Assembly: GCF_009914755.1 (NCBI RefSeq)
Contig: NC_060947.1
From: the human T2T-CHM13v2.0 reference genome, Homo sapiens
Strand: one strand, 5' to 3'
Length of the DNA stretch: 64,000 nucleotides
Shown: positions 1-64,000 of the stretch, in pieces
Layout of the letters: every line of letters begins with the position of its first letter
Position numbering within the stretch: position 1 is the stretch's first letter
Notes under the pieces: generated by a model
What the model saw: the letters and a program-made list of their open reading frames with translations, nothing else
Database searches by the model: none
Told to the model about the DNA's origin: nothing
Translations under genes and position numbers: made by a program

Positions 1-420
1 AAACCCGCCCTTCTTGGTTGGATATTGGTGTGACTTTTGGGGAGTATCTATTTCTTATTGACCCTTTTCCCTTCCTTGGATTGCTTTTGATTTCCTGTCT
101 TCCTTCACCTGCGATGCGGGCACATGAGGCCCTTTGGCCTTCTTGTGGAGATAGCTGAGAATCTAAGATCCTAGAAAATTTGGTAGGACAAATATGTGGG
201 TTGTATCCTGTGAAAGGCTAGCAAAACTTTCTTTTCTCTTTGAGCCGTCTGGGGTTTGGGGCAATTCTGGACCTTGTGAAATCTACTTTCCGCCCCTTTG
301 AAGACACCTCAGGCATCCTTGGTTGTGTCATAATCTTGGTGAAACTTACTGGAACGATACCTTTACTTTACAGAAAACAAAACAAACAAGAAAAGGTCAA
401 AACCCAGAAATATCAGCTGC
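1..420 (+). mobile_element. ERV1 (MER4-group-like) internal fragment, truncated at the H2B.W pseudogene
   Basis: Aligns by eye to 56500-56920, which lies downstream of an LTR and PBS-like sequence. Homology stops at ...cagaaatatcagctg (~419), where H2B.W-like sequence begins. Confidence 0.5.
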
Positions 421-523
421 TTGTCTTCTGCTGCTGCTTGTGGGCCATAGTGGCATCGGCCGCTTTCCGCTCCTTCGTGCTCAGGCCTTTGTCAGAGGTC
501 GTCTCAGAGGAAGGCTTAACCAT
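413..523 (-). pseudogene. H2B.W 5' fragment (N-terminal tail only, 36 codons)
   Basis: Minus-strand translation from ATG 523 is MVKPSSETTSDKGLSTKERKAADATMAHKQQQKTSS*, homologous to H2BW1 MAGPSSETTSEEQLITQEPKEANSTTSQKQ. The histone fold is replaced by ERV sequence. Confidence 0.85.
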
Positions 524-588
524 CTCAGAGGCAACTGCCAGTGGATGTGAGGAACAGACAATGATGGTTGACCACAGGCGGGAGGGCC

Positions 589-760
589 TTTTATAGTCAC
601 CACATGGTTACGTCACAGGCCACCAACTCCACATCTGACTGAATGAAGTGCCAAGCAGGGAGCCTACCAGCAATCCTCCCGGCCTCAGAGGCAACTCGAT
701 GGTCCTGTTGCTTGGCAATCACAGTGGGTGTCTGTCGACATGCTCCCCGCCTCTCACCTG
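589..760 (-). promoter_or_regulatory. H2B.W-type promoter: TATAAAA (589-595), CRE-like TGACGTAA (608-615), X-box-like GTTGCTTGGCAAT (707-719)
   Basis: Motifs read directly. The segment is colinear with the H2BW1 (42120-42270) and H2BW2 (15990-16150) upstream regions. Confidence 0.6.
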
Positions 761-1399
761 CCACGGAGCAGGTGCTCAACCCCGCCCACTCTCAACTAGG
801 GCGAGCTCTGCATTCCACGCATTCTTCCACTCCTGTTCTGCGACCACTCCAGTTCCAAAAAAGCTCGGTGGTACTACGAATCCTCTCTAAATCATACTCC
901 TCATCTGTTTATTCCTTATTTCTTCCTCCAGGAGCCCACTTTCTCTTGAGAAAGCTGCAGATCCTCGTTCAGCATGGTGCACCAGGGTTCCCAAAGACCT
1001 GATGTGTGAGGCTTCTTTGCCTTTTCATAGGTAAGGTGAGCACATAATTTCTTGTTGAATACATATGGGGGCAGCTTTCAGAGTAAATGCAGCACTATGA
1101 ATCATCGGGCTGGGACAACAGGCAAAATCAGGACGCGTGGCCACCCTTCTAGGGGAAAGATCTGGGGATAGAATAAGGGCATCCTTTGGGGTTTGAAACA
1201 CTAAAGTTCTTGGGTAATGAGACCAATTTACTTTTAATAGCTTTTTTTTTGTCTTCTCTTTGAAGTTCTGGTGACTTTATTTCCTGGAGGCAACTAGTGT
1301 GGCTAGGCTGCATTAACATGGGAAAATGACACAACATCGTGAGAACGTCTGTTTGGGTCTTAGGACTCATGTGAGCTAGTGGGACCAGACTCGACTGCA

Positions 1400-1590
1400 A
1401 GAGTGATTGAGGGCACGGGTTTGGGAGTCAGAGGAGATCTGGGTTCAGACCTCAGCTGTGCCTCTTACTGGCTGTATTGCCTTGCGCAAGTGGCTTGACT
1501 TCTCTGAATCTCAGTTTCCTCCTCTGTGGAATACAGATCTAGAAGGTGGTTGTCAAGATCCAGGGTGATGATGCAGATGGGGTGCCAGAT
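1400..1590. mobile_element. MIR (also in paralogous copies ~7620-7800 and ~49100-49280)
   Basis: MIR core: caagtggcttgacttctctgaatctcagtttcctcctctgt. Confidence 0.7.
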
Positions 1591-3999
1591 ACATAGTCTG
1601 CAACCAATGAATGTCGGCTGTACGTGGTTCCAATACCGAGATTCGTGTCCTCGGGCAATCACAGGTGGTGGGGGTGGGATCCAGTGCCAGACAGCTGTAT
1701 GAACACGCTCTCCTGGCTACCTGGGCCCCATCTGTTTGCTTCGGGCTGACAGTGAGATAAGGGACAATGACTTTTCCCTCCTGAGCCACATGTTAGTGAA
1801 GCGGTGGAGATAATTCTGCTCTGAGTCCTGACGGGAAGTTGCTGGGGAGCAACTTTACAGTGCTCCTGGCTTGGGGCACTACCCACTCGGGGCTTTGTGG
1901 CAAGCTATTCCCCCTCACGGCCAAGGAACCTGGCTTCCCATACCACCTCCTTTCCTCCACCCACCGTCTCCCTATCTGAATCCTATTCACTTTTCAGGTC
2001 TTGGCTCAAATCCTGACTCCCCTGTGAAGATGTCCTGACCCTCCCAGCCTAGAGCCACTACTCCCTCCTTGAATCTCAGGATCTCCAACTGTGACATGGC
2101 CATACTATTTGCCACATCCCCACAGACGGATTGTGATGAGGAAGGAAAGAGAGAGTCCATGTAGCATGCTAGATGCGGTGTCTGGTGCAGGCCTGTGGTG
2201 AGTTCCCTGCCTCTTCCTCTTCCTCCCCTCTGACCCCCAGCATGCAGGCATGGCGGCCTTGATCACCTGCTGCCTTCTCTAGATAATCCTTGGGGATCAT
2301 TCCTGTGCTAGTTGTCCCCTCAGTTGCAATGTCACAGACCATGGGGCCACATCTCATCCTTCCTCACCTTCCAGCATCCAGCACTACAATAAACACCATC
2401 GTAACCATTTTTCATTGGGCATCTTAGGGTACCATGTGGCAGGCACTCGGCTGTGTAGGTAATGCACACAAGTGTAGTCCTCACTCATTCCCCTCCTAGC
2501 TCTCTTCCAGGATGTGCAGGCATTGATTCTCCTTTGAGTTATATCAGACAGATTGTGTCAACCGCTACCAAGGTCGCATCATGAGTAAGTAGCCCTGACA
2601 GGCATCAAGTACTATGCTAGATTAAGTTTCTAATGAATGCCTGCGAAAGGGTGGTTGGCAGGAGGGACAGATGTAGAGCCCAGAGTACGACTGCCTGCCC
2701 CGTGCTTTTACCCGGCAGAGGCAGGCCTGCTTGAGAGAAAGCTGTACGCAATAAAGACATAGGATTCAGCGGGTCCTCGAGCTTAGGAAAGGGGATATAG
2801 TCGCTCCAGGACAGGGGGAGAAATGGAGAGGGGATGAGTCACGCTAAACCTCAAGGCAACTGTCCCAGGGAATTCCACAGTGGCTCCAGTATCCCCCAAA
2901 ATAGTAGCTGATGACCTACCCACAGGCCATCCTCGAGATGAACTGTAGAACAAGCCCGGGTCAAGCGAGCCTCCTTGGAAGACATTTGTTAGCCTAGAAG
3001 ATGTTGAATCCCTTGGGAGCCCACGATGGGCATTTCACTCCTACAGATCCGTGAGTGAGAACCAGGCCACAAGATCACCCATGTGACCTATGATGCAATG
3101 AGGAGACAGGCTCCACTGTGCTTAAGTGTCCCTTGCAAATAGAAGCCAGAGGAGCCGCACTCAGTGCTATTTATTCACCCTATGCCTAAGGTCATTGGGG
3201 AAGGTCCCAGACACCTTGTACTGGCATACTTGATGCCTTGGAGGGGCTGGCTGGAGGGCTGAGCTCAGCTGGGCCTCTGCACCTCTCCAAGGCCCCTCAG
3301 AGCATATCACTGTGGTGTCTCCAGCAGGAGAGGTGGGCTTCTTTCGTGGCAGCTCAGAGCTCTCAGACAGCCAGGCAGAGGCCATTCTAGTCCTCTGAAA
3401 GGTTACCTCTGGGACAGGCTAACGTCCACCATTCTCCATGTGTCAAAGCCATCACAGGCTTGTCGGGAGCCCAGAGGGAGGGGCAAACAGATGCGACCAA
3501 TGGGCCAACGGGAAGAGCATTCAGGAATGAGCAGTCTTTCTGAGATGCGGCCTATTCAGCATACAATTCTTGAGATGCTGCTGGGTGGTACACATGGAGC
3601 ATGTGCATAAAAGAAGAGGTGCTTTACTCTCTGGGTCAAAGCGGTAGGCTCTCTAATGGTTTTAGGTTGGACCTATCACTATAGGGTGACCTCTCCCATT
3701 TAGTGGATCCTCCTTCTCCATGCCGCAGTGATTGCCCTTAAGTGGCATGGAGTTTCTAACCATTATAGATGCTCTTTCTCCCTTCTGGGGCCCTGGCCAT
3801 ACATAAACAGACACACAGAACAACATTAAGGAGAATATGGGAAATCAGTACTTGTTAATAGTAGCTTGACTAGAACCTGGTCTCAATATCTGAGCCTCCA
3901 GATTAGGGGCCCCCGAGTGTTCCAAATTCCCTCATCAACCTCCTCTTTCAGGGCTCCCCTAAAATGTGGCACTCCAATGACAATCCATCCCTCTCTATG

Positions 4000-4641
4000 G
4001 AGCCTACGACAGCACACACCTCAGCGTTCTAGAGAGGACAGGTTTCAGGCCACCGGAGGAATTTAGGGAGTGACTACAGGAGCGACCTTATCCCACACTG
4101 TTTGAACAAGCACTGTGGGCCAATGGCCATGGACTGAGCCAGTGGAAAGTGGGGCTTGGACCCCTCTGATTGGACGTTTCCATCATCCCAACGATGCGTT
4201 AGTTCCAAGTCATGAAGGTGGGTATTTCCAGAAATAAAACAATATAACCTGGAAAAGAACAGACAGAATCAGATACATTAGAAGTAGTTGGAGTAATAAC
4301 TTCAGTTTCTAGGGAGCTTGGAGAGGTATTGATTCTTGAACTTTATGATGTACTTATGTCATCAAAAACACATACATTTTGTGGATGGGTGATACTAAGA
4401 TATTTATTTATTCTTTTTATATAGTTTATATATATATATATATATGTTACATATATGTATTTTACATTATATATCTTTTTTAGTTTTTTCTTATGACTGG
4501 GTCTCACTTTGTCACCCGGGCTGCAGAGCAATGACGCCATCTCGGCTCAGTGTAGACTGGACAATCTGGGTTCAAGCGATTCTCCCACCTCAGCCCCATA
4601 AGAAGCTGAGACTGCAGGCATGTGTCACTGCGCCTGGCTAA

Positions 4642-4674
<33 letters not shown>

Positions 4675-5970
4675 TTTTGTATTTTTGGTAGAGATGGGTT
4701 TCCCCATGTTGCCCTGGCTGATCTCGAATTCCTGAACTCAATTGATTCACCCGCCTTGGACTCCTGAAGTGGTAGGATTACAGGCACTGTGCCGGGCCCT
4801 AGATATTTAAATGATGTCCATAATATGGGTCCTGTTGTAAGAAACAACCTGGTTGGTTACGTCTGTCGTATTAATACATCTGTTTTCTAGGTTGACAGTT
4901 ATACTTTGTCACAGAAGCAGTAAAACCATTTCCTTTTAGATTGTCCTTTCCGTAAACCTCACCATCAGATCACGAAGCCTCCCTAGGCGTCCTTTTTCCT
5001 CCTGCACCCGCTGAAGTCAACAATCAGATGTCCTCACCTCCCCTTGGATCTTCCACATCAAACCCCATTTCCCTCAACTCCTTCCTAAATTTCATTAGTG
5101 TCAGTCAACTTTGAGCTTCTGGGCTTCAAGTCTGCAGCCCGCTTCTGATGCATTTTTGAATGTCGTATGGACAAACACTGGCATTTTGAAGCAGTAGCAA
5201 TGAGCATGACGGAAATTAAGTGATGTGTAGAGAAATTATATATTTTTTTCCTCTGATGCATAGAGTTCTGTTTTGGAAAGTGTGCACATGCCCGCAGAGA
5301 TCCTTTGTTTTCCAATAGTTTAAGACAAACTCAAGGCACCACCCAGAGGGATTGGCTTGCAGTTGAATTGTAGTAGTTTCTCCTAGTCTGCTTAGGAAAA
5401 AAATGTTTTTCCAAGTCTTTTCATGATGTTCATTTACTTCTCCAGAATAAAAATAAGTAATGAATTTTCTGAGGTGGCTCTTTGTCCTAAATTTTCACCC
5501 TCATGATCCAAAGAAGAGTCTTGAAGATATCATTTCCCACCAGAATTCTTGTGATTTAGGCCTTGAAAACACAGACATTTATTCCCACTCCTCAATCTAG
5601 CATTGTGCCCTTCTTGCCTGGGCTACTCAAGGATGCTTCCCCTAGTATCCTCCCTTACCCCCATTCATTTACTTGAGGTCACAGGGGTCTACCGAAGTTA
5701 AAGAAACTTTGTGTTTTATCTCTCCTGGAGGGTTGTAAGCTCCTTCTGATGGGCTACAGAAAAGCGTTCATTTTTGGACACTATCCAACATTGGTCACAT
5801 GGTTTCGCTGAAAGTGATGACCCTTATAGGTTTGTACCTACTACTGAATGGTGGAGTTTACAAGTTATCATAAAAGTGCAAATGGAACACTTAACAAAAT
5901 TAGCCAAATCTAGGACTTTAAAGCAAATAGTCATACATTTCTGAGGATTGAAATCACAGAGTATCTTCTC
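4000..5970 (-). pseudogene. Diverged H2B.W 3' relic (intron 2 / exon 3 / downstream flank), no coding exon
   Basis: Colinear, low-identity match to 12650-14280, e.g. ggcaccacccagaggggattggcttgcagttga vs ggcaccatccagaaggatttacttgcagctga, and cttctgatgggct in both. Confidence 0.7.
4474..4798 (-). mobile_element. Alu (old, AluJ-like) with (TG)n in the middle linker
   Basis: Alu consensus in reverse; (TG)n at ~4644-4672. Confidence 0.9.
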
Positions 5971-5994
5971 TCCCTTTTGAGCTGGAAAAGGACA

Positions 5995-5995
<1 letters not shown>

Positions 5996-6029
<34 letters not shown>

Positions 6030-6060
6030 GTATATGTATATGCATATATATTATATATAC
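5996..6060. repeat. (TA)n-rich microsatellite
   Basis: Read directly. Confidence 0.9.
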
Positions 6061-6332
6061 AATACAATTACTCAACTTTCAAGTAGACTTTAAAAAACAT
6101 GGGTAGGGATCACCTTATTTCCCTTCATCAGTCACCAGTGTTCTCTTAACATACTGGAAGAGGCTGGAGATATCCACATCTACAACTCAGGATTCCTATG
6201 TTCTGTTTGTTCAGTTGTGCTCCCCGCTGCCTCTGCCACACCAAATACGTGAGTTTGACTCCTAACCTCTCATCTCTATTCTACTTAAAGATGGTTTCTT
6301 TACTGGGATACTCAAGTTAAATTACATTCATT

Positions 6333-6489
6333 AGGAGATATCACCACTGATTTCACAGAAATACAAACTACCGTCAGAGAATACTATAAACACTTCTATG
6401 CAGGTAAACTAGAAAATCTAGAAGAAATGGATAAATTCCTGGACACATATACCCTCCCAAGTCTAAACCAGGAAGAACTCGAATCCCTG
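6333..6489 (+). mobile_element. Internal L1 ORF2 fragment (~155 bp) at a duplication junction
   Basis: Matches 26188-26344 of the full-length L1 (gatatcaccactgat...aaaccaggaagaa..gaatc). No 3'UTR, poly(A) or TSD. Confidence 0.9.
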
Positions 6490-8945
6490 CCTCTGCCGGG
6501 TAAAAGTCATGGGGAAGGCACTTGTATTCTGGGCTCTACGTCTGTCCTTCCTGCCAACCACCCATTCTCAGGCACTCACTAGAAACTTAATCTAGCATAG
6601 GACTTTATGTCTGTCGAGGCCACTTACTCATGAAGCGACCTTGGTAGCGGTTGACACAATTTGTCTAATATAATTCAAAGGAGAATCAATGCCTGCACAT
6701 CCTGGAAGAGGGCTAGGAGGGGAAAGAGTGAGGACTACACTCATGTGCATTACACACATAGCCGAGTGCCTGCCACATGTTACCCTAAGGTGCCCAATGA
6801 AAAATGGTTATGATGGCTTTTATTGTAGTGCTGGATGCTGGAAGGTGAGAAAGGATGAGATGTGGCCCCCATGGTCTGTGACATTGCAACTGAGGGGCAA
6901 CTAGCACAGGAATGATCCCCAATGATTATCAAGAGAAGGCAGCATGTGATCAAGGCCGCCATGCCTGCATGCTGGGGGTTCGGAGGGGAGGAAGAAGTGT
7001 AGGCGGGGAACTCACCACAGGCCCGCACCAGACACTGCACTTAGCATGCTATATCGACTCTCTCTTTCCTTCCTCATCACAATCCGTCTGTGGGGATGTG
7101 GCAAACAAGTATGCCCATGTCACAGTTGGAGATCTGGAGACTCATGAAACGAGCAGTGGCTCTAGGCTGGGAGGGTCAGGACATCTTCACAGGGGAGTCA
7201 GGATTTGAGCCAAGACCTGAAAAGTGAATAAAATTCAGTTAGGGAGACGGTGGGTGGGGGCAAGGAGGTGGTATGGGAAGCCAGGTTCTGTGGCAGTGAG
7301 TGGAAATAACTTGTCACAAAGCCCCGAGTGGGTAGTGCCCCAAGCCGGGAGCACTGTAAAGTTGCTCCCCAGCAACTTCCCGTCAGGACTCAGAGCAGCA
7401 TTATCTCTACCGCTTCACTAACATGTGGCTCAGGACGGGAAAGTCATTGTCCCTTATCTCACTGTCAGCTCGAAGCAAACAGATGGGGCCCAGGTAGCCA
7501 GGAGAGCGTGTTCATTCAGCTGTCTGGCACTGGATCCCACCCCCACCACCTGCCATTGCCTGAGGGCACAAATCTCGGAATTGGGACCAGGTACAGCCGG
7601 CATTCATTGGTTGCTGACTATGTATCTGGCACCGTGTCTGCATCATCACCCTGGATCTTCACAACCACCTTCTAGACCCCTGTTCCACAGAGGAGGAAAC
7701 TGAGGCTCAGAGAGGTCAAGCCACTTGCCAATCGCAGTACAGCTAGTAAGAGATACAGCTGGGGTCTCAGCCCAGGTCTCCTCTGACTCCCAAATCGATG
7801 CCCTCAATCACTCTTTCTGTCGAGTCCGGTCCCACTAGCTTACATGAGTCCTATGACCCAAACAGACGTTCTCAAGGTGTTGTGTCGCTTTCCCATGTTA
7901 ATGCAGCCTAGCCACACCAGTTGCCTCCAGAAAACAAAAGCACCAGAATGTCAAAGAGAAGAAATCATGAAAAAGATGCTATTAAAAGTAAATCAGTCTC
8001 ATTGCCCACGAATCTTTTTGTCCCAAAACACAAGGGACGTTCTTATTCTATTGCCAGATCTTTCCCCAGAAGGGTGGCCACACATCCTGATTTTGCCTAT
8101 TGTGCCAGCCCAATTATTCGTAGTTCCCCATTCCCTCCAAATGCTGCCCTCACATATATTCAACAGGAAATTGCTTGCTCACCCTACCTATGAAAAGGCA
8201 AAGAAGCCTCACACATCAGGTCTTTGGCAACCCTGACACACCATGTTGAGCGAGGATCCTCAGCTCTTCCAAGAGAGAGTGGGCTCCTGGAGGAAGAAAT
8301 AAGGAATAAACAGATGAGGAATATGATTTAGAGAGGATCCTAGTACAACCCAACTTGTCTGGAACTGGAGTAGTCAGAGAACAAGGGTGGAAGAATGCGT
8401 GGAACGCAGACCTCGCTCTAGTTGAGAGTTGGCAGGGTTGAGCACTTGCTCTGCGGCAGGTGAGTGTTGGGGAGCAGGTCGACCGACACCCACAGTGATT
8501 GCCAAGCAACGAGACCATCGAATCGCCTCCAAGGCCAGGAGGCTTGCTGATAGGCTCCCTGCGTGGCACTTCATTCAGTCAGATGTGGAGTTGCTGGCCC
8601 GTGACATAAGCCATGGGGTGACTACAAAAGGCCATCCCGCTGGTGGTCAGCCATCATTGTCCGTTCCTCACATCCACTGGCAGTTGCCTCCAAGATGGCT
8701 GAGCCTTCCTCTGAGACAACCTCCAATGAATGCCTGAACATGAAAGATCCCACAGCAGCCGAGGCCACTATGGCCCACAAGCAGCAGAAGACAAGCAGCT
8801 GATATTTCTGGGTTTTCACCTTTTCTTGTTTGTTTTGTTTTCGTTAAAGTAAAGGTACCTTTTCAGGTAAGTTTCACCAAGATTATGACACAACCAAGGA
8901 TGCATGAGATGTCTCCAAAGAGGAGGAAAATAGATTTCACAAGGT
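6486..8945. repeat. Right arm of ~2.45-kb local inverted repeat
   Basis: Reverse complement of 270-2725. Confidence 0.95.
8695..8802 (+). pseudogene. H2B.W 5' fragment (N-terminal tail only, 35 codons)
   Basis: MAEPSSETTSNECLNMKDPTAAEATMAHKQQKTSS*. Same ERV junction as the 413-523 copy. The TATA is mutated to TACAAAA (8623-8629). Confidence 0.85.
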
Positions 8946-9349
8946 GGAGTGGCCTTTGTTGTTATTCCCACATGGGGCAGTTTGAGCAGACACAGGAGGT
9001 TATCTTTGTTTTGGTCAGATTTTTTGCTCGTCACTTTTGTCAAGCCAAATTTTAAGGCTAACTGTCACACCATGATGTGTCTTTTTATATGTTTAACCTT
9101 TTTATCAACTGGTTAGAATGAGAAATCTCTAAAATCCTTTTAATATAATTTAGCGGGTTAATTTAGAGGATCAATCTATTGGTTATTGACAATTAGAATT
9201 CTCAATATTGTACTGAAGTTCAATAGCGACTGGATGCCATATCCTCTTCAGAGAAGAAGCAATCCCAGAGTTTCCTCTTGTTCCCAGACATAGGCTAAGA
9301 TAACAAATGACTCGGGGGATAGCAGTTTGCCAGCACACGCTGGGTAGAC

Positions 9350-9657
9350 CAGCGGTCCCCAACCTTTTTGACACCAGTGACTAGTTTCAGGGAAGACAAT
9401 TTTTTCCATGGAATGGCATTGGGGGTGATGGTTTTGGGATGACTCAAGTGCATTACACTTATTGTACACTTTATTTCTATTATTATTATATTTTAATGTG
9501 TAATGAAATAATTTTACGACTCACCATATTGTAGAATCAGTGGTAACCCTGAGCTTGTTTTCCTGCCACTAGACGGTCCGATATGGGGGTGATGGGGGAC
9601 AGTGACAGATCATCAGTCATTAGATTTCCATAAGGAGTCTGCAGCCTAAGATCCCTC
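9350..9657 (-). mobile_element. MER1A (hAT-Charlie), truncated duplicate of 55507-56040
   Basis: TIR cagcggtccccaacc. The flank is the reverse complement of 56041-56070, so this is the same insertion duplicated. Confidence 0.8.
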
Positions 9658-9739
9658 AGTCCCCAATATATATATTAGACTCCTGACCCCTCATCTCTCT
9701 CCTACTTGAAGTAGGTCCTTAACTGGGGTACTCAAGTTA

Positions 9740-12570
9740 AATTACATTCATTAAGGTGTGCTCTAACCAAAATGACTAGAATGCATTCTGCATACCATAA
9801 GGGGAAATTCAGACACAGAGACATGCGTCCAGGGAAGAAAACGTGAAGTGGCATGGGGATAAATGGGCCACTTACAAGCCAAGGAAAGATCCCTGGAAGA
9901 GATCCTTCCCTCTTACTACTCAGAAGGAACCAACACAGCTGGCACTTTGATTTGGACTTCCAACCTGCTGAACCGTGAACAATAAATTTCTGCTGTTTAT
10001 GCCATCAGATCTGTGGTACTTTTTCAGAATAGCCCTAGCAAACTACTAGAGACTCTGTTGCCAAGCAGTGGGATGATGCAATAAGGAACCTCCAAAGATT
10101 GGACGAGGCCTCGGAACTAGGTAATGCATACAGGCTGGAAGTGTTTTGACATGCATGACACAAGAAGCCTAGAGTGACTTTAGGAAACAGCGGAGGGAAA
10201 TATGAACACCAAATGCAATTGAAACGAGGGCTAAGAAGAATTATTTGCTGTAGAGAAAGGATCTCTGACTTAGAGAATACATGTATCATGATCACCGAAA
10301 TGTTGCTAGAACTATGTGTGTTAAAGGTGCTTGTGGCGTGTTTGCAGACGGAGACTACGAAGAGGTTATTGGAAGCATGAGGAAAGGCCATCCTAGTTTT
10401 ACAGTGGCAAAGATTTGGGCTGTATTGTGTTCTTAGTGTCTTTGAGGAAAGCAGAATTTGTAAGTGATGAACTTGCACATGTAGCTGATTTCTAGTTTTG
10501 GAGTTCAGGGCACAATACCAAAAAATGGGGGCTTCAGAAGTATTTTCAGATAAAAAAGATTTTCTCTGACATTCTTGGTCCTCCTGTCTCTCAGTCCCAT
10601 TCAACCTCAGGGGCTAAACCCAGGAACCAGAATCCTTCTTCCCGAAGGTGGGTTCTAGAAACCAGAAGCTCTTTTTTATAGTCACAAAACCAAGAAATGA
10701 TATTGTAATATCTTCCACATTTTCATGTAAAAACTGTCCATGAAGAAATGATCTAACCTATCTTCTTTGAATGGAAGTCAGAAGACCCCCATTCCAGAGA
10801 GGGTCCTGCCCCGTATCCGGGAGGAAGGACTGTGTGCTCAGATAGGCCAAGCAGAGTCTAGACACACAGGCCTTGCCAGGTTTCCCCCACTCAGCCTATT
10901 CGCATTAGATCATAGTCTTTTTGTCCCATCATATTTCTACACAGATGTCCATATTCCTTTAAGCCAAGGCATAAAAATGGATAATAATTTCCCATGTATC
11001 TTTGGCTATTAACACTAAAGACTCCCAGGGAGACACATTGTATAAGTTGGTATGCCTTATGTCCTATGGATCTGCCTTTTGTGACTTGAGTTTTCAGTGA
11101 AACTTAAGAGGACAAGGGGGGAATCTTGGCCACTACACTGACAAACTGAGAAAAGTATTTAGGATTTAATCTGGTTTCTCCTAGATCTGTATAGTGAATG
11201 GGAGAGAAGAGAGAGAAATTAGCAAAGGAAGAACTGAGTAAAAGGAAGTCAGCATTGGATGACTCAGAAGGTACTCAAAAGATGCAGATACCTTGCTCTG
11301 GAAATAGGTGCAAGGGTGTGCCTGGAAGACCGTTAGCTAAAGAGGGGAGGTATGTGTCTCACAGATCCAATCAACTGTCTCTGCAGAAGTTAGGAATTGA
11401 AATATGGAAGATATTGGTATTCACGAAAGATCTTTAGACAACTTCTTGTCTGATGGCCTGGACGCATGTGAATTCCGTGGGAAGCCAAGAATTTTTTGAG
11501 AATTTTACAGCAGAAAAACATTGCCAGACTGGACTGAACGGGACAAAGATGGGACGAAATTCAAGGAGGCTGTTAGAGTTCCTGGACTGTACCGGCAAGA
11601 AAGGGACTGACTGAGGCACCCAGCTGTGACCATTTCTTCATTTTCGAGACAGGGAGGAAGGACTCCAAAGTTGGGTCAGAGGTTGGCATGGCCGTCACTG
11701 CCCCCAAGAACCAGGGGCACGGTACTAGGGGACTGGGCCATCTCTCTCTTGGTCCCAGAAATGGAGGTCACCTCCTGAGTTCCAGGCATTTGTCCCACCT
11801 CCTCGGTTTCAGAGGGATGGGCTGCAGCAGCCCAGGCTGGGGGGAGAGCCCCCACCCGGCTGCCCAGGGCTTAGGGTGTGAAGCTGTTACCCCATTGGGC
11901 CTGAAGGACAGAGCACTGAGCCCAAGCAGAATCTTTTCCATCTTTAGAATGTAACGGAATTTGCCCCCATTAGGTTTCAAAAGTGCTTAGGGCCCACGTA
12001 CTCCAGTAGTTTTTCGGATTTCCTGCTTTTGGTATGATAAGCCCTATCTGGTATCAGTCTCACAACTGTCTTTCAGAAGGAGATAACTTGTCTAGCTTCA
12101 CAGATGCAGTGGTGGAGAGAATTCCCGCCTCAGCATGAATCATACCTGGAGGCTCACCCATTCCAGATATAGAAGATTATCAGGTGAGATATTAGAGAAT
12201 TGACGTTGGAGTGAGTTAAGTCTTCAGGGATGTTGTGATGAAATGAATGTATTTTCTATGTGAGGTTGTTAATTTGTGTCACGGAGTGGTGCAGAAGGTG
12301 TACTAGTATGTATGGAGTTGTGTCTCCCTACAATTCAGAGGTAGAAGTCCTGGCCCCCAGTGTTTTAGAATGTGACCTTATTTGGAGAGAGTCTTTAGTC
12401 AGGTCATCTGGTTAAAGTGAAGTTATGAGGGTTGACCTTATCCAACAGGATTGGTCTCCTTACAAAATGGTGACAATTGTAATCCAGAACTGTGAGATAA
12501 AAAATACATAGTGTTTAAGTCAGCCAGTCTCTGGAATATTTTTCAGCGGCCCTAGAAAACTGATAGAATA
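9740..12570 (+). mobile_element. ERVL-MaLR LTR/internal block with a nested ERV1-type LTR (~10495-11137)
   Basis: MaLR LTR motifs (gaaccgtgaacaataaatttctgctgttt; aatgtgaccttatttggaga) and internal-like sequence. Paralogous blocks at 45700-48450, 53470-54890 and 57847-59900. Confidence 0.65.
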
Positions 12571-13459
12571 CACCTCCATCAGAAGCATTGAAAGCATACA
12601 ACCCATCGAAGAGCCAAAGAAGCACACCCATGTAATCACAGGTTTCCCCTTCAACTCCCATTGAACATCCCTGGACAACTAACTCTACCTATTTCAGACC
12701 AGGAAACCTGATCACACATTGGGCCATGGCCCCTTGGCTGCAGTTGCCTCACTGGCTGACACGGATCTGAGTGGAGCTTGTGCTGCTCCATTGGACGGCA
12801 TTCCATCATCCCCATGATGCACTGAGGCCAGTCATGAAGGTTTTCTTAAACAAAAGATTCTAGCCTGAAGAAGAGCAGAATCAGGTAAATCTAAACAAGT
12901 GAGATTTCATTACGAAGGAGCCTAGAATAGGTATTGTTCCTTAGACTTTTTGATGTAGTTTTCTCTGCCGTGTTTGTGTCCTTGCTTATATTTTCAAATG
13001 AACTCCAGGTTACAGGGAAGGCTGATCAAATGTTTGACTGGACTCTCTTTATCCCATTCATGCTGTTTTCCCTACATTGATACTTCTTATTTGTTGTTTA
13101 AGCAGTAAAGGTCTTTCCCGTAGTTTGCGTTTCTTTAAGTCACAGCATGACATCATGATTGCCTAATAGGTTCCGCTTCTGCTCAATGACCCAAAGAAAT
13201 ACCATATCAAATGTGTGAGCTTCCTCCTCCGATCTTCACATCAATCCACCCCTTTCCTCTTTCTTCCTGTAATTCACCGGCATCAGTCCCCTTGCCCCCT
13301 CACTCTTCACTCCCCACAACCAAATCAGATTTCATTGTTAACCCTGTTTTACTAATGGCCCTCTTTGATTTCTGAATTTACAAAGGGAAAACACATATTC
13401 CAAGGTAAAATATCTCAGTGGATTTGGTTTCTCAAAAGGACTTGTCTAATTACACACAT

Positions 13460-13803
13460 ATGCAAGGGTAACTTCAGAAATTTATTCGTATGTCTTAATT
13501 CACAGAAACATTGGCATTTTACAGCAAAACAATTAGCATAATGAGAAATAAGTCACTGAGTGAGATGTGGTGTTTTGTCAGGTACACAGCTCTGTCTCTG
13601 GGAAGAAGCAGGGTTCTGGCAAGGGTCTTTGGTTTGGCAAGGGTTGTTCCGGACTTGTAGGAACATTTGGTGGCACCATCCAGAAGGATTTACTTGCAGC
13701 TGATTTTGTGGGGTTTTTCTTGGTCTCCTCGTGCAATAAGCACAACTTCAACTATTTTCATAACATTTCTCTTCAGCTATTTCTGTAATATTTTTCTAAT
13801 AAT
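13460..13803 (-). other. H2BW2: H2BW2 predicted non-coding exon 3 with AATAAA (13481-13486)
   Basis: Acceptor tttcttttttttccag at 13804 and poly(A) signal, both conserved in the H2BW1 arm. The 3' end is approximate. Confidence 0.65.
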
Positions 13804-15050
13804 CTGGAAAAAAAGAAAGTAACAGATCCCAATGAGTGGACTTCTTGGTTCTATATCATTTCTCTATGGATCCCAAGTGGAGCTCTGGAGGTGACCTTCC
13901 CCTCTTCCCATCTGCACTACTCAGGGAAGCTCTGGCTACCATCTTGCCCTGACCCTGTTTCCCTCTTGACCAAGGGGTCCTCTTTAAATGGTGGAATAAT
14001 CTATGTGGCTATGTGTTGGGCCCTCTGGGGTGGTTCTTTCCCACTTCTGATGGGCTCAAGAAAATTTTGATTTTTGTCATTTATCCAGCTTTTGTTTCAT
14101 GGTTTGACTGAGAGTGCCATCCTTTACTGGTTTCTACATATGAAGGAGAAGGGTTGTTTATGAGATGTTTCAAAATTTACGGGAAACATTTAACAAAAAT
14201 GGCCACATGTTGAGCTTCAAGGCACAACATAATAAATTCCTGTGGGTTGCAGTCCCAGAGTATGTTCTCTTGTCCACATACTCGGGCGACTGGAAATCAA
14301 TGGAAAAGGAAAGCAATGGGAAAGTGAGCACCTGCTCTGAAATTCAGCAATACACTTATAGAAAAAAATGCTTAAAATGCCAAGACTTGGGACCCAGAAG
14401 AGAGCACAATGAAAGGTAGCCTATATTAATATTAACATGAATATAAATATGCTAATCTTTTGAGGAAATAAGCCTTATCTGACTTCTACTAATGGTTGCC
14501 AATGTTCTGTATAACTTGATGTTAGGGACAAGGTACATATTCTAATCTTAGCTTTGGATTCATATCCCTAAAAGATCATGATTACAAGCAATGCAAACAA
14601 AAACATCAGGTAAAGAATCACACTGCCGTTCCTTTAAACACCAGGTTGAATATAACAGGAAGGCTGCTGTGGGTTCAGCTTGGGTCACTCCCCCCACATT
14701 GGGTCAATGACTGTTGCTCATAGACTGCAGGTCACTCATTGGCTGTACCACTGTACACTAGGGCATGAGCTGTTTCCGTGGACACTCCGTAATCCTACTG
14801 ACACACACCTGGAAGTAAGGAAGGTTTCTGTTCAAAAAGAAATGAAAAAATTACTGTCAGTACAAAAAGAGAATGAATTACAATAGTGGTCTCAGAGTCG
14901 GGGAAGCTGGAAAACGAATGGATTCTTGAAAATTTTATTTAGCCATATATATACTGTAACTGGGCCTCGTTTGCTTATTTACATGGATTCATGATGAGAG
15001 AGATGCTGAACACATTTAGGAGGGTTACCTTGCTTCTTGTATCAGCATAT

Positions 15051-15087
15051 TCACTTTCTCTGTTGCCATATCGCACATAATGAAGTT
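15051..15087 (-). CDS. H2BW2: Histone H2B.W2 (H2BFM) coding exon 2: (R)TSLCAIWQQRK*
   Basis: Acceptor tttccag at 15088. The 428+37 nt spliced CDS gives 154 aa, matching the H2BFM C-terminus as recalled. Donor AAG|GTAACC at 15029. Confidence 0.9.
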
Positions 15088-15437
15088 CTGGAAAATCCCA
15101 CCATCCAGTCGTAGGAGAATGAGAGTGAAAAAGGTAAACATCAGTACATTGATAACATCATCATAAAGATAACCTAGAAAGATAACTAAGAAAAACGGCC
15201 ATTTGGGAAACTGAGGACACGAAACACGATTACGGAAACACCCCCTACTTTTCCTTGGAGCATATTGCACTACAGATATATTGGAGTTGACAGTGTTTTG
15301 CACTGTGGGAAAAATGCTTGAAAAACCGCAGGAGGCCACACGGCACATGCCCCCCAAGCTGGAACGGTGCCACCCACACCAACCTCCGGTGGGGTCCCCC
15401 CCTTGGCGGGCCACTGGCCTATAGGGCCACGGGCGGT

Positions 15438-15453
15438 GGTTCTGAATAGAGCC
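15438..15453 (-). terminator. Degenerate histone 3' stem-loop within H2BW2 intron 1
   Basis: CCCAAA-GGCTCT-ATTC-AGAACC-ACC vs canonical CCAAA-GGCTCT-TTTC-AGAGCC-ACC; 38 nt after the unspliced TGA. Confidence 0.85.
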
Positions 15454-15510
15454 TTTGGGTTTCCCAGGTGCTCAGGCGCTCCTGAGACAGCTCACTTGCT
15501 TTTGGTGTAC

Positions 15511-15938
15511 CTGAGGGCGGCATTCGTGCCCTGGGCCTCGGCGAGCTTGCCCATCTTCCCCGGCAGCAGCAGTCGCACGGCCATCTGGATGTCCCGGGAG
15601 GTGATGGTCACGCGCTTGGTGTAATGGGCCAGCTGACCAGCCTCGGTGGCGATGCGGTCCAATATGTCATGGATCATAGAATCCATGACACTCACGGCCT
15701 CCTGGGAAAGGCTGAGGCCCTGGTGAACCTGCTTCAGCACCCGGGGGAAATAGGGGGTGAAGCTGTCCCCGAAGCTGTCCCCACGGCGGTTGGCGTGGCG
15801 CCTGCGGGAGCCTCGGCACCCTCGCCTCTTCTGCTTCTGGGCCTTCGTGGAGTTGGCCTCTTTGGGCTCCTGGATGCTCTGGCCTTCCTCCGAGGTTGTC
15901 TCAGAGGAAGCCTCAGCCATGGCGGAAGCAGCGGCCAT
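15511..15938 (-). CDS. H2BW2: Histone H2B.W2 (H2BFM) coding exon 1
   Basis: MAAASAMAEASSETTSEEG...DSFTPYFPRVLKQVHQGLSLSQEAVSVMDSMIHDILDRIATEAG...RLLLPGKMGKLAEAQGTNAALR is an H2B histone fold. Donor CAG|GTACAC at 15511/15510. Confidence 0.97.
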
Positions 15939-15989
15939 TAGATAGCAAGAACAGAGAGTGACGGTTGGGGACCAGGGAAGTGGGGGGCA

Positions 15990-16485
<496 letters not shown>

Positions 16486-16615
16486 AGAGAAAACTTATTT
16501 CAAGAAAATAAAACATGATGTTGATACCCATTGAAGGATGCACACTACAAAAATCTGAGAACATTTATAAACTTGGTTACAAAACTCATACCTGAAATAT
16601 TATAAATTAAATCAC

Positions 16616-16618
<3 letters not shown>

Positions 16619-16651
<33 letters not shown>
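16619..16651. repeat. (CA)n microsatellite
   Basis: Read directly. Confidence 0.95.
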
Positions 16652-16653
<2 letters not shown>

Positions 16654-19163
16654 GGGAAACAGTTTACTGCTGTAAATAACAATTTAGAAGCATCAAACGG
16701 GGCAAACATTACTAATGGAACAAGCAGACCTCATATAATCTTTTTTCAACATTACCTCTATTATACAATTCATTTAAATACATAACAAAAACCCACAGTG
16801 CAGAAATAGCTAAATCAAAAATTCAATGAACAGCACCCCTTTCAAGCTTCCGAGAAAATAAAGTAAGGACTCTAACTCATTCACATTTGTCTAATTCTAT
16901 TGTTTCCCAGTCTACAATCTTTTTTAATGCAAAGCTTAATGTCCTGTGAGTATGCATCACTTACGATGGAAGTATCCAATGAGAGCACCCAAACCCCACT
17001 CTCCACTGGCTCAACTAATGAAGTGTCTTCAGCCCTGGGCCTGAGCCACTGGCTCAGAATGTGAGCAGGTGACCAGTCCTGAACCAATAAATGCCCTCCT
17101 AGCTGTTCAGCCTTGTAAATTGAGGAGAAAATTAGTTTGAGGTTTTTGTCCACTTTTTATTTCTTTGTTTGATTTTTCGTTTTATTGTAATTGTGGTGAA
17201 TTAAAGATTTGAATCCAAAGCTGTGAGTAAGCATGTCTCCTACCTCTGGCATCATATTATGAAGGCAAGTTCTCTGAAAAGGAATTTGGAGGAAAGAGAC
17301 TATTCCTGTGAACAGCTTGCACACCAGGGAGGGGCAGACTTCAGTGTAAAACAAAGGCGAAGTTCCAGAGAACTAAAAGAGGATATGGCTTTTATAGAGA
17401 AAGTTCCCATCGAGGTTCTCAGTACAGTCCATTCATGCAAATAAAGGATTCAAAATTAGTTCTGATTGGTTGACTCAGTTGATCTCTGATTGGTCAACAC
17501 GACTGAGCCCTGATTGGCAGGGGCAGGTGAGCTCTGGCTGGTTGGTTCAGGTGACCTCTGAAAGTTGCAGAGTTAGATAGAGGTATGGGCTTTTGGGGAA
17601 TTCCTAGTACATGTGTGAGCTCTAGTCTGCACGTGGCAGCTTGCTTGGCTCTAGTTTAGATTTAGGCTCAGTCACTGGGATCCATCTGGAAAGACTGGCT
17701 CTTTTAGGTTTACATTTGTCCACAAGTTTAATAAAATGATAGTGACCAATTAAAAAAACTAGGACGACTCTCCTTTTTTTTTCAATTTGATTGTTGTGGG
17801 GCTTTTTCACTTTCAGGCACATGTGTCTGACAAAATTAACCCACTATGGTAATTTGAGACAATAAAAACACTTACTTCAGTACAAAGCTTTCTCCAAAAT
17901 ATGATTGGCCCTGATTCTTGATGCAATATAATAGTCTTCCCCTTTCATTAGACTGTCACTCTGCAATAAGGGGGAAGGAGTGTGGAAGTGAGTGGGGGCA
18001 CAGAAGAAGCTGTAAAGGGTGGCTATTTCCTCTTTTTCCTTATCCCAGACATTTTCCCTAGTATAGTGACCATGTGTCCTGATTTCACCTGTTGTCCCTT
18101 AGTAATTCTTAACAGCATCCCCTTTCACTCTGAAACATGTCCAAATTTACAAATCTGTACTTCCCAATGTAACTAGAACATGCAGGAAGTTGTGAGTGTA
18201 GTAGATCTCAGATCTTTGTTGAATGAACAGATAAATAAATGAACCTATGTTAGATAAGAGACTGGCCCATGACAACCTATGAGACCATTGCTGAATTCTG
18301 TGGCTAGTCCACACGACCCATCGGGACCTCTTGGGTACAGTCCCCTTTCCTGTTCTGCACTTAAAAGGAATTATTTCTCTACAAAGCTGTCTGAGTCCCC
18401 GTGTTAAACCCATGAGAATGTCAGATTTTGTTTCCTCCATGATCTGCATATCACATTGACTCCTCCCAATAACTCTTTATGGTGTAGATATTTTAGCCTC
18501 AACTTTTTGGCAGACAAGAAACACAGTAACTAACAAACGTGTCCAGTGATCACACAGCTGATAAATGGAAGAGCAGAAATTCAAATCCACGTCAGTCTGA
18601 GTCCAGAACCCAAGCACTTGAACGTTGTCTCCTGCCATCCTCTCTCATACTGCGGTGATGGCACCTTCAACGCATGAATACGTAGGTAGACAGTCTGAGG
18701 TGAGCCTCCCCTTCACAACAAGTCTTTACGTAGTTTGATCTTTCCCTGAAGGCAACGTGATAAATTCAGAGGTGTAAAAGCAAAAGCATCAAGTTAGCCT
18801 TCCTGCAAATGTATACAAGAAACCTGATTTTCTCGTGCAGCCACGGGAGTTTCTTCAAGCAGCAGTTAGCAAATTCAACCATGCCTGAGCTCAATTGTGT
18901 GTTTCAATAGCTGTCTGAAACAAATGCATAGCCATTCCATGTTGCACAATTGTGTCCAATGCAGATGGACTCCAACTTAGCATGGTTCAACTTAAAATTA
19001 TTTACCTTTGTGATAGGTTTAACTGGACTTAACTCCATTGTAAGTTGGGGAGCATGTGTTTAGTCTGTTGCAGATTGGTGAGAGACAGGGTGGGAAGCAG
19101 TGAGTGGGGAAAATTTTCAGGTTAGGGTTATACAGTCATTACCCGATGATCAACATTTAGCTC

Positions 19164-19683
19164 TGTGATGGCCAATTTCATGTCTTGTCTCGTCTTGTCT
19201 TTCCAACCAGGGGGAGATTTTTTTCCCAAATAAGCAAAGATAGAGATCTAGGTAACTCGGCTTGGTTGGGTTACAGTACCTAGATATGTGGTCAAATTTT
19301 ATTCTCAATGTTTGTGTGAATGTCCTTTTCGGTAAGATTAACATTGAAATCAATGGATCTGAGTACAACAGACTGCCCTCCATATTGGCCTGAATAGACC
19401 AAAAAGACTGACTTCCCCCAAGCAAGAGTAAATTCTGCAACAGACAGCCTTCACACTTGAACTGCAACATCGGCTCTCCCATGGGTCTTCAGCCTCATGG
19501 TCTTTAGACTTAAACTGTCACCTCAGCTTGTACCTGGGACTCTAGGCTGCCAGCCCACCCTGCAGATTTAGGACTTGCCAGCCTCCATAATCACATGAAT
19601 CAGTTTCTTACAATAAATCTCTCTCGACAGATAGATGGATAAATATCCTATTGGTTTTATTTGTCTGGAAATCCCCTAATACA
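19164..19683 (+). mobile_element. MLT2-like (ERVL) solo LTR
   Basis: Starts tgtgatgg..aatttcatgt and ends ccctaataca; contains ggacttgccagcctccataatcacatg. Confidence 0.75.
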
Positions 19684-20330
19684 AGCTTTCTGCACCAAAA
19701 CATTGCTGCAGAGATCTGTGTGTTTTTCCCACATGTAAAATATCCACTTAAATATGAGACGTTTTCGTGATTCCATTAATCAATACCTTTGCCTTTGATT
19801 AGTGACTACACTGTTAAGTCAGTAGTTTTTCCTGGATCTTAAGAGATGTTTCTTCATCATTTGATATGACTGGGGACAACAACGTATTCAGTTCAATGGT
19901 AAAGTTGATGACTTAATTAAAATTATTATCACTGAAAATAACAATCCCTTGAACATTGGTAGAGTCCAGGTGGCACGTGCTAACCAGAAGAGTGAATGAA
20001 CTTACCCTACTTCCGACCTTGCCAGTTAATTGCACTCCCTTTCATTACCACCCATATAGCTGATACTCATATGGGTTGGTGTCAATTAAGCCAGGCATTG
20101 CTATAGTAATAAAAAGAGGCACCACTGACTGAATGGTGACTGTGCCAGGCATTTTTCTAAGTGCTTTACAGGTAATTGCTTCAATTACCTTTCACAAGAT
20201 CTCCGTGAAGTAGTGTTATTATCTCCATGCTTATGGATAAAGAAACTGAACCACGTAAGAGTGTCACTTGCCCAAGATAAAACAGGTAGAATATTACCGA
20301 GGGAATAATCAAACAAATTTCTACACATTT

Positions 20331-21345
20331 AAGCTTCTGCTCAGAAAAAGAAGATATCATCAGAGTGAACAGGCAACATACGGAATGGGAGAAAATTTTT
20401 GCAATCTGTCCATCTGACAAAGGTCTGATACCCAGAATCTAAAAGAAACTTAAAGAAATTTACAAGAAAAAACAAACAACCCCATCAAATGTGGGCAAAG
20501 GATATGAGCAGATACTTCTCAGAAGAAGACATTCATGTGGCCAACAAACATGAAAAAAAGCTCATCATCACTGGTCGTTAGAGAAATGCAAATCAAAACC
20601 ACAATGAGATACCATCTCGTGCCACTTAGAATGGCGATCAGTAAAAAGTCAAGAAACTACATATGCTGGCGAGGCTGTGGAGAAATAGGAACACTTTTAC
20701 ACTCTTGGTGGGAGTGTAAATTAGTGCAACCATTGTGGAAGACAGTGTGGGGAGTCCTCAAGGATCTAGAACCGGAAATTCCATTTGGTCCAGCAATCCC
20801 ATTACTGGGTATACACACAAAGGCGTATAAATTATTCTATTATGAAGACACAAGCACACGTATGTTTATTGCAGCATTATGTACAATAGCACAGACTTGG
20901 AACCAACCCAAATGCCCATCAATGATAGACTGGACAAAGAAAAGTGGCACATATACACCATGGAATACTATGCAGCCATAAAAAAAGAATGAGTTCATGT
21001 CCTCTGCAGGGACATGGATGAAGCTGGAAGCCATCATTCTCCACAAACTAACACAGGAAGAGAAAACCAAACACTGTATGTTCTCACTCATAAGTGGGAG
21101 TCGAACAATGAGAACACATGGACACAGGGAGGGCAACATCACATGCTGGGGCCTGTCAGGGCTGGGGGACAAGGGGAGGGAGAGCATCAGGACAAATACC
21201 TAATGCATGCGGGGCTTAAAACCTAGATGACGGGTTGAGAGGTGCAGCAAATCACCATGGCACATGTGTACCTATGTAACAAACCTGCACGTACAGCACG
21301 TGTATCCCAGATCTTAAAGTAAAATAAAAAGAAAAGAAAAGAAAC
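20331..21345 (+). mobile_element. 5'-truncated primate L1 (L1PA7/8-like) 3' end
   Basis: ORF2 C-terminal peptides (ORF 20535..20981), 3'UTR and A-rich tail. Confidence 0.9.
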
Positions 21346-21419
21346 AAACATAGTAACCCCGGGAAGAAAAGATGAAAGCATTTTAAACACCAGTTTAGAG
21401 ATAGTGGAATAGAGATTTA

Positions 21420-22577
21420 GTGAATCACAAGGTAGATAAAAATAATTATACATGATACTGCATACAGGGAACGAAGAAAGAAAAGATTAAAGAGAGGCAA
21501 GGAGACTAAAGGTGTGGTCAAAGAAGGTAGGATGAACATCATATGGGCATTACAGAAATGGAAATAAGAGTGAATTTTGCGAAAATAATATTCAGAGAGA
21601 AATGGCTGGTAATTTTCCAGAATAAAGGAAACACATGATTTGCGATTCAGGAAACACACTTGTACACACCATACTAAAGCTACAGAAAAGTGAAAACATA
21701 GAGATCATAATAGCTGAGAAAAAACGCATTGCCTTCCGGGGAATAATGAAGAGTTTGTCAGCAGACCTCTGTCTGTCAATGAACGGAAGCCAAAAGCAAA
21801 GTCTGAGAGAAAATACTGTCAACCTAGAGTTGCATTCCTAGCTAAAGTATCATGAAATAATAAGGAGGCTGTGATAGACATGCAGGAGAACCACCCAGAA
21901 TCCCTGTCAAGGACGGATTTGATGTTTGTGAGGCTGGGAGTGCAGGCAGGTGCCAGTCAACAGCCACTTGTCCCTGAGGACACTATCTGAGCTGCCTTGC
22001 TCTAGCTCATGCCCTTCCCGAGGTGGACCACATGCAAGGACAAATCCAGGAAGGGGTATAAAGATCTAGCTAACTATTCCCAAAGCTGAATAACTATGAT
22101 GGGCCGTTTTACCTTCAGAGCTTCTTTAGGTATCACAAGAGGCTTTTGTTTGGCCTGAAGTAAGCATGAACTTCTTCCTCTGCCCACTCCTGCCTCCTTC
22201 CTGCCCCTTCCTCAGCTGCCGATCCAGGATAAGTGTCCTGCACACTAAACTCCATCACGGTGTCAGCTTCCTGCAGAACCTAACCCAGAAACAATGATAC
22301 GGGAGAGAAATTGAAAACTCTTAGTGTTGACACCAACAGAAACCTTGTTAAAGAAATTTCTGAAGAATGTCATGTAAAGAGATGTAAACTGACCAAAAGA
22401 GCACAATTGGAGGTGCCAACAGGGAATAGTAATGCAATACACTGACAAATAAGGGTGAATGAAAAACAATGACTTACGAAACGGATGCGGTGAAGACTAC
22501 GAAGACATTGAACAATCAATGAAACAAGAAAGAACTACCTATTATAATTATGCATCATGTGCGCAAGGGTGGCATCC
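21420..22577. repeat. Old direct duplicate of H2BW1 upstream region (36400-37430 + 40380-40790), includes LTR16-like element 21870-22293
   Basis: e.g. aaaactcttagtgttgacaccaacagaaaccttgttaaagaaatttctgaagaatgtcat at 22313 vs 37273. Confidence 0.85.
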
Positions 22578-23246
22578 TTGCGATTTAAGTAAGGGGCACG
22601 TGACCTGTGGCATCCCACCGATTTTTCACACATTCTTTCCCCAAGAACTAAACATTGTCAACTCTGCTTCAATCTGTATCTGTGGTGCAGTTTGTTCCAC
22701 GGGAAATAATTGATTTCATTTGATAATTTTGCAGGTAATCACTTCGTTACACGGTCATATCTGTCAGTTCGATTCACAGGTCTCCCTTTTTAAGGATTTG
22801 TCAGATCAACGTTATTTTTGTAGCAAAGTCCCTTAATATTTTCACTCTTATTCTCCCTAGAGAATTTGGTGGAATAGTCCACGTCTGTTATGTTTGATTT
22901 GGCAACATATAAAATGAAATTCTTGATATAAACATCTTACCTATTTAATCCCATTTTTCGAACACATCTCATATACGGAATTCTTTTCAATACACAAATT
23001 TGGACCCAAAGAGAGGAGGAGCCAAGATGGCCGAATAGGAACAGCTCCGGTCTACAGCTCCCAGCGTGAGCGACGCAGAAGACGGGTGATTTCTGCATTT
23101 CCATCTGAGGTACGGGGTTCATCTCACTAGGGAGTGCCAGACAGTGGGCGCAGGTCAGTGGGTGCGCGCACCATGCGCGAGCCGAAGCAGGGCGAGGCAT
23201 TGCCTCACCTGGGAAGCACAAGGGGTCAGGGAGTTCCCTTTCCGAG

Positions 23247-23462
23247 TCAAAGAAAGGGGTGACGGACGCACCTGGAAAATCGGGTCACTCCCACCCGAAT
23301 ATTGCGCTTTTCAGACCGGCTTAAAAAACGGCGCACCACGAGACTATATCCCACACCTGGCTCGGAGGGTCCTACGCCCACGGAGTCTCGCTGATTGCTA
23401 GCACAGCAGTCTGAGATCAAACTGCAAGGCGGCAGCGAGGCTGGGGGAGGGGCGCCCGCCAT
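23247..23462 (-). CDS. L1 ORF0 (71 aa, antisense), intact
   Basis: MAGAPPPASLPPCSLISDCCASNQRDSVGVGPSEPGVGYSLVVRRFLSRSEKRNIRVGVTRFSRCVRHPFL*. Confidence 0.85.
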   Translation of the reverse strand: MAGAPPPASLPPCSLISDCCASNQRDSVGVGPSEPGVGYSLVVRRFLSRSEKRNIRVGVTRFSRCVRHPFL

Positions 23463-23917
23463 TGCCCAGGCTTGCTTAGGTAAACAAAGCAGCCGGCAAG
23501 CTCGAACTGGGTGGAGCCCACCACAGCTCAAGGAGGCCTGCCTGCCTCTGTAGGCTCCACCTCTGGGGGCAGGGCACAGACAAACAAAAAGACAGCAGTA
23601 ACCTCTGCAGACTTAAATGTCCCTGTCTAACAGCTTTGAAGAGAGCAGTGGTTCTCCCAGCACGCAGCTGGAGATCTGAGACCGGGCAGACTGCCTCCTC
23701 AAGTGGGTCCCTGACCCCTGACCCCCGAGCAGCCTAACTGGGAGGCACCCCCCAGCAGGGGCACACTGACACCTCACACGGCAGGGTATTCCAACAGACC
23801 TGCAGCTGAGGGTCCTGTCTGTTAGAAGGAAAACTAACAAACAGAAAGGACATCCACACCGAAAACCCATCTGTACATCACCATCATCAAAGACCAAAAG
23901 TAGATAAAACCACAAAG

Positions 23918-24934
23918 ATGGGGAAAAAACAGAACAGAAAAACTGGAAACTCTAAAACGCAGAGCGCCTCTCCTCCTCCAAAGGAACGCAGTTCCTCACC
24001 AGCAACGGAACAAAGCTGGACGGAGAATGACTTTGACGAGCTGAGAGAAGAAGGCTTCAGACAATCAAATTACTCTGAGCTACGGGAGGACATTCAAACC
24101 AAAGGCAAAGAAGTTGAAAACTTTGAAAAAAATTTAGAAGAATGTATAACTAGAATAAGCAATACAGAGAAGTGCTTAAAGGAGCTGATGGAGCTGAAAA
24201 CCAAGGCTCGAGAACTACGTGAAGAATGCAGAAGCCTCAGGAGCCGATGCGATCAACTGGAAGAAAGGGTATCAGCAATGGAAGATGAAATGAATGAAAT
24301 GAAGCGAGAAGGGAAGGTTAGAGAAAAAAGAATAAAAAGAAATAAGCAAAGCCTCCAAGAAATATGGGACTATGTGAAAAGACCAAATCTACGTCTGATT
24401 GGTGTACCTGAAAGTGATGCGGAGAATGGAACCAAGTTGGAAAACACTCTGCAGGATATTATCCAGGAGAACTTCCCCAATCTAGCAAGGCAGGCCAACG
24501 TTCAGATTCAGGAAATACAGAGAACGCCACAAAGATACTCCTCGAGAAGAACAACTCCAAGACACATAATTGTCAGATTCACCAAAGTGGAAATGAAGGA
24601 AAAAATGTTAAGGGTAGCCAGAGAGAAAGGTCGGGTTACCCTCAAAGGGAAGCCCATCAGACTAACAGCGGATCTCTCAGCAGAAACCCTACAAGCCAGA
24701 AGAGAGTGGGGGCCAATATTCAACATTCTTAAAGAAAAGAATTTTCAACCCAGAATTTCATATCCAGACAAACTAAGCTTCATAAGTGAAGGAGAAATAA
24801 AATACTTTACAGACAAGCAAATGCTGAGAGATTTTGTCACCACCAGGCCTGCCCTAAAAGAGGTCCTGAAGGAAGCGCTAAACATGGAAAGGAACAACCG
24901 GTACCAGCCGCTGCAAAATCACGCCAAAATGTAA
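23918..24934 (+). CDS. L1 ORF1p, 338 aa, open
   Basis: MGKKQNRKTGNSK...QNHAKM. REKG and ARR motifs are intact; YPAKLS reads YPDKLS. Confidence 0.95.
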   Translation: MGKKQNRKTGNSKTQSASPPPKERSSSPATEQSWTENDFDELREEGFRQSNYSELREDIQTKGKEVENFEKNLEECITRISNTEKCLKELMELKTKARELREECRSLRSRCDQLEERVSAMEDEMNEMKREGKVREKRIKRNKQSLQEIWDYVKRPNLRLIGVPESDAENGTKLENTLQDIIQENFPNLARQANVQIQEIQRTPQRYSSRRTTPRHIIVRFTKVEMKEKMLRVAREKGRVTLKGKPIRLTADLSAETLQARREWGPIFNILKEKNFQPRISYPDKLSFISEGEIKYFTDKQMLRDFVTTRPALKEVLKEALNMERNNRYQPLQNHAKM

Positions 24935-24997
24935 AGACCATCGAGACTAGGAAGAAACTGCATCAACTAACAAGCAAAATCACCAGCTAACATCATA

Positions 24998-28825
<3,828 letters not shown>

Positions 28826-31504
28826 ACAATGAGATCACATGGACACATGAAGGGGAATATCACACTCTGGGGACTGTGGTGGGGTGGGGGGAGCGGGGAG
28901 GTATAGCATTGGGAGATATACCTAAGGCTAGATGATGAGTTAATGGGTGCAGCGCACCAGCATGGCACATGTATACATATGTAACTAACCTGCACAATGT
29001 GCACATGTACCCTAAAACTTAAAGTATAATAAAAAAAAAAAGAAAAAAAAATTTGGACCCAAAGAGAGTACAGGAAATAGACATCGCCAAGTAGAATTTT
29101 CAGGAAGCATCTCACTATTCCAGGTCCTTGAGCACTGAAATTACTGTTCTGATTGCTTCAGACTTATCCAATTCTATTCCTTTCTTGTCCATAAGCTCCT
29201 GTTTTTTAAAAACACAAACTTTTATCAGTTGCAATTGTGCATCATTGGATGATGGGAGCGTCCAAAGAGAATGCCAAGCCCCAGTCTCCACTCATTTCAC
29301 CACAGAGGAACCTGCAGCCCATGAGCCACAGCCATTGGCACAAGCGTGGAAGATGACTGGGACTGAAACACTATGTGCGTTCCTTGGTGTTGCCCTATTA
29401 CATGGAAGAGGAGCAGAGAATGATTTTTGCTTGCTCTGGGAATTTTTGCTCACTTGCTTTCAAATGTGGTGATTTGGAGATATAAATCTGTAGCTGGTAG
29501 TGGGGCATGTCTCTTGCTCCTTGCAATATAACTAAGAAAAAGATGAGGCACTAACAGGACTAAGATGATCCCTCCTTTCTCCTCCTGGGATGTCAATGTT
29601 AATATTAATGTGAATGTTAATGCAATATAACTTACATCGTGTTGTCTTCTTGGCCCAATGGGTGTGTGTTTGTTTTTCTATATCTATATTGCTGAGGTTC
29701 AAAACAGTTGTGACTTTCCAGTTACTTTTTAAAAAGTATTATTTATATCTAGCACTCACTTCTGTGGAGAGAGAACATATTCTGGGATTTCAATCCTTGG
29801 AGATGTATGTGGAGTTGCTTTAAAGCCCCGTATTTTTCTGTTGTATTGCTGTTATTAGTACTTTCAAAATATGTTGTAAATTCCCCTTTGGAGTAGGATG
29901 CCAACACCTGATTAGGATGTCAATTCAAGCAAATGATAAAACGAACCCTGGATAATCTATAAAAACAAAATCCTTCTGCAGCCCATAATAACTCGATAAA
30001 ACCCTCGCAGGAGAGACCAACCACAGAGGATTTCACCTGTGGCAGAAACGCAAGTGCTCAAGAGAAAGAAGGCAATCTTGGTCAACGCAAGATGCTCCAG
30101 AGAGCTTCCCTGAATAGTGCACGTGGAAAGAGGGGGCTGATGGCTGATCAAGGAGGTCATGGAGAAATCTGTTTTTCATCTTAGGCCCAATGCTGACTAA
30201 CTGTGCTGGGCCATAATACCTCCACACCTCTCCTTCAAATAGACAAACTAAGGATTTTGGGCCATTGACCCACCTTATCAGGATTAGTACTTATTTTTGA
30301 ATTTGAAGAAAATCTCGTAAAAGTATTTCAAAAAGAATAAAAAAGTTTGCTTCCAAAAGTGACTGAAAAAAATCTATCACAAAATTAACTGCAATAAATA
30401 TCCCTGTGTGGTGCTTTGAGACTGTCTTACACATCCCTAACAAGATTATGAAAGCTGAAGCCTCTTTTCAGAGCTGTTTGCCTTTGTGGGGATAAAAAAA
30501 TAACTGCGGAGTTGTTTGAAAAACACTGTATTCCTCTTCAGTCACTTTATTTCTATCAGCCTCATTGGTGCTGCATGAACTTGCCAGAAGTTTTCCATAG
30601 GACATAAAAATGTTCTACCAAAGAATGTTAATTCTTGCATACTGTTCCTAAGCACTTAGTGTCGTGAATAGTCATTTTTGTATACATTGAATGATTAGGA
30701 TTTTCTTGTTGTGTGTTGCATTTGTAAATTCAGAAAGTATACAGGAGCGTTAGTGAAATAATGTTAAAAATGCACCATAACCCGGCTGTGTAATGCTGAC
30801 TGGGAGTGTAAGGGTGACTGACATAGACAAATTATAGGCAAGGGAGAGGAGAAATGGGTCTTGATATTGAAGACTGGAATGGAAAATGAATACATCTAAT
30901 TATTCATCTCTGTGGCTGAAAGCGGGTAAAGGGCAATAAGTGAGCATCGGTGATCTAATGGTGTGTTTTACTGAAAGAAGGAACTAAAGGAATTGGCGTG
31001 CATCATATAAATAACAAATTATAAGCATCATACCAAGAAAAATAGTAGTAGCACATCAAGGATACCCTCATTAAGTTTTATCAACATGACCCGTACCAAG
31101 GAATTCCCATTGAAATACATGACTGAGGATTCAAACGTATTGTAGAAATACCGAGATCAAAATTTTTTTAAATAAAATACACCCCTTTCAAATATCCCAG
31201 CTAAAGATACTATTCCAACTCATTTGGATTCATCTGGGTCAACTGTTTTCCAAGTTATAATCTTTTGTTAAAAAATAAAAATAAAACTTCGTGACCTTCA
31301 ACTGTACATCACTGAGAAGATGGGAGCGTCCAATGAGAGGAGCTGAAATCCCACTCCACACTGTATCACTGGAGGGACGCAGCCACTGAGCCACAGCCAT
31401 TGGTTCCCCGTGTGCTAAGGGACCCAGCCAAAAAAAGTGTCTTTCTGGGTGTTCGTCCTTGAAGACGGAGGAGGAAATTTGTGTTTGCATTCTTGTCGTG
31501 AGTT

Positions 31505-32700
31505 TCTTTTTCTCTTTCTTTCTTTCTTTTTTTTTTTATTATACTTTAAGTCCTAGGGTACATGTGCACAACGTGCAGGTTTGTTACATATGTATACACG
31601 TGCCATGTTGGTGTGCTGTACCCATTAACTCGTCATTTACATGAGGTATTTCTCCTAATGCTAACCCTCCCCCATGCCCCCACCCCACACCAGGCCCCGG
31701 TGTGTGATGTTCCCCACCCTGTGTCCAAGTGTTCTCATTGTTCAATTCCCACCTATTAGTGAGAACATGTGGTGTTCGGTTTTCTGTCTTTGCGATAGTT
31801 TGCTCAGAATGATGGTTTCCAGCTTCATCCATGTCCCTACAAAGGACATGAACTCATCCTTTTTAATGGCTGCATAGTATTCCATGGTGTATGTGTGCCA
31901 CGTTTTCTTAATCCAGTTTATCATTGACAGACATTTGGGTTGGTTCCAAGTCTTTGCTATTGTGAATAGTGCCACAATAAACATACGTGTGCATGTGTCC
32001 TTATAGTAGCACGATTTATTATCCTTTGGGTATATACCCAGTAATGGAATCGCTGGGTCAAATGGTATTTCTAGTTCTAGATCCTTGAGGAATCGCCACA
32101 CTATCTTCTACAATGGTTGAACTAGTTTACAGTCCCACCAACAGCGTAAAAGTGTTCCTATTTCTCCACATCCTCTCCAGCACTTGTTGTTTCCTGACTT
32201 TTTAATGATCGCCATTCTAACTGGTGTGAGATGGTATCTCATTGTGGTTTTGATTTGCATTTCTCTGATGGCCAGTGATGATGAGCATTTTTTCATGTGT
32301 CTGTTGGCTGCATAAATGTCTTCTTTTGAGAAGTGTCTGTTCACATACTTCGCCCACTTTTTGATGGAGTTATTTGATTTTTTTCTCGTAAATTTGTTTA
32401 TGGTCTTTGTAGATTCTGGATATTAGTCCATTGTCAGATGGGTAGATTGCAAAAATTTTCTCCCATTCTGTAGGCTGCCTGTTCACTCTGATGGTAGTTT
32501 CTTTTGCTGTGCAGAAGCTCTTTAGTTTAATTAGATCCCATTTGTCAATTTTGGCTTTTGTTGCCATTGCTTTTGGTGTTTTAATCATGAAGTCCTTGCC
32601 CATGCCTATGTCCTCAATGGTATTGCCTAGGTTTACTTCTAGGGTTTTTATGGTTTTAGGTCTAACATTTAAGTCTTTAATCCATCTTGAATTAATTTTT
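31505..32700 (-). mobile_element. 5'-truncated primate L1PA 3' end
   Basis: Poly(T), 3'UTR and ORF2 C-terminal ORFs 31742..32101, 32108..32344 and 32370..32732. Confidence 0.93.
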
Positions 32701-33959
32701 GGACAAGCTTCTTTTTCTGATCGTTTGGTCACAGTCTTGGTGGTTGAAAGATATGAATTAATAGGTATGAGTGGAAATGTCTCCTGCCTACTCCATCAAT
32801 AAGAGGACAAAGGGAATCAAATGGAAATCGAGAGACAAAAATGATTCTCTCTTTTCCCATCCGCAATTTTGTCCCCAAGCTACTTGAATGTTCAGGTAAT
32901 AAAATGTTTTTTTCACCTCCAAGCACATGGGCCTGACAAAAAAAAACAACCCACCACATTTATTTGGCGGGATAAGAATCCCACCCCAGTGTAGTGGCCG
33001 GTACAATGGGGTTGGTCCTCATTCTTGACCCATCACAGCCTTTCTCCTCTTTGATTGTGGCCCTCACTCCTGGATAAGCAGGGAACAAATGCATGGTCGG
33101 GAGTACAAAGCTTGAAAGAGTGGGATATATTCTTTCACCTTATTATGAAGGACCATGGTCAAACATCTGGGGTCACAGGCCAAATGGGCCGGCACCTGAA
33201 TAGGGCATTAGTGGAGCACAAAAGCGCCTTGACTCCTCTTCACTCGCGTCATCAATCCAGTCCCTGCCATGCAGCATCTATCTGATGTGTGTGACAGGCC
33301 GGTCCTGCACCTCATGGGCTCGCTACTGCTTCCATGATTCTTCTGAAATCCTGAAATATGTGCATCATTTAACTAACTCTGCTCCCAAGATCTACACAGA
33401 GGCACTTGTGAACAACATGTGCTTGGGGGATTGATGTTAGGCAAGGACTATCTGGTGGACCGGATGCTTGTTGAGGTACTTTGTCATGCACCAGAGGGAA
33501 TTTTGTGTTAAGGAGGAATAAGGTACATAATTACTGTGCTTGCTATAATCCTCGGACTGGCAGAGTGAATTCTATCCCTTCCAGGAACTCGGTATCCCTT
33601 CACAAATACATCAAGGGCCTTCCTTACCCAGAGTTCCACAGCTACTGTGTTAGATCTGACATCAGCACCCAGGTTGATCTCCCAAATGTCACTCCAGTGC
33701 CTGGTCCACCCGACATGGTATTATCCTTTGAGTTTGTCAGCCTGCCAGAAGTTAGTCGAAGTAATGCTTCTTCAGGTTAATGTACCTCACAGGAAATACC
33801 TCAAACTGTAAGGAAATGCATCATTGATTTGCTTCACCTTACTCGGTCTCCATTTGAGCATGAATTCAGATGAAATTGCATAAACAAGTGTTTCGCCTAA
33901 CCAAACTTCAACAGAGTGGGATATCTGACAGAAAGGGTTGCCTCTTGCTATTACACTCA

Positions 33960-36350
<2,391 letters not shown>

Positions 36351-37426
36351 GAATGGCTATAACACAAAATTAAAGACATTTTAAACAGCAGATTAGGCAC
36401 AGTTGGACAGAGAATTGGAGAATGAGAAGACAGATGTAAAGTAACTGTGAAAATTTCATAGGGACATAACATGTGAGAAAGGAGTGAGGAGAACTGATAA
36501 ACCTTAAGGGTTTGACTAAAAAGCACAAAGTATATCTTATAAGTAATACTGGGCAAGTTGGGAAGAATTCTAATCAAAGGGAAAATAGCTGGTAATTTTA
36601 CAGAATTGAAGGAAGACATGATATCCTACCTTCAGGGAGCACACCTGTACCCATCCTTCTAAAGCTTAAGAAAAGTAAAAACAGAAATCACAATAGCTGA
36701 GAAAAGAAAAAAAGACAACTACAAGGCCTATAAAGGAATAACAAATAGTTTGACAGCCAACCTCCTTCTATCAATAAATAAAAGCCAAAATCAGAGGAGA
36801 TGTGTGTTAACACAGAATGTCATTGCTAGCTAAAGTATTATTTGAGAACGAGGCTGTGGTAGGCGTGGACGAGCCAGCGTCCCCTTTAAGGATGGATTTG
36901 CTGTTTCGGGTGTTGGGAATGCAAGCAGGTGCCAGTCCTGAGCCATTAGTCCTTTCCAGTATTACCATAGCTACTCTTAGCTGCCTTGCCCATACACACT
37001 GCCTGATCCAGGAGAAGTCGAACGGTCTGGTATTTTGGCACAATGGCGAATACCCTGATGGGCCCCTTTATCTTCAGATCTCACCCTGGGATCAGAATAG
37101 GATTCCACTGGCCTTGCACTCGAGGTGAACTTCTCCCTATGCCCACTCCTGCCTGCCTCCAGACCCTTCCTCAGCTATTGACCCTGAATAAGTTTCCCAC
37201 ACACTAAACTTTATTTCAGAGCCAATTTCTTCCAGGACCAAAGTCAGAAATGATGATATTTGAGAGAAATGGAAAACTCTTAGTGTGGATACCAACAAAA
37301 ACTTTGTTAAAGAAATTTCTGAAGAATGTCATTTAAAGAGATGTAAAGTGATCACAAGAAGATGACTGGAGGTGCCAAGAAGGAAGGGTAATAGAATAAA
37401 TTAACAAGAGGAGTAAAACGATGATT

Positions 37427-40375
37427 GTATAAAACTGACGCAGGAGAAATACAACAACAGAAAAAGAAAACCCTTCAGTCTGATATCCTTGATGAACATC
37501 GATGCAAACATCCTCAACAAACTACTGGCAAACCGAATCCAGCAGCACACCAAAAAGCGTATCCGCCACCATCACGTGGGCTTCACCCCTGGGACCCCCG
37601 TGATGCAAGGTCAGTTCAACATACGCAAAGCAACAGTTGTGATTCATCACATAAACAGCACGAAAGAGAAAAACCACATGTTTATCTCAATAGCTGCAGA
37701 AAAGGCTTTTGATAAAATTCAACACCACTTCATGTTAAAAACTCTCAGTAAACTATGTACTGAAGGAACGCACCTCAAAATAATAAGAGGCATCTATGAC
37801 AGACCCACAGCCAACATCATACTGAATGGGCAAGAGCTGGAAGCACTCCCCTTGGAAACTGGCCCAAGACAAGGATGCCCTCTCACCACTGCGATTCAAC
37901 ATAGTCTTGGAAGTTCCAGCCTGGGCAACCAGGCAAGAGAAAGGAATAAAGAGCATTCAAATAGGAAGAGAGGAAGTCAAAATCATGTCCCTGTTTTCAG
38001 ACGACATGATCCTATATCTAGAAAGCCCCATCGTCTCAGCCCCAAAGCTTCTCAAGCTAATAAACAACTTCAGCAAATCCTCAGGATACAAAATCATTGT
38101 GCAAAAATCACCAGCACTCTTGTACATCCACAACAATGAACCCGAGAGCCAAATCACGAATGAACTCCCATTCACACTTGCCACAAAAAGAATAAAATGC
38201 CTAGGAAGACAGCTAGCCAAGAAAGTGAAAGATCTCTACAAGGAGAACTACAAACCACTACTTAAAGAAATCAGAGGTGACACAAACAAATGGAAAAACA
38301 TTCCATACTTATGCATAGGAAGAATCAGTATCGTTAAAATGACCATACTTCCCAAAGCACTTTACAGATTCAATGTTATTCCCATTAAACTACCGTTGAC
38401 ATTCTCCCCAGAACTGGAAATAATATCCTGAAATTCACGTGAAACCAACAAAAGAGCCCGAATAGACCAACACAATCTTAAGCAAAAGGAAGAAAGCTGG
38501 AGGCATCACACTACCTGACTTCAAACTATACTCCAGGGCTACAGTACAGGTACAAGAACAGACACACAGACCAATGGAACAGAATAGAGAATGCAGAAAT
38601 TATTATTATTGTTGTTGTTGTTATTATTATTTTGAGACAAACCCAGAAATTAAGACTGCACGCCTACAACTATATGATCTTCGACAAACCTGAAAAAAAG
38701 CAAGCAATGTGGAGAGGATTCCCTATGGAATAAATAGTGCTGGAGGTGCTGGCTAGCCATATGCTGAAGATTGAACCTGGACCCCCTTCCTTACACCGTA
38801 TACAAAAATGAACATGAGATGAATTAAAAACCTAAAAGTAAAATCCAAAACTATAAAAACTCTAGATGACAACTTAGGCTACACCATTCGGGACATGGAC
38901 ACCAGTACCAGGCAAAGATTTCATGACTAAGATGCCAAAAGAAATTCCAACAAAAGCAAAAATTGACAAATGGTATCTAACTAAATTAAAGAGCTTCTGC
39001 ACAGCAAAAGAAACTCTCAACACAGTAAACACACAACCTACCGAATGGGAGAACATTTTTGCAAACGATGCATCTGACAAAGGTCTAATATCCAGCATCT
39101 GTAAGGAACTTAACCACATTTACAAGAAATAAACCAACAACCCCATTAAAAAATGGGCAAAAGACATGAACAGACATTTCTCAAAGGAAGACCTACATAG
39201 GGCCAACAAGCAAATAAAAAAAAACGTCAACATCACTGATGTTAGAGAAATGCAAATCAAAACCACAATGAGATACTGTCTCATATCAGTCAGAATGGCT
39301 ACTATGATGAAGTCCAAAAATAACACATGCTGGCAAGTTTGCAGAGAGAAAGGGACGCTTATGCACGGTCTTTGGGGGAGCGTAAATTATTTCAACCATT
39401 GTGGAAGACAGTGTGGCAATACCTGAAAGACCTGAGGTCTGAAATACAATTCGACCCAGCAATGCCATTACTGGGCATATACGCAAAGAAATAGAAATCG
39501 TTCTATTATACAGACGTGTGCATGCGTATGTTCATTGCAGCACTGTTCACGATAGCAAGGACATGAAATCAACCCAAATGCCCATCAATGATAGGCTGGA
39601 TAAGGAAACTGTGGTACATATACACCGTGGAATACTATGCCTCTATAAAATAGAACGACACCATGTCCTTTGCAGGGACTTGGATGGAGCTGGAGGCCAT
39701 TATCCTTAGCAAACTACTGTAAGAACAGTGATATGGTTTGGCTCTGTGTCCCCCACCCAAATCTCACCTTGAATTGTAATTTCCATACTCTCCCTGTGTC
39801 AAGGGTGGGACCACATGGAGGTGACTGAACTGTGGGGGTGCTTTCCCCCATGCTGTTCTCATGATAGTGAGTGAGTTCTCACAGGATCTGATGGTTTTAG
39901 AAGGGGCTTACCCCTTCGCTCTGCACTTCTTCTCCTTCCTGCCACCACGTGAAAAAGGACGTGCTTGCATTTCCTTCCACCATAATTGTAAGTTTTGTGA
40001 GGCCTCGCCAGCCCTGTGGAACTGTGAGTCAATTAAATCTCCCTCCTTTATAAATAACCTAGTCTCGGCTATTTCTTCATAGCAGCGTGAGAACAGACTA
40101 ATACAAGCAGCAAACCAAATAGTGCATGTTCTCACTTGTAAGTAGGAGCTAAATGATGAGAACACATGGACACATAGAGAGGAACAACACACACTGGGGC
40201 CTATCGGAGGGTGGAGAGTGGGAGGAGGGACAGGATCAGGAAAAATAACTAATGGTTACTAGGCTTAATGCCTGGGTGATGAAATAATCGGCACAGAAAA
40301 GCCCCATGACACACGTTTACCTCTCTAAAATACCTGTACATTCTGTACATGTACCCCCGAACTTAAAATAAAATG
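37427..40375 (+). mobile_element. 5'-truncated older primate L1 (RT to 3'UTR), frameshifted
   Basis: ORF2-like peptides in ORFs 37489..38139, 37826..38431 and 38923..39132; 3'UTR ends at ~40375. Confidence 0.92.
39729..40105 (+). mobile_element. THE1D-like MaLR solo LTR nested in L1
   Basis: tgatatggtttggctctgtgtcccc...gagaacagactaataca, 377 bp; 5-bp TSD aacag/agcag. Confidence 0.85.
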
Positions 40376-40428
40376 GAAAACACCCTGATGCAATAAAGAT
40401 TATGACTATATTAAAAATTAAGGAAACA

Positions 40429-40725
<297 letters not shown>

Positions 40726-42119
40726 ATTAGAGAAACAAAATAAGGACTATATATTACAATTTTGCATCACGTAGATGATGGGAACATCCTGTGAGAGCAG
40801 CTCATGCCATAGTCACCACTGGCTCAGGCAATAAAGGCTTTCCAGCCCTTGAGGCACCACAAGCCATGGCTGAAAGTGTGGGGAGGTGACCCGGAAATGA
40901 ACCAGTGAGAGCCTCCCTGGGAGGTTTAACCTTGCAGATTGTGAAGAAAAACGATGTGGCTCTTTCCCTGTTTTTTGTTTGCTTTTTTTTTTTTAAGAAA
41001 AATATCATGCTGACTTACTGATATGAATACAGAGATTGTTGTGGACAGGTCTCTTGTGCCTTGTACCAAACTACGAGAAGGATTGTCTTGCTAAACGTTT
41101 AAGTAGATTTATAAGATCATCATTTGTAAAGGGGACTGTTCAGAAATGGTGTACTAGAGTTCAGTCACAGAGCTTACCATATACGATCTTATCTAACAAC
41201 AAAAATGAGCCTTTTTGTCCTTCTTAATCGTGAACCAATTTATTAGGAGTAGAATAAGTTGTTTGCTAAAGACATGACAGGAAATACACTTGAAAGCCTG
41301 ACCTTTGAAATGACAGTTCATCGATGACCTTTATTTCTTCAGCATTTCTTAAGAATCTTTCTTGTTCAATTCCTGCAACTTAATGTTACTTAAATGCATT
41401 TAAGGAATGCCTTTGCGTATATTATCAGAGACTCTTGAAAGCTCTCTTTCTAACTTGAACATAATTTCCATTTCTGGAATCCCTTTCTCTCCCTCAGGGG
41501 CTTCCTAGGAGATTTAAGGCGATATTTTTTAACCCAATATCTCTTAAACTTATTAGCCATTTCCAGCTTTTGAGTTGTGATTTGTGGTTGTTGTTTTGCT
41601 TTCCTTTTTTTTTTTTTAATTATTTTTTTAAACCTGGTCGATGTCGAGTGTTGTCATATGTTTTTAATAAAAGTGCCTTTCTGTTTCTATTGTCTGCTTG
41701 GAGGCTGGGGTATGGCCATTTCTCATTCTCCTGATTCACGGAAGATGTTGATCAGTACTGAAGCCCGGAGCCAGACCGCTAGGTCCTTTGATGCCCAGGC
41801 GGCCATGTCAGGGAGTTCCTGCTCAAGCCAGGGTGGCTTAGCCCAGGATAACAGTAGCTTCTGAGATGGGTGACAATTGTTCCACACGTGGCCACAGTCA
41901 TTCTTCCGGCATAATGGACTTGGGCTCAGGAGGTCTGTCTCTCTTCAGGGATCATGAGCTGAAATTGCTAAACTTTGGGAGTTTTCAGTGACACCCTTCA
42001 AAGTGCTCACAGTGTGGCATGGATCAGCTGAGAAGGGCGGATGCGCTTTTGCCCCGTGAGGCATCTATCTGTGTAACTTTCTCCGAGCTGGGCCACAAGG
42101 GGCGCTTAGGCCCGCAGAC

Positions 42120-42270
42120 GCCCACTGTGATTGGTTGACGAGATGCCACGCAATGGGACCATCCAGTCACCTTCAACGCAGGTAGGTTTGCTGAGAGGCT
42201 CCCTGCGTGACACTTCATCCAATCAGACGTGAAGCTGGCCCGAGACGTGGAGCCATGCTGCGTACCGAAG
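42120..42270 (+). promoter_or_regulatory. H2BW1 promoter: opposed CCAAT boxes (42129-42134, 42219-42224), ACGT CRE-like cores
   Basis: Motifs read directly; colinear with the three paralogous promoters. Confidence 0.6.
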
Positions 42271-42320
42271 TGCCCCGGCTTCCCCGGTCCACAACCGCCA
42301 TTGTCTGGTCGTGCCATCTA

Positions 42321-42745
42321 ATGGCCACTGCCTCCGCCATGGCTGGACCTTCCTCTGAGACGACCTCTGAGGAACAGCTGATCACCCAGGAGCCCAAAGA
42401 GGCCAACTCCACTACGTCCCAGAAGCAGAGCAAGCAGAGGAAGCGAGGGCGCCATGGGCCCCGCAGGTGCCACTCCAACTGCCGCGGGGACAGCTTCGCC
42501 ACCTATTTCCGCCGGGTGCTGAAGCAGGTTCACCAGGGCCTCAGCCTTTCCCGGGAGGCCGTGAGTGTCATGGATTCTTTGGTTCATGACATATTGGACC
42601 GCATCGCCACCGAGGCTGGTCACCTGGCCCGCTCCACCAAGCGCCAGACCATCACTGCCTGGGAGACCCGGATGGCTGTGCGCCTGCTGCTGCCGGGGCA
42701 GATGGGCAAGCTCGCCGAGTCCGAAGGCACGAAGGCTGTCCTCAG
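42321..42745 (+). CDS. H2BW1: Histone H2B.W1 (H2BFWT) coding exon 1; in-frame upstream ATG at 42255 gives the 175-aa form
   Basis: MATASAMAGPSSETTSEEQL...DSFATYFRRVLKQVHQGLSLSREAVSVMDSLVHDILDRIATEAG...EGTKAVLR. Donor CAG|GTACAC at 42745/42746. Confidence 0.97.
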
Positions 42746-42802
42746 GTACACCAGGAGCAAGTGCGCTCCCTCAGGAGCACCCGAGCACCACGGGAACCCA
42801 AA

Positions 42803-42818
42803 GGGTCTTTTCAGAGCC
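42803..42818 (+). terminator. Degenerate histone 3' stem-loop (plus HDE-like GAAAGACCAGTG at 42833-42844) within H2BW1 intron 1
   Basis: CCCAAA-GGGTCT-TTTC-AGAGCC-AC: one mismatch from canonical GGCTCTTTTCAGAGCC. Confidence 0.88.
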
Positions 42819-43166
42819 ACTGAATGTGGCCTGAAAGACCAGTGGCTCGCCAAGGGGGACACCACCGGAGGCTGGGGTGGGTGGTGCCCTTCCGACTTGG
42901 GGGGCATGTGGCGTGTGGCATCCTGCAATGTTTCAAGCATTTTCCCCTCAGTACTAAACATTGTCAGCTCCAATATATCTGTAGTGCAGTTTGCTCCAAG
43001 GAAAAATAGTGGGTGTTTCCGTGATCGTGTTTCATTTCCTCAGTTTCGTAAACGGTCATTTTTGTTAGTTATGTTTCTAGGCTATCTATATGGTGATATT
43101 ATTACTGCACTGATCTTTACCTTTTTCTGTCTCATTCTCCTGTGACTGGATGGTGGAATTTTCCAG

Positions 43167-43203
43167 AACTTCACTGTATGCCATACAGCAACAGAGAAAG
43201 TGA
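43167..43203 (+). CDS. H2BW1: H2B.W1 coding exon 2: (R)TSLYAIQQQRK*
   Basis: Acceptor ttttccag at 43166. The 425+37 nt CDS gives 153 aa (175 from 42255). Donor AAG|GTAACC at 43225. Confidence 0.92.
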
Positions 43204-44451
43204 ATACGCTGATACAAGAAGCAAGGTAACCCTCCTAAATGTTTTCAACACCGCTCCCATCACGAATCCATGTAAATAAGCAAATGAGGCCAAGTTACAG
43301 TGTACATACAGCTAAATAAAATTTTCAAGAATCCATTCATTTTCCAGCTTCCTCGACTCTGAGATCACTATTGCAGTTCATTCTTTTTTTGCCATGACGA
43401 TAATCTTTTCGTTTCTTTTTAAACAGAAACCTTCGTTACTTCCAGGTTTGTGTCAGTAGGCTTAGGGAGTGTCCACAGAAATGGCTCATGCCCTAGTGTT
43501 CAGTGGTGTAGCCAATGAGTGACTTGCAGTCTATGAGCAACAGTCATTGTCCCAATGTGGGGGCAGTGAACCAGGCTGAACCCACAACAGCCTTGCACTG
43601 ATATGCAGTCTGGTGTTTGGGGGGACAGGGTTGTGATTCTTTACCTGATGTTTTTGTTTTCAGTGTTTGTAATCATGGTCATTTAAGGATATGAATCCAG
43701 TGCTAGGAGTAGTATATGTTCCTTGCCCCTAGCATCAAGTTATGCAGAGGATGGTCAGCCTTTAGGAGAAGTCAGATAACGCTTATTTCCTCAAGAGATT
43801 TGCATATTAATATTCATGTTAATGTTAATATAGGTTAGCTTTCATTGTGCTTTCTTCTGGGTCCCAAGTCTTTGTATTTTTAGCACTTTTTCCTATGAGT
43901 GTATTGTTGAATTTCAGAGCAGCTGCTGACTTTCCCATTGCTTTTCTTTTCAGAGGATCTCCAGCCGCCCGAGTATGTGGACCAGAGAACATACTCTGGG
44001 ATTGCGACCCATAGGAATTTATTGTATTGTGCCTTGAAGCTCAATATGTGGCCATTTTTGTCAAATGTTTCCCGTGAATTTTGAAACATCTCATAAACAA
44101 CCTTTCTCCTTCATATGTAGAAACCAGTAAAGGGTGACACTCTCAGTCAAACCATGAAACAAAAGCTGGGAAAATGACAAAAATCAAAATTTTCTTGAGC
44201 CCATCAGAAGTGGGAAAGAACCACACCAGATGGCCCAACACATAGCCACATAGATTATTCCACCTTTGGCAGAGGACCGTTTGGTCAAGAGGGAAATGGG
44301 GGCATGGCAGGATAGTAGCCAGAGCTTCCCTGAGTAGTGCATTTGGGCAGCGTGGGCAGTTCACCTCCAGAGCTCCACTTGGGCTCCGTAGAGAAAGGAT
44401 GTAGGGCCAAGAAGTCCCCTCATTGGGATTTGCTACTTTCTGTTTTTGCAG

Positions 44452-44780
44452 AATATTAGAAAAATGTCATGAAAATAGTTGAAGAGAAATGCTCACTGCA
44501 CAAGGAGACCAAGAAAAACCCCCCACGAAATCAGCCACAACTAAATCGCTCTGGACGGTGCCGCCAGGTGACCCTACATGTCCGGAGCAACACTTTGAAA
44601 ACCAAAGACGCTTGGCAGAACCCTGTTCCTTTCCAGAGACAGAGCTGTGTACCTTGTCTAAAACACCGCATCTCACTCAGTGACTTATTTCTCATTATGC
44701 TAATTGTTTTCGCTTTAAAGCGCCAGTCTTTCTGTCAAATGGGACATACAAATAAATTTCTAAAATTATCCTTGCATGTC
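44452..44780 (+). other. H2BW1: H2BW1 predicted non-coding exon 3 with AATAAA (44751-44756)
   Basis: Acceptor tttctgtttttgcag at 44451 and poly(A) signal, conserved with H2BW2. The 3' end is approximate. Confidence 0.65.
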
Positions 44781-47700
44781 TACTGGGTAATTTGACATGT
44801 CTTTTTCAGAAACCGTATCCATTGGGATATTTTACCCTGGAGTGTGTGTTTTCCATTTGTAAATTCAGAAATGAATGAGGAGCATTAGTAAAACAGCGTT
44901 AACAATGAACTCTGATTGGGCTGTGGGGAGTGAAGAGTGAGAGTTCAAGGGGACTGATGCCGGTGAGTTATAGGAAGAAAGAGAAAAAGGCTGCTTTGAT
45001 GTGAAGATGGGCAGAGGAGCTCACACATCTGCTATAGCATTTCAGTGGGTGATTGAGGAGAAGGGGAACCTAGTGAGCAATCGTGATGTCAAGCTGTGGC
45101 TTACTGAAAACACAAAGTAAGGGAAATAGCTTTACGGCTTAAACAACAAATAAGAAGTATCAATGTATGGAAAGTAGGATGAATAGGACAAACATAGTCC
45201 AATCAATCTTTTCATCAGCATTCCCTGTACCATGGAGTTCATTCGTAAACATGAGCAAGGACCCAAAGACAGTACAGAGAAAATGATATAAAAAATTTTA
45301 AGGAACAATACCTATTCTAGGCTCCCTAGAAATGGAATCCCACTTGCTTAGATTTGTCTGATTCTGCTCTTCTTCAGACTAGAATCTTTTGTTTTTGGAG
45401 ACCTTTATGCCTGGCCTCTGTTCATCATGGGGATGATGGAATGCTGTCCGATGGAGCAGCACAAGCTCCACTCAGATCCTTGTCAGCCAGTGAGGCACCT
45501 GCAGCCGAGGAGCCACAGCCCAATGTGTGATGAGGTTTCCCGGTCTGAACTAGGAAGAGTTACTTGTCCAGGGATGTTCAATGGGAGTTGAAGGGGAAAC
45601 CTGTGATTACATGGGTGTGCTTCTTTGGTTCTTCGATGGGTTGTATGCTTTTAATGCTGCTGTTGGAGGTGTATTTTATTATATTAGTTTTCTAGGGCCG
45701 CTGCAAAAATATTCCAGAGACTGGCTGACTTAAACACTATGTATTTTTCATCCCACAGTTCTGGATACCTATTGTCACCTTTTTGTAAGGAGACCAATCC
45801 TGTTGGGTAGGGTCAACCCTCATAACTTCACTTTAACCACATGACCTGACTAGAGACTCTCTCCAAATAAGGTCACATTCTAAAACACTGGGGGCCAGGA
45901 CTTCTACCTCTGAATTGTAGGGAGACACAACTCCATCCATACTAGTACACCTTCTGCATCCACTCCGCGGCACAAATTAATGTCCTCACATAGGAAATAC
46001 ATTCATTTCATCACAACATCCCCAAAGACTTAACGCCCTCCAACGTCAATTCTCTAATATCTCACCTGATAATCTATATCTGGAATGGGTGAGCCTCCAG
46101 GTATGACTCATGCTGAGGCGGGAATTCTCTCCACCACTGCACCTGTGAAGCTAGACACGTTGTCTGCTTCTGAAAGACAGTTGTGGGACTGGTGCCGGAT
46201 AGGGCTTATCCTACCAAAAGCAGGAAATCTGAAAAACTACTGGAGTACGTGGGCTCTAAGCACTTTTGAAACCTAATGGGGGCAAATTCCGTTACATTCC
46301 AAGGATGGAAAAGATTCTGCCTGGGCTCACTGCTCTGTCCTTCAGGCCCAATGGGGTAACAGCTTCACACCCTAAGCCCTGGGCAGCGGGGTGGGGGCTC
46401 TCCCCCCAGCCTGGGCTGCTGCAGCCCATCCCTCTGAAACCGAGGAGGTGGGACAAATGCCTGGAACTCAGGAGGTGACCTCCATTTCTGGGACCAAGAG
46501 AGAGATGGCCCAGTCCCCTAGTACCGTGCCCCTGGTTCTTGGGGGCAGTGACGGCCATGCCAACCTCTGACCCAACTTTGGAGTCCTTCTTCCCTGTCTC
46601 GAAAATGAAGAAATGGTCACAGCTGGGTACCTCAGTCAGTCCCTTTCTTGCCGGTACAGTCCAGGAACTCTAACAGCCTCCTTTCATTTCGTCCCATCTT
46701 TGTCCCGTTCAGTCCAGTCTGGCAACATTTTTCTCGTATAAAATTCTCAAAAATTTGTTGGCTTCCCATGGAATTCACATGAGTCCAGGCCATCAGACAA
46801 GAAGTTGTCTACAGATCTTCCTTGAATACCCATATCTCCCATATCTCAATTCCTAACTTCTGCAGAGATGGTTGATTGGATCCGTGAGGCACATGCCTCT
46901 CCTCTTAGGCCAATGGTTTTCCAGGCACACCCTTGCACCTGTTTCCAGAGCAAGGTATCTGCATACTTTGAGTACCTTCTGAATCATCCAGTGCTGGCTT
47001 CCTTCTCCTCAGTGCTTCCTTGGCTAATTTCTCTCACTTCTCTCCCATTTACTGTAGGCATCTAGGAGTAACCAGATTAAATCTAAATACTTTTCTCAGT
47101 TTGTCAGTGTAGTGGCCAAGGTTCCCCCTGGTCTTCTTAAGTTTTGCTGAAAGCTCAAGTCACAAAACGCAGAGCCATAGGACATAAGGCATACCAACTT
47201 ATTCGAAGTGTATCCCCAGAGGCTTTAGTGTTAATAGCCAAAGATACATGGGAAATTATCCATTTTTATGCCTGGGCTCAAAGGAGTATAAACAGCTGTG
47301 TAGAAATACGATGGGACAAAAAGGCTATGATCTAATGCTAACAGGTGGAGTGGGGGAACCCAGCAAGGCCTGTCTGTCTAGACTCTGCTTGGCCTATCTG
47401 AGCACACAGTCCTTCCTCCCGGATATGGGGCAGGACCCTCTCTGGAATGGGGGTCTGGTGACTCCAAACAACATAGGTTCGATCATTTCTTCATGGACAG
47501 TTTTTACATGAAAATGTGGAAAACATTACAATACCGTTTCTAGGTTTTGTGACTATCTTTAGAAAAAAGAGCTTCTGGTTTCTAGGACCCACCTTCCGGA
47601 AGAGGGATTCTGGTCTCTAAGTTTAGCCCCCGGGGCTGAATGGGACTGAGAGACCAGAGGACCAAGAATGTCAGAGAAAATCGTTTTCATCTGAGACTAC

Positions 47701-48448
47701 TTCTGAAGCCCTCATTTTGGGATAGTGTGCCCTGAGCTCCAACACTAGAAATCAGCTACATGTGCAAGTTCATCACTTACAAATTCTACTTTCCTCAAAG
47801 ACACTATGAAGACAATACAGCCCAAACCTTTGCCACTGTAAAACTAGGATGGCCTTTCCTCGTGCTTCCAATAACCTCTTCCTAGTCTCCGTCTGAAAAC
47901 ACACCACAGGCACCTTTAACACACATAGTTCTAGCAACATTTTGGTGATCATGATATATGTATTCTCTAAGTCAGAGATCCTTTCTCTACAGCAAAGAAT
48001 TCTTTCTTAACCCTCGTTTCAATGTCATTTGGTGTTCATATCCCCCCCGCCGTTTCCTGAAGGCACTCTAGGCTTCTTGTGTCATGCCTGTCACAACGCT
48101 TCCAGCCTGTATGCATTACCTAGTTCCAAGGCCTCTTCCAATCTTCCGGATGTTCCTTATCACATCATCCCACTGCTTGGCAACAGAATCTCCAGTAGTT
48201 TGATAGGGCTATTCTGACAAAGTACCACAAACATGGCGGCATAAAAAGCAGAAATTTATTGGTTACATTTAGGCAGGCTGGAAGTCCAAATCAAAGCGCC
48301 AGCTGGGTTGGTTCCTTCTGAGTAGTAAGAGGGAAGGATCTCTTCCAGGGATCTTTCCTTGACTTGTAAATGGTCCACTCTTGCGCATGCCACTTCACAT
48401 TTTCTTCCCTGGATGCATGTCTCTGTGTCTGAATTTCCCCTTTTGGTA

Positions 48449-51400
48449 TGCCGCAGAGCAAGTGCTCAACCCTTCCGACTCTCAACTAGGGCGAGCTCTG
48501 CGTTCCACGCATTCTTCCACTCCTGTTCTGCGACCTCTCCAGTTCCAAACAAGCTGCGTTGTACTAGGAATCCTCTCTAAATCATATTCGTCATCTGGTT
48601 ATTCCTTATTTCTTCCTTCAGGAGCCCACTCTCTCTTGGGAGAGCTGCGGATCCTCGCTCAGCGTTGTGTGTCAGGGTTGCCAAAGACCTGATGTGTGAG
48701 GCTTCTTTGCCTTTTTCATAGGCAAGTGAGCACATAAGTTCTTGTCTAATAAATGTGGGGGCAGCTTTCAGAGTGAATGGGGCACTACGAATCATTGGGT
48801 GGGACAATAGGCAAAACCTGTACGTGTGGCCACCCCTCTGTGGAAAGATCTGGGGATAGAATAAGAACATCCATTGGGGTTTCGAACACAAAGTTTGGTG
48901 GGCAATGAGAGCGATTTACTTTTAATAGCATGTTTTTCATGATTTCTTCTCTTTGACATTCCTGTGCTTTTGTTTCCTGGAGACAACTGGTGTGGCTAGG
49001 CTGCATTAACATGGGAAAGAGACACAACACCATTAGAGCGTCTGTTTGGGTCTTAGGACTCATGTGAGCTAGTGGGACTGGACTCGACAGCAAGAGTCAT
49101 TGAGAGCATGGGATTGGGGGTGAGAGGAGACCTGGGCTCAGACCCCAGCTGTGCCTCTTAGAGGCTGTACCGTGTTGGGCAAGTGGCTTGACCTCTCTGA
49201 GCCTCAGTTTCCTCCTCTGTGGAATAGGGCTCTAGAAGGTGGTTGTGAAGATCCAGGGTGATGATGCAGACGGGGTGCCAGATACATAGTCAGCAACCAA
49301 TGAATGTCGGCTGTACCTGGTCCCAATTTCGAGATTCCTGCCCTCCGGAAATCACAGGTGGTGGGGGTGGGATCCAGTGCCAGACAGCTGTATGAGCACA
49401 CCCTCCTGGCTACCTGGGACACATCTGTTTGCTTCGGGCTGACAGTGAGATAAGGGAGGATGATTTTTCCCCCCTGAGCCACATGTTAGTGAAGCAGTAG
49501 AGATAACGCTGCTCTGAGTCCTGACGGGAAGTTGCTGGGGAGCAACTTTAAAGTGCTCCTGGCTTCGGGCACTAACCACTCGGGGCTTTGTGGCAAGCTA
49601 TTCCCCCTCACGGCCAAGGAACCTCGCTTCCCATACCACCTCCTTGCCCCTGCCCACCGTCTCACTATCTGAATCCTATTCACTTTTCAGGTCTTGGCTC
49701 AAATCCTGACTCCCCTATGAAGATGTCCTGACCCTCCCAGCCTAGAGAGACTGCTCCCTCCTTGAGTCACAGGATCTCCAACCGTGACATGGGCACACTG
49801 TTTGCAACATCCTCACAGACGGATTGTGATGAGGAAGGAAAGAGAGAGTCGATGTAGCGTGCTAGGTGCAGTGTCTGGTGCAGGCCTGTGGTGAGTTCCC
49901 TGACTCTTCTTCTTCCTCCCTTCTGAACCCACAGCATGCTGGCATGGCGGCCTTGATCACATGCTGCCTTCTCTTGATAGTCATTGGAGATCATGTCTGT
50001 GCTAGTTGTCCCCTCAGTTGCAATGTCACAGACCACGGGGGCCACATCTCATCCTTCCTCACCTTCCAGCATCCAGCACTACAATAAACGCCATCGTAAC
50101 CATTTTTCATTGGGCACCTTAGGGTACAATGTGGCAGGCACTCGGCTATGTAGGTAATGCACATAAGTGTAGTCCTCACTCATTCCCCTCCTAGCTCTCT
50201 TCCAGGATGTGCAGGCACTGATTCTCCTTTGAGTTATACCAGACAGATTTGGTCAACCGCTACCAAGGTCGCATCATGAGTAAGTGGCCCTGACAGGCAT
50301 CTAGTCCTATGCTAGATTAAGTTCTAGTGAATGCCTGTGAATGGGTGGTGGGCAGGAGGGAAAGATGTAGAGCCCAATATAGCAGTGCCTGCCTTGTACT
50401 TTTACCAGGCAGAGGCAGGCCTGCTTGAGAGAAAGCTGTAGGCAATAAAGACATAGGACTCAGTGGGTCCTCGAGCTCAGGTAAGGGGATATAGTCCCTC
50501 CAGGACAGGGGGAGAAATGGAGAGGGGATGGTTCAAGCTAAACCTCAAGGCAGCTGTCCCAGGGAATTCCACAGTGGCTCCAGGATCCCCCAAAATAGTA
50601 GCAGATGACCCACCCACTGGCCATCCTCAAGGTGAACTGTAGAACAAGCCCGGGTCAAGAAAGCCTCCTTGGAAAAGGTCTGTTAGCCTAGAAGATGTTG
50701 AATCCCTTGGGAGTCCACAATGGGCATTTCACTCCCACAGATCCTTGGGAGAGAACCAGGCCACAAGATCACCCGTGTGACCTATGATGCAATGAGGAGA
50801 CAGGCTCCACTGTGCTTAAGTGTCCCTTACAAGTAGAAGCCAGAGGAGCTGCACTCAGTGCTATTTATTCACCCGATGCCTAAGGTCATTGGGGAAGGTC
50901 CCAGACAGCTTGTACCAGCACGCCTGATGCCTTGGAGGGGCTGGCTGGAGGCCTGAGCTCAACCGGGCCTCTGCACCTCTCCAAGGCCCCTCAGAGCATA
51001 TCACTGTGGTGTCTCCAGCAGGAGAGGTGGACTTCTTAGGGGGCAGCTCAGAGCTCTCAGACAGCCAGACAGAGGCCACTCTAGTCCTCTGAAAGGTTAC
51101 CTCTGGGACAGGCTAAAGTCCGCCATTCTCCATGTGTCAAAGCCATCAACGGGCCTGTCGGGAGCCCAGAGGGAGGGGCAAGCAGACGCAACCAATGTGC
51201 CAATACGAAGAGCATTCAGGAATGGGCAGCCTTTCTGAGATGCAGCCTATTCAGCACACGCTTCTTGAGATGCTGCTGGGTGGCACACACAGAGCATGTG
51301 CATAAGAAGTGGTCCTTTAACTCTCTGGGTCGAAGGGGTAGGCTCTCAAATGGTTTTACACTGGACCTATCACTAGCAGGGTGACATCTCCCATTTAGTG

Positions 51401-52368
51401 GATCCTCCTTCTCCATGCCATAGTGATTGATTGCCCTTAAGTGACATGAAGTTTCTAACCATTATAGACACTCTTTCTCCCTTCTGTGGCCCTGGCCATA
51501 CATAAAAAGACACACAGAATAACAGTAAGAAGAATATGGGGAGTCAGTACTTCTTAATAGGAGGTTGACTAGAACCTGGTCTCAATATCTGATCCTCCAG
51601 ATTTGGGGCCCCCAAGTGTTCCCAATTCCCTCATCAACCTCTTCTTTCATGGCTCTCCAGAATCTGACACTCCAATGACAATCCGTCCCTCTCTATGGAG
51701 CCTACAACAGCACACATCTCAGCACGCATCTCAGAGGACAGGTTTCAGGCCACCGGAGGAATTTAGGAGTGAGAACTGCAGGAGCGATCTTATCCCTCGC
51801 TGTTTGAACAAGCACTGTGGGCCAATGGCCATGGCCCAGGAGCCGCAGGGCCTTCATGGACTGAGCCAGTGGAGAGTGGGGCTTGGACCCCTCTGACTGG
51901 ATGTTTCCATCATCCGAACGATGCGTTAGTTCCAAGTCATGAAGGTGGGTATTTCCAGAAATAAAACAATATAACCTGGAAAAGAACAGACAGAATCAGA
52001 TACATTAGAAGTAGTTGGAGTAATAACTTCAGTTTCCAAGGAGCTTGGAGAGGTATTGATTCTTGAACTTTATGATGTACTTATGTCATCAAAAACAAAT
52101 ACATTTTGTGGATGGGTGATACTAAGATATTTATTTATTCTTTTTATATAGTTTATATATATATATATATATGTTACATATATGTATTTTACATTATATA
52201 TCTTTTTTAGTTTTTTCTTATGACTGGGTCTCACTTTGTCACCCGGGCTGCAGAGCAATGACGCCATCTCGGCTCAGTGTAGACTGGACAATCTGGGTTC
52301 AAGCGATTCTCCCACCTCAGCCCCATAAGAAGCTGAGACTGCAGGCATGTGTCACTGCGCCTGGCTAA

Positions 52369-52417
<49 letters not shown>

Positions 52418-53549
52418 TTTTGTATTTTTGGTAGAGACGGGTTTCCCCATGTTGCCCTGGCTGATCTCGAATTCCTGAACTCAATTGATTCACCCTCCTT
52501 GGACTCCTGAAGCGGTAGGATTACAGGCACTGTGCCGGGCCCTAGATATTTAAATGATGTCCATAATATGGGTCCTGTTGTAAGAAACAACCTGGTTGGT
52601 TACGTCTGTCGTATTAATACATCTGTTTTCTAGGTTGACGGTTATACTTTGTCACAGAAGCAGTAAAACCATTTCCTTTTAGATTGTCCTTTCCGTAAAC
52701 CTCACCATCAGATCACGAAGCCTCCCTAGGCGTCCTTTTTCCTCCTGCATCCGCTGAAGTCAACAATCAGATGTCCTCAACTCCCCTTGGATCTTCCACA
52801 TCAAACCCCATTTCCCTCAACTCCTTCCTAAATTTCATTAGTGTCAGTCAGCTTTGAGCTTCCGGGCTTCAAGTCTACAGCCCGCTTCTGATGCATTTTT
52901 GAATGCTGTATGGACAAACACGGGCATTTTGAAGCAGTAGCAATGATTATGACAGAAATTAAGTGATTTGTAGAGAAATTATGGTTTTTTTTTCCCTCTG
53001 ATGTGCAGAGTTCTGTTTTGGAAAGTGTGCACATGCCCACAGAGATCCTTTGGTTTCCAATAGTTTAAGACAAATTCAAGGCACCACCCAGAGGGATTGA
53101 CTTGCAGTTGAATTGTGGTAGTTTCTCCTGGTCTGTTTAGGAAAAAAAAAAGTTTTTCCAAGTCGTTTCATGATACTTGCTTAATTTCCCAGAATAAAAA
53201 TAAGTAATGATTCTTCTGAGGTGGCTCTGTATCCTAAATCTTCACCCTCATGATATATGCAAATATATAATATATATAATAAAATTACTCAACATTCATG
53301 TAGACTTGTAAAAACATGGGGAGGGATCACCTTGTTTCCCTTCATCAGTCACCAGTGTTCTCTTAACATACTGGAAAAGGCAGGAGATATTCACACCTAC
53401 AACTCATGATTCCTATGTCCTATGCGTTCTGTGTGTCCCCTTTTGCCCCTGCCCCACCAAATACATGAATTGGTCTCCTAACCTCTCATCTCTCTTCCAC
53501 TTAAAGATTGTTTCTTTACCGGGGTACTCAAGTGAAATTACATTCATTA
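48449..53549. repeat. Copy 2 of direct duplication (partner 759-6332), including an H2B.W 3' relic at ~51700-53250
   Basis: Colinear match; begins exactly where inverted-repeat arm B ends. Confidence 0.95.
52201..52541 (-). mobile_element. Alu, duplicate of 4474-4798
   Basis: Nearly identical to the first copy apart from a longer (TG)n. Confidence 0.9.
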
Positions 53550-54294
53550 AGATGGTCTCTAACCCAAAAAGGCTATCCTGCATTGTGCCTATCTAAAGGG
53601 GAAATTCAGAAATGGAGACATACCTACAGGGAAGAAAATGTGAAGTGCCATAGGGAGAAGTGGGCCATCTACAAGCTAAGAAGAGATACCTGGAAGAGAT
53701 CTTTCCCTCTTTCTACTCAAAAGGAACCAACCCAGCTGACACTTTCATTTGGACTTCCGTCTTCCATAACTGTGAACAATAAATTCCTGCTGTTTAAGCC
53801 ACCAGGTGTTCGGTATATTTACAGGATAACAGACAAAACTAATAGGGATTCCATTGCCATGCAGTGGGGCGATTCAATAACCAACACCTGAAAGAGTGGA
53901 AGCGGCTTTGGAACTAGGTTAAGGATTGAGGATGGAAACGTTTTGATATGCATGACACAATGAACCTAGAGCGCCTTAAGGAGACAGCCTGGGGAAATAC
54001 GGAGGCCAAATGCATTTCAAATGAGGGTTTAGAAAGAATTATTTGCTGTAGAGAAAGGATCTCTGACTTAGAGAATATATATGTTATGATCATTGATATG
54101 TTGCTAGAACTATGAGTGTTAAAGGTGCTTGTGGTGAGTTATCAGACAGAAACGCAGAAGATGTTATTGGAAGCTTGAGGAAAAGTGATCCTGGATTTAC
54201 AGTGGCCAAGAATTGGCCTGTATTGTGTTCTCAATGTTTTTGAGGAAGGTAGAAACTGTAAGTGATGAACTTGCACATGCAGCTGACTTCTAGT

Positions 54295-57030
54295 GTTGGA
54301 GCTCAGAGCACCATACCCCAAAATGACGGCCTCAGAAGTAGTGTCAGATGTAACAGATTTTCTATGACTTTCTCAGTCCTCCTGTCTCTCAGTCCCATTC
54401 TGTCCCCAGAGCATACAGGCCAGAATCCCTCTTCACCAAGAAGCCCTTTTTTTCTAAAGATAGTCGCAAAACCTAAAAGTGGTATTCAATTTTTTTTCCA
54501 ACTTTTCTTGTGTAAAACTGGCCATATGGAGATAATCTGACCTACCTTGTTTGACTGCAGGTCACAAGACGGCCATTACAGAGAGGATCCTGCCCCATAC
54601 CCAGGAGAAAGACACGTGTGCTCAGAGAGGCCAAGCACAGTCTAGACAGACAGGCCCTGCCAGGTTTCCCCACTCAGCCTATTGGCATTAGATCATAGTC
54701 TTTTCGTCCCCTCATATTTCCACAGGGCTGCCTATACTTTGTTGAACCTGAGCATACAAACAGGCAATTTCCTCTGTATCTTTCTGACCTTATTCCAAAG
54801 GCTGCCATGTATATATGTTAAATTTGTATTCCTTTTCTCCTGTGAATCTGCCTTTCGCCAGTGGATTTCTCAGCAAACCTTCAGACAGTTTGGCATAGAG
54901 AGCAGGGTCACCAAAGCCAGTCTGCTCTTCTGGAACCTGCAGTTAAGGGAATGCAGGAAACTGGCAAACTGGCAAAGGGTGAGAATTTCTTACCAGTCAG
55001 GCTCCCAGGTTCTCTCTTGGTGCAACCCAGTTGGGCAGATGGTAGAAAACAAATCTCTCTGTTTGCCTTCTCTACAAGGTTTCATGCCTGGGAGGCAAAA
55101 ATCTGTGTGTGACAAGTCTGGATATACTGACTCTTGTATACTTTACACCACTTTGTGGTATGAACATTCATATTGTTTGATCTCTTTCCTGCCAGAAATG
55201 GTGCATTCCTTTGTCTTTGTCTTTCTGTGTTGTTCATAGAGAGGGTTACAGGGAGAAAGTTCACTCTCATCTTGATCTGTGTTCTTGAGAGCTTGATTTG
55301 TGAGCAAGAGGAAACACTCTCTCTTGCTCTCCACCATGCAGGGGAAGTGATTTTTGAGTCACAGCAGGCGTCTGGTGTAGGAAATCTCTTCGCTGGGAAG
55401 TGGAGAGATTTTGTTTTGTTCCGAGTGTGCCAAGCTCTCAGCAGGGTTTGTCACAAGAAGTCCCGTCCAGAAGGGGCTTTGTCATCTCTAACTTTATTGC
55501 CTAGGGCAGGGATCACCAACCCATAATCCAGGGAATGGTATAGGGCCTTGGTCTGTTAGGAACCAGACCATACAGCAGGAGGTGAGCACCAGCAAGCAAG
55601 GGAAGCTTCATCTGTGTTTACAACCACTACCCACTGCTGGAATTACCGCCTGAGCTCTACCTCCTGTCAGATCAGCAGCAGTAGTGTCTCATAAAAGCAT
55701 GAAGACTCTGGTGAACTGCACATAAGAGGGATCTTAGGTTGGGTGGCACACTCCTTATGGGAATCTAATGCCTGATGATATGTCACCCTTCCCCATCACC
55801 CCCAGGTGAGAACATCTAGTTGCAGTAAAACAAGCTCAGGCCTCCCACTGATTCTACATTATGATGAGTTGTATAATTACTTCATTATATATTACAATGT
55901 AATAATAATAGTAATAAAGTGCACAATAAATTTAATGGCCTTGAATCATCCCAAAACCATCCCCCAAATGCCCCAATGTCCATGGAAAAATTGTCTTCCA
56001 TGAAACCGGTCCCTGGTGCCAGGAAGGCTGGGGACCACTGGTCTAGCTAGCAAGTGCTGGCAAACTGCCGTCTCAGGAGTCATTTGCTGTCATAGGCTAT
56101 CTCTGAAAATGGGGAATCTTCGGGATTACTTCTTCTCTGAAGAGGCTACTGCATCCAGTCAGTATTGAAATTCAGTGCACTATTGAGAATCCTATTTGTC
56201 AATGGCCAAAAGATCGATCCTTTAAATTAGCCTCCTCAATTTTATTAAATTTTAGAGATTTCTTATTCTAACCAATTGATAGAAAGGTAAAGTCTATAAA
56301 AGGACACATAATGGTATGACCGCTATCCTTAAAACTTTCCTTGACAAAAAGAGAGCAAAAAGTCCAACCTAAAGAAAGTTAAACTCCTGTGTCTGCTCAA
56401 ACTGCCCCTGTGAGCATAACAACAAAGGCGTCTCCACCTTGTGGTCTTTTAATTCAAATTCTGTGCTTTCACCTCGATGCCATGGTTTGCATTCCTGGAC
56501 AGGAAACCAGCCCCTCTCGGTTTAATATTTGTGTGACTTTGGGGAAGTACCTATTTCATATTGATCTTTTTCCCTTCGTTGGATTGCTTTTGATTTCCTG
56601 TCTTTTTCCATCTGTGACAAGGGCACATGAGTCCCTTTGGTTATTGTGTGTAGATAGCTGAGAATCTAAGACCCTAGAAAATTTGATGAGACAAACATGT
56701 GGGCTGTATCCTGTTAATGCCTAGCAAAACTTCCTTTTCTCTTTGAGCTGTCTCTGGGGTTTGGGTCAGTTCTGGATCTTGTGAAACTAATTTCCCCTCT
56801 TTGGAGACACCTTCTGCATCATTGCTTAAGTCACAATCTTGGATAAACTTAACTGAAAAGATAACTTTATTTTACAGATAACAAAGCAAACAACAAAGGT
56901 CAAAAGCCAGAAATATCAGCTGTTTGCCCTGGTTAAAATCTAATGAGAAGAAATTTCAAAGGATTTTTAAAGAGCTCGATAGTGAAAAATCAACTCAATA
57001 TATGTTAATACTTATGATACACACACATGT
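54295..57030 (+). mobile_element. ERV1 MER4-group-like LTR (~54295-54886) plus 5' internal sequence
   Basis: LTR starts tgttggagctcaga..accccaaaatga.ggcctcagaag, followed by a tttggc PBS-like start. Subfamily not resolved. Confidence 0.6.
55507..56040 (+). mobile_element. MER1A (hAT-Charlie), full length
   Basis: TIRs cagggatcaccaac / gctggggaccactg, 534 bp; ctag-centred 8-bp flanks gcctaggg / gtctagct. Confidence 0.82.
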
Positions 57031-57039
57031 TGATTTGCT

Positions 57040-57846
57040 GGCGTGATGACTGAATAGGAACAGCTGCAGTCTGCAGCTCCCAGGAAGATCGACATAGAAG
57101 GCGGCAATTTCTGCATTTCCAACTGAGGTACCCTGTTCATATCATTGGGACTGGTTGGAAAGTGGGTGCAGCCCACAGAGGGCAAGCCGAAGCAGGGTGG
57201 GGCACCACCTCACCCGGGAAGTGCAAGGGGTTTGGGAATTTTCTCCCCTACCCAGGGGAAGCTGTGAGGGACTGAGCCTGAAGAACCATGGACTCTGGCC
57301 CAGATACCGTGCTTTTCCCACGGTTTTTGCAACCCACACACCAGGAGTTTCCCCCGGTGCCTACCCCACCAGGGCCCTGGGTTTCAAACACAAAACTGGG
57401 CGGTCATTTGGGCAGACACCGAACTAGCTGCAGGAGTTTTTTGTTTGTCTGTTTGTTTGTTGTTTGTTGGTTTGTTTGTTTGCCATACCCCAGTGGCGCC
57501 TGGAACGTCAATGAGACAGAACAATTCACTCCTCTGGAAAGGGGTGCTGAAGCCAGGGAGCCAAGTGGTGTGGCTAAGCAGGTTCTACCCCTACGAAGCC
57601 CAGCAAACTAAGATCCACTGGCTTGAAATTCTCACTGCCAGCACAGCCACACCCTGAGATCGACCTGGGATGCTCAAGCTTGGTGGGTGGAGGGGTGTCC
57701 ACTATTGCTGAGGCTTGAGTAGGCAGCTTCATCCTCACAGTGTAAACAAAGCCGCCAGGAAGTTTGAACTGGGCATAGCCCACTGCAGCTTAGCAAGCCA
57801 CTGTGGCCAGACTGTCAGATTTCTACTCTCTGGGCAGGGCATATCT
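57040..57846 (+). mobile_element. Older L1PA 5'UTR only (3' part lost)
   Basis: gatgactgaataggaacagctgcagtctgcagctccc...tttctgcatttccaactgaggtac; ends abruptly at gggcatatctg. Confidence 0.85.
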
Positions 57847-59900
57847 GCAAAAGTATTCCACAGACTGGCTGACTTCAACACTGCTTATTTTTTATCTCAT
57901 AGTTCTGGATGCTAATTGTCACCTTTTTATGAGGAGACCAATCCTATTGGGTAGGGTCAACCCTCATAACTTCACTTTAACCAGATGACCTGTGTAGAGA
58001 CTCTCTCCAAATAAGGTCACATTCTAAAACACTGGGGGCCAGGACTTCTACGTGTGCATTGTATGGAGACACAACTCCATTCATAATAGTATACCTTCGG
58101 CATCCACTCCCCTGCCCAAATTAATGTCCTCACATAAAAAATGCATTCATTTCATCACAACATTCCCAGAGTCTTAACCCACTCTGAAATCAACTCTCCA
58201 ACATCTCATCTGAAAGTCTTCTATATCTGGAATGGGTGAGTCTCCAGGTATGACTCATGCTGAGGCAGAAATTCTCTCCACCACTGCACCTGTGAAGCTA
58301 GACAAGTTATCTGCTTCCGAAAGACAGTTGTGGGTCTGGTATGGGATACGGTTTATCATACCAAAAGCAGGAAATCCGAAAAACTACTGGAGTTCGTGGG
58401 TCCTAAGCACCTTTGAAACCTAGTGGGGCAAATTCTGTTAAATTCTATGGGTGGAAAAGATTCTACTTGGGCTCAATGCTTTGTCTTTCAGGCCCAAGGC
58501 AGTAACAGCTTCATACCCTAAGCCCCGGGCAGAGGGATGGGGGCTCTCCCCCAAGCCTGGGCTGCTGCAGCCCATCCCTCTGAAACCGAGGAGGTGGGAC
58601 AAATGCCTGGAACTCAGAGATGACCTCCATTTCTGGGACCAAGAGAGAGATGGCCCAGTCCCCTAGTACCGTGCCCCCGGTTCTTGGGGGCAGTGACAGC
58701 CATGCCAACCTCAGAGCCAACTTTGGAGTCCTTCCCTTTCTTAAAAATGAAGAAATGGTCACAGCTGGGTACCTCAGTCAGTCCCACTCTTGTCTGTACA
58801 GTTCAGGAACTCTAACAAAAGCCTCCTTTCATTTCTTCCCATCTTTGCCCTGTTCAGTCCAGTCAGGCAACATTTTTTCTAGTATAAAATTCTCAAATAC
58901 TTCTTGGCTTGCCCTGGAATTCACATGGGTCCGAGCCGTCAGACAAGAAGTTGTTTACAGATTGTTCTTGAATACCCATATCTCCCATATGTCAATTCCT
59001 AACTTCTGCAGAGATGGTTGATTGGATCCATGAGCCCCATGCCTCACATCTTTAGCTAATGGTTTTCTAGGCACACCCTTGCACCTGTTCCCAGAGCAAG
59101 GTATCTGCATCCTTTGAGTACCTTCTGAATCATCCAATCCTGGCTTTCTTTTCCTCAGTGCTTCCTTGGCTAATTTGTCTCTTTTCTCTCCCCTTTACTA
59201 TAAGGATCTAGGAAAAACCAGATTAAATCCTAAGTACTTTTCTCAATTTGCCAGTGTAGCGGCCAAGGGTCACCCTGGCCTTCATAATTTCATTGAAAAC
59301 TGAGCTCGCAAAAGGCAGATGATTAGGACATAAGGCATACCTAATTATTTAACGTGTATCCCCAGGAGCCTTTAGTGTTAATAGCGGAAGACACATGGGA
59401 AATTATCTATTTTTATGCCTAGGCTCAAAAGAGCATGGACAGCTGTGTATAGACATGATAGGGGAAAAAGGCTATGATCAAATGCTAATAGACTGAGTGA
59501 GGGAAAACTGGCAAGGACTGTCTGTTTAGACTCGGCTTGGCCTCTCTGAGTACAGTCCTTCCTCCTGGGTATGGGGCAGGACCCTCTCTGGAATGGGGGT
59601 CTCATGACCAACAGTCAAATGAGCTAGGTCAGATAATTTCTTTACCACCAGGGTTTTACATAGAAAGACTTGGGAGGTGGAGAATCAGATTAATGTTTTC
59701 AGTTTTTATGAACTGGCTGTGTGGGAAAGGGGCTCTGGTTTTGAAGACTTTCCTTGGGGATGAGGGATTCTGCTTTCTATGGCCAGCCTCAGGGGAGAAT
59801 GGGAATGAGAGAAAGGAGGGCAGAAGAAGGTCAGAGAGAAACTTGTGCTTCTGAGGCTACTTCTGAGGCCTTCATTTTGGGCTACTGTTTTCTGAGCTGC
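57847..59900. repeat. Third copy of the MaLR/ERV1-LTR block (direct to 45703-47750, inverted to 10490-12545)
   Basis: Colinear, e.g. ORF 58232..58423 vs 46085..46276. Confidence 0.88.
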
Positions 59901-59904
59901 AACA

Positions 59905-63870
<3,966 letters not shown>

Positions 63871-63879
63871 GCTTTAAAA

Positions 63880-63892
63880 CTCTGTCTCTCTG

Positions 63893-63957
<65 letters not shown>

Positions 63958-63965
63958 TTGTGTGT
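63880..63965. repeat. Compound (TCTCTG)n(TC)n(TG)n microsatellite
   Basis: Read directly. Confidence 0.95.
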
Positions 63966-63967
63966 AT

Positions 63968-64000
63968 CTTTTTTTTTTTACACTTCAAGTTCTGGGGTAC
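63968..64000 (-). mobile_element. L1 3' end (poly(A) side), continuing beyond the window
   Basis: Poly(T) followed by acacttcaagttctggggtac, the reverse of an L1PA terminus. Confidence 0.7.

What the first reader, a model, noticed from the sequence alone, without database searches (positions are those of the whole stretch)
15438..15511. Intact ancestral H2B C-terminus and stem-loop hidden in H2BW2 intron 1
Seen: without splicing, H2BW2 ends AALR-YTKSK-TGA (canonical H2B: AVTK-YTSSK-stop), and a histone stem-loop follows 38 nt later. Known: replication-dependent histone mRNAs end in this SLBP-bound hairpin and are cut by U7 snRNP. Inference: the gene carries two 3' programmes, an unspliced 148-aa canonical-tail form and a spliced, polyadenylated 154-aa TSLCAIWQQRK form. 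It is either a snapshot of conversion to a replication-independent variant or a still-used switch.
Basis: partly seen in the sequence, partly recalled or inferred. Interest (0 to 1): 0.8.

Follow-up and report, generated by a model that had tools for sequence, protein, structure and literature searches.

The report
Decayed histone stem-loop fossil in H2BW2 intron
The first intron of the human testis histone gene H2BW2 still holds the old end of an ordinary H2B gene, its last five codons, its stop codon and a worn-out histone 3' hairpin, which looks like a leftover from when this gene changed to splicing and a poly(A) tail.

Summary
On the minus strand, read-through from exon 1 of H2BW2 gives ...NAALR-YTKSK-TGA (stop at 15494-15492). 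A histone-type hairpin follows 38 nt later (15453-15438), with CCAAA and ACC flanks. A 24-nt consensus with up to 3 mismatches hits only this site and the same spot in H2BW1, against 0 expected.

The hairpin is not intact. It has a C.A mismatch at stem pair 3, A instead of U at loop position 1, and no purine-rich downstream element. It scores 16.7 bits on Rfam Histone3 (cut-off 34) and folds at -2.8 kcal/mol, no better than shuffles. H2BW1 carries the same relic with different damage: a G.G mismatch at the same pair, and the stop changed to TGC.

The relic diverges between the two paralogues at least as fast as the surrounding duplicated DNA. In published H2B.W sequences, 14 of 17 non-simian proteins end in a five-residue canonical-type tail. 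All 3 simian sequences seen have the spliced tail.

Best reading: a decaying fossil of an intron gain. Raman et al. 2022 already reported stem-loops plus poly(A) signals at H2B.W genes. Present-day use is unproven and unlikely.

The parts
15511..15920 (-). H2BW2 coding exon 1 (RefSeq start; an in-frame ATG also lies at 15938). It ends in ..NAAL + AG of the Arg codon.
   Evidence: Hub annotation; sequence and translation.
15505..15513 (-). 5' splice site CAG|GTACAC. The GT is formed by the third base of the Arg codon AGG and the first base of the ancestral Tyr codon TAC. The sequence is identical in H2BW1.
   Evidence: Consensus matching at -3..+3 but not at +4..+6 is judged from general knowledge, not scored by a tool.
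15492..15509 (-). Relic of the ancestral C-terminus: codons Y-T-K-S-K (15509-15495) and stop TGA (15494-15492), now the first bases of intron 1.
   Evidence: It aligns with the last residues of canonical H2B (..AVTKYTS..).
15454..15491 (-). 38-nt relic 3' UTR spacer between the ancestral stop and the hairpin.
   Evidence: The distance lies within the 25-60 nt range quoted for histone mRNAs in the preprint read.
15438..15453 (-). Decayed histone hairpin GGCTCT ATTC AGAACC. Pairs 1, 2, 4, 5 and 6 form; pair 3 is a C.A mismatch; loop position 1 is A. The G-C at pair 2 and the U at loop position 3 are kept.
   Evidence: non-standard pair marked in the alignment; -2.8 kcal/mol, z -0.92.
15413..15458 (-). 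Full Rfam Histone3 (RF00032) match, including the CCAAA and ACC flanks. There is no AAA or AAGA purine element in the 60 nt after the stem.
   Evidence: 16.7 bits, gathering 34, E 0.029 in 141 nt; E 0.58 in 2.8 kb; downstream sequence printed.
15051..15087 (-). Coding part of exon 2, which replaces YTKSK with TSLCAIWQQRK in the spliced mRNA. The stop lies 22 nt before the exon 2 donor.
   Evidence: Hub annotation. PDB entry 9jc6 uses this spliced tail.
42747..42764 (+). H2BW1 copy of the relic tail: Y-T-R-S-K followed by TGC (Cys) where H2BW2 has TGA. The unspliced frame runs on to 268 aa.
42798..42843 (+). H2BW1 copy of the relic stem-loop: hairpin GGGTCT TTTC AGAGCC at 42803-42818, with a G.G mismatch at the same pair 3. 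A purine element GAAAGA lies at 42833-42838.
   Evidence: 22.2 bits, gathering 34; -5.5 kcal/mol, z -0.37.

Best explanation
This is a molecular fossil. H2B.W descends from an ordinary intronless H2B gene whose mRNA ended ..YTxSK-stop, then a spacer of about 30-40 nt, then the SLBP hairpin. In the simian lineage, a 5' splice site at the Arg-Tyr junction (AG|GTAC) came into use together with downstream exons and an AATAAA signal. As a result, the last five codons, the stop, the 3' UTR spacer and the stem-loop became the start of intron 1. The mRNA became spliced and polyadenylated and gained a new 11-residue tail.

The duplicated ancestor of H2BW1 and H2BW2 still had a perfect canonical hairpin. 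This is inferred by parsimony. Since then each copy has decayed on its own at about the neutral rate. The relic in H2BW2 most likely has no present function. Its intact TGA is survival by chance over five codons.

Shown here: the homology, the damage, and the lack of extra conservation. Inferred: the order of events and the present lack of use.
For: (1) Homology to a canonical H2B 3' end. The tail aligns to the last residue of canonical H2B chains. The hairpin with its flanks is the top Rfam hit. Only these 2 sites in 64 kb match the consensus, with 0 expected.

(2) Damage. H2BW2 has a C.A mismatch at pair 3 and A at loop position 1, scores 16.7 bits against a cut-off of 34, and folds at -2.8 kcal/mol with 39 of 200 shuffles folding at least as well. 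It has no AAA or AAGA downstream element in 60 nt (criterion from the preprint read). H2BW1 has a G.G mismatch at the same pair through a different substitution, scores 22.2 bits, and its stop has become TGC.

(3) Inferred ancestor. The three differences between the two 16-mers each have the consensus base in one copy. The chimeras that take the pairing base at the two stem positions fold as a perfect 6-bp stem at -9.3 to -9.8 kcal/mol.

(4) No constraint. The first 126 nt of the intron are 80.2% identical between the paralogues. The rest of intron 1 is 84.8% identical, and the whole 6.4-kb inverted duplicate is 87.6% identical. The hairpin shows 3 differences in 16 nt where 2.0 are expected.

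(5) Outgroups. In Raman et al.'s supplementary sequences, 14 of 17 non-simian H2B.W proteins end in exactly five residues beginning with Y or F after the R/K position (mouse YISNK, elephant YKSRK, bushbaby YRVRK, mouse lemur YSRRK and others). Human W1, human W2 and macaque W1.3 (3 of 3 simian sequences seen) have R-TSL..QQRK.

(6) Mechanistic precedent. HIST1H2BC, BD and BK use a 5' donor between the stop and the stem-loop that removes the hairpin and yields spliced poly(A) mRNA (PMC5100578, passages). Inserting an intron blocks stem-loop processing (PMC3661734, passage).

(7) The annotation supplied by the hub lists only spliced transcripts. The solved nucleosome structures 9jc6, 8jcd and 8jcc use the spliced tails. 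AATAAA sits at both 3' ends.
Against: Several features needed for SLBP recognition survive in H2BW2: the G-C at stem pair 2, the U at loop position 3, the CCAAA and ACC flanks, and a correct distance from an intact stop. One stem mismatch does not automatically exclude a working histone hairpin, because the survey read accepted one mismatch.

The 5' splice site matches the consensus only at -3..+3, so some unspliced RNA is plausible. Raman et al. found little H2B.W signal in poly(A) RNA-seq and suggested alternate processing themselves.

The paralogue comparison cannot detect weak constraint on 16-26 nt. Gene conversion between the inverted arms could blur the history. No RNA, SLBP-binding or cross-species DNA data could be examined here. 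The authors themselves warn that their non-primate C-terminal annotations may need revision.
Confidence: 0.8

Rival explanations
1. The two programmes are still in use. In some germ cells the intron-1 donor is skipped, SLBP and U7 snRNP cut the transcript about 5 nt after the hairpin, and a non-polyadenylated mRNA encodes an H2B.W2 with the canonical-type YTKSK tail.
For: The stop is intact and lies 38 nt upstream of the hairpin. The pair-2 G-C, the loop U3 and both flanks are kept. The intron side of the donor is weak. Raman et al. detected H2B.W poorly in poly(A)-selected data and speculated on alternate processing.
Against: The stem is broken at pair 3 and loop position 1 is A. The score is 16.7 bits against 34, and the fold is -2.8 kcal/mol, no better than shuffles. 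There is no purine-rich downstream element for U7 in 60 nt. The relic is not conserved relative to neutral flanks. The sister gene lost the stop, so the unspliced reading frame has not been maintained in the family. The annotation supplied lists no unspliced transcript. From recall and not checked here: SLBP binding studies found an intact stem and the loop uridines to be important.
Confidence: 0.1
2. The relic is reused for something other than 3' end formation. For example, it could be an intronic element that binds SLBP or another factor to tune splicing of intron 1. Alternatively, intron retention could yield an NMD-sensitive transcript that lowers expression.
For: If intron 1 were retained, the TGA at 15492 would lie more than 400 nt upstream of the later exon junctions. 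Under the 50-55 nt rule quoted in PMC5100578, that would make the RNA an NMD target. The weak donor makes some retention plausible.
Against: There is no conservation signal. The two paralogues differ at exactly the positions that would matter (stop codon, stem pair 3, loop position 1). No data point to such a role.
Confidence: 0.05
3. The resemblance is a chance match with no histone ancestry.
For: The hairpin is below the Rfam gathering score, and its E-value in a 2.8-kb search is only 0.58.
Against: The match has 22 of 24 consensus positions, with 0 of 100 shuffles giving any hit at up to 3 mismatches. The element sits at the expected distance after a stop that aligns with the canonical H2B stop. 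The paralogue has the same element at the same place with a higher score.
Confidence: 0.01

Closest known systems
Stem-loop plus poly(A) signals at H2B.W and H2B.1 genes (Raman et al. 2022, Mol Biol Evol, PMC8857922)
   Same: Same genes and same model. [quoted passage not shown] In both human genes the only Histone3-like hit is the intronic relic, so it is presumably what they saw.
   Different: The passages I read call the location the 3' UTR. They do not say that in human the element lies inside intron 1, behind the ancestral YTKSK-stop. They also do not say that it is damaged differently in the two paralogues, or that H2BW1 has lost the stop. Their figure S15 could not be seen (only its title), so it may show more than the text.
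Spliced, polyadenylated mRNAs of the replication-dependent genes HIST1H2BC, HIST1H2BD and HIST1H2BK (Lyons et al. 2016, PMC5100578; Kari et al. 2013, PMC3661734)
   Same: An H2B gene with a 5' splice donor upstream of the stem-loop. Splicing to downstream exons removes the hairpin and gives a poly(A) mRNA. The stop lies close enough to the junction to escape NMD. In H2BW2 and H2BW1 the stop lies 22 nt before the exon 2 donor (and the annotation).
   Different: In those genes the donor lies after the stop, so the protein is unchanged. Both modes are in use and the hairpin is intact. In H2B.W the donor lies five codons before the ancestral stop, so the protein tail is replaced, and the hairpin has decayed.
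H2AX, one gene with a stem-loop mRNA in S phase and a poly(A) mRNA outside it (PMC9526256, passages; PMC7807067, listing only)
   Same: A variant histone gene that carries both kinds of 3' signal.
   Different: According to the passages read, H2AX has no intron and makes a working stem-loop mRNA, the poly(A) form being an alternative 3' end. Here the hairpin is intronic and degenerate.

Membership tests
Histone 3' UTR stem-loop (Rfam RF00032) | Covariance-model score at or above the gathering score (34 bits) | tested here: not met
   H2BW2 scores 16.7 bits and H2BW1 22.2 bits. Nothing in the window reaches the gathering score.
Histone 3' UTR stem-loop (Rfam RF00032) | Six-base-pair stem with a four-base loop | tested here: not met
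   The loop has 4 nt, but only 5 of 6 pairs form in each gene. Pair 3 is C.A in H2BW2 and G.G in H2BW1.
Histone 3' UTR stem-loop (Rfam RF00032) | G-C at stem pair 2 and U at loop position 3 (the diagnostic positions according to the preprint read) | tested here: met
   Both are present in both genes (sequences).
Histone 3' UTR stem-loop (Rfam RF00032) | Conserved flanks (CCAAA on the 5' side, ACC on the 3' side) | tested here: met
   Alignments to the model consensus. H2BW2 has ACCACC and H2BW1 has ACCACT.
Histone 3' UTR stem-loop (Rfam RF00032) | Lies about 25-60 nt after a stop codon (range) | tested here: met
   In H2BW2 the stem starts 38 nt after the TGA, but that stop is only read if intron 1 is not spliced. 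In H2BW1 the stop has been lost.
Histone 3' end processing signal (stem-loop plus HDE) | Purine-rich histone downstream element after the cleavage site (AAA or AAGA motif criterion) | tested here: not met
   H2BW2 has no AAA or AAGA in the 60 nt after the stem. H2BW1 keeps GAAAGA at 42833-42838. Complementarity to U7 snRNA itself was not computed.
Histone 3' end processing signal (stem-loop plus HDE) | Binds SLBP and is cleaved by U7 snRNP | not testable with these tools
   This needs an EMSA, in-vitro processing or 3' end mapping.
Canonical-type H2B C-terminus | The alpha-C region is followed by a five-residue Y-T-x-S-K tail and a stop at the homologous codon | tested here: met
   The unspliced 148-aa translation aligns to the last residue of many canonical H2B chains, for example 5kgf_D 3-126 of 126. 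The tail YTKSK corresponds to ..KYTS.. in the printed alignment.
H2B genes whose stem-loop is removed by splicing (HIST1H2BC/BD/BK type) | A 5' donor upstream of the hairpin, with downstream exon(s) and a poly(A) signal | tested here: met
   The donor is at 15511/15510 and the hairpin at 15453-15438. AATAAA lies near the annotated 3' end (hub annotation).
H2B genes whose stem-loop is removed by splicing (HIST1H2BC/BD/BK type) | Both the stem-loop mRNA and the spliced mRNA are produced | not testable with these tools
   No RNA data are available here. The annotation lists spliced forms only.

The most novel reading that the evidence does not exclude
H2BW2 is still a dual-mode gene in human germ cells. 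A fraction of transcripts skip the weak intron-1 donor and are cut at the degenerate hairpin. They give a non-polyadenylated mRNA for an H2B.W2 with a canonical-type YTKSK tail. That protein would lack the simian-specific 11-residue extension. Its existence would explain why H2B.W is hard to see in poly(A) RNA-seq.
Probability: 0.1. Interest if true: 0.6.

Novelty: already known. Interest (0 to 1): 0.28.

Why it matters
The relic shows, base by base, one way a replication-type histone gene can turn into a spliced, polyadenylated variant. A Lys-to-Arg type codon (AGG) next to the Tyr codon TAC gives a GT. Once that donor is used, the old tail, stop, 3' UTR and SLBP hairpin are swallowed by an intron and the protein gains a new tail. 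This is the same trick that HIST1H2BC, BD and BK use facultatively. Here it appears to have become the only annotated mode, with a change in the protein.

The practical value is modest. It explains the 'stem-loop' hits reported near human H2B.W genes. It also warns that such hits in simians are intronic relics, not evidence of a stem-loop mRNA. It gives a defined peptide (..NAALRYTKSK) and a defined RNA end (about 15433) to look for, should anyone want to test the alternate-processing idea raised in 2022.

Tried and rejected
- Rfam at gathering thresholds over the whole window gave nothing. The relics appear only with E-value thresholds.
- Folding the native 28-mers gave no stability signal over shuffles.
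- Cross-species DNA could not be obtained. The sequence collections on hand hold microbial, viral, phage and plasmid DNA, so none was searched. The comparison rests on protein sequences in Raman et al.'s supplement, where long nucleotide rows were cut.
- Their figure S15 was not readable (one search gave only its title).
- Churikov et al. 2004 (the original H2BFWT paper) is not in the library and was seen only in reference lists. Boulard 2006 was not held. A PMC id that I recalled for the SLBP-RNA structure paper was not held either. The SLBP sequence requirements are therefore taken from a 2026 preprint and from recall.
- The search for 'second base pair' SLBP papers gave nothing useful.
- Searches for any paper placing the hairpin in the intron of H2BW1 or H2BW2 found only Raman et al.'s general statement.
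- MS_HistoneDB lists H2BFM isoforms but says nothing about an unspliced form.
- U7 snRNA complementarity and a quantitative splice-site score were not computed, because no reference sequence or matrix was available from a tool.
- H2BW3P and H2BW4P lie outside the window and could not be compared.

Full report
**What is there.** H2BW2 lies on the minus strand. Its first coding exon ends at 15511 with ..AAT GCC GCC CTC AG, and the next bases are G TAC ACC AAA AGC AAG TGA. Read without splicing, the frame gives ..NAALR-YTKSK-stop, with the TGA at 15494-15492. After 38 more bases comes GGCTCT ATTC AGAACC (15453-15438), preceded by CCAAA and followed by ACCAC.

The stated lengths (148 aa unspliced, 154 aa spliced) hold from the in-frame ATG at 15938. 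From the RefSeq start at 15920 they are 142 and 148 aa.

**Is it more than chance?** Yes.
- A 24-nt histone stem-loop consensus with up to three mismatches hits two places in the 64-kb window, each with two mismatches. None of 100 dinucleotide shuffles gave any hit.
- The two places are this one and the exactly homologous position in intron 1 of the paralogue H2BW1 (42798-42821).
- Rfam's Histone3 model (RF00032) is the best family match at both and the only Histone3 match anywhere in either gene.
- The unspliced 148-residue translation aligns with canonical H2B chains in the PDB up to the last residue of both query and chain, for example residues 26-148 against 3-126 of the 126-residue 5kgf_D. 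The TGA therefore sits at the ancestral H2B stop position.

**It is a worn copy, not an intact signal.**
- In H2BW2 the third stem pair is a C.A mismatch and the first loop base is A where the consensus has U.
- The model score is 16.7 bits against a gathering score of 34. No hit in the window reaches a gathering score.
- The 28-mer folds at -2.8 kcal/mol, and 39 of 200 shuffles fold at least as well.
- The 60 nt after the stem contain no AAA or AAGA. That is the purine-motif criterion for the histone downstream element used in a recent survey (preprint 10.64898/2026.10.14.759114, passages read).
- What does survive is the G-C at stem pair 2, the U at loop position 3 (the two diagnostic positions named in that preprint), both flanks, and the spacing from the stop.

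**The paralogue tells the history.** H2BW1 has the same layout..AVLR-YTRSK, then TGC instead of TGA, so the unspliced frame runs on to 268 residues. Its hairpin is GGGTCT TTTC AGAGCC. The same third pair is broken, but by a change on the 5' side (G.G). The loop is consensus, and a GAAAGA element remains at 42833-42838. It scores 22.2 bits and folds at -5.5 kcal/mol.

The two 16-mers differ at three positions, and at each one of the copies has the consensus base. Combining the pairing bases at the two stem positions gives a perfect six-pair stem at -9.3 to -9.8 kcal/mol (all 32 combinations folded). By parsimony, the common ancestor of the two genes had an intact canonical hairpin and each copy has been damaged separately since. 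This is an inference.

The two genes lie in an inverted segmental duplication (9790-16192 against 48451-42068) that is 87.6% identical over 6434 aligned positions. The duplication includes the introns and exon 2. Both genes have the same donor (TCAG|GTACAC), near-identical acceptors and nearly the same new tail. The intron therefore existed before the duplication. Gene conversion between the arms could confuse this picture.

**No sign of constraint on the relic.** Identity between the paralogues is as follows:

| Region | Identity |
|---|---|
| First 126 nt of intron 1 (the relic) | 80.2% |
| Rest of intron 1 | 84.8% |
| From intron 2 through intron 3 (incl. exon 3) | 87.9% |
| Coding exon 1 | 84.4% |
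| Whole duplicated arm | 87.6% |

Against the arm average, the relic has 25 differences where 15.6 are expected, so it changes faster rather than slower (P = 0.012 for an excess). The hairpin has 3 differences in 16 nt where 2.0 are expected. These are small numbers and cannot exclude weak constraint, but nothing suggests that the element is being kept.

**Outgroups, from the literature only.** No tool here could fetch mammalian DNA. The supplement of Raman et al. 2022 (PMC8857922) gives H2B.W protein sequences, and I read the passages returned.

- I saw 17 non-simian sequences with a complete C-terminus. Of these, 14 end exactly five residues after the R/K position, beginning with Y or F, as canonical H2B does with YTSSK.
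- These are: mouse YISNK; rabbit W1 FITHP; rabbit W2 YKRRK; two sheep YHLCR; cow W2 YHTCR; elephant YKSRK; panda FQRCE; dog W1 YARRQ; dog W3 YTFSK; horse W1 and W2 YISRR; bushbaby W1 YRVRK; mouse lemur W3 YSRRK.
- The three exceptions are rabbit W3, dog W2 (..LMR-NQVGALEK..) and horse W3 (..VLR-GFFML..). The last two change right after the same Arg, which could mean the same donor is used or predicted there. I did not test this.
- All three simian sequences seen (human W1, human W2, macaque W1.3) have R-TSL..QQRK.

The authors caution that non-primate termini may need revision. The dating is an inference.

**How it most likely came about and works now.** The donor's GT is made of the last base of the Arg codon AGG and the first base of the Tyr codon TAC. 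Where canonical H2B has Lys-Tyr (..TKYTS..), H2B.W has Arg-Tyr. Using this donor with downstream exons and an AATAAA signal has two effects. It removes the hairpin from the mRNA, and it replaces the last five residues by eleven new ones.

This is the same principle that Lyons et al. 2016 (PMC5100578, passages) described for HIST1H2BC, BD and BK. In those genes a conserved donor between the stop and the stem-loop yields spliced poly(A) mRNAs that lack the hairpin and escape NMD. Kari et al. 2013 (PMC3661734, passage) note that including an intron prevents stem-loop processing.

In H2BW2 and H2BW1 the new stop lies 22 nt before the exon 2 donor. By the 50-55 nt rule quoted, the spliced mRNAs should also escape NMD (inference). 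A transcript retaining intron 1 but spliced downstream would stop at 15492, more than 400 nt before later junctions, and should be NMD-sensitive (inference).

**Could the old programme still run?** This cannot be excluded without RNA data. Points for it:
- The surviving diagnostic bases and the intact stop.
- The weak intron side of the donor.
- Raman et al.'s difficulty in detecting H2B.W in poly(A) data.

Points against it:
- The broken stem, the changed loop base and the missing downstream element in H2BW2.
- The loss of the stop in H2BW1.
- Neutral-rate decay of the relic.
- An annotation with spliced forms only.
- A review table listing H2BFWT as '2 introns, polyA+' (PMC4584325).
- Solved nucleosome structures built with the spliced tails (9jc6, 8jcd, 8jcc).

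I put present-day use at about 10%.

**Novelty.** Raman et al. [quoted passage not shown] They used RF00032 within 600 bp of the stop, and they speculated on alternate processing. The core of the finding is therefore in print.

Four full-text searches and the passages I read turned up no statement of three details. First, that in human the element is intronic and sits behind the ancestral tail and stop. Second, that the two paralogues carry different lesions at the same stem pair. Third, that H2BW1 has lost the stop. Their figure S15 and Churikov et al. 2004 could not be seen and may cover part of this.

**Verdict.** Its evolutionary reading is right and its functional reading is probably wrong. 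Overall it is a tidy refinement of something already reported.

Noticed in passing
window 42746-42843 (+): H2BW1 intron 1 starts with the same relic: YTRSK, then TGC instead of a stop, then a hairpin with a G.G mismatch at stem pair 3, a consensus TTTC loop and a GAAAGA element at 42833-42838. It scores higher on Rfam Histone3 than the H2BW2 copy (22.2 against 16.7 bits).
   Followed up: yes
window 9790-16192 against 48451-42068; also 759-5507 against 48449-53254: H2BW2 and H2BW1 sit in an inverted segmental duplication (87.6% identity over 6.4 kb). Further direct and inverted repeat blocks are 79-91% identical. With the flanking H2BW4P/H2BW3P and lncRNA pairs listed by the hub, the locus looks like a large palindrome.
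   Followed up: partly
window 15511-15920 (-) against 42339-42745 (+): Coding exon 1 is less conserved between the paralogues (84.4%, 64 differences against 50.9 expected, P = 0.03) than the duplicated arm as a whole. This fits the rapid evolution and positive selection that Raman et al. report for H2B.W.
   Followed up: partly
window 15921-15938 (-): An in-frame ATG lies 18 nt upstream of the RefSeq start and adds MAAASA. The 154-aa sequence in Raman et al.'s supplement starts there, while RefSeq and PDB entry 9jc6 ('isoform 2') start at the second ATG.
   Followed up: partly
Raman et al. supplement, not in the window: Dog H2B.W.2 and horse H2B.W.3 have unrelated tails that begin right after the same Arg as the human splice point. 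This hints that the AG|GT donor may be used, or predicted by gene finders, in other mammals as well.
   Followed up: no

What the first reader, a model, noticed from the sequence alone, without database searches (positions are those of the whole stretch)
42738..42764. One substitution removes the K120 ubiquitination site and builds the splice donor
Seen: both genes read CTC AGG TAC ACC (L-R-Y-T) where canonical H2B has ACC AAG TAC ACC (T-K120-Y-T); the donor CAG|GTACAC lies inside the Arg codon. Known: K120 is the RNF20/40 monoubiquitination site needed for H3K4/H3K79 methylation crosstalk. Inference: intronization by point mutation coupled to loss of H2Bub1. The new stop is 22 nt before the last junction, so the spliced mRNA should escape NMD.
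Basis: partly seen in the sequence, partly recalled or inferred. Interest (0 to 1): 0.7.

Follow-up and report, generated by a model that had tools for sequence, protein, structure and literature searches.

The report
H2B.W splice donor inside former K120 codon
In the two human testis histone genes H2BW1 and H2BW2, the base that turns the ubiquitinated lysine 120 into arginine is also the last exon base of a splice donor, but the arginine is old and widespread in mammals, so it probably allowed the intron rather than created it.

Summary
Both genes read CTC AG|GTACACC. Exon 1 ends inside an AGG codon at the place of H2B K120. The new stop lies 22 nt before the next junction.

Three corrections apply. 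The GT and the intron start GTACACC are inherited from the canonical AAG TAC ACC; only donor position -1 (A>G) is new. In H2BW2 the last junction is 41 nt after the stop, not 22. The spliced codon is AG|A, so an AA| exon end would have kept Lys.

Intron 1 holds the old last five codons, the old stop position and a decayed histone 3' stem-loop. It is therefore an intronised former 3' end.

The "one mutation did both" reading is only partly supported:
- Arg at this site is found in 17 of 23 and 43 of 48 mammalian H2B.W proteins with ordinary unspliced-type tails, including armadillo and elephant.
- The exon-2-type tail is not limited to primates. It also occurs in bats, a squirrel and probably horse. 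It always follows Arg, with one Leu exception, and never Lys.

Loss of K120 and the introns are already published. The dual role of this base was not found in the papers I searched. Interest is moderate.

The parts
42339..42745 (+). H2BW1 coding part of exon 1 (short-form ATG to the exon end inside the Arg codon)
   Evidence: Annotation given with the finding; translation; PDB 8jcc_D, E 1.8e-86
42743..42751 (+). H2BW1 5' splice site CAG|GTACAC. The Arg codon AGG is 42744-42746 (K120 equivalent) and -1G is 42745
   Evidence: Six contiguous U1 pairs at -3 to +3; +4 to +6 mismatch
42747..42764 (+). Relic of the old C-terminal codons Y-T-R-S-K plus the former stop position (now TGC), at the start of intron 1
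   Evidence: read-through ...AVLRYTRSKC. It equals the lemur and macaque unspliced-type tails AVLRYTRSK. Without the old stop the unspliced ORF runs on to 43143-43145
42798..42843 (+). Decayed histone 3' stem-loop (stem-loop 42803-42818, one G-G mismatch) inside intron 1, 38 nt after the former stop
   Evidence: RF00032, 22.2 bits, E 0.0011, below the gathering score of 34
42746..43166 (+). H2BW1 intron 1 (GT...AG), acceptor TTTTCCAG|A
   Evidence: Annotation
43167..43225 (+). H2BW1 exon 2 (59 nt). It codes TSLYAIQQQRK, with the stop TGA at 43201-43203, 22 nt before the exon end
44452..44768 (+). H2BW1 exon 3 (3'UTR), AATAAA at 44751-44756
   Evidence: Annotation
15511..15920 (-). H2BW2 coding part of exon 1
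   Evidence: Annotation; PDB 9jc6_D, E 1.3e-51
15505..15513 (-). H2BW2 5' splice site CAG|GTACAC (Arg codon 15512-15510)
15492..15509 (-). Relic old tail Y-T-K-S-K with the old stop TGA (15494-15492) still intact, at the start of intron 1
   Evidence: read-through ...AALRYTKSK*
15413..15458 (-). Decayed histone 3' stem-loop in H2BW2 intron 1 (one C-A mismatch, loop TTTC>ATTC), 38 nt after the old stop
   Evidence: RF00032, 16.7 bits, E 0.13
15088..15510 (-). H2BW2 intron 1
   Evidence: Annotation
15029..15087 (-). H2BW2 exon 2. It codes TSLCAIWQQRK, with the stop at 15053-15051
14809..14827 (-). H2BW2 19-nt exon 3, which puts the last junction 41 nt after the stop
   Evidence: Annotation

Best explanation
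The site is the working 5' splice site of intron 1 of H2BW1 and H2BW2. The intron is the former 3' end of an intronless, stem-loop-type H2B gene: its last five codons, its stop and its 3'UTR with the histone stem-loop. The first seven intron bases, GTACACC, are the old third base of the Lys120 codon plus the Tyr and Thr codons. Compared with canonical H2B, the only change that matters to the donor is A>G at the second base of that codon. This change makes the codon Arg in the unspliced reading (AGG) and in the spliced reading (AG|A). It also gives the donor its -1G, so that U1 can pair with six contiguous bases (-3 to +3) of a site that has no match at +4 to +6. One base therefore sets both properties (shown from sequence). 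That the donor needs this G is inferred. In evolution the events were probably not simultaneous. Arg is the common state of eutherian H2B.W, including copies with an ordinary unspliced tail, so K120 was probably lost first, or at least independently. A protein-level reason is possible, since R164K restores polyubiquitination and turnover in cDNA experiments. The Arg codon then offered a latent donor, which became an intron once a downstream acceptor, a 59-nt exon with a new stop and a poly(A) site were in use. That step is older than primates, because the same exon-2 tail is found in bats, a squirrel and probably horse. Splicing removes the stem-loop and puts the new stop 22 nt (W1) or 41 nt (W2) before the last junction, so the mRNA is polyadenylated and should avoid NMD.
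For: - Sequence and junctions.
- GTACACC is ancestral: 'AAGTACACC' occurs 106 times in the H2B.1 and replication-coupled H2B alignments.
- Old tail, stop and stem-loop lie inside the intron at the same 38-nt spacing in both genes. RF00032 is the best hit in both introns, E 0.0011 and 0.13.
- In pinniped H2B.W-like models the read-through past a canonical tail translates as QRLFSEPP. That is what an intact stem-loop encodes.
- Effect of -1 A>G: +3.07 bits on a position-weight matrix built from recalled frequencies. The best U1 duplex is -7.1 versus -2.8 kcal/mol, and the latter forms only in a shifted register.
- Exon-side and intron-side compensation in 5' splice sites is documented (PMC10599564, passages).
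- The W1 and W2 arms of a 6.4-kb inverted duplication (87.6% identity) share the donor, acceptor, exon 2 and stop, so the intron predates the duplication.
- Arg with a canonical tail: 13 of the 17 Arg-bearing proteins among the 23 H2B.W proteins of Raman Data S8. Their contiguous ORF spans are in Table S1. Also 43 of 48 canonical-tail named mammalian models.
- Exon-2-type tail: 22 of 196 stored database proteins (18 simian, 3 bat, 1 squirrel), with 21 Arg, 1 Leu and 0 Lys. The BLASTP alignment of bat against macaque runs ungapped through LRSSLYLIWQQIK / LRTSLCAIWQQRK.
- The Table S1 span of horse W.3 ends exactly at the Arg codon, as the human span does.
- R164K data: PMC7995529.
Against: - No transcript data were examined here. 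Use of the donor rests on the RefSeq annotation, published proteins and conserved tails.
- The crude matrix does not single the donor out. It ranks 3rd of 53 GTs in W1 and 6th of 45 in W2. W2 has a higher-scoring GT 15 nt downstream at the old stop.
- One exon-2-type model (Rhinolophus ferrumequinum, P0063) has Leu at the site. If that model is right, the exon does not end in AG there.
- Canonical-tail models also exist for simian genes that are known to be spliced (macaque P0005, gorilla P0026). A canonical-tail model in another order is therefore no proof that splicing is absent, and the order 'Arg first, intron later' is not secure.
- The codon used for Arg outside human was not seen. The nucleotide rows of the Raman supplement are cut before the site.
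- W1 versus W2 identity of exon 2 (88.1%) is no higher than that of intron 2 (87.9%), so the paralog comparison shows no extra constraint on exon 2.
Confidence: 0.7

Rival explanations
1. Strict form of the reader's idea: a single A>G mutation in the K120 codon created the intron and removed the ubiquitination site in one step, so the two traits arose together.
For: The same base is codon position 2 and donor -1. All 21 Arg-bearing exon-2-type tails, and none of the Lys-bearing proteins, fit this idea. Both traits are old, at least as old as the common ancestor of primates, bats, squirrel and horse.
Against: Arg is common in copies with a contiguous canonical-length ORF. Examples are armadillo, elephant, mouse, cow, sheep, panda and many carnivores. 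An intron also needs an acceptor, exon 2 and a poly(A) site, which one mutation cannot supply. If the exon-2-type tails have a single origin, the association counts as one evolutionary event and has no statistical weight.
Confidence: 0.12
2. The -1G is not needed. The donor would work with AA|GT as well, so the overlap of the Arg codon and the donor is a coincidence of position.
For: On the crude matrix the donor is no better than several unused GTs nearby, so context rather than the 9-mer decides its use. One bat model has Leu at the junction.
Against: With +4 to +6 all mismatched, removing -1G breaks the only contiguous U1 helix: -7.1 kcal/mol, against -2.8 in a shifted register. Exon-side and intron-side compensation is a general property of 5' splice sites. 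A G>A change at the last exon base is a known cause of mis-splicing, for example OTC spf/ash (PMC4390381, abstract in the listing). 0 of 22 exon-2-type tails follow Lys.
Confidence: 0.12
3. Dual output: the genes, H2BW2 above all, still make an unspliced mRNA that encodes the canonical-length tail ...LRYTKSK and ends at or near the stem-loop. The spliced polyadenylated mRNA is made beside it, so the intron is facultative.
For: H2BW2 keeps the old stop TGA and the old tail codons. [quoted passage not shown] Canonical H2BC4/5/12 make both kinds of mRNA (PMC5100578 and PMC3661734).
Against: Both stem-loops have a broken third base pair and score well below the Rfam threshold. H2BW1 has lost the old stop, and its unspliced ORF runs 132 codons past the Arg codon. 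No RNA data were examined here.
Confidence: 0.25
4. Splice first: an early intron used a weak AA|GT donor that kept Lys as AA|A. The A>G change was fixed later because it improved splicing, and the loss of K120 was a by-product.
For: AA|A would code Lys, so a Lys-bearing spliced ancestor is possible in principle.
Against: No Lys-bearing exon-2-type tail was found among 22. Arg occurs in many copies annotated without the intron, including Atlantogenata.
Confidence: 0.05

Closest known systems
Spliced, polyadenylated mRNAs of replication-dependent H2B genes HIST1H2BC/D/K (H2BC4/5/12) (Lyons et al. 2016, PMC5100578; Kari et al. 2013, PMC3661734; passages read)
   Same: An intronless-type H2B gene is spliced from a donor upstream of the histone stem-loop to a downstream second exon. 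The stem-loop is removed, the mRNA is polyadenylated, and the stop lies under 55 nt from the junction, so NMD is avoided.
   Different: There the donor lies between the stop codon and the stem-loop, so the protein is unchanged and K120 is kept. In H2B.W the donor lies about 16 nt upstream of the old stop, inside the codon for residue 120. Splicing therefore swaps the last five residues for eleven new ones with a new stop. The stem-loop has also decayed, so the spliced route looks like the main one.
Intronisation of exonic sequence (Catania and Lynch 2008, PMC2586383, seen in the search listing only; Irimia et al. 2008, recalled)
   Same: The intron consists of sequence that is exonic in relatives (coding tail, stop, 3'UTR). 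It was recruited through a latent GT and not through an insertion.
   Different: The case involves a histone gene and a residue with a known modification. The intron spans the old stop and 3' end-processing signal, so it also changes the mode of mRNA 3' end formation.
Natural and engineered H2B K120R (H2BFWT R164; PMC7995529 passages; PMC11514470 passage; PDB 9e3d 'H2B K120R')
   Same: Arg replaces the ubiquitin-acceptor Lys. H2BFWT shows little polyubiquitination and a longer half-life, and R164K reverses this in cDNA constructs.
   Different: Those studies used cDNA and did not consider that the same base is part of a splice donor. The effect of the reversion on splicing is untested.
Exitrons (Marquez et al. 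2015, PMC4484396, listing only)
   Same: The donor lies inside protein-coding sequence.
   Different: An exitron lies wholly within a coding exon. Here the intron runs past the old stop and 3'UTR to a separate downstream exon, so it is not an exitron.

Membership tests
H2B.W histone variant (H2BW1 / H2BW2) | H2B histone fold with H2B.W-type sequence, identical to the published human proteins | tested here: met
   PDB 8jcc_D 'Histone H2B type W-T', E 1.8e-86, and 9jc6_D 'H2B type F-M', E 1.3e-51. The spliced translations match Raman Data S8.
U2-type GT-AG spliceosomal intron | GT at the intron start and AG at the intron end at the annotated borders, in both paralogs | tested here: met
   CAG|GTACAC ... 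TTTTCCAG|A in both genes.
U2-type GT-AG spliceosomal intron | Donor strength adequate by a standard scoring method (MaxEntScan) | not testable with these tools
   No MaxEnt model was on hand. A matrix from recalled frequencies gives 4.46 bits against 12.75 for the consensus, and ranks the site 3rd of 53 GTs in W1 and 6th of 45 in W2.
U2-type GT-AG spliceosomal intron | Junction seen in RNA | not testable with these tools
   This rests on the RefSeq NM_ models given with the finding and on published proteins. No RNA data were read here.
Intronisation (intron made from formerly exonic sequence) | Intron sequence homologous to coding and 3'UTR sequence of intronless relatives, in the same order and spacing | tested here: met
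   The old tail Y-T-x-S-K, the stop position and the stem-loop relic lie 38 nt apart in both introns. The tail equals the lemur and macaque unspliced-type tails.
Intronisation (intron made from formerly exonic sequence) | Ancestral state without the intron | tested here: inconclusive
   Replication-coupled H2B lacks introns (PMC8857922). Armadillo and elephant H2B.W are annotated as contiguous ORFs. These are gene models, and canonical-tail models also exist for spliced simian genes.
Histone 3' UTR stem-loop (Rfam RF00032) | Score at or above the gathering score of 34 bits, with an intact 6-bp stem | tested here: not met
   22.2 bits (W1) and 16.7 bits (W2), each with one non-standard pair. 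There was no hit at gathering level in the whole window. It is a relic, not a member.
H2B K120 monoubiquitination site (RNF20/40 target; the enzyme name is recalled) | Lys at the position aligned with K120 | tested here: not met
   Arg in both the spliced and unspliced readings of both genes. Published as R164.
NMD-insensitive stop placement | Stop no more than about 55 nt upstream of the last exon junction | tested here: met
   22 nt in H2BW1 and 41 nt in H2BW2. The rule is as quoted in PMC5100578.

The most novel reading that the evidence does not exclude
The K120>R codon installed a standing latent donor (CAG|GT) at the end of the H2B.W histone fold. Mammals have since used it as a socket for swapping C-terminal tails. 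The same donor is joined to the conserved 59-nt exon 2 in primates, bats, squirrel and horse. It is joined to a distant exon in dog W.2 (27-kb span), and to other acceptors in predicted ape and monkey isoforms, which then read Ser (AG|Y) at the site. Copies that returned to, or kept, Lys (rabbit, camelids, galago) are exactly those that do not use it. The tail of this histone and its ubiquitination state would then be tied together by splicing constraints across about 100 million years.
Probability: 0.3. Interest if true: 0.55.

Novelty: new member of a known kind. Interest (0 to 1): 0.4.

Why it matters
The site gives a concrete, testable example of one nucleotide under two kinds of constraint: a protein modification site and a splice signal. 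It also shows how an intronless, stem-loop-type histone gene became a spliced, polyadenylated variant gene. There is a practical consequence. A genomic R>K reversion of H2BW1 or H2BW2, intended to restore ubiquitination, may also change splicing, so results from cDNA may not carry over. The comparative result also corrects the idea that the extended H2B.W tail is a primate feature, since the tail is found in bats and a squirrel and probably in horse. The gene structure, the loss of K120 and the extended tail are each already published, so the advance is modest.

Tried and rejected
1. The Rfam search of the whole window at gathering level gave 0 matches. The stem-loop relics appear only in E-value mode on the two introns.
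2. I tried to read the codon at the site in other primates from the nucleotide alignments of Raman et al. The stored rows are cut at about 400 characters, just before the site, in three look-ups. The codon outside human therefore stays unseen.
3. Churikov et al. 2004, the first description of the interrupted gene, is not held. It may already describe the intron position relative to the codon.
4. Earlier findings of this scan were not open.
5. MaxEntScan was not available. A matrix from recalled frequencies and a U1 duplex energy were used instead. The matrix does not single the donor out, so it supports only the size of the -1 effect.
6. 'Annotation artefact' was rejected. The junction gives the published proteins. 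The exon-2 tail with its stop is kept in 18 simian cluster representatives. W1 has also lost the old stop.
7. 'Primate-specific intron' was rejected because of the bat, squirrel and horse tails.
8. 'Exitron' was rejected because the intron passes the old stop.
9. The comparison of W1 and W2 by segment showed no extra conservation of exons over introns, so it says nothing about selection on exon 2.
10. The Lys calls in three mustelid two-domain models (P0020-22) and in Sciurus carolinensis (P0097) rest on doubtful alignment. They are not used as evidence.
11. Literature searches for a statement of the dual role of the base were: 'H2B.W'+'intron', 'H2BFWT'/'intron'/'stem-loop', 'intronization'+'histone' and 'H2BFWT'+'K120'. 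None of the passages I read states it.

Full report
**What is in the sequence.** Window 42738-42764 reads GTC CTC AGG TAC ACC AGG AGC AAG TGC. The annotated exon 1 of H2BW1 ends at 42745, so the junction is CTC AG|GTACACC and lies inside the Arg codon 42744-42746. H2BW2 on the minus strand has the same nine bases, CAG|GTACAC, with exon 1 ending at 15511. Both introns end in TTTTCCAG|A, so the spliced codon is AG|A, still Arg. Joining the annotated exons gives ...AVLR-TSLYAIQQQRK* for W1 and ...AALR-TSLCAIWQQRK* for W2. These are the human proteins listed in Data S8 of Raman et al. 2022, and they match PDB chains 8jcc and 9jc6 up to the junction.

The Arg sits where canonical H2B has K120. Canonical 126-residue chains align to query residue 141 without a shift. 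The published alignment also puts R under the K of AVTKYTS.

The stop TGA at 43201-43203 is 22 nt before the end of exon 2. In H2BW2 the stop at 15053-15051 is also 22 nt before the end of exon 2, but a further 19-nt exon puts the last junction 41 nt downstream. Both distances are below the 55 nt quoted for efficient NMD in PMC5100578.

**What the substitution changes.** The nucleotide alignments of primate H2B.1 and replication-coupled H2B in the Raman supplement contain 'AAGTACACC' 106 times, in the context GTCAC[T/C] AAG TAC ACC AGC (24 places shown). The GT of the H2B.W donor and the following ACACC are therefore inherited from the Lys, Tyr and Thr codons. The A>G change at the second base of the Lys codon is donor position -1. 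The Thr>Leu change touches only -4 and -5.

The donor matches the U1 consensus at -3 to +3 and mismatches at +4, +5 and +6. I scored it with a position-weight matrix built from recalled human frequencies, not with a tool library. The real site scores 4.46 bits, the Lys version 1.39 and the consensus 12.75. The best duplex with the recalled U1 5' end is -7.1 kcal/mol for the real site. For the Lys version it is -2.8, and that duplex forms only in a shifted register. A paper on 5' splice-site statistics summarises that mismatches on one side of the junction are compensated by matches on the other, including the -1/+5 and -1/+6 pairs (PMC10599564, passages). That -1G matters here is thus a reasonable inference, but it was not tested.

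Two results count against reading too much into the 9-mer. The site ranks only 3rd of 53 GTs in W1 exon 1 plus intron 1, and 6th of 45 in W2. W2 also has a higher-scoring GT, CAA|GTGAGC, 15 nt downstream at the old stop.

Because exon 2 starts with A, an exon ending in AA would give AAA, which is Lys. The base at -1 therefore decides the residue in the spliced protein as well.

**What the intron is made of.** Read without splicing, W2 continues ...AALRYTKSK followed by TGA. This is a canonical-length H2B tail with its stop. W1 continues ...AVLRYTRSK and then TGC where the stop was. Its unspliced frame stays open for 132 codons after the Arg codon, up to 43143-43145.

Thirty-eight bases after the old stop position, both introns hold a sequence that is the best Rfam hit in each intron. 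It is RF00032, the histone 3' UTR stem-loop: 22.2 bits and E 0.0011 at 42798-42843, and 16.7 bits and E 0.13 at 15458-15413. Each has one broken pair in the stem, and both are below the gathering score of 34. The whole window gave no hit at gathering level.

Intron 1 is therefore the former tail, stop and 3' end-processing region of a stem-loop-type histone gene. Raman et al. report that they detected both stem-loops and poly(A) signals at H2B.W genes. I could not see their Figure S15.

W1 and W2 lie in a 6.4-kb inverted duplication, 9790-16192 against 42068-48451, at 87.6% identity. They share the donor, acceptor, exon 2 and stop, so the intron is older than the duplication. Identity is 86.9% in coding exon 1, 83.8% in intron 1, 88.1% in exon 2 and 87.9% in intron 2. 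The comparison therefore shows no extra constraint on the exons.

**How old are the Arg and the intron.** Data S8 of Raman et al. lists 23 H2B.W proteins. At the K120 position:
- 17 have Arg: armadillo, elephant, panda, dog W.2 and W.3, horse W.1-3, cow W.1-3, sheep W.1-3, mouse, and human W.1 and W.2.
- 2 have Lys: rabbit W.1 and W.2.
- 4 have Trp, Gly, Thr or Glu.

Thirteen of the 17 Arg proteins continue with a canonical-length tail (R-Y/F-x-x-x-x). Their spans in Table S1 are contiguous ORFs, for example elephant at 381 nt and mouse at 672 nt. The other four diverge right after the Arg. They are the two human genes, horse W.3 and dog W.2. The listed span of horse W.3 (507 nt, 169 codons) ends exactly at the Arg codon, as the human W.1 span does (492 nt, 164 codons). 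Dog W.2 spans 27 kb.

A search of the protein database with the window's own translation listed 120 proteins, of which 91 carry a mammalian species name. The 29 unnamed or non-mammalian ones were dropped. The 91 fall into four groups:
- 20 have a tail of the human exon-2 type, all after Arg. They are 18 simian representatives, Rhinolophus sinicus and Pteropus.
- 48 have a five-residue canonical tail: 43 Arg, 2 Lys (both camelids), and 1 each of Thr, Met and Leu.
- 16 have other or longer tails: 9 Arg, 4 Lys and 3 Ser. Three of the Lys calls are doubtful two-domain mustelid models, and the fourth is the galago.
- 7 could not be placed by the script.

One of those seven, Rhinolophus ferrumequinum P0063, has an exon-2-type tail after Leu (seen by eye and).

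A second search with the bat protein added 76 proteins. Among them is a Sciurus vulgaris protein ending ...LLR-RSVCVIRSHIK. No further Lys appeared among the H2B.W-type tails.

Over all 196 stored database proteins, 22 have an exon-2-type tail: 21 after Arg, 1 after Leu and 0 after Lys. BLASTP aligns the bat and macaque proteins without a gap through LRSSLYLIWQQIK / LRTSLCAIWQQRK. The bat reading continues across the positions of the two human stops, with the Y-K further on kept. The horse tail GFFMLIGQHVM has the same length and shares L-I-x-Q with the bat tail. I judged this by eye only.

Three predicted primate isoforms read Ser at the site and then unrelated tails: orangutan P0025, proboscis monkey P0031 and marmoset P0039. 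The marmoset tail matches the 3' part of the human intron in another frame. This fits the same donor joined to another acceptor, giving AG|Y = Ser (by eye).

**Reading of these data.** The exon-2 tail, and so the intron, is not limited to primates. It goes back at least to the common ancestor of primates, rodents, bats and horses. Arg is older or equally old. It is the majority state in every order sampled, including armadillo and elephant, whose genes are annotated as unspliced.

Arg is plainly not sufficient for the spliced form.

Two cautions apply. Most non-human entries are gene predictions, and canonical-tail models exist even for macaque and gorilla genes that are spliced (P0005, P0026). 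The absence of a spliced model elsewhere therefore proves little. In addition, if exon 2 arose once, the Arg and exon-2 association is a single event and has no statistical weight. Raman et al. themselves warn that their non-primate annotations of the H2B.W termini may need revision.

**What is already known.** The NAR 2024 paper states that the genes have two and three introns and that H2B.W1 lacks the K120 equivalent (PMC11514470, passages). An iScience 2021 paper describes the natural K>R change (R164 in the long form). It shows that H2BFWT is hardly polyubiquitinated and is more stable. It also shows that R164K, made in cDNA, raises ubiquitination and turnover (PMC7995529, passages). [quoted passage not shown]

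The nearest known mechanism is the splicing of canonical HIST1H2BC/D/K. A conserved donor between the stop and the stem-loop joins to a downstream exon, removes the stem-loop, gives a poly(A) mRNA and avoids NMD (PMC5100578 and PMC3661734, passages). H2B.W works the same way except that its donor lies inside codon 120, so the protein tail changes too.

I found no statement that the K120>R base is also the -1 base of the donor, nor that the intron holds the old tail and stop. This rests on the passages read after four searches. The 2004 paper that first described the interrupted gene is not held and could contain such a statement.

**Verdict.** The causal story is plausible as a permissive step, but the data do not support it as a single creating event. 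The finding is an instance of a known process, intronisation of a former 3' end, which parallels the spliced canonical H2B mRNAs. It adds a neat two-way constraint on one base. Interest is moderate.

Noticed in passing
window 15487-15498 (minus strand), GT at 15495-15494: In H2BW2 the old stop region AGC AAG TGA GCT contains CAA|GTGAGC, the highest-scoring GT of exon 1 plus intron 1 on the crude matrix (7.67 bits against 4.46 for the annotated donor). It lies 15 nt downstream and in frame. Used with exon 2, it would give ...LRYTKSK-TSLCAIWQQRK with AA|A = Lys at the junction. It is not annotated as a donor.
   Followed up: partly
window 42558-42566 (+) and 15698-15690 (-): A GCC|GTGAGT motif with a perfect intron side (+1 to +6) sits inside the histone fold (codons E-A-V-S-V) of both genes. 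By annotation it is not used as a donor.
   Followed up: no
window 9790-16192 vs 42068-48451; also 271-2725 vs 6486-8945, 6486-8458 vs 48449-50419, 10743-12546 vs 57845-59642: Several large inverted duplications at 86-89% identity make the H2BW2 and H2BW1 region a nested palindrome-like structure. The flanking pseudogenes H2BW4P and H2BW3P and the two lncRNAs in the annotation table mirror this arrangement.
   Followed up: partly
proteins P0082, P0084, P0099, P0180 (named pinniped models) and unnamed P0101: Gene models that read through the canonical-length tail translate ...NQRLFSEPP.... This is what an intact histone stem-loop (GGCTCTTTTCAGAGCC) encodes in one frame, so these H2B.W-like genes seem to keep a perfect stem-loop, unlike the human genes.
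   Followed up: partly
proteins P0016-P0023, P0027, P0032, P0123-P0125: Many carnivore gene models fuse two H2B.W-like histone folds into one protein of about 205-260 residues. They are probably mis-joined tandem copies, but they could be real two-domain transcripts.
   Followed up: no
protein P0063 (Rhinolophus ferrumequinum) and P0090 (R. sinicus): Both have Leu at the K120 position. P0063 has an exon-2-type tail and P0090 a canonical-length tail. If the P0063 junction is real, the exon does not end in AG there.
   Followed up: no
window 42255 and 42321 (+): Two in-frame ATGs upstream of the annotated start give the published 175-residue long form. The literature says only the short form is seen in vivo (PMC11514470).
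   Followed up: no
window 42828-42840 (+): A purine-rich CTGAAAGACC lies a few bases after the stem-loop relic of H2BW1. It may be what is left of the histone downstream element. The H2BW2 copy has diverged (CCCTATAGGCC).
   Followed up: no

What the first reader, a model, noticed from the sequence alone, without database searches (positions are those of the whole stretch)
42797..42847. The two stem-loops broke the same base pair independently
Seen: H2BW1 has GGgTCT-TTTC-AGAGCC (5' arm change) and H2BW2 has GGCTCT-aTTC-AGAaCC (3' arm change plus loop position 1). Both disrupt pair 3, and combining them restores the canonical hairpin. H2BW1 keeps an HDE-like GAAAGACCAGTG ~15 nt downstream. Inference: the hairpin was intact at duplication although exons 2 and 3 already existed, so both processing modes coexisted, and arm conversion could regenerate it.
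Basis: partly seen in the sequence, partly recalled or inferred. Interest (0 to 1): 0.7.

Follow-up and report, generated by a model that had tools for sequence, protein, structure and literature searches.

The report
Decaying histone stem-loop relics in H2BW introns
The two testis histone genes H2BW1 and H2BW2 each carry, inside their first intron, a worn-out copy of the RNA hairpin that normally ends histone messages, and the fact that both copies lost the same base pair looks like coincidence during ordinary decay.

Summary
H2BW1 has GGGTCT-TTTC-AGAGCC at window 42803-42818. H2BW2 has GGCTCT-ATTC-AGAACC at 15453-15438 on the minus strand. Each loses stem pair 3 through a change on a different arm.

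Both hairpins lie in intron 1, 38 nt after the old H2B-type stop codon. They are relics of the replication-dependent histone 3' processing signal. Three more X-linked copies let me polarise the changes. The 3'-arm G>A is shared by H2BW2, H2BW3P and H2BW4P. The 5'-arm C>G is private to H2BW1. An unannotated, more distant fifth copy keeps pair 3. So the hairpin was most simply intact when the W1 and W2 lineages split, and exons 2 and 3 were already shared by then.

That does not show that both processing modes were in use. The relics vary as much as the surrounding intron. Two stem hits fall in the same pair one time in six by chance. All copies score below the Rfam Histone3 threshold. H2BW1 has lost the stop codon that a hairpin-ended mRNA would need.

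Stem-loops beside H2B.W genes are already in print (Raman 2022). Interest is low.

The parts
42798..42823 (+). H2BW1 relic histone stem-loop element. It comprises the CCAAA flank, the stem GGGTCT/AGAGCC with a G.G mismatch at pair 3, the loop TTTC and the 3' flank ACTGA. It lies in intron 1.
   Evidence: Sequence read. Rfam Histone3 scores 22.2 bits against a gathering score of 34. Folding energy is -5.2 kcal/mol in the canonical register, against -9.3 for a chr6 H2B hairpin.
42833..42844 (+). H2BW1 remnant resembling a histone downstream element (GAAAGACCAGTG), 14 nt after the stem.
   Evidence: Sequence read. The predicted duplex with the 5' end of the chr12 U7 copy is -13.7 kcal/mol. Eight canonical sites give -14.6 to -23.9, and 8.2% of 466 background windows are as strong.
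42744..42751 (+). H2BW1 exon 1 donor AG|GTACAC. It lies inside what is the ...K-Y-T... codon run of canonical H2B; the canonical AAG TAC reads AGG TAC here.
   Evidence: The hub annotation ends exon 1 at 42745. Sequence read. The canonical H2B sequence AAGTACACC is seen.
42762..42764 (+). Former H2B-type stop codon, now TGC in H2BW1. Read unspliced, the frame stays open through the hairpin.
   Evidence: Alignment (W2, W3P, W4P and X5 have TGA here). Read-through translation.
15438..15453 (-). H2BW2 relic hairpin GGCTCT-ATTC-AGAACC, with a C.A mismatch at pair 3 and loop position 1 changed from U to A. It lies in intron 1.
   Evidence: Sequence read. Rfam Histone3 scores 16.7 bits, E = 4.8. Folding energy is -2.8 kcal/mol.
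15412..15423 (-). H2BW2 counterpart of the downstream element (TATAGGCCAGTG), degraded.
   Evidence: Alignment. The U7 duplex is -7.5 kcal/mol, and 70.8% of background windows are as strong.
15492..15494 (-). Old H2B-type stop codon TGA, retained in intron 1 of H2BW2. Unspliced, the frame would end ...LRYTKSK*.
42068..50419 (+). H2BW1 arm of the old inverted duplication that holds both genes.
   Evidence: blastn against 16192-6486 gives 87.5% and 89.3% identity in two collinear pieces. Inverted repeats are also seen.
6486..16192 (-). H2BW2 arm of the same inverted duplication.

Best explanation
The two hairpins are non-functional relics of the stem-loop plus downstream element that once formed the 3' end of an intronless, replication-dependent-type H2B gene.

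In the H2B.W lineage a GT donor sits 16 nt before the old stop codon; canonical AAG TAC reads AGG TAC. Splicing from it to two downstream exons with an AATAAA replaced the last codons and bypassed the stem-loop, which became intron sequence.

Since then each paralog has accumulated substitutions in the relic at the background rate:
- C>G in the 5' arm on the H2BW1 lineage.
- G>A in the 3' arm on the common stem of H2BW2/H2BW3P/H2BW4P.
- Later hits at loop position 1 and at pair 1.

That two of these hits fall on the same base pair is coincidence.

Shown here: the sequences, their homology, the distribution of states among five copies, the scores and the rates. Inferred: the order of events and the present lack of function.
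For: - Location: the hairpins sit in register 38 nt after the old stop codon, inside intron 1 (hub annotation).
- Copies: 5 X-linked copies were found among the 31 matches of the genome search.
- States: AGAACC is shared by W2, W3P and W4P. GGGTCT is private to W1. X5 has AGCTCT-TTTC-AGAGCC.
- Tree: (canonical,(X5,(W1,(W2,(W3P=W4P))))) with supports 91/90 and 99/95.
- Gene structure: exon 2, exon 3, their splice sites and the AATAAA are shared by W1-W4.
- Rfam Histone3, gathering score 34 bits: four canonical controls score 35.7-38.9, X5 25.6, W1 22.2, W2 16.7, and W3P/W4P are not listed at E <= 10. There were 0 hits in the window at gathering thresholds.
- Stability in kcal/mol: canonical -9.3, W1 -5.2, X5 -5.5, W2 -2.8, W3P unfolded.
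- Neutral rate, W1 against W2: 5 of 26 positions of the element differ (19%), against 16% for the rest of intron 1.
- Neutral rate, four distinct copies: 4 of 16 hairpin columns vary, against 106 of 294 in the rest of intron 1, p = 0.43.
- Stop codon: W1 has lost it (TGA>TGC), with no in-frame stop for the 50 codons read past the old stop, which run through and beyond the hairpin.
- Chance of the same pair being hit twice: 1/6.
Against: - W1 still has 5 of 6 pairs, the canonical loop, the G at stem position 2 that SLBP reads (passages of PMC10388802), and a downstream element whose predicted U7 pairing (-13.7) is only just below the weakest of eight canonical sites (-14.6).
- Raman et al. 2022 (PMC8857922, passages) could not detect H2B.W transcripts in poly(A) data. 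They speculated that stem-loop processing might be the reason.
- With only four distinct sequences, the test for constraint has little power.
- No expression data and no other primate sequence were available here.
Confidence: 0.8

Rival explanations
1. The H2BW1 hairpin (or the H2BW2 hairpin) is weakened but still used. A fraction of transcripts would stay unspliced and be cleaved by the U7 snRNP after the hairpin, so the gene would run in two processing modes today.
For: - W1 keeps 5 of 6 pairs, the loop TTTC, the flanks and the position-2 G.
- Its U7 duplex of -13.7 kcal/mol lies in the top 8.2% of 466 background windows, at the right distance from the stem.
- Canonical H2B genes with a donor upstream of the stem-loop do run in both modes (Lyons 2016, PMC5100578, passages).
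- Raman 2022 raises this idea for H2B.W (PMC8857922, passages).
Against: - Rfam scores are 22.2 and 16.7 bits against a gathering score of 34.
- In W1 the unspliced frame has no stop codon before the cleavage site, so the product would be a non-stop mRNA.
- W2 has loop U1>A, and its U7 pairing is no better than background (-7.5, with 70.8% of windows as strong).
- The element diverges at the intron rate.
Confidence: 0.1
2. The two hits on pair 3 were each selected, because disabling the hairpin favoured the spliced, polyadenylated mRNA. The shared target would then reflect function, not chance.
For: - Both lineages carry a mismatch in the middle of the stem, next to the G-C pair that SLBP reads (PMC10388802 passages).
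- The W2 clade also changed loop position 1, to A in W2 and to G in W3P/W4P.
Against: - The chance of the same pair being hit twice is 1/6. All six changes cluster no more than expected: P = 0.19 by columns and 0.087 by structural units.
- Any stem position would have served to disable the hairpin.
- The number of changes equals the neutral expectation.
- The pseudogenes W3P/W4P carry the same 3'-arm change and went on decaying.
Confidence: 0.06
3. The hairpin was already broken at the W1/W2 split. The present pattern arose by reversion, or by gene conversion from another paralog.
For: - Raman 2022 report recurrent gene conversion among mammalian H2B.W paralogs (PMC8857922, passages).
- A 1.2-kb tract downstream of the genes (45668-46867) is only 4-6% diverged between the arms, against 13-18% in the gene body. 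Arm-to-arm exchange has therefore probably happened here.
Against: - It needs at least three changes where two suffice.
- X5 and all canonical H2B genes carry the unbroken states.
- Identity around the hairpin is at the low, gene-body level of 82-83%, with no sign of a converted tract.
Confidence: 0.04

Closest known systems
Replication-dependent histone mRNA 3' stem-loop with histone downstream element (Rfam RF00032 Histone3; SLBP/U7 snRNP processing)
   Same: - Same flanks (CCAAA ... AC).
- Same 6+4+6 layout and the same register after an H2B stop codon.
- G at stem position 2.
- A purine-rich element at the right distance downstream.
   Different: - One stem pair is lost in W1 and W2, and two in W3P/W4P.
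- Loop U1 is changed in W2.
- Scores are below the family threshold.
- The site is intronic in the annotated transcripts.
- In W1 the stop codon upstream is gone.
Dual-mode clustered H2B genes HIST1H2BC/BD/BK (H2BC4/5/12), Lyons et al. 2016 (PMC5100578, passages read)
   Same: These are H2B genes in which a 5' splice site upstream of the stem-loop lets splicing to a downstream polyadenylated exon remove the stem-loop from the mRNA.
   Different: - In those genes the donor lies between the stop codon and an intact stem-loop, the protein is unchanged, and both modes are documented.
- In H2BW1/2 the donor lies 16 nt before the old stop, so the C-terminal tail is replaced. The stem-loop is degenerate, and only the spliced form is annotated.
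Stem-loop plus poly(A) signals reported at H2B.W and H2B.1 genes, Raman et al. 2022 (PMC8857922, main-text passages; their figure S15 is not held)
   Same: It is the same element in the same gene family. They raise the same idea of alternate processing.
   Different: The passages I could read describe the element as lying in the 3' UTR. They give no account of the mismatches, of the intronic position in human, or of which paralogs share which change.

Membership tests
Histone 3' stem-loop (Rfam RF00032) | Score at or above the curated gathering threshold (34 bits) | tested here: not met
   W1 scores 22.2, W2 16.7 and X5 25.6. W3P/W4P are absent at E <= 10. Four canonical controls score 35.7-38.9. 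There were 0 hits in the window at gathering thresholds.
Histone 3' stem-loop (Rfam RF00032) | Six consecutive standard base pairs closing a 4-nt loop | tested here: not met
   W1 has 5 of 6 pairs (G.G at pair 3). W2 has 5 of 6 (C.A at pair 3). W3P/W4P have 4 of 6. X5 has 5 of 6 (A.C at pair 1).
Histone 3' stem-loop (Rfam RF00032) | Loop beginning with U, as in the family consensus UUUa shown by cmscan | tested here: inconclusive
   W1 and X5 have TTTC (met). W2 has ATTC and W3P/W4P have GTTC (not met).
Histone 3' stem-loop (Rfam RF00032) | G at the second stem position, the base read by SLBP Arg181 | tested here: met
   The G is present in all five X-linked copies. The requirement is taken from passages of PMC10388802.
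Histone 3' stem-loop (Rfam RF00032) | Downstream element able to pair with the 5' end of U7 snRNA | tested here: inconclusive
   Duplex energies in kcal/mol are W1 -13.7, W3P -11.5, X5 -10.1 and W2 -7.5. Eight canonical sites give -14.6 to -23.9. The background mean is -9.2 with SD 3.0.
Histone 3' stem-loop (Rfam RF00032) | Lies in the 3' UTR shortly after the stop codon and forms the mRNA 3' end | tested here: not met
   It lies in intron 1 of the RefSeq transcripts (hub table). The old stop codon 38 nt upstream is kept in W2 but is TGC in W1. Actual 3' ends could not be tested.
Dual-mode H2B genes (H2BC4/5/12 type) | 5' splice site upstream of the stem-loop, with a downstream polyadenylated exon | tested here: met
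   AG|GT at 42745/42746 (W1) and at 15511/15510 (W2). Exons 2 and 3 and the AATAAA are shared (hub table).
Dual-mode H2B genes (H2BC4/5/12 type) | Intact stem-loop used in the alternative mode | tested here: not met
   The sequence is degenerate. Use of the site could not be tested with these tools.

The most novel reading that the evidence does not exclude
The H2B.W family passed through a dual-mode stage, and in part may still be in it.

The unannotated fifth copy (T2T chrX 102346075-102345674, minus strand) would be an intronless H2B.W-type gene. It has a 133-codon open frame that ends at the old stop codon. It has no donor. Its hairpin is the best-preserved of the five, with a 5-bp stem and a canonical loop. 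It might be expressed as a stem-loop-ended, non-polyadenylated mRNA that poly(A)-based surveys miss.

The H2BW1 hairpin, with its single G.G mismatch, might still attract SLBP/U7 weakly.
Probability: 0.08. Interest if true: 0.5.

Novelty: already known. Interest (0 to 1): 0.22.

Why it matters
It documents, base by base, how a variant histone gene left the stem-loop pathway. A single A>G inside the coding end made a splice donor, splicing bypassed the stem-loop, and the stranded signal then decayed neutrally and independently in each paralog. That is a tidy illustration of a route already known from living dual-mode H2B genes, not a new mechanism. Its practical value is small. It argues that H2BW1 and H2BW2 transcripts should be polyadenylated, so failure to see them in poly(A) data probably has another cause. 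It also flags an unannotated fifth H2B.W-like copy worth a look in testis RNA.

Tried and rejected
Polarity rests on shared states in the alignment.
- Churikov 2004 (DOI recalled, possibly wrong) and Boulard 2006 are not held. Whether the first description of the gene mentions the intronic hairpin is therefore unknown to me.
- Raman 2022 figure S15 (stem-loop/poly(A) survey): only its title is in the stored supplement. Their Table S1, as held, lists only H2B.W.1 and H2B.W.2 for human.
- Literature searches for H2BFWT or H2B.W with stem-loop, hairpin or intron found no description of the mismatches.
- Clustering of the six hairpin changes as a sign of hotspots or selection: rejected, P = 0.19 and 0.087. 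Neither changed position of pair 3 is in a CpG.
- The upstream region shared at about 90% by W1 and X5 as a common transposon: rejected, only 5 genome matches.
- Constraint on the X5 open frame: omega of 0.55-0.60 against W1/W2 and a weaker Pfam Histone score (62.2 bits, against 102 and 89) leave gene versus pseudogene open.

Full report
**What is there**

In H2BW1 (plus strand) the window reads CCAAA-GGGTCT-TTTC-AGAGCC-ACTGA at 42798-42823. GAAAGACCAGTG follows at 42833-42844, 14 nt after the stem. In H2BW2 (minus strand) it reads CCAAA-GGCTCT-ATTC-AGAACC-ACCGC, with the hairpin at 15453-15438.

The chr6 H2B genes fetched from the same assembly carry GGCTCT-TTTC-AGAGCC after the same CCAAA flank. 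Against that, W1 has C>G at 5'-arm position 3. W2 has G>A at the partner position of the 3' arm, plus T>A at loop position 1.

**Where it sits**

By the hub annotation, exon 1 of H2BW1 ends at 42745 and exon 1 of H2BW2 ends at 15511. Both hairpins are therefore in intron 1.

The sequence just past the donor still reads like the end of an H2B gene:
- W2 continues ...LRYTKSK followed by TGA.
- W1 continues ...LRYTRSK followed by TGC.
- Canonical H2B ends ...TKYTSSK-stop.

The hairpin starts 38 nt after that old stop codon, which is the usual place for a histone stem-loop. The donor AG|GTAC lies inside the old coding end. Canonical H2B has AAG TAC at this spot, so one A>G suffices to create the GT.

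In W1 the old stop codon is lost. The unspliced frame then runs on for the 50 codons read past the old stop, through and beyond the hairpin. A hairpin-ended W1 mRNA would therefore have no stop codon.

**Other copies**

A search of the window's own assembly with 42600-42930 gave 31 matches. Five are on the X chromosome:
- H2BW1 itself.
- H2BW2 (83% identity).
- Two copies at the hub positions of H2BW3P and H2BW4P (82% each).
- A fifth at chrX 102345503-102345836, minus strand (74%). It is in neither the hub gene table nor the human rows of Raman's Table S1 as held. I call it X5.

The other 26 matches are H2B genes or H2B-like sequence on chromosomes 1, 3, 6, 13 and 21.

Aligned in register, the hairpins are:

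| Copy | Hairpin |
|---|---|
| W1 | GGGTCT-TTTC-AGAGCC |
| W2 | GGCTCT-ATTC-AGAACC |
| W3P = W4P | TGCTCT-GTTC-AGAACC |
| X5 | AGCTCT-TTTC-AGAGCC |

W3P and W4P are 100% identical over the 5.5 kb fetched.

**Polarity of the changes**

A tree of the histone-fold coding part, with four chr6 H2B genes as outgroup, gives (canonical,(X5,(W1,(W2,(W3P,W4P))))). Support is 91/90 for W1-W4 and 99/95 for W2+W3P+W4P.

On that tree:
- The 3'-arm A is confined to W2/W3P/W4P.
- The 5'-arm G is confined to W1.
- X5 and every canonical gene have C and G at the two positions.

The simplest reading is two independent changes after the W1 | W2-clade split, from a hairpin that was canonical at that split.

Exon 2, exon 3, their acceptor and donor sites and the AATAAA are shared in register by W1, W2, W3P and W4P. 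The spliced gene structure therefore predates the split.

No other primate genome was available.

**Rough timing**

Intron distances (K2P):

| Pair | K2P |
|---|---|
| W1-W2 | 0.145 |
| W2-W3P | 0.066 |
| W3P-W4P | 0 |
| X5-W1 (alignable part of intron 1) | about 0.30 |

The shared G>A therefore arose in the first half or so of the time since the W1/W2 split. X5 branched off about twice as long ago. Raman et al. 2022 state that W.1 and W.2 are distinct throughout simian primates (PMC8857922, passages), which fits.

**State of the relics**

| Copy | Rfam Histone3 bits (gathering 34) | Energy in canonical register, kcal/mol | Duplex of the U7 5' end with the 45 nt after the stem, kcal/mol |
|---|---|---|---|
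| Canonical controls | 35.7-38.9 (four) | -9.3 | -14.6 to -23.9 (eight sites) |
| X5 | 25.6 | -5.5 | -10.1 |
| W1 | 22.2 | -5.2 | -13.7 |
| W2 | 16.7 | -2.8 | -7.5 |
| W3P/W4P | none at E <= 10 | unfolded | -11.5 |

- A gathering-threshold scan of the whole window found nothing.
- The U7 sequence used is the chr12 copy, L015.
- W1's duplex energy is matched or beaten by 8.2% of 466 background windows, and W2's by 70.8%.
- W1's downstream motif is thus a recognisable remnant at the right distance, but it is marginal.
- The G at stem position 2, which SLBP reads through Arg181 (PMC10388802, passages), survives in all five copies.

**Constraint and chance**

Between W1 and W2 the 26-nt element differs at 5 positions (19%). 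The rest of intron 1 differs at 16%.

Across the four distinct copies, 4 of 16 hairpin columns vary, against 106 of 294 alignable columns in the rest of intron 1. Fisher p = 0.43. There is no sign that the hairpin has been protected since these copies diverged, although four sequences give little power.

Two independent stem hits land in one pair with probability 2/12. The six changes seen in the hairpin occupy four columns and three structural units, which random placement reaches with P = 0.19 and 0.087. The 'same pair' coincidence needs no special explanation.

**Did both modes coexist, and could conversion restore the hairpin?**

An intact hairpin next to a working donor is exactly the arrangement of the living dual-mode genes HIST1H2BC/BD/BK. 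There a donor between the stop codon and the stem-loop yields spliced, polyadenylated mRNAs lacking the stem-loop in differentiated tissues (Lyons 2016, PMC5100578, passages). A dual-mode stage for the H2B.W ancestor is therefore plausible.

The present data cannot separate it from a hairpin that was intact only because too little time had passed since the donor arose. X5 lacks the donor (CAC TAC) and has no recognisable exon 2. It could mark the state before the intron was gained, or a later loss.

On conversion:
- W1 and W2 lie in an inverted duplication, 42068-50419 against 16192-6486, at 87.5-89.3% identity.
- A 1.2-kb tract downstream (45668-46867) is only 4-6% diverged, so arm-to-arm exchange has probably occurred.
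- Around the hairpin, identity is 82-83%.
- A restoring tract would have to end within the 3 nt between stem position 3 and loop position 1.
- Even then, W1 would lack a stop codon and W2 a usable downstream element.

**What is in print**

Raman et al. [quoted passage not shown] They speculate about alternate processing (PMC8857922, passages; their figure S15 is not held). Reviews list H2BFWT as having two introns and being polyA+ (PMC4584325, passages).

My searches found no account of the mismatches or of their distribution among paralogs. The original gene description (Churikov 2004) could not be read.

**Verdict**

The relic is real and already known in outline. The inference of an intact hairpin at the W1/W2 split is supported by shared states. 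The functional conclusions drawn from it are not shown. The coincidence that drew attention is within chance.

Noticed in passing
outside the window: T2T chrX 102346075-102345674, minus strand (window coordinates about -77925 to -78326); locus L013:3675-4076: A fifth H2B.W-like copy ('X5'). It is absent from the hub gene table and from the human rows of Raman 2022 Table S1 as held. It has a 133-codon open frame that ends at the old H2B-type stop (...HYTRSK*), and no GT at the W1/W2 donor site. Its hairpin AGCTCT-TTTC-AGAGCC lies 35 nt after the stop and is the best Rfam Histone3 score of the five (25.6 bits). Pfam Histone scores 62.2 bits. Omega is about 0.55-0.60 against W1/W2. Gene or pseudogene is undecided.
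   Followed up: partly
L011 and L012 (H2BW4P and H2BW3P loci, outside the window): The two pseudogene loci are 100% identical over 5.5 kb in inverted orientation, about 86 kb apart. The hub coordinates of the flanking lncRNAs mirror about the same centre. Together they look like the arms of a large, homogenised palindrome that encloses the window.
   Followed up: partly
window 45668-46867 paired with about 12540-11350 (minus strand): Within the old W1/W2 inverted duplication, this roughly 1.2-kb non-genic tract is only 4-6% diverged, whereas the gene bodies are 13-18% diverged. This suggests a later arm-to-arm conversion or a constrained element.
   Followed up: no
window 41760-42200: The promoter-proximal sequence of H2BW1 is shared only with W3P, W4P and X5 (82-84%), plus a 117-nt match at chrX 102018256-102018372. 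H2BW2 lacks it; its homology to W1 starts at 42068.
   Followed up: partly
window 43167-43203 and 15087-15051 (minus strand): Exon 2 replaces the old ...YT(K/R)SK end. The new tail reads TSLYAIQQQRK in W1 and TSLCAIWQQRK in W2 when I translate by eye from the alignment. The pseudogenes W3P/W4P keep the same acceptor and donor.
   Followed up: no
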